From Lepidodermella squamata (Eukaryota > Animalia > Gastrotricha): a stretch of DNA of 64,000 nucleotides. Below, one piece after another: positions 1 through 64,000 of this stretch; position 1 is the stretch's first letter; each line of letters opens with the position of its first letter. The translations under genes were made by a program, and so were the position numbers. The notes under the pieces were generated by a model. The model ran no database searches. It saw only the letters and a program-made list of their open reading frames with translations, and was not told the DNA's origin. Where the stretch lies: positions 682,001-746,000 of the forward strand of contig JBLDXI010000019.1 in assembly GCA_047495785.1 (NCBI GenBank), written 5' to 3'.

Positions 1-317
1 TTAATGGTAAGGACAAACTACTGAAAAATGTCTACAACTTGTATACATATTTTGGTTTTACCTTTTACCCTACAAAATTCTTGCCGATGATTGGCGAAAA
101 TATTTCTTGAATCAGATCGCTGAAATAATGTTCCCCCTTCATGGAATCTGTACTTAACCTCAGAGTGCGTGATAGACGATAGACCCAAGCACTTTTAGTT
201 GGAATAATTTATGCTGCTATGATTCATTTTACATCACAGTTGTATGATGAATAATGTGCTATCTGACTGATAAAAGCTTGTCGTATATTAAGGGCAAAAA
301 ATAGTAGGAATAGCAAC

Positions 318-1064
318 ATGGCATCTACGATTTGTAATCGGGTGGAAATGCTTTCAATCAAAACAGTGTTTGTGCTTGGTTTGCCCGGGGCCGGTAAAGG
401 AACTCTTTGCAATAAGCTCGTCGAGGTAAAATCATGAATCTCTTACTAATTCCCCGACTTCAGTTCTCATTTTTTTCATTCAAGAAATACGGTTGCTGTC
501 ATGTTTCAGCTGGTGATGTTTTGCGTAAGGCTCGAGATGATCCAACTAGTCCGGACCGTCAGCTATTGATGGACTATCTCAAAGAGGGACGGCTGGTGCC
601 TAATAGCGTTATCATGGATATTTTGGATCGAGACATTGAAACTCAGCTGAAAACAGCCAAGTCCCCATTGGTTTTAGTCGACGGTTTCCCAAGAAGCCTA
701 ACTAACCTTAGCGGCTGGGAAGATTCTCTTGGTCAAAAGTATCCGGCACAAGCAGTCATTTTGCTTGAAGGATCTAGTGAATTGTTCACGGATAGATGCC
801 TCAAACGAACTGGTCGCCCTGAGGATACACTCGAGACCCTGAAAAAGAGGCAAGTATACCAGATGACTTATAACAAGAGGTTTTTGGTTTAACTGATTCG
901 TTCTATCTAGAGTTCAGAATTTCTACGACCAGTCCCACGTGGTGGTTGATCATTTCAGTGGTAAACACATGCTGTATCGATTTGACAGCTCAGGTGACAA
1001 GGATGCTGTTTTCAATGCAGTCGAAGGGAAACTACTAGAACTAGGGATTCTCTACTCAAAATAG
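318..1064 (+). CDS. CMPK1: UMP-CMP kinase (adenylate kinase family), 3 exons: 318-425, 485-849, 911-1064
   Basis: Spliced translation gives VFVLGLPGAGKGT (P-loop), HVSAGDVLR, LVDGFPRS..NL.GW and a short LID GRPEDT..LKKR. Intron 2 needs a GC donor (850 gcaagt) to join in frame to the last exon, which ends in TAG at 1062-1064. Confidence 0.9.
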
Positions 1065-1464
1065 TTTGCTTTTAGCTAGACTGACTTCGCCTTACTCAAA
1101 AACCCGAAAGAGTGGAGACTTTCAGTCGCGAGCAAGTAAAACAAATAAATCCTTTTCATGAAGACCAAAGCACTAATGCTCTACTGGCAACTGCCAAACA
1201 ACATCCAAGTCAGATCAATCTCTAGTTTATTCTTCCATATCTCTATCGTCATTGGTAATTTATCATTGACTAAATATTATTTACCTCACAGATCTTAGGC
1301 GGCTTGAGATTCTTAAGCAATCAATTTTCTAACTAGTGAAAAATTACCTATATAGACCAAACTTTCACGGACAACATCATACAGGTTATTGAATTGAGGA
1401 ATGACGGTTTTCAATGAACCGTCTCAAGGTTTTCCAGAAGACCCATATACTCGTACGCATGTAA

Positions 1465-3990
1465 TTAGTGCGAAGAGGCGAAAATCCGTCTCAAATGTGA
1501 TGAACTGGTCCAGGCTGGCATCCTGAAACCACCACTAGGATGAGGACTTATATCCTCATGATGCGCTGCAGTTGCAGGCCTCGATCTGGAATGCTTTTTG
1601 AGTTTCGTGAACAAAATCAGGCCGTTATTAATGGCGGCGAACAGGAAACTTGTGATAGCGGCAAGAATGGCCAAAGCTTGACTTGAGCGGGCAACAAGCA
1701 GTCCGATAGCCACTCCAGCTAGGATGATCGTAGCCAGTACGTACACGGCTGATGTGATTCGCCTCACTAACCATGCGGAGCGAGATCTGATGACGCGATT
1801 CTTCACTAGAGATCGAGCTCTAAAGGCTAAAAGCAGCGCCCTTACGAGATTTAAAACGAATCCCAAGCCAGCAATTGCAGTTAAAGCTGTTGAAATCGGA
1901 GACTTATATGTCAGTGACGAGAGGACGCTGCACTCTATAAACAGATGTTGGTGAACAACAAAGTGACTAGTCGCCGAAGAAGCATCCGCATCACGAACAG
2001 AATTGATGGGCTGGAAAGGTTCAATTGCGATAGATAAAGCCAATAGTAATGGCGGCAGGAAGGTGAACAATATGATGCGAACCACCTTGACCTTCGAATT
2101 TCGAAACAAATTCAGCTGATTCACCTCATGAACTATTTTCTCTGAAATGACAACGAGAGATGCGTTGTACCCAAGTGCAAAAAGCACGACCATTGCTGTA
2201 ATGTTAGGACAGGGATTTAGAACAAATCCAACAGGCATGACAAAAGTATGCGTGACTCCGATCAAACTTCCTGTTAAGAAAAAGGCAGACAACATAACTC
2301 CACTGGCACGTCTAGCCAATACATAAACCAAGTGCGAAATCGTCAACAAAGAGAGGGCTGCCGCACACGTAAACAGAGTGATGTTAATTGTCATGGTGAC
2401 GAACGGCGTGTTAACAACCAACACTTGTAGCCGATCTTTGGGTGGTAAGCCGTCTTCAGTGTACCACTGAATTTTCCCATCGTAGACAGTCATTTTGTCT
2501 TTAAGCTTTGTGGAAACGTAGTGGCCGACATTTCCAGACTTACTCTGGCCTTTTTCAACCACAGATTGAGTGAAAACGATAGGCATGTAACCCGTAGGGA
2601 GATCAATTTTCGGATTGTAGCTCCATTCACCCTTGATGCCCTTCAAAAACAGTTTTCCAGACATTTGCCGGAAAAGCTCAATTATGAAAGAAGGATTTCG
2701 ATTGTAATTTACAGAATCCAGCGTCCAATCAGCCAAAGATGAATTGCGTAAGTTCAAATAATTTTCAGATTCATTGAGCAAATACCCAGCTATTACAATC
2801 CGGTCATAAATGACAGGCGCGAAGTATTCGTAGCCAATAGCCGGAGAGACATCATCCACGCCTTGGCGGACATAATTAAGAAAGGAATCCTTGGTTTCAC
2901 CTAGCGAATCTTTGAAATCATCCCCGAAAATGTCGGCCATGAATCCATCTGAAAAGAAAATGAACCTTGGTATGACTTGCAGGAGCATTTCCTTGGTACA
3001 CCATGAAGCCATGGTGTCCGGAATGTCATTGGTCTCGTCAAAGAAGGTCCAGCCATATGAGAAAACGACGTAAGCGGGGCTGTACATATCGTACTTGTGG
3101 AGGTAGCAAGCAATGGGCAGAGCACTTCTAATTAATCCCAACATGATGATTCTTGGCTCTTTCTTCTTCAAAGAAGTAAACACCGAGTTCATTTCGAAGT
3201 CATCTATTTCTTCTCCAAACTTTTCCATAGCAATGAGGGAGACGTTTTTTGCTTCGAACTCTCGTACCATTACGGGATCCATCTAGAAAAAGCGTTAGTT
3301 TTTCAGTTATGAGCATAAGAAGCCTCGAAGCATTCATCTTACCATATTATTAAATGTGTTGGTGTCTGCCAAAACTGCGACTCGTTTCCATCCCATCTTG
3401 TTGATGAACTCGACTCCGGCCGGTACAAAGTAGTCCTGTCTCTCACCAAAGGGCAAATAATTAGGGTAGCGAGATTTAGAATCAAATATTTGAGGCATGG
3501 GATAAATGTTCGTGCCCATCATATTGTATCCACGCAAGATGTTCACCAGTTTCATTTGACCTTCTTGGGCCGATTCCATCAGGATTACAAGGGGGAGGAC
3601 CGCTTCATTGTCGTCATCGCTGTAACTTCTCAACTGTTTTGTCAGCTCTACAATCGATGCAGTGTCCTCGCATCGGTCGTCGATCAGGTCGAATTGCAAG
3701 TTGTACCCTGGCAACCAGTTTGGCTGACTAGTGAGCTTCTCGAGGGCAAGTCTTTGAGCTAAAACGCCGATCGGACCAAGAGGATTGCCGCTTGAATACA
3801 TTAGCGACGTGAGCACTCTTAATAATTTCGGCCTCGTCGATGTGTAGTTGACGCTTTGGTTTCGCCAGGTGTCTACCCTCATGTATGAGGGCATCGGCGT
3901 GGTTATGGGAACAACATCCATTTTCAGATTTTGCGCTCCGATCAGAATAAAATTCTTCGCAATCCAAAGAATAATGCTCAAAGTTAACAT
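1465..3990 (-). CDS. Class C GPCR, GABA-B-like (Venus flytrap + 7TM, no Cys-rich domain), copy 1; exons 3990-3343 and 3282-1465
   Basis: Signal peptide MLTLSIILW..., WLPGYNLQFDLIDDRC, MGWKRVAVL, LKKKEPRII, IQWYTEDGLPPKDR, seven hydrophobic segments, ECL2 Cys (IEC), TM7 end LFTKL. One 60-nt GT-AG intron. Confidence 0.85.
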
Positions 3991-4683
3991 TCTTGAATGC
4001 AAAACAAGTTTTTTGAATGGGTTTGTTAGTCTGAAGTCTGAACCACAATTTTTCGAGACCTGGACTCGTGTTAAAACCATTTTAATGCCTCCGTAGTAGG
4101 TACAACAGTATAGAGGCCACAATAAGCCTGGAATAGAGAGAAAAGTGCTACATAGCGCATTACCGGGTTCACCCTTGCACAGAATAGCAGAGAGAAATAT
4201 GCATAGCATTTCGAACCGCTCAAAACACGCTACCTATGATTAGAAAGCTTGCACATTTTTTCTTGACATTCTGAGAGCGTCTAAGGAGAGCAGCTTGAAT
4301 AGTTGTCTGTCTCTACGCATCAGCCAATCCACGTAAATCTGTCACTCGAGAATCCACTTCCTTTGCTAATAGCACGAGGGCGCAAAATAACAGGAAATTT
4401 CAGATCTGACACAGTTTCGCCCATCCCCAATTTCGTATATACTCACGGAAATGCCATTCTGTTAATTTGAACAATACCTGCTAGGACAAACCAAAGTGCT
4501 CATCATTCGATCGATTATTGTGACACTTAAATAAGCTTTAACACGGCGGCTGATGACTCAACCAGGGCAAAAGCGCATTTAGACGTTTATTTTTGAAAAC
4601 ATTTGTTGTTTTACATGTCTCTAACTTGAACACAATATCATCAGACAAAGCTCATTGCGTCGAAATTAAAACGAAAAAGGAGA

Positions 4684-7600
4684 TCATGTGGCCTTGTATC
4701 CGTTGATGGAGGCTATCAATATGGCAGTTCGCCCTTTCCGATCCGCAATGCCGGGGTCTGCTCCATTGGCCACCAAACACTCGACAGTATCCCAGTGTTT
4801 GTTTTTCGCAGCTAGTGACAGAGCAGTATCGCCATTGCTATTCCTCCGATTAATGAATTTTCTGTCCTTCAACTTGCCGCTTTTAGACAGCTGAGAAATA
4901 ATAAGTGACACAACCTTAGAGTGGCCACTTCTGGAAGCTATTGTGAGGACGGTGTCACCATCACCATCTGTGGTGGTGGCATCAACTTCGGGACAGTTTT
5001 GCAGCAAAGCTTCAGCTACATCCGCGAATCCAAATTGGGCAGCTGCTAGAAGCGCGGTACTTCCACTGTTGCTTTTAGCGTTAACATTCGCTCTGTACTC
5101 AACAAGCAATTCTACCATTTCGAGCCATCCCGATGAGCAAGCTATCATTAAGCATGTAATGCCTTTCGCATCTTTGACGTTGACATCTGCCCCATTGTCG
5201 AGGAGAATCTTTGCCACAGCGTAACTTCTCCTCTGAATCGCTAACATCATCGCAGTAACTCCATTCGAGTCCTTCATCTCGATTTTAGCGCCGTTATTGA
5301 GTAGAAAATCGACAGAATCTGCGTCATTTGCGAGCACTGCCATCATCAGAGGGGTAACACCGGATTTAGAAGCCGAGTTTACGTTTGTCCCCATCGACAA
5401 CAACATATGAGCACAATTTGTCCGTTTGTTTTGAAGGGCCAACATTGCGGCATTACAGCCGTCGTTGTTACAAGAATTCACAAGTTTGTTTGCCGAACCG
5501 GATCTCTCCACAATTAGCTCTATAGTCTCGATATAGCCCCCGCGAGCAGCCATCATTATGAGAGTATTACCAGACATGTCTCTTTCATCAAGATGGCGAG
5601 CCTCTCCAGGCCGGCTATTCAGCAGCATCTCCAAAATCTCATGGTGACCATTTTGGCAGGCTGCCATGACCAAAGACTTGCAAAGCTGTGTTTTCACGCT
5701 AGTTTTAGCACCTAAGGCGAGAAGTAGCTGGACTGTTTTGAAGTGCCCATTCTGGACAGCACTGAAGATAGCCGTTACTCCATCAACCGTCTTCAACTCC
5801 AAGTTGGCCCCATGCTTTGCTAAATTTCGAACAATATCTGTATAGCCGTATTGAGATGCGACCATCAAAGCGCTGATTCCAGACCGATTTTGGATATCTA
5901 CATTGACTCTATGCTCCAGTAACAGTTTAACAATATTTAGATGCCCGAAGTAGCTAGCTTCTATTAGAGCTGTAGATCCATTGTCGTTAGTCGCATTCAA
6001 ATCAACGCCTTTATCGAGATGGTGTAGTAGAAATTGAACGATATCCTCCCTGCCATTAGCAGCAGCAGCTATGAGAACTGTAGACCCATTCTTGGACCGT
6101 ACATCGTCGATATCCCATAAATACTGCTCGTCGGTAATTGTTCGAATTTGAGTAGAAACTGTTTTCAAATCACCGTGTATTGCAGCTGCTATCATCGGGG
6201 TGCATTCAATTGAATCCTGCGCCTCATCAAACCAGTACTTTCGATCTTTCACCAAGCTGAGCATTATCTGATAATTTGGTTGGGTTACCAAGAATTCATA
6301 CAAGGATTTGTGTTCTTGAGACGAGTCTTGATGATTTTTCGCGATCAGAAGCAAGAGGCTATCACCCTCATGATCACATTCAGACATTGCTCTCAGGATA
6401 TTAAATTTTCTGAGGACGAATTTTTTCAGGAATTTCGAAAGAACAAGCAGCGAAATCTTCCGGCCGGTGTGATCTGTCCAGTCGAGGTGGTAAAGAAATC
6501 GCAAAAAGTTACACGGCGAAGAGTTGACGATGAATGAATCGCTATTTGTAGTGCAGAGCTCCCACAAGTGATAACTTTCGACATTGGTCGCGAGTTGGCG
6601 AAGGAAATGCTCTTGCTTCTGAATCACCGCATTGCGCAGAACTGAGAAGTCGACAACCTTCACGCGAAGATCTTGCAAAGACGTTGCTATATTGAATCGT
6701 GGAAGGGACTTTAACGCGGATTTGTGAAGGAGTTGATGCAGAACGACGTAATCTCGATCTAGTTTTCGAATTTTACTAGCCAAGCCATCGCGAGTAAACA
6801 GTTTAACCAGCTCAGTTGCTTCCGTCTCACCACATTGCCACAGAATGGCAAGTCCTTTAACATCGATTAATTCGTCAGGACAAAATAGGAGAAGTGAGAA
6901 GAACCGAAATATTGTCGTCTCGTCGTATGACATCAATAGGCAGTACACCAACCTTCGAAGCACAATATAGGGCTGGTCTTCCTCGCTCAGTCCATCAGGC
7001 ATTGGCTCCAAGTAATCCATCATCACGTCGACACTATGAACGTCTTTGACCAACAAATAGAACTTGAGAATGATCCCACTGATAATTGATAGACCATGGT
7101 TTATCGCGGACATTCTTCTGGCCAAAGCGGGCGGGAGGGAGTAAGATTCCTCGAGGTAAGATGAAAGCAGGTCCTCATGAATAGGGTCAAGGTGAATATT
7201 CCTTGCTGGGCTGTCATTCGGAGTATCGGTGATCAATATGAATTTTGCCGATTTACTTTTGAGGGAATTAAGATTTTCAACAACTTTGTTGACACTTCTA
7301 AGGTTATCAAGGATGAATAAAAGTGGGGAGCCGTGCAGACTTCGGTCTATAAGCTTGCCAAGGTGATTAGGATGTCTAGTTTGTTCGAAATAGTTTCCAC
7401 TCGGCGGATTCGTGAGGTGCTTGGAGGCTTGGTACAAATAATCGCAAAAGACCTCCATGTCATCGATTCGGTTAGTGTAGTGGACCCAACAAAAATTGGA
7501 GGACAGTCCCATTGACTTCAGGTTTGGATTTTTCGATGCGAGAACACTGGAAACAAAAGTAGACTTCCCCACTCCTTTGTTGCCACTGATAACAATACAC

Positions 7601-7785
7601 GACTCTGTAGCATTGAAAATAAACAAATCTTATGAAACAATGGAAGTAAGCAAACCTGATGATGACAGCCGGCATAGGTCTGTGATAGCCCCTTCGAGAG
7701 CTTCTCTCTCGGCTAGCCGACAGCTGATTTGCAAGTTGTCTTCGTGTTCCATTACAGGCACGGCAAAGTTGCTGCAAAGCGCCAT
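4684..7785 (-). CDS. NB-ARC/STAND P-loop NTPase + winged helix + about 14 ankyrin repeats; exons 7785-7656 and 7604-4684
   Basis: Walker A GNKGVGKS, Walker B LLFILDNL, FSLLLFCP...LAILW winged helix, MHD-like LHQ, then repeated G.TAL..AA..G...IV..LL..GA.VN. A 51-nt GT-AG intron (7655-7605) joins MALCSN...RLAEREALEGAITDL in frame. Confidence 0.85.
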
Positions 7786-8963
7786 CTTTCAGGCAAGATG
7801 GCGTTAGAAGCGTGAGAAAACTTAATGACCGACATTTTAGGATTCCAATTGACTTTACAAATTCCGGCAAGTCACGTCACTTTAAGGTGAGAAAAACTGT
7901 GTGGGGGTTTGCCGCCGGCAGCCGCTTAGTAAGAGCAATCGATCATCATATAGGTCGCTATGTTTTCAATCACGCATGTTTACGTCTCCATCGATTGAAC
8001 CTAGCTGGGTTGAATTAATGATGAGTAAGAGCTACGTTAAAAGACATGTCTCGATGATGAAAGCAAAACAATTTAAAATTTAATGCGAACGATTTTTCCA
8101 TCAATATTTTTGAGTGCTGTCACGGTAGCAATTTATTGAACAAAGTCATCCGTCTTTCGAGCCGAACTGAAGTAAAGGAGCATAGTCGTATCAGATATTA
8201 GGATTCAAGTGAATCGATCTCATAGTGCGCGCGTTTCAAAGGTACCTATCTTCGTCGTTGCAGTACACTCGTCCCGCGAGAATTTTCCTTTTCCTCGCTT
8301 CGTTCGTGAAACTTTCAACAAACCTCGGAGGACGTGATCTTTGCTCCTGCACAGTTGGGACATGAATAAAAACTGAAAATATGTTACAGAATGGCCGATA
8401 TAGCCGCAAGATTAGGAAAAAATGTGGCTATTCAAGATATGACTGCTCAATTTGCGGGCTTTTTCGACTAATGCTCAGCATGCTCTGAGTCATTTTTTAA
8501 TGCATTTTTCAAACGCGAGGGTATGTCTTGAAACAGGAAGCATCTTGAATTGAAATACTTGAATTGATCAAACGGCACTTGTGAAATATTACAAATAGCT
8601 CAAAACTGAATTTGATAGCTATAGGTAATAAGAGGTTCGGATCAGGCCGATATTATTCATCCACGTCCAATGAGAGGTAACGTTTCCGTTGTCCATGCTG
8701 GTTTGAAGGAAGCTGACAACCGACAAAGCTTATAAATTTTTCCCTGTGGTGCTGCAATCACCGCAGAGCTTGATTACGAACCTTCTGCCTAATAGTATGA
8801 TAATATTAGAAACAAAGCAAGACAAAAAAATCGACTTCCTGCTCATTTTCAGATTGTATTTCAATGCTATCTTTCACGCAATCACTTTATAACCACGCAA
8901 TATATGTTGGCTTGAAAATAAATTCCGATCATAGGCTAGTTCAAGCAAAGCGCAAAGTCAAGA

Positions 8964-11826
8964 ATGATAGTTGTAATTAAAATCTTCTTCTCTATATCAT
9001 CATGCGCACAGGTATTCGGAGATGGGACAAGTGGAAATCAGCGAAACAAAATACCCATGGATCAGCCTATGCCTGCTTATGGCAGCTTGTTTTCAAACGA
9101 GACTAGAAGTGCCAAAAACATAACGATACTTAATTCTGTATCTTACTCCGGCTTATTCCCAATCGGTCCGATCAGCACTGAATCATCGGTTGCGGCGCTT
9201 GAACAGTTGCAATCTGCTCTTGGAATACTTCCAGGCTACAATTTACGACTCGAGTTCTTTGACGACAAGGTTAGATCACGTGAAGTCTTAAGCCCGAAGT
9301 CTTTTTTAACTTTGCAATATAGTGCGACGATGCCAAGGCAATATCTGAGCTGGTGACGCGCTTGAGAGATAACGATGAAGAAAACCGCTTCCCTGTTGTA
9401 ATTCTCAATGACTGCATCGACGTTGGTCAACTCATAGCAGGTTATATCGTTAAACCGTTCAACAATTTGGCTGTGAGTTTCACGAGTTCTTAATTCACTT
9501 TCATCAGTAAAGTTCATCCCATTGTATAGATTGCCATCGCGCAATTAAGCTTCAAACTGCAAGAACTTCGCGCAAAGATGCCGAATTTTTATGACCTGGG
9601 GGAGAGGGCTGACTTTGGCTGTGTCGCTTTAGCAAAATTTCTGGTACTACTGAACTGGCGACGGGTTGCGGTTGTCTCACATACAGATGCATTTTGCAAC
9701 ATGGTTAGATATTCTCCGCTTAGACAAGCCTATAAGCCCGTAAATTTATTTTAAAGTTGGACGTGATTTTGGTGAACGAATTCGAGAAAAGCAACATTAC
9801 CATTGCATACCATTTGAAAACCGATTTGAAGTTGAACGACGAAAGCTCAGCTTCGCTTTTTGAAGAGATGAAGCAAACAGACCCACGAGTCATTATCACT
9901 CATACTTCCTCGGCTGAGGTCGTTGCTTGCTGGATGCGTCGATTTGGATTTTACGGTCCTCATATTCAGATAATGACATTTCTGTGGATATCTATAGACG
10001 AAACTGCTCTTCCGAGTGATACACAACCATGGTGCTCTCAACAAATGATCCGAGAAGTGATTTACAGTTTTACCCATCACTGATTTTCTTGATAACGCTA
10101 TGCAGGTTTTAAGTAGCTTCTGGTATTTCGGAGACTCAACCATAGCGGATATCTACGGGGTAAATGCCTCCGATTCTACAGGGCTCACTCTCGATAGATT
10201 GCAAAACCGTCTTCGAGATAAGATTGAGCGTGTCGATGACGCCGCACCTATATTGGCTTATTGGCCCCCAATATTTTACGACCGTGTGTTAGCTGTCGGC
10301 CTAGTTCTAAACGAGACTGAAGGCGTTCTGAATCAGCGTAAGCTAATACCATTAGAAATGACTAATTTTCCTATCTGAGTTCAAGGTAACCAAACGTTGG
10401 CAGATTGGACAACATCTTCCGACAGGTTTATCGCAAACGGCACAGAGATCGTGGATGTCATGAAGAACGTCCTTGTAGAGAAATTCAGTTTTACAGGTTT
10501 GAAGGGGCAGTACAGCTTTGACAAAACGAATCAGCTGCCTACAGGAAGCACGCCCTTCATCGTAGTTCAGCAGATTTACTCTTGCGAGAGAAAGGCTGCA
10601 AATGAATTGAGAATAGTTGCGAATTATCTTTCTGCTAGGAAAGATAGACCTATTGTCATCCTCGACAAGATGATCTGGAGAACTGTCGATGGCCTGCCTT
10701 CGAGAGACGCGATAGTCGTGCTAACGAAGATCCTTCCCTTCATGTCACTGGAGTCAAACATCATCCTAAAAGGTAGGCGACATAGAATGTGAGGTTAATT
10801 GAGCTGATTATCGCTTCTGCAGCAATCGCAGCCTTACTTTTACTATCGATAATTTCGGCAATTTTTGTCTACTTCGTACTTCGCCACGCTGTCAGCAGGA
10901 ATAAATTACATGAACTGGACATGGTAAGTGTAAGCGGCGCTGCTGTTCTCGTGTGCCACGTCTTCGCGATCCCGATGGATTCAGCACAAAACAGTAGATC
11001 TGAATGTGGCTTAATTGCTGAAATGCTGTACATTGGATACTGCATGATGACCATCGGTTTGTTCCTGAAAAGTTGGCAAAGCTTGAATTCTATGCCACCT
11101 TTGAGACAAAAACCGAGTTACTTGAGGCCGAATCCACCCGAATCTATCAAAACTGACAGTGTAATCGAAATTGGCAAATGTGCCTTGTGGGTTCTGGTCA
11201 ATGCCGCTCTTATAAAAACTTATCCATCTTGCCTAATCAGACAATTCTAAAGGAGGTGAGATTCCAGGTCTTGGACCGATACGAAGCCTATGCAGTTCGG
11301 GAATATCGCTACGAATGCGCATTATTCACCGAGATAGGTCCCACCGAATTCACAATTCTAGCTGTAATTGTGGTATTGCAAACTACGCTTCTTGCAATCG
11401 CATGCGCCAGATCAGTGATGGGGAATATGGTAAATCTTTGCATCTTTCAGTCATTCTGGAACGCGCAATATTATGTTAATTTAGCGATTCTTCAATCGGC
11501 AAATTACGATGAGTGATTTCAGGTTTTCATCTATCGGCATTTACGGTACTGCAGTATTGCTGTTGGCTTGTGCTTTCGTAGTGTTGCTCGACAGCTCCAA
11601 CGGTGAACATGTACAACTGACGGCGTCGAGCTTCTCGCTTTGCATCGCAGCGCTAATATCAGGGTTAGCGATTCTTCCAAAAGTTAGTTGAGACATAGGC
11701 AAATCTTAGGCTTAGCTATATCATCTTGTTTTATAGGTGAGGAAAACAAGCTCCGCTAACAGAATCGGCAGCAGAACTACTGTGGCGTGGAGCAGTATCC
11801 GCAGAAGCTGCATCGGGGCGGTATAA
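8964..11826 (+). pseudogene. Class C GPCR copy 2 (9 exons) with a frameshift after TM4 (pseudogene or assembly error)
   Basis: Exon-by-exon homology to copies 3-5 with the same 8 intron positions. At about 11223 it lacks 4 nt relative to paralogs (tat-cc-atc vs tac aca tcc att), giving TAA at 11248-11250. The homologous sequence continues in another frame (ILPNQTILKEVRFQ...YRYECALF). Confidence 0.75.
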
Positions 11827-12138
11827 ACGACAAGCTTTACAAATGAACCGTGAACATTTCTCCAACTACACTTTGAATGCTTTATGATGAAGACAGCTGG
11901 CACAAAAATAGTGAAATAGCTAACCTTATACCAACTGATTTTCAAGAAATACTAAACTAATGTTTATAGTAATAAATAATTGGTTAGTAATTAGGCGCGT
12001 TTTGCATTGTAAGGTGTTTACGACAGTGTGATTCAGATTAGGCATATCACGTCGTCTCCTCGAAAGCCGAGGCATGTACCCACAATCCTTTTCGATAGCT
12101 TTCTCAATACACTTTACATTAAAAGCACCGAAGGAGCA

Positions 12139-14909
12139 ATGTCTCGAATTCACATCATATTACTCATCTCGGCTCTTACTTTGCTAACAGTCGCAAATTC
12201 ATTGAAATTGCCGAATGATGCGCCGGTGCCAGAGATAGGATCTCTCTGTTATGCGGCCGAGAAACCAAAGACAAAGTTGTCAATTTTGGTTTCTCTTTCG
12301 TATGAATGCGTCTTTCAGATCGGTCGAATATCAAGCGAGTCCTCTATCGCTGCGTTGGAGCGACTCACGTATTTGCCGAATTTTCTACCAAACTACGACA
12401 TAGAGCTCGAGTTTTTTGACGACAAGGTGAGTTTAGCTAGAAAGGTTATTCTGGTTTGAAAAAAAAGATATTGCCCAGTGTGACGATCCAACTGCGATAT
12501 CAGAACTAGTAACAAGGCTGAGAGATAACAGCGAAGCCGCAAGCCGTTTCCCCATCGCAGTTCTGAATGAATGTACAGATGCTGGACAGGTTCGCACGGC
12601 AGAAGTTGTGAAACCTTATAACTTCATAGCTGTAAGAAATGCACCCTTGAAAAATTGTAGCTACTCTATTTCTAAACAACAGTTATCCACATCTCAACTG
12701 AGCCTCCGGCTTTATGAAAAGCACGATTACTTCGAAAACTTCTATTCAATCGGGGAGAGAGCTGATTTTTTCTTCATAGGGCTGGGGAAATTTCTTGCGA
12801 AAATGAACTGGCGTAAAGTGGCTATTGTGTCACACGTCCATCCTTACTTCATTTTGGTAAGGTGCCCATCTGAGTTATGAAGAAATTTCAGCCTTTCTCA
12901 TTTCAAAGCTTGATGGTTACCTCATACGAGAGCTTGAAGCTAACAACATATCAGTCATATCGTATATCAAGGCAGATTTTATAACGACTGATGAAAGTTT
13001 GGCATCATTGTTTGAAGAAATGAAATCGGTCGATCCACGCATAATTATCTCGCATTTTCCATGGACACACGTAATTGCCTGCTGGCTGCGTCGCTTTGGC
13101 ATGTATGGACCTAATCACGCGATATTCACTTTCACGTGGAATGCTATTGACGAAACTGCTGAACCCATTGAAGCAACACCGTGGTGCACGAAATCGATGA
13201 TCACCGATGTAAGACATCCTATGCGCAAAGAGGCAACTTTATTTGTTTCTTTAATAGGTTTTGAATAGCATTTGGTACTTCGGTGATTCGACTCTGGTTG
13301 ATGTGTATGGAGAGAATGCCACAGACTCCAGTGGATTTTCATTACATGGCTTGCGCAATCGTCTGCAGGAGACAATAATTAATCCCGAATTAGGCACGGC
13401 TTGGGATTACTGGCCTCCGATTTTTTACGACCGAATTTTGGCTGCCGGTTACTTCTTGAATGAAACAGAAAATTACTTGCAACAACGTAAGTTCTCATGA
13501 TAGATGCCAATTCCGGGAAATATATTTATACTACAGATTACAACGAGACCTTGTCAGATTGGTTCGTTTCCTCCAAAAAATTTAGGCAAAACGGATTGAA
13601 GATTGTCGAAATCATGAAGAAGGCTATTGTTCAGAATGTTCGTTTCACCGGCCTGAAAGGCGAATATCGTTTCGATGAGAAAACTTCGTTGTCTATCAGT
13701 AGCAACCCTGTTGTATTCTTGCAACAGAAATTTTCGAACAACTTCAGTCAAACCAAGGTAGTTGCTAACTATTTCTCTTTAAGAGGAGCCGATCCGATCA
13801 TTATACTACACGACCGCATCGAATGGCGGACAATCGATAAAAAAGAGATAAGAGATTCCTTGTCGATAATTTACTATCGTTTGCCAAACATCAATATCTA
13901 CGTAAACGTAGCGCTGAAAGGTGGTACCTGACTTGATGCAATTTTAATTTCTATTGACATAATTGTTATTTAGTTGTGGCTGTTCTAGTTCTCGCGATGG
14001 TTGGGATTATAGTTAGAATAGGTTTATCGAGGAACAATACTTACTATAAGACAGATGTTCTCGACCTCGTCGCGGTAATCGGAATTGTGGTGTTATTATC
14101 TCATGTATTTGCCGTACCCTTCGAGTCGAATTCAGAAATCGCTGTCAATTGTAACGTAATCACGGAACTGATAATCACTGGTTACAGTTTGCTATCAGCT
14201 GGAACTTTCTTCAAACTTGATCGAGTTCCACTTCAAACTTCACCTAATCAGAAAATTTCGGTTACGATTGTCCTTGTTGCGAAATGCCTGGTTTGGACGA
14301 TACTGCAAATTGTTCTTGCAACTGTGTTCCTCCTAATATCACCTCCAGGCACATTTATTAACGAAAGTGAACCGAAAATCCTGGACGAATATCGAACGTT
14401 TGCCATTGTCGATTATCGCTACGAATGCGCGCTTTTCGGATTACAAACTACAGATAATCCTTCCTTTGGTGTTTTATTTGCCCTTATCGCACTTCAGGTC
14501 TTGTTATTGATAATCTCGATTTACCGAGCTGTTCAAGTTAATTTGGTAAGTCTTGATATGAATACTTTATCATTTGATTTCGATTCATTTTAGAAGAAAA
14601 GCGTAATAGTAAGGGGAAGTGGGAAATGCACTTCGTTGTGCATTTACTGCTCAACAACGTTCCTGGTGGCTGGTCTATTCATTAGCTTGTTGAAAAGGAA
14701 TGACAGTCAGCACTTGCAAGTTACTGTTTCCAGCTGCTTACTTTGCATCGCGATCGCTCATCTTCTCATTGTTGGAATTTTCCAGGTAAGAAGACGTCGC
14801 TCGACCCTTTATTTTCCACCTTGACTTATTTGACGCTTTTAAGGTGTTGCCTTTAGAAAAACCTAAGCCTCAGCAAGCTATTGCGAAGTCGCGGAAACCG
14901 AATTCATAG
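12139..14909 (+). CDS. Class C GPCR copy 3 (9 exons), apparently intact
   Basis: Signal peptide MSRIHIILLISAL; FLPNYDIELEFFDDK|C; MNWRKVAIVS; EEMKSVDPRII; YWPPIFYDR; IEWRTID; 7TM with YRYECALF. All eight GT-AG introns splice in frame to TAG at 14907-14909. Confidence 0.85.
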
Positions 14910-15749
14910 CACTTGTGCCATAAACTCAGAAGATGAGATAACAAAACTATCTGAAGGCCTGAGACTTCAGGCATGTGTTTTACAAGAGATTGCAAATAAA
15001 AGGTCAAATCGTTCACGTAATAGAAACCGGTGATGGCCGCTTATCGTTTGATCTTTCGCATGTTATTGAGCTTTTCAACCCGACATCGGAAATCCGGCAA
15101 CAAGTTTATTTATAGTCGATGAATTCACGTTCATCAAAGAGGTGATTGAGTGCTCACTCGCTATCAAAACAATTCTGCGCTTTATGCGCCTTATAGTTGA
15201 GGATCAGCGCCTGGGAAGAAAAACTGAACTCATTACAAATAATTAGCGGCTCGTTTTTAATACAAAATTGTCCATAAATGATCGAAAGACAATTTGACAG
15301 CAAGTGAAATTCGAGGCAAGAACGGAATGAGTGCTTAACTCGGCCTTCAACTAATAAACTATTTTTCTTCGATAAAATGTCGATGACTAGAGAATGTCAT
15401 TTCAGACCCTGGAATGCTTTATATGTGAAAATTTGAAAAAATGCACGAAATGTCTTTTCGTTCGGTTAGGCTAGTGCATGTCTGAGTTTATACTCGCTAA
15501 ACTTATTTCTTCCTAGTTGCCCAGAGTACGCGCTATGAAATTCTTGTCGGATGTCAAATCGCGTAACGGCGACCATGACTTGCTTCTCTTTGAAAATGGA
15601 AAAAACGTGACTTCCCGTTCTGTGTACCACGATCATCTTACATGTCCATAAAATCACCCAAGGTCTTTTATGGTTTCAAATTCAAATTTAAGATTCAGCA
15701 CCTGAAAAAGACAGCTGCGACATTGTATGTCAGTTCAGTAGCATTAAGC

Positions 15750-18706
15750 ATGACACAGTTTTTACGATACATTCTTTCGATGACGATATGTCTTTGTGTG
15801 TTTGGCGATGATACCTGCGGTACACCAGCAAACAAAATACCTATGGACAGACCTATACCTAGATATGGTGGCTTGTGTTCCAAAGAGAGCATAGATAGGC
15901 CTAATATTACAATATTAACCTCCGTTTCCTACTCTGGATTATTCTGGATCGGCCCGATCACCACCGAATCATCTGTCGTTGCGCTTGAGCGAATGCGATC
16001 AGAGCTCGGAATACTTCCAGGTTATAACATTAGGCTCGAGTTTTTCGATGATGAGGTTAGCAGTTCTGCCAGGTTTTATGATTGTTCTCATGTCCCATTT
16101 TGCAGTGTGATGACGCGAAAGCAGTTTCCGAACTGACGAAGCGCCTCAGAGAAAACGACCGGGAAAACCGCTTTCCAATCGTAATTCTCAATGATTGCAT
16201 TGATGTTGGCCAACTTCTTACGGCATACATTGTTGCACCTTTTAACAATTTGGCTGTAAGCTAGTTTCATTAGTTGCCATCTTAGATCTTTGAATGAATT
16301 TCACCCCGAAAAAATACAGATTGTGGGTACTCAGTTGAGTATAAAGCAACATGAAGAACGAGAGAAAATTCCGAATTTCTACGCTCTGGGCGAGCGTGCG
16401 GACTTTTACCATATTGCCGTAGCCAAGTTTCTGGTTATGATGAACTGGCGGCGAGTCGCTGTTGTCTCGCATACAGAGACATTCTACAACATGGTATGTT
16501 CTATTTTAATCTTGCTCAATGGAATTAGGAGCTATCAGCTATCGATTAATTGCACCCTAGATGGATTTGTTTTTGGTGAATCATTTTGAAAGCCACAACA
16601 TAACCATCGTCTACCATCTGAAGACTGATCTTAAGCTCAACGATGAAAGCTCGGCGGCGCTATTCGAAGAAATGAAGGAAACAGACCCGCGCATCATTAT
16701 CGCTCATGCATACTCAACAGAAGTGGTTGCATGTTGGATGCATCGGTTCGGGTTCTACGGCCCACACCGCCAGATACTGACCTTCTTATGGCAAACCATA
16801 GATGAAACTGCGCTACCAAGCATCACTACACCATGGTGTACGCAGCCAATGATAAGAGAAGTGAACTAGAGTTACTATGCTAACGATATAAGTTTCTCAA
16901 ATTGATGTTTCATAGGTTTTGAGCGGTTTTTGGTACTTCGGCGATTCAACTTTAGCCGATGTCTACGGTGAAAACTCCTCTGACTCGACTGGACTCACTC
17001 TGAATGGGCTAAGAAAACGGCTACGAGAGAAGATCGAAAGGCCTGATGAAATAGAGCCCATTTGGGCTTTTTGGCCTCAAATATTCTACGATCGCGTGTT
17101 AGCTGTCGGACTTGTATTGAACGAAACAGAACATGCATTGAGAAACCGTAAAATTTCGATTAATTTAAGGGCCATTTGTTGAAAGGAATATACATTTTCA
17201 GGTAATCAATCTTTGGCTGATTGGACAACTTCGTCGCCTAATTTCATTCAGAATGGATCTCAAATTGTTGACATCATGAAGACTGTCATGGTCGATAAAT
17301 TCGATTATATTGGTTTAAAAGGGAAGTACAGTTTCGAGAGGACGAATCATATGCCCACGGGTAGCATTCCGGTGATCATAGTGCAACAGATCTATTCAGG
17401 TGAAGAAAAGGCTACTAGTGAGCTGCGAGTGGTGGCTAATTACTTCTCTGCCAGAAAGAATAAGCCTGTGGTCATTTGGAATGACAGGCTTCATTGGAGA
17501 ACTGTCGACGGTTTACCATGCAAAGACTCTATCGTTTTCACCAACAATGTCCTCCCTTTTTTAGTATTTGAAGCTAATGTTGCACTGAAAGGTGAGATCA
17601 CATTAATGTCATTGATATAATTTAACGATTATTTTTCCAGCTTTCGCTGTTGTCATAATACTGGCCTCGGTTTCGACAGTGGGCGCCATATTAATCCATC
17701 CCGAGGCTGCATCGAAGAACAAACTCGACGAACTCGACATAATCAGTGTGAGCGGGGCTGTTGTTCTCACGTGCCACGTTTTTGTGATCCCTCTTGATTC
17801 CGCTGAGAGCAGCAGATCTGACTGTGGGTCAATCGCTGAAATTCTGTACATTGGATATTGCATGATGACCATGGGATTGCACCAGAAGATGGTTAGAAGC
17901 CTGAAGCGAAAAGTGGGTTGCTTGAGACAATCTATATCGACTGCCACTGCGATGAACGAGGAGAAGTACGAAAATGTCTGTGAAGTAACGAAATGTGCAC
18001 TCTGGGTGCTGGTAAATTCTGCTTTTATAAAAGCATACACAGCCATTGCACCAAATGGAACTGTTCGAAAGGAGGTAAACTTCAAAATGCTCGATCCTTA
18101 TCAAGCCTACGCAGTACGAGACTGCCGATTCGAATGCGCTCTATTCACGTCAAAAGGCGCGGTTGAACTGACAATTTTAGCTGTTATAGTTGTGATGCAA
18201 GCCACTTTTCTCACTTTCGCTTGCTCGAGAGCAGCGGTTGGACACATGGTGAGTTTATTTAACCTTGCAAATGTAATTTCATATAATTAATTCCCTAATA
18301 CCCCCAGAAATTCTCAGCGCGTCAGATTATAGACGATTTTAGATTCTCTTCCCTCGGCATTTACAGCTTTGGATTGTTTCTGCTGGCTTGTGGTTTCATC
18401 ATAGTATTAGATAACTCGAACGGTCAGCATGTGTTGCTGGCCGCATCAAGCCTCTCGCTTTGCTTGGCAACGCTGACATGCTTTCTCTCGATAATGCCGA
18501 AAGTAAGTTTCCGGCTTGTCATGCGAAAACTACTTTTGAAGAAATTTTCACAGTTCAAGAAAACACCTACTCGAAATCGCGTGAGTTTTGCCTTGTCGAT
18601 GAACCAACGCAGAGAATCAGATGGCGGATGCAGCAATACCTTGCTGACAGTGAGGAACCGGTGCGAGTCACAAACTATTTTAGTGAAGCCTTATCACGCG
18701 GCTTAG
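15750..18706 (+). CDS. Class C GPCR copy 4 (9 exons), apparently intact
   Basis: Signal peptide MTQFLRYILSMTICLCVFG; ILPGYNIRLEFFDDE|C; MNWRRVAVVS; LHWRTVDGLP; 7TM ending IMPK. Same intron positions as copies 2, 3 and 5. Confidence 0.87.
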
Positions 18707-18865
18707 TGACTCCCTGCTATTACCTTCAAAAAATGTGTAACTTGCAGCAGTATTTGTACGAACTTTATTAGAGAAGTAGTGTTTCAATGCTTTTAACATC
18801 AGCGCGTATCAAGTATATTCATTCATCTATTCATCTATTCATACATACTTGAAGCCTACTAAGAA

Positions 18866-20526
18866 CTAATAACCAAGAATCTTTTGCACGTAATAAGCAT
18901 CAACTATCGCACTGACGATGATAACAAGACTTGCAAACCAGACGTCCGTAACTCTCACCGCTGCCAAAGATTCTTCTCTCTCCAACAGACGAATCGACAC
19001 AGCGTATGTGATGAACTCATAAAAGCTTAGAACAAGCCCCATAACAAATTTAAATGCGACAACAATTACGATGTAAACAGTTTCAGATGTCTGTGGAATG
19101 TTCTGGAATACCAGAGAAAGCAATACGGAATACGATATTACCAAAGTTACGCCGATATTAGCCCGATCCGGTAAATCTGGCGGCGTTACTAGTGTAGCAA
19201 TTTGGATTATGTACAGCGAAATTATGGGTAAAAATAAATTCGTGGCGTAGTAAAAAGCCCGGCGTTTGAATTTGACCGGGAAAACCATGCGTAACACATT
19301 TGCGTAGCCCGATAAATTGGACTGCTTAACATAAGCCCTACCACAGCCGGCGAATTCCCAAATATCCGTATCGCCGATGAATGTATACCGCGAAGCCTTG
19401 TCGACTTCAAATTTCGTAATTTTTAATGTAATGTAGCCGTAATCTTCCTCGCTATCGAAGAAAATGTTGCAATCAAGTGCGTCGAAAGGAAATCTAGCGA
19501 ACGTAAATTCAGCGCATACTGTGTCCAAGCGGGTCGTTTCCCACGTCTGCAGAATGCCGTTGTTGAAGAGAGGCCAGATGGAGATTTGGCTTTGCAGATT
19601 ATCCCTAAATAAAAAAGATGAAAAGCGAGAGCTTTCACTTATGCATAGAAATCGGAAATGTCGAAAGGAAATTCTAACAAAATATTGCGTTCTAGATCGT
19701 AATTTTTGTATGATTCTTGTTTCTTGTTGTTGAGATACTTCCCAAAAGTTAAGTTTGAAATAAAGTCACAGACTCATGATTTTTTTAAAAAGTGTGTGTT
19801 GATGAGTTTCGAATCCGAGAATACGGCGGTACTGTACCACCCAGCTCGAGTGGTCCAGGCAAAAAACCTGGAAAAGCTGCAGGGGCCCTTAGGTCAGGAA
19901 ATTCGGGACGGAATATACCCTTCAGTACCTGAAGCTCGAGGATCCTAATTCGTACACTGATTGTCGCAAATTTAAAGTCACATTTTAATTGTTAACAGTT
20001 ATCTGTTCTTTGAAGTATACCTGAACAGGGGCGGAGACTCTCTCAGTGGATTCGCGTGAATAATTGGTGGAATCCAATGTCTCTTGACAGGTTTCACGAC
20101 TTTCAGCCATTCTAGAACATTGTTACTAGCCAAAGATCGGCAGAGCGTTTCATTGTTGATAAGGTCAATGCACGTTGCTGCTGGACAAGTAGTTCGCCAC
20201 GTGGCAACCACAGCGATAAATAGAGACAAGCTTGAATTGTTCGAAAAGCGGGTATTGTCATACAACGAATTACCTGTTGAGGCCTACCTCTGTTCTAGAT
20301 CATTTATTCCCATGAATCGATAGAGAAGTAATTCGATTTCAACTTCGATCGGTTGATTACGCTTGATGAGCCAGTAGTTCGGCAGCGTATCGGATGAAGC
20401 TTCCGGACAGAACTTGTCATAAGCTTCTTTAATTGAAATATTAACCATTGACATGTCTGGCTCTTGCGAAGCTCCTGAAAGGCAACATAATGCCAGAAAG
20501 ATCAGCAAGACAATAACTTTTGACAT
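18866..20526 (-). CDS. Pentameric ligand-gated ion channel (Cys-loop) subunit, divergent non-alpha type; exons 20526-20288, 20230-20021, 19604-18866
   Basis: Signal peptide, P.EVEIELLL..F.GINDLEQ, WIP.IIHAN (loop A), CAEFTFARFPFDALDC, WEF, FKRRAFYY..NLFLP (pre-M1/M1), IPQTS and four TM helices. Both introns (57 and 416 nt) splice in frame. Confidence 0.88.
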
Positions 20527-21963
20527 TCGAGCAGCTTCCTGCCAATCGGCTGAACATGCAGCATTCGAATAAAGCTCAAACATAGGTTTTTCAGCTTTCA
20601 TAGAATCAATTTAGTTGAACATTGCGCATCAGCCACTTTAACATTAACAAATACCAACACCTAGCTGATCTTTGTTTATTTTAGTCGGCATCGAATTTCC
20701 GGGAGGATGATATGCTTTTTTGTTTGTTTTCTTTTCATATTGTAGTGCATTGTGTGCTCTTACTCATAAGGTGACTAAGGTGTGTGTCTCCTACTGCACG
20801 GACACGTCATTCCTGCTCTACAACTCAGACTACCGGCGAGAGTGGAGTGACGTGAAAAAGCTGGAAGCTGGATTCATTTCACAAACGATGTCTCCAACGA
20901 ATCCAAGGCATTTTCTGGCCAACAGTTGATGCTCAGAAATTTTGATTAGAATGAGATAACATGAATCGCAAAGTTCAGTCCATAAAAATCAGACGCCGTG
21001 CTAAAGTTAGATCACTCGTTTTGATCCTAATCTCGAAAACGCTCTCTCTAATTACGTTTTTTCTCGATAAGAATCAAAACTCGGTCCTCTAACATATATT
21101 AGAACACAATTGTTCCGAACTTTGTTTTACTTGTGTCGTCCAAGAACCATTCAGTCCACGAGCTTGTCACAGAATCACAGATTATCACAGATTTCCCGGC
21201 ACAAATACCTGAAATGAACATCACACATCAACACATTTTCACACAGAATGCAATGGGCTATAATCTTAATATTATAGAATTGTGAGAATTGTGAGGTATT
21301 GTGGCGAAGCCACCTGTTAAATGTTGAATTTGAAATTGGCGGTCGACCTTGACCGAACCTCATGGATACGTGTAGCGTTAATGAAGTGACAAATGGCGAA
21401 CTATGATTGGCTGGATATCGGTATATAAGATGACTTGTTAATAATATCGAAGATTTGAGAAATAAACTAGAGATTGTGATTAACGTGTTTTATTGTTGCC
21501 AGTAGAGCTACTAGCCTTGGTCTTCTCGCCACAGGTATAGTATTTATTGTCTCGTCGACTCGTTTTATCGCAAAACCTCGCCAAATAAACCGCGAAGAAA
21601 TTGATCAGAATATGCCTAATCATATGTTTTGCCATCACGACAGCTTAGTCATTTTAATTGCGACGAAATCATCAACACAATACGGATGTTCTTGCACTCA
21701 TGGCGCCAACACTGCTAACACAGTTGAGCATGGCTGTTGCCGGAAAAATGGCATTGAGGAGCTCGGCAAGAAGATAATCGGTGTTACAATTCGGACCAAG
21801 TACACGACTTACGACCAACTAACGCCTCTGGCATCGCGAGCCCCCGCAGCAATTTTAAAAATCCTTTATTACCGCTATCAAGGAAAGCTTTTATGGTTTC
21901 TAATTTCAAAATTTAGCATGAGAGGCAAATGCGAGGAAATGAGCCAGTTCTGTTGAATTACGC

Positions 21964-24900
21964 ATGCAAATGCTTTTTAGATACATTCTCTTGACGGCGA
22001 TATGCGCCCGTGTGTTTGGGGAAACCTGTGGTGCCGAAGCAAAGAGAATACCAATGGACACAACTATGCCGAGATATGGCGGTTTATGCTCAAATCAGAG
22101 CAACGATCGACCTAATATCACGATATTAACCTCCGTAACTTACTCCGGCTTTTTTCCGATTGGCCCACTTAGTACTGAATCATCGATTGTCGCACTGGAA
22201 CAAATGCGAACTGCGCTCGGAATACTCCCGAATTACAACGTGATGCTCGAGTTTTTCGATGACGAGGTTAGTACATACAACCCACACAGTTCCTAGTGGT
22301 CCTTTGTCCTTTAATGTCTTATCTCGCAGTGTGATGACGCTAAAGCGATTCCCGAGCTGGTTAAGCGGCTGAGAGAGAGTGACAGGGAAAACCGATTTCC
22401 TATTGTTATTCTCAACGACTGCATCGATTTTGGCCAACTTCTAACTGCATATATTGTTGCGCCATTCAACAATTTGGCTGTGAGTTACATTCGGGAGTTC
22501 TTTGAGGAATCTCATGTTCATGAATAAATTATGGTTAACTCTACAGATTGCTGGCACCCAGTTAAATATCAAACAATTTGAAGAACGAGAGAAAATTCCG
22601 AATTTCTACGCACTGGGCGACCGTGCAGACTACTGGCACATCGCCTTATCTAAGTTCCTGGCCTTGATGGGTTGGCGACGGGTCGCTGTTGTCTCACATA
22701 TAGAACCATTTTACAACGTGGTATGTTTACTCATGTTGATTTTTAGCTCCTCTAAACCTCTAGCTATCATTTTGCCAAGATGGATTTATTTTTAATTAAA
22801 CATCTTGAGAACAACAACATCACCGTCATATACCAACTGAAGGCCGATCTTTTGGCCAACGATGACGATAGCCTGTCAGCGCTTTTCGAAGAGATGAAGG
22901 ATACAGACCCGCGCGTCATTATCTCGCATACGTACTCCACAGAACTAATGGCCTGTTGGTTCCATCGGTTCGGGTTTTATGGCCCTCATCGCCAGATAGT
23001 GACATTTCTATGGCACACCATTGATGAGACTTCGCTGCCAAGCGTCACCACACCATGGTGCTCTCAGACAATGATCAGAGAAGTACCACAGGAATTGCTG
23101 TTCAGAATTAGTTTTCAAGATTATTTATAATGTAGGTATTGAGTAGTTTATGGTACTTCGGTGATTCAACCTTAGCTGATGTTTACGGTGAAAACTCGTC
23201 GGACTCAACCGGGCTCACTTTGAATGGGTTGCGCAAGCGACTTGGCGAGAAGATCGAAAGGCCCGATGAAATAGAATCAAATTGGGCATATTGGCCTCAG
23301 ATATTCTACGATCGCATTGTGGCTGTCGGGCTCGTATTAAACGAAACGGAGAACTTATTGAAAAGCCGTAAAATTTCACTGATTATAATAGCCATTACGC
23401 GAGTCCCATAAGTAACGCAAACAATCAAAATACACAGGAAAGAAATCCGCAACTTCAAAATGAGAGGCGAAGTTAAATCTGATGGCCAAAAAATCCTCAA
23501 AATTTAAAATGCAATAAGAATAGCGATGAAGTATTTCCCTAGGCTACGGGATAAAAAAGTCCAGGGTAGTGGAACTGTGTGAAATAAGTACCAAAATTAT
23601 CATTGTGATTTTCCGGGTTTTCTCCGGTAAACATTTCTAATTTTGTAATGGAATCGTGTATAAATTACAGAAGATTCTCTCAATTGTTTTATTTCTACGA
23701 TTTACAAAATGTGCTACGAAATATTGCGAAATTAAAACATTGTCGCGCAAATTATGGGACACGCTGTATTTCAATATTCGCACTCCTGTAATGTCAGGTA
23801 ATCAATCTTTGGCTGATTGGACAACTTCGTCGCCTAATTTCATTCAGACTGGATCTCAAATTGTTGACATCATGAAGACTGTCATGGTCGATAAATTCGA
23901 TTATATTGGTTTAAAAGGGAAGTACAGTTTCGAGAGGACGAATGATATGCCCACGGGTAGCATTCCGGTGATCATAGTGCAACAAATCTATTCAGGCGAA
24001 GAAAAGGCTACTAGTGAGCTGCGAGTGGTGGCTAATTACTTCTCCGCCAGAAAGAATGAGCCTGTGGTCATTTTGAATGAGCGGCTTCATTGGACAACTG
24101 TCGACGGTTTGCCGTCCAAAGACTGCATTGTTATCACCAACAATGTGCTCCCTTTTTTAGTATTTGAAGCTAATGTTGCACTGAAAGGTAAGATCGCCTC
24201 GTTTATATTCAATATACTATATGAGCTTATATCTAGCTTTTGCTGTTTCCATAATATTGGCCTCGCTTTCGGCAGTGGGCGCCATATTATTAATCCATCC
24301 CGAGGCTACATCGAAGAACAAACTCGACGAACTAGACATAATCAGTGTGAGCGGGGCTGTGGTTCTCTCGTGCCACGTTTTTGTGATCCCTATGGACTCT
24401 GCTGAGAACAGCAGGTCTGACTGTGGGTCAATTGCTGAGATTTTGTACATTGGATATTGCATCATGACCATGGGATTGCATCAGAAGACGGTCCGAAGCT
24501 TGAATTCGATGTGGAAGCGGAGAGTGGCTAGTATGTTGGGGCCTTCTTTATTGCCCGTTGCTGCGTCGAGTGGGAACAAGTACGATCATATCATTGAAGT
24601 TGCGAAATGTGCGCTTTGGGTGCTTGTAAATGCTGTTCTTGTAAAAGCATACACATCCATTGCACCGAGCGGAACAGTTCGAATGGAGGTCAACTTCAAA
24701 ATGCTAGATCACTATCAAGCGTACGCAGTTCGAGACTACCGATTCGAATGTGCACTATTTACTGCGAATGGAGCGATTGAACTGACAATTATGGCTGGAA
24801 TAGGGTTTTTGCAAATGGTCTTTCTCATTTTTGCATGCTCGAGAGCAGCAATTGGGAACATGGTAATTTTTTGCAAATTTGATGAATGCATCAGAATTTT

Positions 24901-25234
24901 CCAATTTACGTTTCTACCTAGAAATACTCCACTCGACAGATAACAGACAATTTTAGATTCTCCTCACTTGGCATTTACAGTTTAGCACTTTTACTGCTTG
25001 CTTCTGGTTTCATCATAGTTTTGGATAGCTCGAACGGTCAGCGTGTCTTGCTGACCGCATCATGCCTCTCGCTTTGCGCAGCCATGCTGACATGTGTTCT
25101 TGTGATAATGCCGAAAGTAAGTTCCAAACATGATTTCCTATTGTAATGAAAATCTCCCAAATCAGTTCAAGAAAAGACTTGCACGGAATCACCCGAATTT
25201 CGTCTCATCGACTTCCTACCATTTTCGCTCATAA
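21964..25234 (+). CDS. Class C GPCR copy 5 (9 exons), apparently intact; intron 5 enlarged by a MITE
   Basis: Close paralog of copy 4 across all exons. The last exon FKKRLARNHPNFVSSTSYHFRS ends in TAA at 25232-25234. Confidence 0.85.
23398..23766. mobile_element. Degenerate Tc1/mariner-type MITE in intron 5 of GPCR copy 5
   Basis: Imperfect inverted termini ta|cgcgagtcccataa ... ttatgggacacgctg|ta with TA on both flanks. The intron is about 430 nt here versus about 50 nt in the paralogs. Confidence 0.7.
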
Positions 25235-25753
25235 TCACTAGTCAGATACATGAACTCCCTGCCAATTCGTAGTGGATAGCCGGGCAGAATCGTGCCGCTC
25301 AAATGCACAATGGACTAATATGCGTGAATGATAACACACCGATTGCACACAATTAATGATGTGATTTACCTTGTCAATGTCAACTATAAAAAATGTTCAT
25401 TATGTGTGCATGGTGCGAGCTGCATTCACCTTAATTTTTGTGAAATCGTTGTATGAGAGTGTATGTATGTAACGGGAATAAGTAACTTGAAACCTATGCA
25501 AATTTCCTCTTCAAGCTGTTTTTCCGCATATTTCGTGGCAATTTTTCATGTTACGCCTCCGATAATTGATCAGCCACGAAAGTTCCGTAATTGCTGAGAT
25601 ATTTAAAAAATTTCGTTTACAAACACGCGCAATTCGCACTACGCGCTCGAACGCATAATCTATCTCAACATAACTTATTTGTGGCAGTTCGCGTAAAAAT
25701 TCATTTATGAATTGATCCATCTTCATTTATTATCACTTGAAAAAAACTAAATT

Positions 25754-27562
25754 TCACACGTAAAGACCTTGGCTGTTCAAGTTCGAGTTGACTTCACTCG
25801 CATTGTCTTGGTTAATCGCTGCCGGTTCTAAAACAACAGCACTATGTCGCTGTTGTAGTTGGGGATTCGGAGGTAGGGAAGGTCGCAACGTTTCATCGTC
25901 GCCTGAGGAATACGACGGGTTGCTGAAATGCAACGTGACACCAGCGTCGTCGCTGTATTGAGCGTTCGACTTCATCACTTCGTCGTAACTGGGCGGAGCC
26001 AAATCGCCGTATAGAGGTGGCAAAAACGGTGTAGCTCCACCCCTGATAGAGTCGTTATTCAAGTCATGTGTCACGATAATACCCTCAGCGGAGAAGAATA
26101 TTCTGGGTAGACTCTGAGGCTGATTCATGAAGCGACTTTCTATCGGGAACGATAGTGGCCGTCTTGTTTCAGGCCCCATACTAGATATCGCAAAGACATC
26201 ATTACCAGAGGCTGAGATCGACGTAAAATCCGGCGGGGGTGGCCTATGACCGCCAGCAGCACTGCGACTTCTACCAATCAAATTTCTCGGCCGAGTAACG
26301 AAGTAAGAACGGTCGTCATTCACCGGATTAGCTCGCCGACCAAGCGAGTTTATTTGGCTTTGATTGCGTTGCATGAAGTTGGGAATTCGGTTCAATACAT
26401 TGAAAACAGCACTGCTACTTCCCGACGCATGGTCGGAAATGTGACCAGCCGATTGAACCGGGGCGGCTTCGGAGTACCTAGGCGGCAATTCGTCGTCAAC
26501 TTGATAAACTGCTCGGGATCCTCGACTTTGGTATTGCCTTATAACTCGTCTTGCATTACGCCTAGCTCGGTAACTTTTGACGAACCATCTATAGTAGGCA
26601 ACTACCCCAGCTGTTATTAGAAGAGCAAGGCCGAAAAAGGTAGGCAGCAAAATCTTCATATGCCCGGCCAGGTTCATTTGAACAATGTCGGAATCACCCT
26701 CAGGATTGTTGTCTTGTCGTCCAGTGGTCGCCCAATAAACCAACTGTTGTTGCTGTCGTTGACTTGGATCGTTTAAGAAACGTCGATTCGGGGGTTGAAT
26801 CGAGCCGTAGCAGATGAAAGAAACGTATCGGCCCCTTTCTTGGACTAGGAAATCTGTTTGCGCCGAGTCAGCGAATAACGTAACATTCAACTGATCGGTA
26901 TACATTGGTAAATGGGATTGAACTCCATGAAGCGAATAGAACTGAGTAAAGTTGACAGGGAACTGCCAACTCGATACAGGGCTAAACAAGTCTTCGCCCT
27001 TCTCTAATAAATCAACCACGTTTTCATACTGAGCTGCGATTTGTTCCGGCTTGGGATTTGCAACATGACCATCGGAAAATTGAGCCGATTTTTGTTGACC
27101 AGCCAGTAAAACTTGCATAGGCGTGCAGTCGAACGACTCGCGAGCGTAACATTCCATAGCCAGATCGAAAAACTTGCCTTGCTTCTCCTTATTGTAGACC
27201 TGTAGGAAGACGCTGTAGCCATTAAATGATGGGAAGCTGGAGCCTCGCTTCAAAATATCTGCTACGTCATCTAAAGACTGCGAGTGAAGAGTTGGAAGTA
27301 ATGAAATGGTGGCCCCTGAGCCGCATATTAAAGTCTCACTAGCCGAATACTTTTTGACAGATATTGACGCAATGAAATTCACGGCTGAAGAAGATGTAGC
27401 AACTGAATCTGGTTCCTGAATTGTTTTCCGATAAGATGCCGTTGTTGTTGTGCTTGTTGTTGATGAATTGCTGCATCGGACATGACAGATAAGGAAACAG
27501 ACGCAAAGTAAGCGACGCGTAATTTGGGCGTATCTTTCGTAAATTTCACGCGATTGAATCAT
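25754..27562 (-). CDS. Single-exon type I membrane protein (602 aa) with a proline-rich cytoplasmic tail carrying PPxY motifs
   Basis: Hydrophobic N-terminal signal LLCVCFLICHVRC, S/T-rich stretch, one TM (ILLPTFFGLALLITAGVVAYY) followed by a basic stop-transfer segment, then PPRY, PPLY and PPSY. Confidence 0.75.
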   Translation of the reverse strand: MIQSREIYERYAQITRRLLCVCFLICHVRCSNSSTTSTTTTASYRKTIQEPDSVATSSSAVNFIASISVKKYSASETLICGSGATISLLPTLHSQSLDDVADILKRGSSFPSFNGYSVFLQVYNKEKQGKFFDLAMECYARESFDCTPMQVLLAGQQKSAQFSDGHVANPKPEQIAAQYENVVDLLEKGEDLFSPVSSWQFPVNFTQFYSLHGVQSHLPMYTDQLNVTLFADSAQTDFLVQERGRYVSFICYGSIQPPNRRFLNDPSQRQQQQLVYWATTGRQDNNPEGDSDIVQMNLAGHMKILLPTFFGLALLITAGVVAYYRWFVKSYRARRNARRVIRQYQSRGSRAVYQVDDELPPRYSEAAPVQSAGHISDHASGSSSAVFNVLNRIPNFMQRNQSQINSLGRRANPVNDDRSYFVTRPRNLIGRSRSAAGGHRPPPPDFTSISASGNDVFAISSMGPETRRPLSFPIESRFMNQPQSLPRIFFSAEGIIVTHDLNNDSIRGGATPFLPPLYGDLAPPSYDEVMKSNAQYSDDAGVTLHFSNPSYSSGDDETLRPSLPPNPQLQQRHSAVVLEPAAINQDNASEVNSNLNSQGLYV

Positions 27563-27906
27563 TTCGATATGATAACAGCATCCAGAGCACGTTATCTCTC
27601 ATCCAATATTATGCAGGTGAGATTTCAATAAACAAAAGTGGCGCGGTCGTATCAGATAACTACTCGGCCGCGTCAACGTGCTAAAGCGAAATGCGGTTTC
27701 TCAGAACAGCTTCTTGATATAAGCGCAAAATGGCCATAGCCAAGATGTTTTCTGTAAAAACATAGCCGTTTTTGTTTGATTACATGTGTGCATGCCAGCC
27801 TCTATTAAAAAAACCGCGCTGCGAGCAGAAAAAACGGGCAGGCTCAGGTGCAATCGCTATAGTATTCTGTAGGGCACACACATAGGCATATACACGTAAT
27901 AGCAAA

Positions 27907-30536
27907 GCTAATATACGAGAGCTAGGCTACGTATTTGCCTATATGCGACGCGCCCGTGTTGAATTACGAAATGCTGCGGCAAAAAACGGCCTGTCCTTGC
28001 GCTTCGTCGCTTATATTTTTTTGTTGTCACTTGTTTTTATTGAGGATTTAGGTGCAGTTTTTTCGGCAATATCGCTTTGTCAAGTAAATAGCACCATTTA
28101 TACTCGAATATAATGTATTAACTGCGAGTATGAATTTGGGGGATATTCAAAGACAAACCCGCTTAATTGTCAGACGATGACACAGCAAATAAGACGGCAA
28201 ATATTGATGCTGCTGCTCTGTGCAATTATAATGCGACTAGCCATGTGTAAGCTAGAATGTTACAATCTGGATGAGGAAAGTATGCCGTTGTTGTAAACCG
28301 GTGGGGCAGTAATGAATTAGTTTCCTGAATTTCAACATCAAATCAAGAACCACAGTAGAACAACGAGAAACCTAATACAAGGCACTATCAGCTAAAGCTA
28401 TGAACAGCTATGATTCAAATTGTATGTTCCCAGAGCAGATAAGGTGATAAGTTATCTCAGGCACAATGGCAGCGGTATTTGACAGAAATCGCAGTCTATC
28501 ATATTTCCAAAAATGTGGGCTGAGTATGATAAGTTGGAGAAAATAGGGGAAGGAGGCTTTGGTAAAGTATTCAAGGCTGAGGAGCATTCAACTAGAAAGA
28601 TTGTCGCCGTTAAGAAGATCAAGTATGACGACGACAAGCAGCTGGAGAAAGCTGAAGCTGAGGTATATGTGCCATAAAAATCGTCATGTATCGTCGATTA
28701 ATCCAATTTTATTTTAGGCAAAAATAACTCTGCCACTGGAGCACGAGAATGTTGTTCGAACATTCCGAAGCGTGCGGCAAGGTTTGTTTGTCATTTTTCT
28801 CCATCAGTTACCCTGAATTGAGCTATATTCATTAGCCAAAGCGATATTCATAGTAATGGAATTCTGTTCGGATGGTGACCTTCTTATGGAAATAAAACGC
28901 ACTGCGCTGGAAAACAAACTGTTGTCTGAGAAACACGTCGCTCACAGATTGCTGCATCTGTGCAGAGCCGTGCATTTCCTACATGAGAGGAAAATTCTAC
29001 ATCGAGATATCAAAGCTCAGGTAAGCTATCAAGGTTTGAGCTGCATGTAATTGTCAATAAATGTAACAGAACTGTTACTTGGTCAACGACACGCTCAAGT
29101 TGGGCGATTTTGGAATTTCGAAAGCTATCATGGATGGGTAAATCAGTGAGGGCTCGTAACTAATTTCCATTTCTTGCATGGGCTTTTAGACAATCCTCGC
29201 AAAACAGCTTTCGCACTGTTGGAACTGTGACACATTATTCCCCGCAAATTTGCGATGGCCTACCATTTACCAAGTTCGATGACATCTTTGCAATTGGAGT
29301 CGTTTTGTACCACATGCTAACATTGAAGCTACCGGTAATTACGGCAGTGTTATATCGTACTGAAACTTGATCTTACCCTATCTAGTATCCAAAAGCTGCT
29401 GATCATACGTTCAACGCAGTGATGGAAACAATGAAGCTGATAAAAGCGTAATAATTGCAGTCATATCAGCCTACTTACTTAAAAAAGATGCGTTATAGGG
29501 GAAAGCCAGAGCCCATTCCATACAAGAGTGGTTATTCGCCGGTAATGCACAATCTGACGGATCAGTTTCTTCACTCTATCCCCGAGCAGAGACCTCTTTT
29601 AACATCCGTTATAGACGAGCTAATCTGCGACGAAACGGTTCGAAAACTAGTTGAATTTATTTGCTTGAATCTTAATTTAGCCTAACAGGCGCCAGCTATT
29701 TTCTCAGCTGCTAGGACGGGCGATTTGGGGACGTGGTTTCAAGTGATAGGCCGTATTCCGCCACATTTGTTGTCCGATGTACTATGCAGACCCGACAGAG
29801 AAGATTCAGCCAAGAAAACTGCTCTACACCAAGCTGCAAGCCATGGCTCCACTGAAATCGTGCGATACTTGCTAGATAACAATGTTCCATACCACCTTAT
29901 GGATTTCACGGGAAAAACTGCATTGCAATACGCCGAAAAATTCGGACATGGCGAAATAGTCGACATGCTGGAAGTGGAGTTCCAATCTACACTATCTCGT
30001 ATGATTAATGCCGTGAAATCGGGGGACATTTCTACCCTTACCTCTGGCATGGTTCACAATAGGATTCTAAGTACTAGCTTGGATGAAAAAGGCACGAAAC
30101 TTCTACATCTGGCTTTCGAGACTAGACGGCCTGAAATTGTTAAATTTCTGATGACTAACAGACCTAATATGGATCTAGACAACGATGGCCTGACACCTTT
30201 GCATAGGGAAATTATATACCAGGCCGATTGCTCATTTTTTTCGGAAGTTTTAGTTGCAAGATTTGTGAATTCGGCTGACAGTAGCCCGAATAAATACACT
30301 CTTCTACATACAGCTGCTATTTGTGGCAAGACCGAATTTGCGAAAGTTTTATTGAAGGAAGAAGCCAATGTAAAACTGCGAGACTCGTCGGAAAGCAAAT
30401 CGTTGGCTATACATCTGGCTGCAAAATATGGCAATGCGGAAATAGTCACCTTGCTACTCGAGAAAGATTCATCATTACTGCTTGAAGTTGATTCCTTCAA
30501 CCGAAACCCATTGCACCTCGCTGTTATCGAGAATAA
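27907..30536 (+). repeat. Segmental duplicate (upstream region + kinase + first ankyrin repeats) of about 34001-36683
   Basis: Non-coding 27907-28420 aligns with 34001-34565 (e.g. taatatacgagagctagg, gtaaaccggtggggcag, aatcaagaaccacagtagaacaacgagaaacctaatacaagg). Coding similarity continues to gagaataa at about 30536. Confidence 0.9.
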
Positions 30537-30618
30537 CCTCTGTCCGTTACGGTGGAATCACCCATATATGTTGGATCATAGTCACGCGTCAGGACAAATC
30601 GTATATAGTTATAAATGA
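28513..30618 (+). pseudogene. NEK-like kinase + ankyrin gene, copy A, 3'-truncated (8 exons; kinase intact, only about 7 ANK repeats left)
   Basis: [45 protein letters not shown]. Homology to copy B stops abruptly after LHLAVIEN (about 30536) and the frame runs on in unrelated sequence to TGA at 30618. Confidence 0.8.
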
Positions 30619-30790
30619 CCCTCGAGAAAACAATACGTAAACAACAGTGGCATAAATGCACAAGAATAGAGTCTCGTTAGCGTTTCGGTATAACTCTCCA
30701 TATTTGACGGTAACTCCTACTCGCCATTGTTCTCTAGTTGCGGTAAACAATTTACAACCGTAAACGGCACTACCTCGACTCTGAAGCATA

Positions 30791-30974
30791 CAGTGTGGCC
30801 AAAAAACTCCGCAGAGCGGGAATTCGCTGCATGCGCATCATTTTAATGAGGAGTTTCAAGAAATTGAGGAGTTCCATTGGCAAAAGAATGCTTGAAATTC
30901 TTCAACTTCTTAAAACTCTTCATTAAATCGATGCGCAGCGAATTCCCGCTCTGTGGAATTTTTCGGCCCCCATA
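30791..30974. mobile_element. Foldback/hairpin MITE (about 184 bp), Tc1/mariner-like
   Basis: ta|cagtgtggccaaaaaactccgcagagcgggaattcgctgc...cattttaatgaggagttt is the near-perfect reverse complement of aaactcttcattaaatcgatgcgcagcgaattcccgctctgtggaatttttcggcc. TA flanks on both sides. Confidence 0.8.
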
Positions 30975-31348
30975 TATTCCATGGGCAATTTAGGCGCAAT
31001 TACCTGGCCATACCTGTGAATCGCCTCGAGTCGCGGTTTTTTTCCTTGTTATCAGCAAAGGAAATGGTCGAAGGAAAAAAATGTCATCTGAACTCAAAGC
31101 CTTTCGATTGGTTACAGATAATTCAATTCCTATGGGTCGTTTTTACCGGCCTAAACATACCTGTAAATACTGGCTTGCCGTGACCTCATTTTGGGACATC
31201 ACTGGCTGAAAATTTTTACAGATGTAGGGGGTCTGTAGAAGATTATCTGCACCAATTATTTCAGAGTCTATGAGCTATTAAAAGTAATACTATGACATCA
31301 ATTTTCGGCCAAATCGCCCCAAGTGCCCATTTCACCCCAAACGACGGT

Positions 31349-31550
31349 AGTGTGACAGTATGACAATTTGATTTCCTATGGCATTTATTGAGTCCGCTCT
31401 GATCGATTGCAATGACTGCCGCTTACCACTACAGCCGCAGCTTTAAGGCATGAATTAAGTAGTTGCTGTTGTATGAAACTATTTTCCCGCCGAATAATAT
31501 GTATTATAGACGGAACGCTGTCATCGAAAGCACAGCAGCACATTGGAAGA
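31349..31550 (+). repeat. Direct copy of 48421-48620 (sequence upstream of the fucosyltransferase gene)
   Basis: Shared text includes tttattgagtc.gctctgatcgattgc.atgactgccgct and gcagctttaaggcatgaattaagtagttgctg.tgtatgaaa. Confidence 0.9.
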
Positions 31551-31735
31551 TTACAGGGCGGCTTTATATCGCAGGCCCGTTGGTCTAGGGGTGTGATTCT
31601 CGCTCCGGGTGCGAGAGGTCTCAATTCCCGAACGGGCCCTCTCAATTTGTCTCCATTATTTATTCCCAACAATTTTGAATTTTAACAAGCAGTTATCAAA
31701 ATGTATCACATGATCTAGGCATTTAACTTCATATC

Positions 31736-31807
31736 TCCCTGATGGTCTAGTGGTTAGGATTCCACGCTTTCACCGCGGCGGCCCGGGTTCGATTCCCGGT
31801 CTGGGAA
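31736..31807 (+). tRNA. tRNA-Glu(TTC), with two stem mismatches
   Basis: TCCCTGATGGTCTAGTGGTTAGGATT...CTTTCAC...GGGTTCGATTCCCGG...GGGAA followed by an oligo-T Pol III terminator. T:T mismatch in the acceptor stem and A:C in the anticodon stem. Confidence 0.85.
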
Positions 31808-32013
31808 AGTTTTTTTCTGAAACGAGTCGTTTTTGCTGCTAATCGCAAAAAGTCGAGCAAGGGTCAGGGATATCGAAGCCTCAATCGTCTGCTTACTAGG
31901 CAGATGATCTATCACTAAGCTATATCACTTTTGACTTAGATGGCCATTCAGTCCAATTTTAAGCCGCGGTAGCTGAAGATTCGGGCAGTCCGTCTTCTGT
32001 GACCAAAAATTGT

Positions 32014-32086
32014 TCGAGGATACGGGCGTCGATCACGTCACCTCTCGCATGCTAAGCGAGCGCTCTACCATTCGAGCTAATCCCCC
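32014..32086 (-). tRNA. tRNA-Ala(AGC), degenerate/possible pseudogene
   Basis: Reverse complement GGGGGATTAGCTCGAATGGTAGAGCGCTCGCTTAGCATGCGAGAGGT...GATCGACGCCCGTATCCTCGA matches the eukaryotic Ala-AGC consensus. G1:G72 mismatch and one T-stem mismatch; oligo-T downstream. Confidence 0.8.
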
Positions 32087-32196
32087 ACGTGTCTGAGTCA
32101 CCATTTAACAAAGTAATTGTATGAACAATAACGTAGAACTAGCGGTAAAACTGGCGTCCTCCGAGAGACTCGAATCCTTGACGCTGCGATTTATCT

Positions 32197-32673
32197 GTGT
32201 CCCCACATGTGACACGGGATACGCATGTGACGTAGATAGGACATAGGACGCCGCACTCAGAGCACGCCGACAGACAAGAAGACGTGTTCACCTTTTTCCT
32301 CATTAATATTCAGAATATTTACAGCTTAAAAAAAAATAATATGACGGGGCTCAATTCGAATTTGATTTTAATAATTAACATTTAAAAATTTAAAATTAAT
32401 TAGTTCAAGTTTCAAAGATCGCAAAAAGTAGTGATTTGGCGCGGTTCCCGAGACGCTACAAAGAGGAGATGCTTCTTTAAAGATGAGTTCAGCTGATGAA
32501 ATGGCAGCATCTGCTCGAAAGTACACAGAAATAGCTATTTGGGTGGAAAATTATGAGATGATTCATCACATTAAATTTGGAATGATGAACTTTGCCCCTT
32601 ATTAGTCTGACTTCAGTTTTTCGTGTCCGAAAACCTCTTAGTGCGGCGTCCTATCTACGTCACATGGGGATAC
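32197..32673. mobile_element. Non-autonomous DNA transposon/MITE with inverted termini of about 35 bp
   Basis: Left catgtgacgtagataggac(ataggac)gccgcactcagag is the reverse complement of right ctcttagtgcggcgtcctatctacgtcacatggggatac. The left end has small internal duplications; the interior is AT-rich and non-coding. Confidence 0.7.
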
Positions 32674-32704
32674 GGGGCTTCGATTGCCTGCCAAGGAGCT
32701 GACT

Positions 32705-32768
32705 TTTTCATGTGGGGTCGAACCCACGACCCTGGGATTAAGATAGTCGGCCCTAGCTCTACCGTAGT
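32705..32768 (-). pseudogene. tRNA-Lys(CTT)-derived remnant
   Basis: The reverse complement contains cggtagagc...tcttaatcccagggtcgtgggttcgaccccac, matching the D, anticodon and T arms of eukaryotic Lys-CTT. The acceptor stem is lost. Confidence 0.6.
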
Positions 32769-33394
32769 TTTTAAGTTGCCGGCCATAGCCGAGCGATCAT
32801 AAGCCAGACTTGCGGCCATTAGCCGGACCATTTTGCTTGGCTCGTGCTGTAGCCTAGCGTTTTATACATGCAAATGGTTGCAATAGGCCGAACTTGCGTT
32901 ACAAGGACTGATTTTTAGTGAATTTAACTCAAAGAAGTCCGGCTTATAGCTTAAAGGATATTTAATTTTCGTCTAGACCGCATGAACACCCTCGCCATGC
33001 TGTGTTTGGGTGGCTTCAACAGCAAAATGTTTGCAGTGTCTTGAAAAATAACTGTTCCCTTTTGTTGCAAAACCTTAATTACAGCTCGATAATCGATAAT
33101 CTCAACCGGGCGATCACCAAAGTTTGTTTGAAAACCGAAATCTTTATTCTGCCTCTTTTTCCTTTTCCTAAACGACCTCTATCCGGGAGCACGTGGCTCG
33201 TGACCCGCCGGTGATAATAATCGGTATTATAAAACAGTATTATTATAAACAGTAATAAATTGCATTTAATATTTGGTGGCGACATGTTACACAATTCATC
33301 AAATTCAAATTACTGTGAATTTCCAAAGTCTTAAGTCCGAAATCTTCCTTATGGCCATGACAGGGTTAACGCAAAACTGCTATAGGTAAACAGC

Positions 33395-33992
33395 TTCCGG
33401 CGGCAAGTAAAATAAGGAATTGTGCTAAAAATATTTCGTTATAGTTCTTTGGGATATCTAACATCAAGATGATTGAGATATAAGGCGATGAGCGATGCAA
33501 GTTGACGGCAAACGTTGCTTCAGACTTTGGCAAAAAAGCTGGCCTCGATGCTCAAGCTAATGCATCATAAATCTAATTTTCGCCTTTCTAAGACAGAATA
33601 AACGGCTCAACTGGTTGAGAATGCAGGTTCGCCATCCTTCGAGACTGCAGTGTTATGGAAAACATGGTTTGGTCAGCGAGATTGGGCTCAGATGTTCGCC
33701 ATGTGGCCGAATGCTCCTTACGTTGATACCGGTGAAAATCCTCCGAGAAAATGCTTTGTCACCGCAGATCGGCGAGATCTAAATGGTTGAGCATTATCGT
33801 TTCCACAGGCCATTATAATTTCAGAAACAAATCAAGAGAAAAAATGATGCTTTGTTATTTCACGGCCGCGATTTTTCTTCCAACGACATTCAACAACTCT
33901 GCAACACGAAACCCTCATACAAATGGATATTTTTCCTTGTCGAAACGCAGATTCATAGTGGTTTGACTACTTATGGGACATGGTCAACGCTA
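33395..33992 (+). pseudogene. 5' partial pseudogene of the alpha-1,3-fucosyltransferase at 49071
   Basis: Aligns to about 48969-49654 including upstream sequence and the intron. It has an in-frame TAA about 21 codons after ATG 33495, a deletion of the TM-coding segment and further indels, and ends at tggtcaacgcta. Confidence 0.9.
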
Positions 33993-34665
33993 ATATATAT
34001 TAATATACGAGAGCTAGGCGCAAGGCGAAGTATTTGCCTATATGCGACGCGGCCGTGTTGAATTGCGAAAAAAATTTCGTCTTGTTACCACCGCCGAGGC
34101 GATTATAGCAAAATGATAACAAAATGTTATTTTTGCTGCGGCTAAAACGGCCTATCCTCGCGCTTCGTCGCTTATGTTTTGTTGTCACTTGTTGGATTTA
34201 GGTGCAGTTATTTTCGGCAATATCGCATTTTCAAGTAAATAGCACCATTTATACTCGAATATAATGTATTAACTGCGACTTTGACGGATAATCAAAGACA
34301 AACCAACTTAATTGTCAGACGATGACGCGGCAAATACGACGGCAAATATTGATGCTGCTGCTCTGTGCAATTATAATACGACTAGCCATTTGTAAGCTTG
34401 AATGTTGCAATCTAGAAGATAAGGAAAGTATGCTGTTGTTGTAAACCGGTGGGGCAGCAATGAATTAGTTTCCTGAATTTCAACATCAAATCAAGAACCA
34501 CAGTAGAACAACGAGAAACCTAATACAAGGCGCTATCAGCTAATTAAAAGCTAATGATTCAAATTGAGCATTTACGCAGATAAGAAGGGGTATACGTTCT
34601 CCCTATCTCAAAGGCAGTAGTATTTTACCGAAGTTGCATTTCTTCTTATTATCGTAACTGCGAGA

Positions 34666-37600
34666 ATGTGGAGCAAGTATCAAAAGTTGCAGAAAATTGG
34701 AGAAGGAGGCTTTGGTAGAGTATACAAAGCTGAGAAGAATTCAACAGGAGAAATTTTTGCAATTAAGAAGATCAAGTTTTACGATGACAAGCAGCTGGAG
34801 AGAGCTGAAGCTGAGGTAAACGATAATCTTTTGAGAGTATTGTTGATACATCCACATTCTAGGCAAAAATAACTCAACCTCTTAATCACGAAAATATCGT
34901 TCGAACATTTGACTACGAGCGGCAAGGTATGCTTATTGCCATCATCCGCTGTCAGTGATCCCAAATTGAGCTATAATATAGGCAATGCGATATTCATGGT
35001 GATGGAGCTTTGTTCTGATGGCGACCTTCAAATGGAAATAGAACGCTATGCGCGGGATAACAATTTTATGTCCGAGAAACACGTCACTCGCAGATTAACG
35101 CATCTGTGCAGAGCCGTACAATTCCTTCATGAAAACAACATTATACATCGAGATGTGAAAGCTCAGGCAAGCATCATTTCTTTAGTCTCGATAAGTGATA
35201 AAACGGCATTGTAGAACTGTTACTTGCACAACGATACACTCAAATTGGGCGATTTCGGAATTTCAAAAGAGCAAGCGGTAGATGGGTAGATGAGTTGTAA
35301 TGTTACATGAAATCTTATTGTTTCAATTTTCTAGGCAATCCTCACAAAACAGTTTCCGAACTGTTGGAACAGTAACGCATTATTCCCCGCAGATATGCGA
35401 AGGAAAACCGTTTACCAAGTTTGATGACATCTTTGCGATTGGAGTCGTACTCTACCACATGCTCGCACTGAAACTGCCGGTAAGTAAAAACACGTGACAC
35501 ATCCGTTCTCGAACTACAGGCATATATTCCAGTATCCAAAAGTTGCCGATCATTCGCTGGCCTCAGCAATGGATACAATGAAGCTGATTCAGGCGTAATT
35601 TTTCTCATATCAGTTACTTCAATTCATGTGACCTAATTTAATAGCGGGAAGCGAGAGAAAATCCCTGACGTTTATTCGAAGAAAATGCTCAACCTGTCGA
35701 ATCAGTTTCTCGAGTCCAACCCAGCACGAAGACCTACATTGGCCTCAGTTGTCGATCAGATAATTTGCGATGAAACGGTAATACCAAATGAATGTCAAAC
35801 AAAATTAAGGAATTTTAATTCGAATTCATAGATGCCGGCTATTTTCTCAGCCGCTAGGACGGGTGATATGGGGATGTGGCTTCAGGAAATAGGCCGTATT
35901 CCGCCTCACCTATTGTCCGATGTATTGCGCAGACCAGACTGGGAGGATTCAGCTGGGAGGAAAACCGTTCTTCATCATGCTGCGAGCCATGGCTCAACTG
36001 AAATTGTGCGGTACTTGTTAGATAAGAATGTTCCTTACAACCTTATGGATTCCACGGGGACAACTGCATTGCAATACGCCGAAAGATTCGGACATAGCGA
36101 TATCGTCGACTTGCTGGAAGTTGCATTCAAATCTTTGCTGTCTAAGGTACTTAATGCCGTGAAATCTGGAGACATTTCTACTCTTACCTCTGCTATGATC
36201 GACAATAAGATTTCAAGCACCAGCTTGGATGATAAAGGCTCCAAACTTCTTCATCTGGCCTTTGATACTAGACGGCCTGAAATTGTCAAATTTGTGATGG
36301 CTAACAGGCCTAACATGGAGCCAGACAACGCTGGTTTGACACCTTTGCATAGGGAAATAATGCTTCAGGACGATTGCTCCTTGTTTTCGAAAGTTTTAAT
36401 GACTCGATTTGTCAATTCGGTTGACAGTAGCGCGAATAAATTCACTCTTTTGCACACCGCTGCCATTCACGGAAAGGCCGAATTCGCGAAAATTCTTTTG
36501 AAGGAAGAGGCCAATGTCAAACTGCCGGACTCGTCGGAGAGCAAATCGTTGGCTATACATCTAGCTGCGAAATATGGCCATGCGGATATTGTTAATTTGC
36601 TGCTCGAAAAGGATGAATCGTTACTGCTTGAAGTTGATTCCTTAAAGCGAAACCCACTGCACCTTGCAGTTCTCGAGAATAAGCTAAATGTGGTGAATTG
36701 TATTCTCGACTTCTGCCGAAAGAACAATGTTGACATCAAAAACTTGGCGAGTGCCAAAGATGGCAGCGGAACTTCCCCCAATCAACAAGCCTTGAGATCG
36801 CGCTATATGGAAATTCTTCTTACATTCGTGGCAAGCGGCGCTTATTTCGTTGATGCTGACGCGAATTTGACCGTTCTCCATCAAGCGGTGTTGGATGGAA
36901 ACATTGATTTTATCAATCTTACCGATATTTATTCAGCGATGTTCAATATCAGCGAATTAAGAAGAGGATATACGCCACTTCATCTCGCAATCAATGAGAA
37001 AAAGTCCGAAATCGCACTCATTTTGATCGAAAACGGGGCGAACTTCCTTGCAGCAGATAATGGGATAAATGCCCTTCGGCTGTCATATGAATCCGGCTTG
37101 TTTCAAGTTGTAATCGCTCTGGTACAAAAAGGCGTTTACTTCCTCGATGCAAACGCTAAATTTACCGTTCTTCATCAAGCTGTGGTCCATGGAAATGTTG
37201 ATTTCGTCAATTGTATCGACAGTAATTCAGCGATTATAAATATCAGCGAATCAACAAATGGATATACGGCGCTTCATTTTGCAATTTCGGAAAGAAAATC
37301 CCATCTTGCTTGCATTTTAATTCAGAAAGGTGCTGACTTTCTCAAAGCAGATGATAATGGCGACACTGCAATTCAGCTAGCAGTTAAAACTGGAGATTTC
37401 GAAGTTGTTAAACTTATTACTGAGGCTGGCTGTAATTTACACATTGCGAACGCTAAATCTGGGAAAACACTGTTGCATTTGGCAATCGAGTTTGGGCATA
37501 CTGAAATATCAGATTTTCTTATTAACAAAGGCGCTGATGGTTTTGCCCATGATATTAACAACTCAACTCCAATCGAGATGGCAATTCAAAAGAAAATTGA

Positions 37601-38804
37601 TTCGAGTCTGATCAAGTCCATTTTAGTTACAAGTCGTCCTTCAATCAAGCAAATTGTGCAGTGCATCGAATTTGCTGTCGATGAAAGATCCGAAGAAGCT
37701 TTAGTGGTCAGTCTGAAGCATTTGGCTGCAACTAATCAAATGGCAATACGTGAAAATCCGTTGCAAATTTGTGCTGCCCTTGGCTTTGATGTTGCCCTGA
37801 AGTATCTTATGGCTTCGAGCCAGGGACCTATTGATTATTCATTACTCTCAAATATTGCTTGCGAATACGGAAAGGATGCGATTTTGAAGGCTCTGAGCAA
37901 ATCCAATCTTTCCCAGTTCAAACAAGCTCTTTCATCATCGGACAAGCCTTTAATCATAGCCGCCTCGAAAGGAAATGGAAAATGTTTTGAATTTCTCTTG
38001 AACGCCGATGTTTACGATCACGACATGCTTCAAAAATGTCTGGATCAGCTGAAAACATTTCAACCTCAGATCGACCCATCTTTGATTGAACTGTTGGAAA
38101 TGCACCTTCCCGCGCAGGCTTCCAGTTCTTTTGACCCACCTAAAGATGAGAGGCAGGTCATTCAACAACCTTCCTTGGCTGAAATGCTTTCAAATAACCC
38201 AGCAGAAGATGCGAGAAAAGCTGCTATGACTGGACAAGTTCCGCTGTTGAAAGCTGCTTTAAAGGTAACGGGAAAACTGCCGGATTTCACGGATCACGTT
38301 GGCGGGTTGAGGACTTTATTGCACGTGGCAGTATATTACGGAAAGCTAGAGGTAACAAAATGGCTGCTGAAAAAATTTCCGGTGGATTGCCGGAATATTT
38401 TGAAAGATGTCTCGTCTTCGCCAACCCCTTTTTACTTCGCCGTGGCAGGGAATCATTTGGAAATAGCTCTGCTGCTCATGAAACATGAGCATGATATTGT
38501 CAATCTTTCGGATCGCGATCGCTCTGCGCCACTCCATATAGCAGCTAAATTCGGCCATAAACAGATAGTTGAACTGCTCATCGACAATAAAGCAGATTTG
38601 CTAGCGATTGATGCCAATCAGCGAAGTTTCATTCACGTCGCGGCAGCTTACGGCCAGAGAGAACTCCTTGGATATCTAAAGCAAATCAGGAACAACAAGA
38701 AGGTGGATGCTGAAAAGGTTGAACGGGTGTTGCGATTGAACCCAACTGAAACTGAAATATTGATAAAACCTTTTCTGGAAGATGCCAGTTGTCACATTCA
38801 GTGA
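34666..38804 (+). CDS. NEK-like Ser/Thr kinase fused to a long ankyrin array, copy B (about 1260 aa); exons 34666-34815, 34863-34926, 34982-35166, 35215-35285, 35335-35479, 35533-35594, 35645-35777, 35832-38804
   Basis: [55 protein letters not shown]. The exons splice in frame into a 990-aa ANK exon. Intron 3 uses a GC donor. Confidence 0.88.
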
Positions 38805-39044
38805 TCATATTATCATGTTTTTATTCTTGAATAATTGTTTGATCAAATAATTGGGCTGGAGAATTGATTTGTAACAAGTGAAACTGTGTATTCGAAGCAA
38901 TAATCTAGCAAACTTTGATTGAAACAGACTTAAACAAATCGCTCATGAATTCATCAATAAAGCTCGAGTACTTGACAATAATTGATAATGAATTACAGAT
39001 TGCAAGCATTCAAAAATCTACCGAGGAGAATGATTGAAAGATGG

Positions 39045-42000
39045 TTACATTTTAATTAGCTTTTTGCAAAATAGCTGAATGATATCCTCTGAGTTAGCAA
39101 CCAAATCATATGCGCACTCAAGGGCAGTTTTACCGGCAGAATTTTTTGCGGTAACATTGACTGATTTACTATCAAGCAAATATTCAATCATTTCGAGACG
39201 CCTGTTGAGGACTGCTTCGTGAAGAGGGAAATTACCGTTTTTCTCGTTTGCAAAATTTGCAACCATGTTTTCAGCACGAACCATTATAGCGGTGGCTGCA
39301 TCAACGTTGCCATAAGCAGCAGCGATAAGAAGAGCAGAACGACCGAATTTGTCCGTGAATATGAACGTGGTATCATCAATACCACTCGGCCCAAAAAACC
39401 TTTCCAGTGTGTCTTTTTTTCCGTGGCTAAATAATTTATGAAAAGCAGCGTTTTCCTCATTGTCGGGCTGTCTAAGAACCGTTGAATTCGAACAGACGTC
39501 AGCGTTCCATAGGATGTCAATTGTCCTCACATCGTTGGTCATTATCGCGTGGTGAAAAACAGACAAACCGTCTTTATCCTCTGGAACGCCCGCCCATTCG
39601 AGACCTTTAAGCTCGACCAATTTCTCCAAAACATCGTACTGTTTCGCAGCAAACGCTAAGTGAGCTGGTGTTCTCCCATCGACATCCTTCGCTTTCACTT
39701 CGGCACCATTCTGCAGCAGATATTCAGCAATGTCAACATGGCCCTCCTGACATGCCACATGCAGTGCTGTGCTTTTATACTTTTGATGAGCTTGATCTAT
39801 AGCAGCTCTGCCGATCCTTGATCGTTGTAAGAATGGAACTAACTCTTCCACGATTGCCAACTTGTTGAAAAAAACAGCGTATCGCAATGCTGTTCTTTCG
39901 AATTTGTCTACACCGCTAATGATTACTTCGGGGTATTTCTCTTTGAAGACCCGAACGACATCAACGTGACCAGCAGCGGCGGCAAGATGAACGGGCTGTG
40001 CGCCCATGATGCCGTCAGTGCATGCAACGTTTGCTCCAGCAGCTAGAAGAGCCGCGACTGCACTCGGATGGTTTGAGGCTGATGCAAGATGAAGCGCTGT
40101 TCGACCATCAGCGTCTGGCTTCTCCAATATCCCACCCGCTGCCCCTTTCGTTGGATCCAACAAGTAGTTGATGACTCGCTCTTTACCGTGCATAGCTGCC
40201 ACGTGTAACACTGTGCGTGACTTACCATCAACGCATGCCTGAAGATTGACACCTCTTGACTTCAACAGTTGGATAGCCGAAACACCATGCGGACATATTG
40301 CAGCCAGATGTATAGGTTTCGACATGTCTTGCGTGCCATCTCCAACATCGGTATTAGCTCCGTGGTTCAGCAGTTTCTCCATTACACTAGTAAAACCTTT
40401 TATGGTGGCACAGTGTAGAGGAGTCCAGCCGTTGCCTCCCTGCTTCAGGTTGATAAGCCGCCGACGGTTTTCCTCATCCTTCAGCAAAAATTCAATCATA
40501 TCGCTTTGGCCTTTCAAAGAGGCACAATGTAGAGCTGTCGAGCCACGTTTCGTTCGGTCATTTACAAGATCGGCCCCTTTTTCAATAAGCTTTTCCGCCA
40601 CTTTGATATGACAAGAAATAGCTGCTAAATGAATAGGATGAGCGCCATGCTTGCTTCCATCGGTAGCTCTAATGTTGGCACCATTTTTCAGGAGTTCCTG
40701 AACAACTTTCTTTTTGCCTTCCAAAGCAGCGTAATGCAAAGCTGTGCGCTGATGCTCTCCGCCTTTGAGCTCGAGCATTTCCGAGCAGGTCCCTTCTCTC
40801 GACAGAAGGTGATGCACGATTTTATCTTGGCCAGAAATCGAAGCTGCATGAAGGAGAGTCAACTCTCGTTTGTCTCGCGTTGACCTTAAAAGCTCTCGCC
40901 TGCTACCCTCTGTGAGCTGTCTCAAGATGTTTAGATGTCCATTTTGCGCTGCCAGTTGAATCGGTTGTATTCCTAGCGGGGTTTCATCGCAGATTTCCAC
41001 AGTTGCATTGTTACTCAGTAGCACTTTGACGGCATCATCTGAACCTTTCTCACATGCCCCATGCAAAGGAGTCCTGTTACATTTTCCTTTGCTGTCGACG
41101 TGAGCCCCGTTGGCAATTAGAAGCTTGATTGTATCAGGTTTGTTGCCTTCAGCAGCAATATGTATAGCTTTGTCGCCATGCACCGTTGGCTGGTTGACGT
41201 TGACACCTCTTTTCAGAAGCCCCACAATGAAAGGGTTGTTCCCGAAGAGAGCTGCCCAGTGAATCGCGGCGAATTTATCGTCTCTATCGTCGCCCTCCTC
41301 ATAGCACTGAAGAAATTCAACCTTCTCCCGTTCCGTCCACTTAGCATCGAATAACTCGTCGATACGATCTGAAGCATTCGTTTTCGCGAATTCAATCAGT
41401 TTGAGACCCTTTGTTAACCCAAGATAGTGAACAATAAAATATAAAGCGCGATTATTACTCTTTCATGAGGCTTTATTTTAGGCGTCTCGAACATTTCAAC
41501 GATTTCCTTCAACGCTGGTCGATCGCTAGGATTGAGGTTGAGCAATTTATCAACAAGGCCTATCATCAGCGGAGAGCCACGATCCCTTGGAATCGGATTT
41601 CTTTTGCCTCTTTACAAATACAATTCGATTCGTTTTTAATAGAAGTATTAAGATTATCCTTACTTCATAATTGCTTGGAACGTTAGAAAGGGTGGCAAAG
41701 GTCCTTCAGGTGATGTCCCGTACTGTGGACATTCAATAGGATCATCATTACCTCATTTATAGAAACAATATTACCGGTAGTTCCCAGGCCAGCATGTGAT
41801 AGCTAACCACACCAAAGGCATAAATATCGTCTTTCACTGTATATTTCGCATTCTGCTCGCATAGCTGTGGGGAGAAGTGAGTGTACGTTCCGGCCAAGCC
41901 AGTATTAAGACTCAAATTGTTTGCCGCGCCGCCGGTTCTAGATCAAATATATTATATTGGCGCATATTTGCAACGAAATGTTTCAACTCACTGAGCTCCA

Positions 42001-42640
42001 AGAGTGATTTTTGAAACCCCGAAATCGCCGATTTTGACATTGCCGTCGTGGATAAAAATGTTTTCAGCCTTGATGTCTCGATGCATGATGCTTTTTGAGT
42101 GCATATAATCGAGCGCGCCCGCAAGCTGGCATAACCATTTTTTGACCGAATCCTCAGGAAACGGTTTCAATGTCTTCTTGCACTCGTCTATATTTTTGCG
42201 CAAGTCTACTCGGATTAAAGTAAATAATAGGATTGGAAATAAATTAATAATATCCGGAAACTCACCATTGTCACACAACTCCATGATAATCCAAAGGGCG
42301 CCCCCGTCTGACATGAATTTTCACGAATTATTTAGAATTATATTATTATATGAATTTACTTTCAAACGTTGAATAAACCCGCACAATGTTTGGATGTCTC
42401 AAGCTTTCAAGATCTGCCGCCTAGAATGTCATCAAGCATCAATTGGTATTAAATTATTTATGTTATTACTACAAGTACCTCTCGTTTCGCTAGTTCAGCT
42501 AACTTGTTGTCGTTACCAGTTATCCTATCCATGCGAACTTTCTTCATAGCCACATTGAGGTTGTCGGACAACCGCAATCCTTGCCACACTGCGCCGAAGA
42601 AGCCATGTCCAAGCTCCTTTCCTCGATGATAGTTTTCCAT
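39045..42640 (-). CDS. NEK-like kinase + ankyrin array, copy C (terminal ANK exon 41408-39045)
   Basis: GHGFFG, VAMKK, IIMELCDN, HRDIKAENIF, IGDFGVSK, LAGTYTHFSPQLCEQ, DDIYAFG. The ANK exon reads open from GLKLIEFAK into the 726-aa ORF. Confidence 0.86.
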
Positions 42641-44441
42641 ACTGTGTTAAGTGTTAATAAAGAGCAACAATATTTCACAACTGAAAAAGGCGGATGTAGT
42701 TATATATGTTATCTTCCGCTGACGCATGTTGCATTTTCTTATCACTGCCGTCTAAACGACATGGTCATACCAGATATATTATTTAGGGCTGGAATCCTAC
42801 AAGATAAACCGACGCCGCCATTTTTATATTTTTTTCTTCATCTTTGTGCATGCCGAATTTAGCTGAACACAGGAATACGAATGATGCAAAAATGCACTAT
42901 AAAACAGGCCAAATATGAATAAGTATAGCGCACAGACTCAAAAACTGCATGACTTGATCGCTGTGGGGTGAATTACCGCAAAACTTCACTTGTGTTTCAT
43001 TGGTGCTGATGTAATTTCATTGCTGAAAAATTTCATTGATGAATTATTGATCGCCGTTTTGAGGAAAATTGCTTTATTTCGATGTTGGCTACAAGGTCTT
43101 GAGACCAGGACACCGTTATCTTGCATCTTGCATTGTCAGGACATGCTAGCAATTTCAAAATAGTCAACCTGAGATTGAAAATTTTGATTTTTTCAACTTG
43201 ATCTGGCTTCTGAGGCTTCTAATAATTTTTTACCACGGTGTTTACCAAAAAATACCACGTTATCCGCCATAGTGTCATAGACCTCTGTGTCAATTTTTCG
43301 AGGGAATTAAAAATGACGACGCTATTGAAATTCAATCAAATTGCCCGAATTCGTCCTAACCTACCAGACAGGCGGAGTGCGTGATTTTTGTCCTGCAAAA
43401 ACTGTCGCGAAGGAAAAAAAGGAAAAGCTCAATGCTGATCTGAATGCCGAGCCTCTAAAACTTTTTAACTACATTTTTCGGTGCAAAAAATGAGGGAGAA
43501 TGTTATGGTCATTCATGGGGGTAATTTATAATCTAAAATTTAAAGCTGAAGGCACCTGACACAGAAATTAGGGTGCTCGAAAAATCGGCTGAAATCAGCT
43601 GGGTGTGTAGGACGATTTCGGCCCGTTTGTACAGCCTTAACGGGGATTGAACAGCCGAACGGATTTCAAAATCGTGATCAGGGCCTTCAAAACTGCCTTC
43701 AAAACTGCTTCAGAACTGCCGTCAAATATGTTTTCTCCCGCAGATAAATAATTCCGCCATGAAAGGGTTAAGGCGCGGAATACGGCCAGTTTTCTAGCTA
43801 TGGTTTCACTGTCCTCTCTCTCCTCTCTCCTCATACTCTCCGCATTTTATGCTCTTTACGGCGAACACCGCTGACATTATATAACTCGGAATTCCCGAGT
43901 GGATTCTAGTTCTGCGTAGAACCTGATTCTGTCTAAGCCCGTTTCAGGGGGCGCCTCGGGATATAGAGGATCGCCCGATACGGACAGCGCACTATGCGGA
44001 CAATTTTCTGGGACCTGTTGTGCCCGGATTACAGTATCTACTGTAACTAGAAGCCAAATTAAAGATTGGCAAGCGGTAACAGATTACCAAGATAAACAAT
44101 CAACCATCTTCACCAGCTTTCATCGCTTTATAGTACCTCGAGGGTCCGTTGAGGACTCTATTTTCGATCTATATCAACGAAATCTCAGTTGTCTCTATCA
44201 AATCAATCATGGTCTGATATGCTTACGGCTGATGACTGATGATATGATCACCAATGACGATGATGAACTGCGCTGATATTTTTTAATAATAATTTGTCTT
44301 TTATTTCCACGATTTTCGCTAACAATCAATCAACAATCAACAGTCGTTAATCAATAGAGCTGGAATAATTGCGAATCCATCTAACTCGAGATTACAAGCA
44401 TTCGAAATGACCTTTCAAAAAAATGGAATTTGGGTCAGGCA

Positions 44442-47400
44442 TTAGTTCATCAGCCTCCTGCGAAATAGCTGAACTACGTCCTCAAATTTTGCGTCATATG
44501 CACACTGAAGAGCAGTTTTCCCGGCAGAGTTGGTAGCTTTTATGTTAGTTGATAAGCGATCGAGCAAAAAATCAATCATTTCAAGACGCCTGTTGATGAC
44601 GGCCTCATGAAGAGGAGTATTCCCGTCTGCCTCGTTTGCCAAATGACCAACCATATGCTCAGCCCGCTTAAGAATTGCCGAAGCCGCATCTATGTTACCA
44701 TGAGCAGCAGCGATGAGTAGGGCGGAACGACCGGATTTGTCAGGAAATACGAAGATGGTATCACTGATGCCTTCCGGCTGCTCAAAGAACTTAGCAAGCA
44801 ACTCCTTTTTTCCATGACTAAATAACTTGTGGAAAGCAGCGTTACCCATATTGTCTGTCTGGCTAAGAACAGCTGCATTTGAGAAGACGCCAGCCTTCCA
44901 TAGGATATCCATTGCCTCGGTGTCGTTATTCATTACCGTGTGGTGGAAAACAGACAGGCCATCTTTATCAGGTTCGCCTGCGATTTCGACACCTTTTAGC
45001 TGCACCAATTTCTCCAACACAGCGTAGTGTTTGGCAGCTAGTGCAATATGACCTGGTGTTAGCCCTTCAGCGGTTTTCGCGTTTACATCAGCCCCATTTT
45101 GCAACAAATAGCCAGCGATGTTAACATGTCCGATACTACAAGCTAGATGAAGTGCTGTGTTGCCATATGACTTATGGCGCTCATCCAAGCCTGATGCTCC
45201 AGATGATTTCAACAAAGGTATAAGCTCTTTAACGGCTTCCAGTTTGTTGTTAAGAACCGCATAGCGCAATGCACTTTCACCGAAGTTGTCAACGCCGGTT
45301 CGGACTTCATCAGGATATTTATCTTTTAAGACTCGAATGACATTAGCATGGCCTGCGTATGCAGCAAGATGGACGGGATGTGCGCCAAACGTAGCGTCAG
45401 CACATGTCGGTTTTGCTCCAGCAGCCAGGAGAGCCTTGACAATCTCAGCATGATCATTTGCAGATGCGAGATGAAGCGCTGTTCGACCATCAGCGTCTTG
45501 CTTCTCCAAAATGCCAGAAACTATTCCTTCGTTTTTGTCCAACAAGTAATTGACAACTCGCTCCTTATTTGTCATAGCTGCCACGTGTAACACTGTACGT
45601 GACTTACCATCCACACACGCCTGAAGATTGACACCTCTAGTCTTCAACAATTTGATTGCCGTAACGCTGGTTACGGCTAAATGTAAGGGCTTCGACATGT
45701 CTTGCGTGCCATCTCCAACATCGGTATTAGCTCCGTGGTTCAGCAGTTTCTCCATGATGCCAGTTAGGCCTTTGTAGGCGGCACAGTGTAGAGGAGTCCA
45801 GCCATTGCCTCCCTGCTTCAGGTTGATAAGCCGCCGACGATTATCTTCGTCCTTCAGCAAAAATTCAACCATGTCGATTTGGCCTTTCAAAGAGGCACAG
45901 TGTAGAGCTGTCGAGCCGCGTTTCGTTCGGTCGTTCGCAAGATCCACCCCGGCTTTAATGAGCCTTTCAGCCACTTTGACATGTCCAGATACGGCGGCTA
46001 AATGGATTGGATGAGAGCCATGCTTGCTTCCGTCAGCAATTTTCAATTTGGCTCCTTTTTCCAAAAGTTCCTCAACAACTTTCTTCTTGCCTTCCAAAGC
46101 AGCGTAATGCAAAGCCGTGCGTTCATGCTCCCCGCCTTTGAGATCGAGAATTCTCAAACATCCTCCCGGTCTAGAAAGCAGATGAGCCACAACTTTTTCT
46201 TGACCGGCAATGGACGCAGCGTGTAGAAGTGTTAAGCCGCGTTTGTCGCGCGTCATTTGAAGTAGGTCCGGTTGATTTCCGGTTAGAAGTTTCATGATCC
46301 GAAGGTGCCCCTTTTCCGCAGCGAGCTGCACTGGCGATATCCCCAAATTGGTCGAATCACTTACATCTACCTTGGCGTTGGCTGTATTTATCAGATAATC
46401 GGCAGCTTCGTAGGAATCGTTTTCACATGCCACATGTAGTGGAGTCCGGCCACCTTTCCCTCTACTGTTAGCGTCAGCACCTAAGCGCTGTAGCAGCTCT
46501 ATTGTTCTGTATCTGTTGCTCTCAGCAGCCACGTGTATCGCTCTGTCGCCGTTTTTCGTTTGAAAGTTGACGTCGGCCCCATGTTTCAGGATGAGCGCCT
46601 CAATGAAATCATTGTTGCCATATAGAGAAGCCCAGTGAATCGCGGCATATACATCGTCACCGTTGTCGTCCTCGTCATATTGCTGCAGAAATGTAGCTGA
46701 TGTCTCGCCAAATCGTAGCAGCTCGCTGATACGTTTCGCTTCGTTCTTCTTGGCGAATTCCATCAATTTCACGCCCTTATTAGTTATTCAGATAAAGATA
46801 ACGAGATTACAAAATACTTATATCAAAATTTACTCGTTCTTGCGGCTTCATTTTCGGCGGTTCAAACATTTGGACGATGTCCTTTAGCGCTGGCCTCTCA
46901 TTGGGTTCGTATTTGAGCAGTTTGTCGACGAGACTTATCGCAACCTGCGAGTAATCGCGATCTTTTGGTATCGGCTTCCTTTGGCCTCTAGATTATGAAC
47001 GCCGATATATTTGGGACGATTTGACTGCCGTCAAACTTACCTCACAATAGCTTCCATTGTTTCTGTCATGGCTTTAATTCCTGGAGCCGATGATGCATAC
47101 TGTAAAGAGATTCCCGTCATTTTTATCTACATTAATAACTTCGACGGGACTTTACCGGTAGCTCCAAGGCGAGCATATGATAGCAAACCACACCAAGGGC
47201 GAAAATATCGTCTTCCAATGTGTAAGGTTTGCCTGTACACAGTTGTGGGCTGAAGTGAGTATAGGTTCCAACCATGCCAGTAGTAGTTCCAGCTAGGCTC
47301 GCGTTCTGCACTCTGCGTTGAGTAGGCAGAGAAAATACTCAGTAAACGCAATTAAACAACAAATTGTCACTAACGGCTCTTCGGTGATTTTTGACACGCC

Positions 47401-48005
47401 GAAATCGCCGATTTTGGCATTATCGTCTTGAATGAATATGTTTTGCGCCTTTATGTCGCGATGCAAGATGCTTTTGGAGTGCATGTAATCGAGCGCGCCT
47501 GCCAATTGGCATAGCCAATTTTTAAACGTCTTCTCGGGAAACGGAAGCGATTTCTCCCGGCGATCACGAATATTCACAAGCAAATCTTCATGAAATGAGA
47601 CATTTGAATTTGAATATTTGATTGTTCGGAAAATTACCGTTGTCGCACAGCTCCATAATAATCCATAGGGAACCGCCACCTTGAATAAGTCAAATTAGAC
47701 AAATTAAGTCAAATTAGACGAAATTACTTTCAAATGAAGTGTTAACTTTGACAATGTTTGGATGCCTCAAGCGTTGAAGTACCTCTGCCTGTATATCAAA
47801 TCGTTAAAAATGAAAACCGCCGCAGTTCACACAATAAATTTACTTCTCTTTTGGCCAGCTCGGCAAATTTTTTGCTGTTTTTACCGATCCTATCCATGCT
47901 GATTTTCTTCATGGCTACCATTTGATTGTCCGATAGCTGGATGCCCTCGTAGACGGTGCCAAAGCCGCCTTGACCGAGCTTCCTTAATTTCCTATAACTT
48001 TCCAT
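44442..48005 (-). CDS. NEK-like kinase + ankyrin array, copy D (tandem paralog of C)
   Basis: GQGGFG, VAMKK, HRDIKAQNIF, IGDFGVSK, MVGTYTHFSPQLCTG, DDIFALG. The 776-aa ANK ORF is collinear with copy C. Confidence 0.86.
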
Positions 48006-49070
48006 AGCTATTTGCACTAGCTAGTTTTTTGTTTTTGGGAAGCCGAGAACGTGCGGATGTGTCCCGCTGACACATTTCACATTGATTTGTTATCGCCGGT
48101 ACTTATACTCGCAATAGATACACCCACGAAGCGGCTTAAAACCCGTGAGATAACGCCGTAGCTGCTTTTATCTTTCTCAACTTTCTCCAGCAATTTATGT
48201 TCAAGTTGTATCATTTCACTAACCAGAATCGTAGTTGAACGACCACAACAGTAAAACGTAAAACAGCGGCATAAAACAACAAGAACAGAGTCTTTCAAGT
48301 TATACATGGATGCTGAATTGACGAAAGATCAAGTCTGCGTTTCAAGATCAATGTGAGGATTCTAAAATCTTGCAAAAAAACCCCATGACTCTTCGCTCCT
48401 AATGGGCGGAATCAACTTATAGTGTGACAATTTAATTTCCTATTGCGTTTATTGAGTCGGCTCTGATCGATTGCTATGACTGCCGCTGACCAATGCGTCC
48501 GCAGCTTTAAGGCATGAATTAAGTAGTTGCTGCTGTATGAAAAGATTTTCTCGCCGAATAATTATGTATTATATAGACGGAACGCTGTCCTGTCATCGAA
48601 AGCACAGCCGCACATTAAGAATTTATGCATCGACTCGCACGTTGTTTATTCAATTTTTTTCAGCTGCATATGAATTAGAATTACGCAGCTTTATCGAGAG
48701 CGTGCGCACAGGTAAGCAGCGTGAGCAAGGAAACACAGCACTGCGCGCTACTGCCTCAATGCCCGGTCAGTGTGTGTGCATGTGTATGTATGGTTGTTTT
48801 TCCAGTTTTAGAGTTGAGAGCACATTGCGATATATTCCGGCTTAATACTATTTACGCGCCAAAAATCGCGCGTGAAAAAGTAGCGCGATAAGGCGCTACA
48901 TGCGTCAACAAAATGTATTGTTTTGTTTACCGCTGTTCATTTACCCCACTTGTAATATATGTGTATACCTTCCGGCGGCAGGTAAACTAAGGAATCGTGG
49001 TTTACAATATATCGGTATAGTTCTTTATAGGATTTCTAACATTAAGATGATTGAGATAAGGCGATGAGCG

Positions 49071-50422
49071 ATGCACATTGGCGGCAAAAGTTGCCACAGA
49101 CTTTGGCAAAAATGCTGGCCACGATGTTCAAGCCAATTCATCATAAATCTAATCATCGCCATACTGCTGCTTAGTATTATCATATACCATGGTTTTTCAA
49201 GAAAGTTCCTTGCAAATGACGCTATTTCTACTCCGAACAGCACTAGTCTTAAGACAGAGAAAACGACTCAACCGGCTAAGAATGCTGATTCATCCTCCTT
49301 CAAGACTGTAGTCTTATGGACAACATGGTTTGGTCAACGAGATTGGGCTCATATGTTCGCCATGTGGCCGAATGCTCCCTACGTTGATACCGGTGAAAAT
49401 CCTCCGAGAAAGTGCTTTGTCACAACAGATCGGTGAGATCTAAATGGTTAAGTATTTCTGTTGTTGTTACAAGCCATTCTTCTTTCAGAAACAAATCAAA
49501 AGAAGCTCATGCTTTGTTATTTCACGGCCGCGATTTGTCTTTCAACGACATACCAAACCCAGCAACACGAAACCCTCGTCAAAAATGGATATTTTTCCTA
49601 GTCGAAGCACCGATTCATAGCGGATTGACAACTAAATGGGATATGGTCAACGCTATCGGATTTGATTGGCTCATGAACTACAACCGTCGCTCTGACGTCT
49701 ATTATCCTTACGGCAAGCTACTTCCTAACGATCCTAACAACGCCAATTTCAGCAAGGAAGCAGTCAAAAGCCGTATCGATAGCTTTGTCCAGTCATTTTC
49801 AAGCCGCCCAGTCGATGCATTATGGCTGGTTTCAAATTGCAGGGCGACGAGTAAGCGGGAGCGTTTGGTCGCGAATCTTCGATCAAACGGCATTACTGTC
49901 GATGTGAAGGGCGGCTGCGGTGAACGGCCGGATGAAGAGTGGAAGCAACCGGGTGGTTATGCCAAGTTTTTCAATCGCTACCGGTTTTACCTAGCATTCG
50001 AGAATTCTCTCTGTGAAGATTACGCGACTGAGAAGCTTTACCTCGGCTTCAATGCTTCGCAGCATTTCGGATTGATTCCTGTTACGTTCGGCGGGGCTGA
50101 TTATTCTTCGATCCTACCAGATGGCGGTTTCTTGGACGCGATGAAGTTCTCCTCCGTGAAAGACCTAGCAGACGAGATGAAGAAACTGAAGAGCTTGAAG
50201 AATGACGAAGACAGGGATCGGTTACGCAATTACTACCAGTGGCAATACAAGTATCATATATCGGACATTTTTTGGTTTCGACATCTCAACGGGTGGCAAA
50301 CGTTGTGCCGTCGTTTATGGGATCAAGATGCACAGCCCAAGCAGACAAAACGGAAGTTTATAACGAATTTTCCTAAAGTTTTGGGAAGTTGCCGCGCACC
50401 CCCGGCGTATTTTGTTACATGA
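49071..50422 (+). CDS. Alpha-1,3/4-fucosyltransferase (GT10), type II Golgi membrane protein; exons 49071-49432 and 49489-50422
   Basis: N-terminal TM anchor, ALLFHGRD, WIFFLVEAP, MNYNRRSDVYYPYG, WLVSNC, and the GT10 motif YRFYLAFENSLCEDYATEKL. Confidence 0.93.
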
Positions 50423-50987
50423 AGTGATCAAATTCAAAATAAAATTAAAGCTTATTTTCAATGCAATCATTTTAATCAATGCAGTATATAGGTATAGTTG
50501 AAAAATCTGGCTAAAATCCTTCATAAAATCGAAGTTTCTCAGCCCAAATCGGACTTGAAACCCGAAAATGGCGATAAAAAGTTGTAAACGATTCCACTGA
50601 GACCATGGCAAAACTTGTCCCCATTGAAATGTAAGGAAAAATATTATATCAATTTCGAAATATTGATTGAATAAGACAGATTTTGCTTCCTATGCTAGAC
50701 TTCTCTTACAGCCATCTGGAAAAATCGTTCCTAGGTCAGATTACGTCCATCTGTCCGGTTTAGTAGGGTACGGTTTATACCGTAACACCCGCGCTTCGTT
50801 TTCTGATCAAGCCTGCCAAAATTGTCTGGTTTTGAGAAAGCCCGGTTTAGACACAACTGAATTTGCATGTTTTGGCTCCCCTGGAACGTCAGCAGGGTTA
50901 TTTTTATTCATGTCGTCTCCACCTCTTCAAATCAGCCATGGGGAGATTTTCACTCACAGATTTCCCGCAAATCATCATTTTCCCACT

Positions 50988-51443
50988 TATCGACGTCATT
51001 GCCTATGCCCGCGTCGAAGCTATTGATGATGTTTTTGAAAACGCCCTTAAGAACTATGGCTCTCGCTCCATGGCATGCGGCCTTGAGGTGGCTGAATACC
51101 TGAAGTTCGTCGCGGAAATACAGCCTGCCAATGAAACAGCGCGACAAGTGCTTGAAAGCAAATGCCCTGCGTGGCACCTTCGAAACGCAGTAGCTTCCTC
51201 AGCCGCGACAATTGATAGCCGCCAATGGATTTTAATATAACGCTCCAACTACATTGAACGTTTTTACATTGCGAATTCTAATAGACAGCTACGAATGGCA
51301 TGATACCACTTCTACCCTCATTTTATATATTTTTACACTACATACATGATTGTTTTGATACATTTTACTCGTTATGAGGCTCGAGTCAACGCGCCGAGAG
51401 CGTCTATGACGGATGGTGGTACAAATAAAATCCTTCACATGCC
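50988..51443 (+). mobile_element. 5'-truncated copy of the LINE 3' end (matches 59590-60045)
   Basis: About 456 bp in which I see no differences from the end of ORF2 and the 3' UTR of the full-length element. Confidence 0.95.
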
Positions 51444-51769
51444 AAGTGCCGTATGACCATCTCGCAGCTAAATTGAAACCTAGCGAAACAATGCACAGAG
51501 CAGGAATTCCAACAAACTTACACCGGCATATCCGATGTCGGGGCAGCGGTAGGAAACACTAAGCACAGGCGGTGAGCTTTCATCCGTCGCGAACGTGGCT
51601 GGCGAGTGACACATTTTTTGTCTATGAGACCTTAGAATTCCGTGAAATTAATTGTCTTCTGAGGTTCTGGGTTAAGTCATGAAAACTTGGACATGAAACA
51701 ATTTTGACACTCAGCCAGTACATTTTTCGATTTTTGAATAAAACTTAAACTAACACGATAATTTGAAAA

Positions 51770-54328
51770 ATGAAGCTGCTCATTGTTGTAGCAGTCTTGC
51801 TTCAGGCCTCATCTTGCAAAAAGCCATACACCCTTCGCATCCCATTTCTAGCCCCGATAACTGGCTCGGTCACACCTATGGGAGGTGTTTGTACCATCGG
51901 CATTGAAATGCTGGCAAAAATTGTCTATTCTAACGAGAAAATCCTGCCAAACTACAACGTAGTAGTCGATTTCTACGACGATCAGTGCACCAACTATGTC
52001 GGCGTCGAACGCATCATGAAGCACTATTCGGAGTTACTGCCTAACCCTGTATCACCAATCGACAAAATCTACGGAAATTTCATGATTCCTTACAACGCGA
52101 GTCAAAGTGAGGACTTCGTTTCGAACGAAACTATTCTACCGCCAATTCTCTCTGGCTCTGTTTGCTCTGGTGTTTGCAAAACTACAGCGCTATTTATGGG
52201 CGAACTTAGCGTTATAAATGTAAGCTATAAATCGGTCATCCTAATAAATGTGACGTTGATATTTTTAAGGTAGCCTATGGTTGCAATGATCCTAGCATTA
52301 CTCAAAAGCGAGCACAGTATCCTAACTTTTATCGGTATATCCAATCTTTGGAGAAATTTGCGTTGGCTCGGGTTCAATTCATACGTTCAATCGGTTGGAA
52401 ACGAGTTGGTATAATAACCGACGCATTCCTGTATTCTCGGTACGACACTGTTGGCTTGATGAAGAGGCTTCAGGCTTCAAATATCGAAATAATTTCAGAG
52501 CAATTCTACCTCGATGACGCCACAGAGGCAATTAGTCAGCTGAAGGAATCTGGCGCCCGAATTATTTTTGCGAATTGCTACGTCAGCACTTGCCCGTTTC
52601 TGGCATGCGCAGCTTACAAAATCGGCTTCTACGGACCTAAATACGTTTGGATATTGAAATCGGAGGTTAATCTAGCGAATACAGGCCTGCAACGACCAGC
52701 CGGCTGCACGGCTGAGATGCAACTGGCTGTTGCTGAGCGATGTTTCCATATCGGTGTCGACAATGCCGGGGACGCCTATCCGGAATCTGTGATGGAAGTC
52801 GGCCTGAGACATCAGGACTACATCGCGGAGATGAAGCGCAGAATACCCGGTGTCGAGAACTCGCCGCTGTACCCATGGAAAGCTGCATGTATTGAGCAGG
52901 TACATGCAGCTGTGAATATCTTGGACATGGTCGAGAAAAGGCTCAATTTGATCAACTCAACAATCCGTGACTTCTACTACGGCGAGAACCCGATACCGGG
53001 GAACAAAGCGAAACAGGCGCAATTGCGTGAAATGATTCGAGAAGCTGCGATAACCATCGATGTTCGAAGTTTAACGGGTAGAACTGTTCTTGAATCGAGA
53101 TGCGACCTTGAACCTATCTACCCACTTATGGTTAGTCTTCAGGTGCAAAACGGTGTTAGGACGCTAATCACGACCTTCGAACGGTCCTACAATGCAGTCG
53201 ACCGCCAGCTGAGATCTCCGGGCGGTAATTACATCCGGCCAGGTGTTGATGAAGGTCCACAATGAGTTGATCTGGGGCACTCGCGATTCGGAGCCTCCAA
53301 AGAGCCAAGCAACAGTCATCCATACGTTCAATCACGTTGATTTGCCGCTGATCGGAGTTATTTGGACCATTTCTGGCGTCGTCGCTGTTCTGAGTCTGTT
53401 ACTCCTCGCAATTCACGGCTACCTTCGAAACGTCACTGAGCTTCAGTTGAACTCGTCTTTTTTCAACAAATTAGTCGTCATCGGCATTCCGATTTATTCA
53501 GCGACAGTTTTCTTCTTCCCAACAAAGCATGACGTAGAACGAATGCAGTTGTTTTGTTTCGTCTCACCAATTCTTGTCACTGCTGGATTTTGCATGTCGG
53601 GAATTTCGGTTGTTTTCAAGGTTTTGATGGTTTACCTCCAAGACACGAAGGCAATATCAAAAAGCAAAGCAATTTTAGTCGCTAAATCGGGGTATGCCGC
53701 TTGGGTTCTAATGACAAGTGTTGTTTTAATTGCTTGGTACTGCGATTCGCCTCCAAATGGCTGGGACATTGCCACATTGATGCCGAGTTCAGACCCGTTG
53801 GATGACGTTGAACTTCACGAGCATTGGCTACAGTGTTCACTTGGCTCGAATTCGATTTACGTCGCGATTATCATCGGACTTCAGATTTTTGTTCTTCTGC
53901 TAGGCGTTATGATCAGCCTGCTGTCAAAACATCGAAAAATCAGCTTGCGAGTGTTCGGAGCTGTTGATTTGCGAGAAACCCGCCTGGCGACTTTCATCGT
54001 TTTCCCGACTACGATAGCGATTTTGTTGGTCCTTATTGTCAAGTTACCTCTTAGTGCTAAATTCGGGCTGGTTTCGTGTTTCTGTTTGGCTAAGCTCAGC
54101 GCCCTCCTTGGGCTGTTGTTCTTCACGAAAAGAGATGTCTATGCTAGAGGAAGTCAGTCACGGGGGAGTAGACTAGGGTCCTTATTGAGTAAAGGGCTCA
54201 GTGCTAGCGGAAGGACATCAACGCAACCGACGGCCCTTGGAATGACTGTTCGCCATTCTTCTCATGTCACTCTAAATTCGCGCCAGTCTGCTGTTCAATC
54301 TTCATCAAATCTGAAAACCCAGGAATAA
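51770..54328 (+). CDS. GABA-B-like class C GPCR copy 6, one intron (52221-52270) and an apparent frameshift at about 53211-53265
   Basis: ILPNYNVVVDFYDDQC, GSVCSGVC, QYPNFYR, IGWKRVGII, LKESGARIIF, ACAAYKIGFYGPKYVWIL, LIWGTRDSEPP, then 7TM ending LLFFTK. The VFT and 7TM halves are in different frames. Confidence 0.8.
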
Positions 54329-54756
54329 AGTTGAACGAAATCCCGGAAATTCACCTTAAAATAATGACTTTATTTTATTTGAAATTATTATTTTGATGTT
54401 TTGCAATTCATGCTATAGCCCTTATATTGGCAGTTCTAACACTTTACTTATTCATTAGCAACTAGCTATTTTGCTTTTCCTTCACAAATTCGTCGTATAT
54501 TCTTCAAATTGAACGAGGTATAATCTTCCTGTTATAAAGTATATTCCAAGAGATTCGATGCTCGAAAATTCATTCAGCTTTATTGTCACTTTGAATAACA
54601 ATAGGTAAGGTTTCCTAAATCAGGAATTATTACTCTGAAGCAGTGTCTTTATAATTTTCACTGAAAATTTTGAAGCTCAAGTACAGAAAAGCTGTTAAAA
54701 ACGTTCAATAGAGCTCTTATAGGTCTTGCGAGAGGTCCTAAAACCGCTCAACCTTA

Positions 54757-55007
54757 TTAGTATTTCATAAATACAACATAGTTCTGCCTAACGTATATAT
54801 ACAGAAAGATTGAAACGCCGATACAAAGTATTGACACGATAATGGATACGATGTAGTTGATTTGTGACAACGACTTTGATGAACAACATGCAAAACTCGG
54901 CAGAAACGCGCAGATAACGGCTACAGCACAAGCGAGTGTAGTGAACAAGATCACCCCCATTGATACTGCAATGCAAGCCATGATTAATGCAGCGATCTTT
55001 AAGGTTT
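54757..55007 (-). pseudogene. 3' half (hydrophobic C-terminus) of a small membrane-protein gene split by the LINE
   Basis: Removing 55008-60052 joins ...LQNQT|LKIAALIMACIAV... in frame into a single 201-aa ORF. Confidence 0.82.
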
Positions 55008-55173
55008 TTCAACTTAACTTTTATTCTTTTCTAACACTATTCAATAAAATAACATACTGGCACTAAGCCAACTAAATTAACATAGCATTACCTGCTACTC
55101 CCAAACAGTTTCTAAACCTAGGAAGCCGGGCCTAACCTAGCTTCTTCCCCCCTATTTTATTCTAGAAGCCCTG

Positions 55174-56697
55174 ATGAGTCATTTCGAAGGCTCACAGGAA
55201 GCGGATGGTTGGGATTTCCCGAACCAGACTTTCATGGATCAGTCTGTGGAAGAAGCCAGGACGCAATCTTCACCGATTTTCACCAGAACAGGTGCGACGG
55301 GTTCGACAGCGCCGCCCGAGACTGGTTCGAAGACCCGCGGTGGCGTGAAGAGAGCAGGCGCTCAGAATGCTGGACCGACGAACTCGCCGCCCGCAATGAA
55401 GGCCGATTCGAGGCGGGAAGAGAGGCAGCGAGCCATTGAGCGAGCCACCATTGTGTTAGACGACGCCGATCCTTCTTATAAGGACGATGAAAGTGTTGAA
55501 TTAGAGCTTAAGCGAGCTGGAAAAGGTTTGCTGAGAATTCTAAAAATCAAATTTCTGGGCAAAGGTGGCATACGGGTAACTTTTATCACGCCGGAAATGG
55601 CCGAGATGGCGATGAAACGCGACGGCTGGCCGAAAGACGCATTTGGAGGAAAAGTCCGAGTTCACAGGTCAGGGCTCTTCTACAAGCTCTTTCCTGAGCT
55701 AGGACCGCCGCCGGTTGACGCGCAGCAGGTATCTACAAACCCGCAACAGCGAGCAATAGCCGAAGGAAGAGCAGTTTTCTGCCACAACTTTCCGCAATCC
55801 ATCACCGCCGAGCAAATCAAGCTACATTGGGCCGAACACGTGGAGGAAGTTACCGTAATTAGAAAAGACCAGAGATTGACTGTAATGTGCTTCATGAAGA
55901 CGACGGAATTAGCTGCAAAAATAGTCAGTGGAGGCGGCCTGGATTGGAAGGGCATTCGAGCCATCGTTGGGAATGAAGTCAAGCTAAAGCTCAACCCTGA
56001 TCGCTGCAGCAACTGCCAAAGCTTTGATCACACAACAACTGCTTGCAACGCGGAAACAAAGTGTGGCTGGTGTGCTGAGGATCATTTTACCGCCAAATGC
56101 CCAAATCGAAACAAGCTTGAGACCCGACACTGTGCTAACTGTGACGAACCACATGCGGCTGGTTACCACGGCTGCAAGCACGTCAAAGCAGCTTGGTCAA
56201 AAATGGCCAACAAAACTCGTACCGCTATTCACAACATTCTAGGAGAAGCTTCTCAATCGACTATCGAAGGTCCCAAGAAGCTGCCAGCTGCCCCGCCGCC
56301 AACGAGCAACGTCTGGCTCACATTGCAGCATCAGCAGTTGGCCTCTTCTGCACCAAAACCGCCGCCCGGAGCGAAGCCGCCGCTAGCTGCGGCGTCGCTT
56401 ACCGATGATCAGTTCCAAGAGCTGATAGACCGCTTGGTGCCGAAAATTGTCGAGCGAGTCCAAACACAGCTGGCCGACCAAATTCACGCGCTTGTCGAGG
56501 CGCAAAACGCGCAAATACGCCAACTCAACGAACGGTTTGATAGGTTTTTCGCTCAATTGTCTGTTAAGTTTGAAGAGCGAAATACGCTCTTGAACGGCGA
56601 CTACTTTGTCAACGTCGCCAACAAGCAGAGCTCAGGGGTAGGTCATACAGCCGCTGAAAGCAACCAGGGTATGCGACTTTCTACCTCTAAAACATGA
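55174..56697 (+). CDS. LINE ORF1, gag-like nucleic-acid-binding protein
   Basis: Three zinc knuckles (CSNCQSFDHTTTAC, CGWCAEDHFTAKC, CANCDEPHAAGYHGC), an RRM-like segment before them and a C-terminal coiled coil. The stop overlaps the ORF2 start (ATGA). Confidence 0.9.
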   Translation: MSHFEGSQEADGWDFPNQTFMDQSVEEARTQSSPIFTRTGATGSTAPPETGSKTRGGVKRAGAQNAGPTNSPPAMKADSRREERQRAIERATIVLDDADPSYKDDESVELELKRAGKGLLRILKIKFLGKGGIRVTFITPEMAEMAMKRDGWPKDAFGGKVRVHRSGLFYKLFPELGPPPVDAQQVSTNPQQRAIAEGRAVFCHNFPQSITAEQIKLHWAEHVEEVTVIRKDQRLTVMCFMKTTELAAKIVSGGGLDWKGIRAIVGNEVKLKLNPDRCSNCQSFDHTTTACNAETKCGWCAEDHFTAKCPNRNKLETRHCANCDEPHAAGYHGCKHVKAAWSKMANKTRTAIHNILGEASQSTIEGPKKLPAAPPPTSNVWLTLQHQQLASSAPKPPPGAKPPLAAASLTDDQFQELIDRLVPKIVERVQTQLADQIHALVEAQNAQIRQLNERFDRFFAQLSVKFEERNTLLNGDYFVNVANKQSSGVGHTAAESNQGMRLSTSKT

Positions 56698-59600
56698 CCA
56701 TTATAGGGCAGTGGAACAGCGGGCATGGTCAGATTTTCAACCGATTAGCTGAACTCATCTTTATGATTCAAACATTATTTCTCGATATTGTATTAATTAA
56801 CGAAATCTGGCTAGATAACAACCAAATTCTAGAAATTCCAGGTTTTACAGTGTTTCAGGTCGTCAGAGAAAGCCGCTCATCTAATGATGCCAATTACGGA
56901 GGCGTCGCAATAGCTGTTAAAAATAACATTAGGATAATTGATCAATTCTCTTACCGAACTCAGTACAGCGAGTGGTGCGCCGTTAGGGTAGCTGGCAAAA
57001 ATGGCAAGACACTGTTAGTATCAACAGGCTACTGCTCACCGAAAGAGAAGCTTGACACGTCCTTTCTCCAATTGTGTCTGGGCGGAGTTACGGATGCCAA
57101 TGAGCCCTGTCTCTTTGCAGGCGACCTAAATTGCTGGCACCCTCTGCTTTCGGCCCCGGACGACCGGGAAAATCCCTCGGGCACCCGGTTAATCGAATGG
57201 TTGGCTTGTGAGGGTCACACTCTCATCAGCTCGGGCGAGCCAACTCATTTCTCACATACAGGTCGAGGTCGCCAAATCGACATTTGGCTCGCAAATCAAG
57301 CCGCTCTTCCGATGGTCGTGGACGCACCGGCGGTCGAAGACAAATTTGGTAGCGACCATTGCTGCACTCGATTAAATGTGAAATTTTCTAGCTCACCCGA
57401 CATTCCACGCCCTACCACCTCCGAACCTCGGTTTAACTACTATAAAGCGAGCTGGACACAATTTGAAGCTCGGCTCAAATTCTACCTCGAGATTCTTGCT
57501 GCACCGCTGAAACCGAAACCGGGCGACCCTGTCAGCTCTTTGGACGACTATGTCAATGCGATTTTGGACTCCCTGACAAGGGCAGCTAAGGAGACGATTC
57601 CCATGTGCACCGAGGCGACACTGCCGTCGTGGAAACTAACTCCAGAGATTGCAGGCAAGCTGGAACAGCGGAATAGGCTACAGAGGCTTCGAGATCACGC
57701 AGCGAATTCGGCCGACAGAGAACTGCTCAAAGCCGAAATCAATACGCTGAGCAATATCATCAGGCGCCTAGTGCTGAATCAAAAAATCGCCGAGTGCGAA
57801 AAATTTCTCAGGAAAATTGCGAAGCTTTTTAATGAAAGTAAAAGCAGGTCAGCATGGCAGGCCGTCAATTCGAAGCTGTCACGTCGACGCCGCCAGAGGA
57901 AAATTGCCACTCTTCGCAATGCACAAGGTACGAATATTTTAGAAGACAGGGGTAAGGCCGAGCTCTTAGCGGAAACGTTCGGCAAAGTCGCCGAAGGACC
58001 GCCTGTCACTTCAAACAAGGCAGAAGATGTTAAATTCTGGCAGCAGGTCAGCTCTGAGGTGGCGAACGACGACAGCCTGAAGCCGCTCGAGACGATACCG
58101 ACGGACCAGTCAGTTGATGTGCCCAAATGGGCGGTGCGTCAAATGCTCAAAGGTTTGAAGTGGAAGGCCCCTGGGCATGATAACGTTTCAAACGTGCTTT
58201 ATTTATTTATTTATTTAAAGAGCCATAACGCCCAGAAGAGGACAGCTCAGACAAGTGATCAATAGAAAAGTAAAGACAACAACAAAATTGAAAATCGAAA
58301 TAGCATAAATAGTAGACTGATCGGGATCACTATCGAAATCAATGCAATGATCAACATAACATGAAAAATATGAAAATATATGAATATTCAACAATCAGAG
58401 CAGAGCGGCATTAATGTTGTAGTAGTGTAGATAAGCCGCTTCTAAAGCGCGGGGGCTCGCCTCTGGTTAAACACCTGCGATGTCTCTATAAGTTGAGTTT
58501 GAACAGCGGCTACGTACCGTTAGTTTGGAAAATTGCTATTATTGTACCTATTTTGAAAGAAGGGAAAGATTCGCGTCTCCCAGAGTCATATAGGCCCGTG
58601 TCGCTCCTGCCAACGCTGGCCAAAGGTTTGGAAATTATTGTTGCTAAATTTCTATACTATTTTATCGAAAAACACAAACTTCTGCCTGCCCACCAATTCG
58701 GTTTTCGCTCACTTAGGTCCACCATCGATGCAATTTTCCTTTTCATCAGTGATATTGGTATAGCCCTGTCTAAAAAATATAAATTAGTTGCTCTTCTGTT
58801 GGATTTCAAAGCCGCTTTCGACTGCATCTGGCACGATGGTCTTAGGTACAAACTAAAACAGTCTGGTGTTCCTACTTCAATTGTTAGATGGATTTCCGAC
58901 TTCTTAAAAGACAGGTCATTCCGGGTAAGAGTAGGATCCGAACTCAGCGATAGTAAAAATATTTTTTGCGGCGTACCACAGGGGTCGCCTTTGTCTCCTC
59001 TACTTTTTATTTTTTACGCGGCAGAAATGCAGCCAAAGTCTTTCGCCCCGGACGACGGCATGCGCCGAGTTGGGAAGGCGACCTTCGCCGACGACGCGAT
59101 TAATTGGGCATACGGGAAAGACTACGCCTCATGTGTCAAGCGGCTCCAGCGACGCCTCACGGCGACTGAAAAATGGTGCAATCGTTGGCGCTTGAAACTT
59201 AACCCTTGCAAATGTGAGGCGATGATCTTTGGACATTACGGTGGAACACCGCCAACTGTGCTACTTCAGCTCTATGGGCAACCCATTCCTCAAGTGACTA
59301 AGGTGCGATATTTGGGCCTTAACTTAACGCCACAACTGTCGTGGAACTATCATGTTAATTGTATCGCGGCTAAACTTAAGCCCCGCGTCGGTGCCTTGTA
59401 TGGCCTGGCGCGGCGCCATGTCCTCGAAAAGCGGCTGTGTTTGTCTTTTTATAGGACGCTTTTAGAATCTGTTATTATTTACGCGGCGCCCGCGTTTTAC
59501 TGCCAGCCTCCCTCGACAAAACAGCACCTTCTTGATCTACAGGCCCACGCCCTTCGAGCCCTCCTTGACTTGCCCTATGAGACCGACCCTATCGACGTCA

Positions 59601-59842
59601 TTGCCTATGCCCGCGTCGAAGCTATTGATGATGTTTTTGAAAACGCCCTTAAGAACTATGGCTCTCGCTCCATGGCATGCGGCCTTGAGGTGGCTGAATA
59701 CCTGAAGTTCGTCGCGGAAATACAGCCTGCCAATGAAACAGCGCGACAAGTGCTTGAAAGCAAATGCCCTGCGTGGCACCTTCGAAACGCAGTAGCTTCC
59801 TCAGCCGCGACAATTGATAGCCGCCAATGGATTTTAATATAA
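56694..59842 (+). pseudogene. LINE ORF2 (APE endonuclease + reverse transcriptase) interrupted by a 242-bp insertion
   Basis: APE motifs QWN, INEIW, GGVAI, AGDLN, IDIW, GSDH. RT motifs KAPGHD, SYRPVSLL, QFGFR, DFKAAFD, GVPQGSPLSP, FADD, YLG. No RNase H domain seen. Confidence 0.92.
58200..58437 (-). mobile_element. 3' tail of a second non-LTR retroelement inserted antisense in LINE ORF2
   Basis: The minus strand ends ...gggcgttatggctctttaaataaataaataaata, a (TAAA)n tail. It is flanked by GCTT at 58196-58199 and 58438-58441; removal restores VSNVLLKRGG. Confidence 0.8.
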
Positions 59843-60045
59843 CGCTCCAACTACATTGAACGTTTTTACATTGCGAATTCTAATAGACAGCTACGAATGG
59901 CATGATACCACTTCTACCCTCATTTTATATATTTTTACACTACATACATGATTGTTTTGATACATTTTACTCGTTATGAGGCTCGAGTCAACGCGCCGAG
60001 AGCGTCTATGACGGATGGTGGTACAAATAAAATCCTTCACATGCC

Positions 60046-60407
60046 AAGGTTTGGTTCTGCAAATTAGTATCCGGTTGTTGATAAGCTAACTGTGATGCGG
60101 GCACTGTGATGACGTACGGCAACGATGGATCAGTCGTTAACGTTTTCTGTTCAATGAAAGTTGGTCTCGGCTCGTATCTTGTCCTTCTCGTATCTTGCGC
60201 CGATAGTTGCGGGTATCTCAGAGGTACCTGAGAATATGAAATTGGAGTGCTATTAGTCGACGGCGGAGCCCCCAAATTGATCGCGGCCTGTTGTTCGAGA
60301 TAGGAATCATGACCCAGCGTAAGATCAGTGGTCATTTGCTCGGGATAGTGTGGAGGCAAGCTTTGCAGCGCTGAAGGGCGAGTCGATCTTCTCTCCATTT
60401 GATACAT
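60046..60407 (-). pseudogene. 5' half (Pro/Ser/Thr/Gln-rich N-terminus with PPHY) of the LINE-disrupted membrane-protein gene
   Basis: The ORF from ATG 60407 reads through the TSD into LINE antisense sequence and stops at 60006. It is in frame with 54757-55000 once the LINE is removed. Confidence 0.82.
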
Positions 60408-61262
60408 TTTGTCTCCTGATGATGTAAAAAAAAACGTTTTCCATCTCCTTATATATTATTTATTATTACTTTATTACTCATTCGAAGCTGATACATGAGT
60501 AATATCCCTTTTTGCATGCTTTCTTACGTGTGGCCGGCATACCACATCTAAGCACGTTAGAGCCTGTTCAACTTAGACATACTGCTTCCGTCTTCCCTTT
60601 CGGCGTGTGATGGTTATGAATATACCTTATTGTCATCAGCCTCAAATAAATATCAGGGGTTAAAGGTCGTGCATTTTCAGAGGTAGAGGAAAAATAAATC
60701 TCCGGCCAGAAATAAAAGTCATTTCAGTACTGATGACCACATTGGCCGTATCATTCATCCATTTCGATTAGAAATTGCTCTCATTCCAGGCAGATAACGA
60801 TGTCAGGAGTATCTATTAGGCTTAAATCAAAGAGAAATATATGCCATTTTGGTAACTTGGGCTTTAATTTGTCGGATAAATTCAATGACTTGGTTCAGAG
60901 TTCAGATATAAGGCCTATTGCTGAATGTTACAGAGCGAGAAGAAATACAATAAATCACATTCAGCTTCAGGCCCGAAATAATTGGCAGGAGTTGACCGGG
61001 CATTATATTTGGCTGTGACTGAGGACGCTGAGTTCCGCGTTGACCTTATCCGCGATTATTCAATAAAGGAACACCATGCTATTTCAACTTAACTCAACTT
61101 GAGTTTCAGTTAATGACATTTTTATTGCTTTTTTTCTCAATCCGAATCTTGCTTACTTGCAGCCCCCCTAGAAAAGTTAACTATACGAGTCACTTATCTG
61201 CAGGTTTTTACTGAAAATTAAAATTGTATTTAAAACGAATTTAAAAATTGAAATAAGCAATA

Positions 61263-61296
61263 ATTCTGTTATTCTGTTATTCTGTTTATTCTGTTC
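61263..61296. repeat. Short tandem repeat (attctgtt) x about 4
   Basis: attctgtt attctgtt attctgttt attctgtt. Confidence 0.7.
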
Positions 61297-62049
61297 TCTA
61301 TGGTTTCCCAATTATTTTTTGAACAGTGAATATCAATTGTATTTCTTTTCGCAAAATCGTGAATCTTTGTTGTATACGAAAGCAGAAATGCTATTATGTA
61401 TTTAAAATTCCGTTTCTGTAAAGAAACCATATCATCATCAAATAGTGCATTTTATTATTTTATTATATATTATTTATATTATTTATTTTTCAATAAACGT
61501 TGTCGAAAAGATTTGCCGTATTGTCTCGGAGTTACACACAAAAATCTTGGTTTCAATTTTTCAGTCTCCACCATCCTGAGTGAATTTTATTTGCTCAGGA
61601 CTCGTCATGCAACTTGAATAGCAGAAACTATTTGCGGCTGATTTTTACATTTCATGTTTACTTTTCATTTGAATTTTCTTGAAGAAAAAAACGATCAGGC
61701 AGTCGTTTTCGCCTTCAAAACTTCAACACATTGTCTAATTAAAAATCAGCGAGACGTTGCAAGTAAGAAATCTACCGACCTATAATTATTGTTTTTTCGC
61801 GCGAAAATGCGCTAACAATCCGCAAACAACAAAGTATTCGCGCAATTTTTGCGTATTTGCTAAAGCGCGCAAAATTTTTCGCGCTCTCAGCCAGTGTCAA
61901 CAAGGTGCGCGACAGCGTCGGTTCCTGTTTGAAGCTGCGCCCTGCCGATAGATATACCTAACAACAGTAAATAAAATACATCACCACTTCGTGTCTGTAT
62001 ATTTCAGTTTCATAAATACAGTCCACCTCAAAAAAAATTAGCGAGAAAT

Positions 62050-63643
62050 ATGGCCAGAGTTGTTGTCGCGGCTATTATCACTCTTGTTTACTCCGCAACC
62101 ACTCAAGGTGATACAAAAAAAATTGAAATTATTTTAAATTATTTTTATGATCTCTGATTATAAGGCCAAATTTGCGACTCGGGTAATTTTATCGATGGAA
62201 CGCCTTATTTGAACGGAAATGGCCGTTACAGCCCGCTGCTGCAAATTTTCGCCGATTTGCACTTCACGTGCGCTGGCACTCTAACGCAATGGGGCATCGT
62301 TCAACAGGGAAGCGGCGCCGGAACCCCGGTCTATCTCGACGTTTGGCGCCCGTCGCCTGATGGCATTTCTTTCTCCCTAGTCGGGTCGGTTCTCATAACT
62401 TCAAGTGTAACCACATCGGGTGTTCAGACTTTTGCTGTCCCAGCTGCCCAGCAATTTCAAGTTCAAATCGGCGATGTAGTAGGCATGCACTACGACAGCA
62501 CAACAATCCCGACGAACAAGCTGGTTGTTCCGTTCCTGGACCTGGAAAACGCGCCGGCTACAACGTCGACTTTCATCTGGAAGCTGCAACACAGCGATCT
62601 CGCCGGTTTGAACAACGTCGTCAATGGCAACACCGCGGCTGCGGCTAACCAGCTACGTCTACCTGGTCTATTGGCCTATGTTTCGACTACAACAACCCCG
62701 TCACCAACAACTACAGCGCTGACGACGAAAACGCCGGTGATCATCGCGACGTCAGGCGGAGGAGGCGGCGGGGTGGCCACCAAGGCGCCGCCTATCATCT
62801 TCATATCGATTGGTGGGTTTGGTTTGAATTGGCCCGCGGTTAACACACCACCAAGCATAATCTTCACTTCAACAGCTGCCGCGCTGGCTATGGCGTCTGG
62901 TACAATGATGGGGCAAGCGTTTCTCATGGCGGTCGCTAGCATGGTCCTGACTAATTTACCGTAAATTTAATCATTTTTCTCAAATTTTGACTGATTATTC
63001 TAAAACAGAGGCACCGCTGCTCAATCAACAACAATGTCGACCAAAGCTCAGATAAAGGAAGTCTATCAGGCTTTCCAGGATTTGACTGTTGGAGGAACGA
63101 AGGGTGGGATAAAATTACGAGATTTTAAAATGTATTAAGATGGATTTTTTTATTTCAGTTTGGATCATTCTAACCGTGGTTGTCATCGTTGTCAGCGTTA
63201 TCATCATCGTGCTCAGCATTCTCGTATGCGTTGCTTTCAAGCGTCGAAATGCTTATCAGAAGAAAGTGTAAGTGATCCTATAGATTTAATGGATTTTTTC
63301 TCAAAATTTTCCGATTTTCAGCGGCGGTTCCAGCGATGGGCCTTATTACAATTTGCCTAATGGAGTCGGCATTCAAACTGATTTCAACGCGGCTTTTGCT
63401 AAACGTGGCCACAAGGTCGACTCATCGACGATGACGAAAAAGTCGCTGTACCAACCCCCACCACCTATGGCTAAACGCAGCGAAGATTACTACCTACTGA
63501 AGGCGCAGGAACAAGCCCGACGCCCGCCGACACCGCCCCCTGTAGTTGGGACTAACAACACTGGCGGGGTGCCTCAAGTCATTCAAATGCATTTCGGCAG
63601 CGACTTTACGTCGAATGAAAACTCACGCCATCGCCAACATTGA
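62050..63643 (+). CDS. Single-pass type I membrane protein: signal peptide, uncharacterised beta-rich extracellular domain, Thr-rich stalk, TM, Tyr/Pro-rich tail; exons 62050-62107, 62165-62960, 63009-63103, 63159-63267, 63322-63643
   Basis: Four GT-AG introns of 48-57 nt give one open frame: MARVVVAAIITLVYSATTQG...FTCAGTLTQW...DVWRP...VQIGDVVG...TTTTPSPTTT...WIILTVVVIVVSVIIIVLSILVCVAFKRR...GPYYNLP...YQPPPP...PPTPPP. Confidence 0.78.
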
Positions 63644-64000
63644 GTTCGGGTCGCTTTGAGACATTAATTTCAATTCATTTATAACCCTGAATTATATTCT
63701 TTTCTTCTATCATATGACGTATTCTCGAAATATTCACTATCAGTTTTTTAATGCATCCGAGCAATTTCCGGTGTGAAGAAAATGTGTACTTGAGTTGGTT
63801 ATATTCTATGATTCGGCTACTAATTAAGAACCTTGAATTTGTATTTATCTTTCCCCCATCCACTAATTGGCGAAGCTTTGTAATTAAAATTCTTCTGCTA
63901 TAAGTTCAAATAAAAAATTAAGTGGTCTGTAGAAGCGAGTTCGATTCGGTTTTTTTTCTCCAAGAAAAGTATAACGAGCTGATTATTTGCTCGAGCGGCT

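Follow-up and report, generated by a model that had tools for sequence, protein, structure and literature searches.

Does the interval 28513-48005, in which small kinase exons repeatedly precede one large ankyrin exon, hold a genuine family of kinase-ankyrin fusions, and if so, from which kinases did it arise and what might it do? An earlier interpretation made from the letters alone (the sequence-only reading) proposed four NEK-like kinase-ankyrin fusion genes and took them for a candidate undescribed receptor-kinase family. Based on the analysis of the whole 64-kb stretch of DNA (the window), we consider that the four genes, A to D, are probably paralogues of one lineage-specific family of soluble proteins, in which an N-terminal NEK-like kinase was fused once to one long ankyrin solenoid that targets the kinase. 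The searches and the folding were run on single ORFs or exons or on exon profiles, and the spliced proteins were used only in local computation, i.e., for the frame checks, identities, dN/dS and local tree.

Gene models and transcription of the kinase-ankyrin junction

Of the eight exons in each of the four paralogous genes, seven are small and together encode the whole of a kinase domain, whereas the eighth is large and encodes the ankyrin repeats (Table 1). In the spliced models, the frame stays open over 580 aa in A, 1260 in B, 1071 in C and 1059 in D, which bears out the proposed layout, and its outer coordinates, 28513 and 48005, proved to be the exact ATGs of A and D. Across the four models, the introns are 47-62 nt long (49-55 nt in A, 50-60 nt in C and 48-62 nt in D) and GT-AG with the exception of intron 3 of B, which is GC-AG. 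The large ORFs, 29725-30618(+), 35832-38804(+), 39045-41225(-) and 44442-46772(-), matched ankyrin in Pfam (Ank_2, E 3e-46 to 5e-105), while the small upstream ORFs matched Pkinase (E 2e-11 to 2e-20); nothing beyond Pkinase and ankyrin families was found by Pfam in the four genes, the tail consisting of ankyrin families alone. The roughly 20 repeats that had been expected in the full copies agree with the 18-24 or so that are carried by B, C and D. The single-sequence AlphaFold model of the D ankyrin exon showed helix pairs between residues 40 and 660 or so, with a mean pLDDT of 62.5, which serves repeat counting only, and that of the B ankyrin exon (pLDDT 50.8) was too low for use. No kinase exons beyond those of the four genes were found within the window, and exact look-ups of its ORFs returned no record. 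A LINE reverse transcriptase had its best match (66%) in a JGI metagenome contig, and an adenylate-kinase-like ORF had none.

A public sequencing run with RNA-like behaviour (X1; the RNA label is a guess) and a DNA run (X2) were compared with B. Introns 3, 5, 6 and 7 of B were skipped in the X1 contigs and were not skipped in X2. Because the X1 contigs skip the junction intron (35777/35832), the kinase-ankyrin fusion is transcribed in B. The corresponding X1 joint, 35776/35831 (cut +1, with 35 letters on the shorter side), and the joint 35594/35645 had equal depth (8.44), which suggests that both lie on one contig. The kinase and ankyrin parts are spliced in frame in B, with evidence of the RNA type, and the ankyrin exon of C was also covered by X1 contigs. 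The sequence-only reading had placed the B junction exactly and had suggested that RNA reads be used to confirm it, which the X1 contigs do; its junction for C was slightly displaced, as the modelled one is 41459/41408 and not 41457. That the models have artificially united two adjacent genes, one for the kinase and one for the ankyrin part, as could be argued from the restriction of the read evidence on the junction to B and from the ATG with which the B ankyrin exon opens, is barely credible, since an X1 contig links exon 7 of B to exon 8 in frame across a canonical GT-AG intron, and all four genes have the same phase-0 junction intron, over which the frame stays open, despite a kinase identity of only 36-41% between the subfamilies A/B and C/D.

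Table 1. Positions of the gene parts, junction introns and duplicated segments in the window
Feature	Position	Strand	Remarks
Gene A (28513..30618), kinase exons	28513-28662, 28718-28781, 28836-29020, 29070-29137, 29190-29334, 29386-29447, 29499-29637	+	Pfam Pkinase
Gene A, junction intron	29638-29688	+	
Gene A, ankyrin exon	29689-30618	+	~8 repeats, then 26 unrelated residues and stop; Pfam Ank
Gene B (34666..38804), kinase exons	34666-34815, 34863-34926, 34982-35166, 35215-35285, 35335-35479, 35533-35594, 35645-35777	+	intact frame
Gene B, junction intron	35778..35831	+	54 nt, phase 0, GT..AG
Gene B, ankyrin exon	35832-38804	+	990 aa, ~20-24 repeats
Gene C (39045..42640), kinase exons	42640-42479, 42420-42360, 42307-42266, 42205-41992, 41937-41775, 41722-41664, 41609-41459	-	intact frame
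Gene C, junction intron	41409-41458	-	
Gene C, ankyrin exon	41408-39045	-	~18-20 repeats
Gene D (44442..48005), kinase exons	48005-47844, 47788-47728, 47679-47638, 47585-47375, 47312-47156, 47099-47041, 46987-46834	-	intact frame
Gene D, junction intron	46776-46833	-	
Gene D, ankyrin exon	46775-44442	-	~18-20 repeats
Duplication block A	27972..30539	+	homologous to 34134-36685 (B); self-blastn 77% over 2616 bp
Duplication block C	39052..42411	-	homologous to 44446-47779 (D); self-blastn 70% over 3423 bp
Fucosyltransferase fragment between A and B	33381..33992	+	frameshifted, copied from the start of a GT10 gene (5' part) and its upstream DNA; source 48956-49655; self-blastn 84-85%

Affinity of the kinase domain

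A, B, C and D all keep the G-loop, VAIK Lys, alpha-C Glu, HRD..N and DFG, and, judged by their residues, the kinase domains look catalytically competent. The catalytic loop reads HRDIKAQNIF in D, HRDIKAENIF in C and HRD(I/V)KAQNCY in A and B; the motif HRDIKAQN, which had been ascribed to the whole cluster, is found in A and D, but B has HRDVKAQN and C has HRDIKAEN. Similarly, MExCxxGDL is true of A and B, but it is interrupted by an intron in C and D, where splicing yields MELCDN-DL. In the activation segment of all four genes, GT(Y/V)TH(F/Y)SPQ replaces GTPxYxSPE, the signature that is carried by the canonical NEKs, and because of this alteration and the change of APE to SPQ, the kinase activity is uncertain.

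When a profile of the catalytic exon from the four paralogues was compared with solved structures, NEK7 (77.5 bits) and NEK1 (77.1 bits) led, and the top 11 matches were all NEK7 or NEK1 constructs, one of them a PKR-NEK7 chimera; the next single-stretch non-NEK kinases scored about 55 bits. The activation-segment profile gave NEK1 first (38.7 against 30.2), as did exon 5 of B and of D, each alone. These exons support the earlier assignment of the kinases as NEK-like, with NEK7 and NEK1 as the closest among the solved kinases. The proposed separation from RIPK4 and ANKK1 also held, as none of the nine solved-structure searches gave a RIPK chain among its best 60 matches, and the TKL matches in them were RAF, MAP3K12 and MLT alone, well under the NEK scores. 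Moreover, the nearest library proteins include some that were named Nek5 and Nek11-like by their sources.

It is possible, though unlikely, that the kinase represents a separate 'Other'-group lineage with a core that merely resembles NEK. Exon 1 was most similar to CDK5, CDK1 and CDK2 (47.7 bits) and the last kinase exon gave no group information, so that two exons carry the group assignment. The single-exon searches of solved structures were noisy, with GCN2, PIM1, CDK1, STK33 and PKR near the top, of which GCN2, STK33 and PKR would suit such a lineage; the four-paralogue profiles were clearer. The altered activation segment would also suit it, as would the identity of the nearest library kinases, which is 40-55% over short stretches only, and the local tree, which leaves the place of A-D among their neighbours without resolution. 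However, NEK7 and NEK1 are more than 20 bits ahead of the single-stretch non-NEK kinases in the catalytic profile, and the activation-segment exon gives NEK1 first in both subfamilies. A NEK-like kinase is the assignment that we prefer.

Origin of the fusion and its relatives

In a local tree with the 75 nearest kinase domains, A-D formed one clade (SH-aLRT 98), and six of the seven intron positions and phases, including those of the junction intron, are common to the four genes, which together indicate that the fusion arose once. Since two old subfamilies have one gene structure, it also predates their split. A single fusion would thus have given rise to A/B and C/D, and each subfamily would then have undergone local duplication, C/D as whole genes and A as a copy of the 5' part of B. 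Expansion by birth-and-death had been proposed for the cluster, and the self-blastn blocks, A with B and C with D, show duplication with partial-copy turnover. The block of A takes in about 540 bp of upstream DNA together with the kinase exons and roughly the first 850 bp of the ankyrin exon, and the homology stops at 30539; A, which had been called truncated, is in fact a partial duplicate of B that covers its 5' part, and may be a young non-functional copy. The frameshifted fucosyltransferase segment between A and B, of which ORF fragments were seen, is a trace of the rearrangement that produced A; an intact GT10 fucosyltransferase gene, which matches Glyco_transf_10, is located at 49412-50422. 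The dN/dS values were 0.17-0.25 in both the kinase and the ankyrin parts, and both domains are under purifying selection.

A library of representative proteins, 1.84 billion in all, yielded no close relatives of A-D. With the C catalytic ORF as the query, HMMER returned 47,995 kinases, none above 55% identity, and among the best 150 of them, ankyrin was present in four and the order kinase-then-ankyrin, for which a search had been advised, in none. A word search with the D ankyrin exon gave generic ankyrin proteins (ANKRD52 and alike, with identities of up to 32%), and a kinase domain was absent from all 120 that were listed; an ESM Atlas feature search gave nothing but generic kinase fragments. 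In the library that was searched for literature, an animal NEK-ankyrin family was not found.

Several known systems resemble the four genes in part. The canonical animal NEK1-NEK11 share with them HRDxKxxN(I/C)(F/Y) and the placing of the kinase at the N-terminus, before a non-catalytic tail, the similarity to structural chains being best in the catalytic loop, DFG region and activation segment. The tails of the canonical NEKs are of the coiled-coil, RCC1, PEST or DEAD type and are not known to be ankyrin. The vertebrate RIPK4 and ANKK1 are also soluble, with an N-terminal Ser/Thr kinase and C-terminal ankyrin repeats; however, their kinases belong to the TKL/RIPK group, whereas the solved-structure matches of A-D are led by NEK7 and NEK1, and the A-D arrays are about twice as long. 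In the flatworm Macrostomum lignano, the ANK-kinase-kinase proteins of the P0235 cluster (about 80 bits against the D kinase) combine the same domains, but in the reversed order, ankyrin and then two kinases, and in the local tree they form a long branch that is not sister to A-D.

The pairing of a Nek with ankyrin is so far on record only from the parasite Giardia lamblia, which was overlooked when the sequence-only reading knew of no canonical NEK with an ANK tail: in 133 of its 198 Neks, the kinase is N-terminal and 1-26 ankyrin repeats come after it (PMC3218828). In the Giardia kinome paper, Manning et al. (2011) reported the Nek-ankyrin association in no other species (PMC3218828). As in A-D, an N-terminal NEK-type kinase precedes a variable ankyrin array in large, lineage-specific families that duplicate locally, a likeness of layout that does not imply common descent. 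The Giardia repeats are of the TALM type, whereas A-D have no TALM motifs and carry T(A/P/L/V)LH instead; 71% of the Giardia Neks are catalytically dead, whereas the catalytic residues are kept in all four kinases; and introns are very few in Giardia, a protist, whereas A-D are eight-exon genes in an animal-like genome. The two origins are almost certainly independent, and because TALM is absent from A-D, any parallel would be convergent.

Possible roles and meaning of the family

The reading of A-D as membrane receptors was rejected. The proteins start directly at the kinase G-loop region, no signal peptide or membrane-like segment was found in any of them (maximum 19-residue Kyte-Doolittle mean 1.34-1.58), and the hydropathy peaks fall within the alpha-F helix of the kinase or within helices of the ankyrin repeats. 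With no NTPase or other sensor domain either, the term receptor-kinase does not fit. For activity, binding role and any cellular process, we infer that the ankyrin array would be a protein-binding module that sets the location of the kinase and its partners or substrates and may also restrain it, while the kinase would phosphorylate Ser/Thr on whatever the array recruits.

A more specific role as regulators of the cytoskeleton, cilium or cell cycle, comparable to that of the expanded Neks of Giardia and ciliates, in which the ankyrin tail would send each paralogue to its own structure, is rather unlikely. It would suit the NEK7/NEK1-like core and the purifying selection, which is expected of a housekeeping-type function, and the Giardia Nek-ankyrin proteins localise to specific structures, one of them having been relocalised upon deletion of an ankyrin repeat (PMC3218828). 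The Giardia TALM signature, however, is found in none of the four genes.

Decidedly unlikely is an intracellular immune or stress sensor, in which binding of a ligand, microbial or danger-related, by the array would cause the kinase to signal, as had originally been suggested. The duplication and partial-copy turnover would be in keeping with it, as would an NTPase-like ankyrin ORF at 4687-7626 in the same window, and long arrays in clustered, duplicating genes are also known from the fungal and animal STAND/NLR proteins with ankyrin sensors. Those proteins, however, have a NACHT or NB-ARC NTPase, and Pfam revealed neither in A-D, nor a TIR, death or other signalling-hub domain. Their sensor arrays also differ from those of the cluster, which are neither homogenised nor hypervariable; the repeats of C and D are individually distinct and are conserved repeat by repeat between the two genes. 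The low dN/dS of the ankyrin exons speaks against ligand sensing, and diversification of the binding face between C and D was rejected, as 37% of the DARPin-type binding-face positions differ against 29% elsewhere (p 0.15). The cluster data give no support to an immune function. It is improbable, too, that A-D are the older, non-diversifying branch of a large animal-lineage family with NEK-derived kinases, whose ankyrin solenoids would be variable intracellular recognition modules and would form a kinase-coupled sensor repertoire independent of NLRs and of Giardia.

The reading that we favour, a soluble NEK-like kinase targeted by its ankyrin solenoid, adds to the kinase-ankyrin fusions that were known before, i.e., the RIPK-type in vertebrates and Nek in Giardia. 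The cluster supplies a transcript-supported junction and two old subfamilies of one gene structure. If this reading is true, an independent family of NEK-like kinase-ankyrin fusions, expressed and maintained by selection in an animal-type genome, would represent a second origin of the Nek-ankyrin pairing and would provide a tractable case of the re-targeting of a kinase by a repeat scaffold.

Gene models and transcript support

Six-frame ORFs, Pfam matches and gene models of eight exons confirmed the cluster of four genes, A and B on the forward strand and C and D on the reverse strand, that the sequence-only reading had described as kinase exons joined to one large ankyrin exon. The large ORFs were ankyrin (Ank_2, E 3e-46 to 5e-105), and upstream of every one of them, on the same strand, were short kinase-like ORFs that matched Pkinase (E 2e-11 to 2e-20); no additional kinase-like exons were found across the rest of the window. 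The models were obtained by enumerating the frame-keeping GT/GC..AG introns between adjacent coding pieces. In each of them the frame is uninterrupted, seven exons encode a kinase of 270-284 residues and the eighth encodes the entire ankyrin tail. The introns are 47-62 nt long and GT-AG throughout, with the exception of intron 3 of gene B (GC-AG). The outer limits that had been proposed for the cluster are the start codons of the two outermost genes. The proposed B junction (35777/35832) matched the model exactly; that of C was present, but was 2 nt off (41459/41408 in the model). The motif MExCxxGDL occurs in A and B but not in C and D, in which an intron lies inside it.

Positions of the kinase-ankyrin genes, their ankyrin ORFs and neighbouring features
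Feature	Position	Strand	Remark
Gene A	28513-30618	+	580 aa
Gene B	34666-38804	+	1260 aa
Gene C	39045-42640	-	1071 aa
Gene D	44442-48005	-	1059 aa
Ankyrin ORF, gene A	29725-30618	+	six-frame ORF, Pfam
Ankyrin ORF, gene B	35832-38804	+	six-frame ORF, Pfam
Ankyrin ORF, gene C	39045-41225	-	six-frame ORF, Pfam
Ankyrin ORF, gene D	44442-46772	-	six-frame ORF, Pfam
tRNA-Glu(TTC)	31736-31807	+	rearranged DNA between A and B
tRNA-Ala(AGC)	32012-32087	-	rearranged DNA between A and B
Intact GT10 fucosyltransferase gene	49412-50422	+	adjoins D

The read evidence from two public runs, X1 and X2, was confined to window positions 34600-40599, and transcript support is limited to gene B. X1 contigs lack exactly four introns of gene B, namely 35167-35214 (GC-AG), 35480-35532, 35595-35644 and 35778-35831, the last of which is the kinase-ankyrin junction (shorter side 35 letters, depth equal to the neighbouring joint); in B, the kinase exons are therefore spliced in frame to the ankyrin exon, as had been predicted. 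X1 is labelled as RNA by guess only, but canonical in-frame intron skipping that is absent from the DNA run would be hard to explain if it were not RNA. X1 contigs also covered the C ankyrin exon within this region. The X2 contigs were unspliced and approximately 1.7% divergent from the window, and this run behaves as DNA. Between 34786 and 36684, 33 of 1896 positions differed, and X2, which is from another strain or a close species, also lacked 3 nt of B intron 2 (at 34973).

Kinase identity and relatives

The G-loop, VAIK Lys, alpha-C Glu, HRDxKxxN and DFG are retained in all four kinases. At the position at which APE is almost universal among protein kinases, all four have SPQ (activation-segment exons 29190-29334 and 35335-35479 on the forward strand, 41775-41937 and 47156-47312 on the reverse), a derived feature common to the family; the subdomain XI partner Arg of this site is retained. 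Kinase searches were run by single exon and by four-gene exon profiles rather than with a joined protein. The catalytic-exon profile matched NEK7 (77.5 bits) and NEK1 (77.1 bits) best, and its top 11 entries were NEK7 or NEK1 constructs throughout, one being a PKR-NEK7 chimera. EGFR and GCN2 came next, reached only via two summed stretches, while NEK2 scored 56.5 bits and the remaining kinases at most 55. The activation-segment profile placed NEK1 first (38.7 bits) and bacterial StkP second (30.2), and the single B and D exons gave the same NEK1-first order. The proposed NEK-like identity was thus upheld by these two exons but not by exon 1, for which CDK5, CDK1 and CDK2 were the best matches; the last kinase exon was uninformative on kinase group. 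A RIPK4/ANKK1-type kinase was refuted at the level of the exon searches, as RIPK, ILK, DAPK and LRRK2 chains were absent from every top list. In the representative library, the kinase domain as a whole was best matched by dinoflagellate tandem-kinase proteins, whose cluster includes one member source-named Nek5, and by a tunicate protein named Nek11-like. NEK-like is the best-supported label.

A word search on the ankyrin exon of D yielded only generic ankyrin proteins (identity at most 32%), with no kinase domain among the 120 proteins listed. When the C catalytic ORF was used in an exhaustive HMMER search, 47,995 kinases were returned (top identity at most 55%, over short stretches), and only four of the best 150 bore ankyrin repeats, from Trichoderma, Achlya, Phytophthora and Macrostomum lignano. 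None of these has the layout of A-D: the Trichoderma match is ordered kinase-ANK-kinase, and that of M. lignano, which was not sister to A-D in the local tree, ANK-kinase-kinase. An exact look-up of the window ORFs in the assembly index gave no record. In Giardia, 133 of 198 Neks consist of an N-terminal kinase and then 1-26 TALM-type ankyrin repeats, an association that, according to the authors of that study, occurs in no other species (PMC3218828). Giardia is the sole described case; the TALM repeats typical of its proteins number zero in A-D, and no animal counterpart was found in the literature searched.

Duplication history

In a local tree of A-D and the 75 best-matching kinase domains of the representative library, the four genes formed a single clade (SH-aLRT 98) with A+B and C+D as sisters, and hence the fusion is older than the subfamily split. 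Six of seven intron positions are common to both subfamilies with identical phases, including the phase-0 junction intron; an intron after HRDxKAQ is found in A/B alone, and one between MELCDN and DL in C/D alone. Amino acid identity is 72.5% (kinase) and 79% (shared ankyrin part) for A and B, and 62% and 65% for C and D. Between the pairs it is 36-41% for the kinase and approximately 25% for the ankyrin part, a generic repeat similarity. At the DNA level, the duplications are delimited by two block pairs: 27972-30539 corresponds to 34134-36685 (77% identity) and 39052-42411 to 44446-47779 (70%). Gene A duplicates only the 5' part of a B-like gene, together with approximately 540 bp of upstream DNA; the homology of its ankyrin frame ends at 30539, and the stop follows 26 codons further. 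Between A and B, the 5' region of the fucosyltransferase gene recurs as a frameshifted copy at 33381-33992 (84-85% identical).

Elsewhere in the window, a 980-aa ORF (4687-7626, reverse strand) combines a weak N-terminal P-loop NTPase match (AAA_22, E 9e-4) with strong ankyrin repeats downstream of it and may be a STAND/NLR-like ankyrin gene. Another family is present in three copies (9039-11654, 15665-18509 and 21888-25123; nucleotide identity 66-83%), one ORF of which matches 7tm_3 (class C GPCR), and ANF_receptor ORFs lie at 3337-4209 (reverse) and 52348-53262 (forward). At 56694-59842 (forward) is a LINE-type element that has ORFs for an endonuclease and a reverse transcriptase; a 459-bp stretch of it (59590-60048) recurs 8.6 kb upstream at 50988-51446 with 100% identity, and the best database match of the reverse transcriptase was a metagenome contig (66%).

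Selection and possible function

No membrane-like segment was found in the A-D proteins, which start directly with the kinase, and the term receptor kinase in its usual sense is therefore inapplicable. The immune-sensor role that had also been proposed is a guess for this cluster: dN/dS was 0.17-0.25 for the kinase and ankyrin parts alike in both pairs, and diversification of a binding face was rejected, as across the 14 canonical C/D repeats, which align one to one, differences amounted to 37% at DARPin-type face positions vs 29% elsewhere (Fisher p 0.15). The arrays are built of individually distinct repeats and not of homogenised copies. A three-repeat super-period of TALH, PIHLAA and TxLHxA types, seen by eye in the ankyrin exons of C (39045-41408) and D (44442-46775), suggests array growth by units of three. 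AlphaFold prediction from single sequences gave weak models. On the best reading, the ankyrin solenoid would be a conserved protein-binding or targeting module that serves a Ser/Thr kinase predicted to be active.
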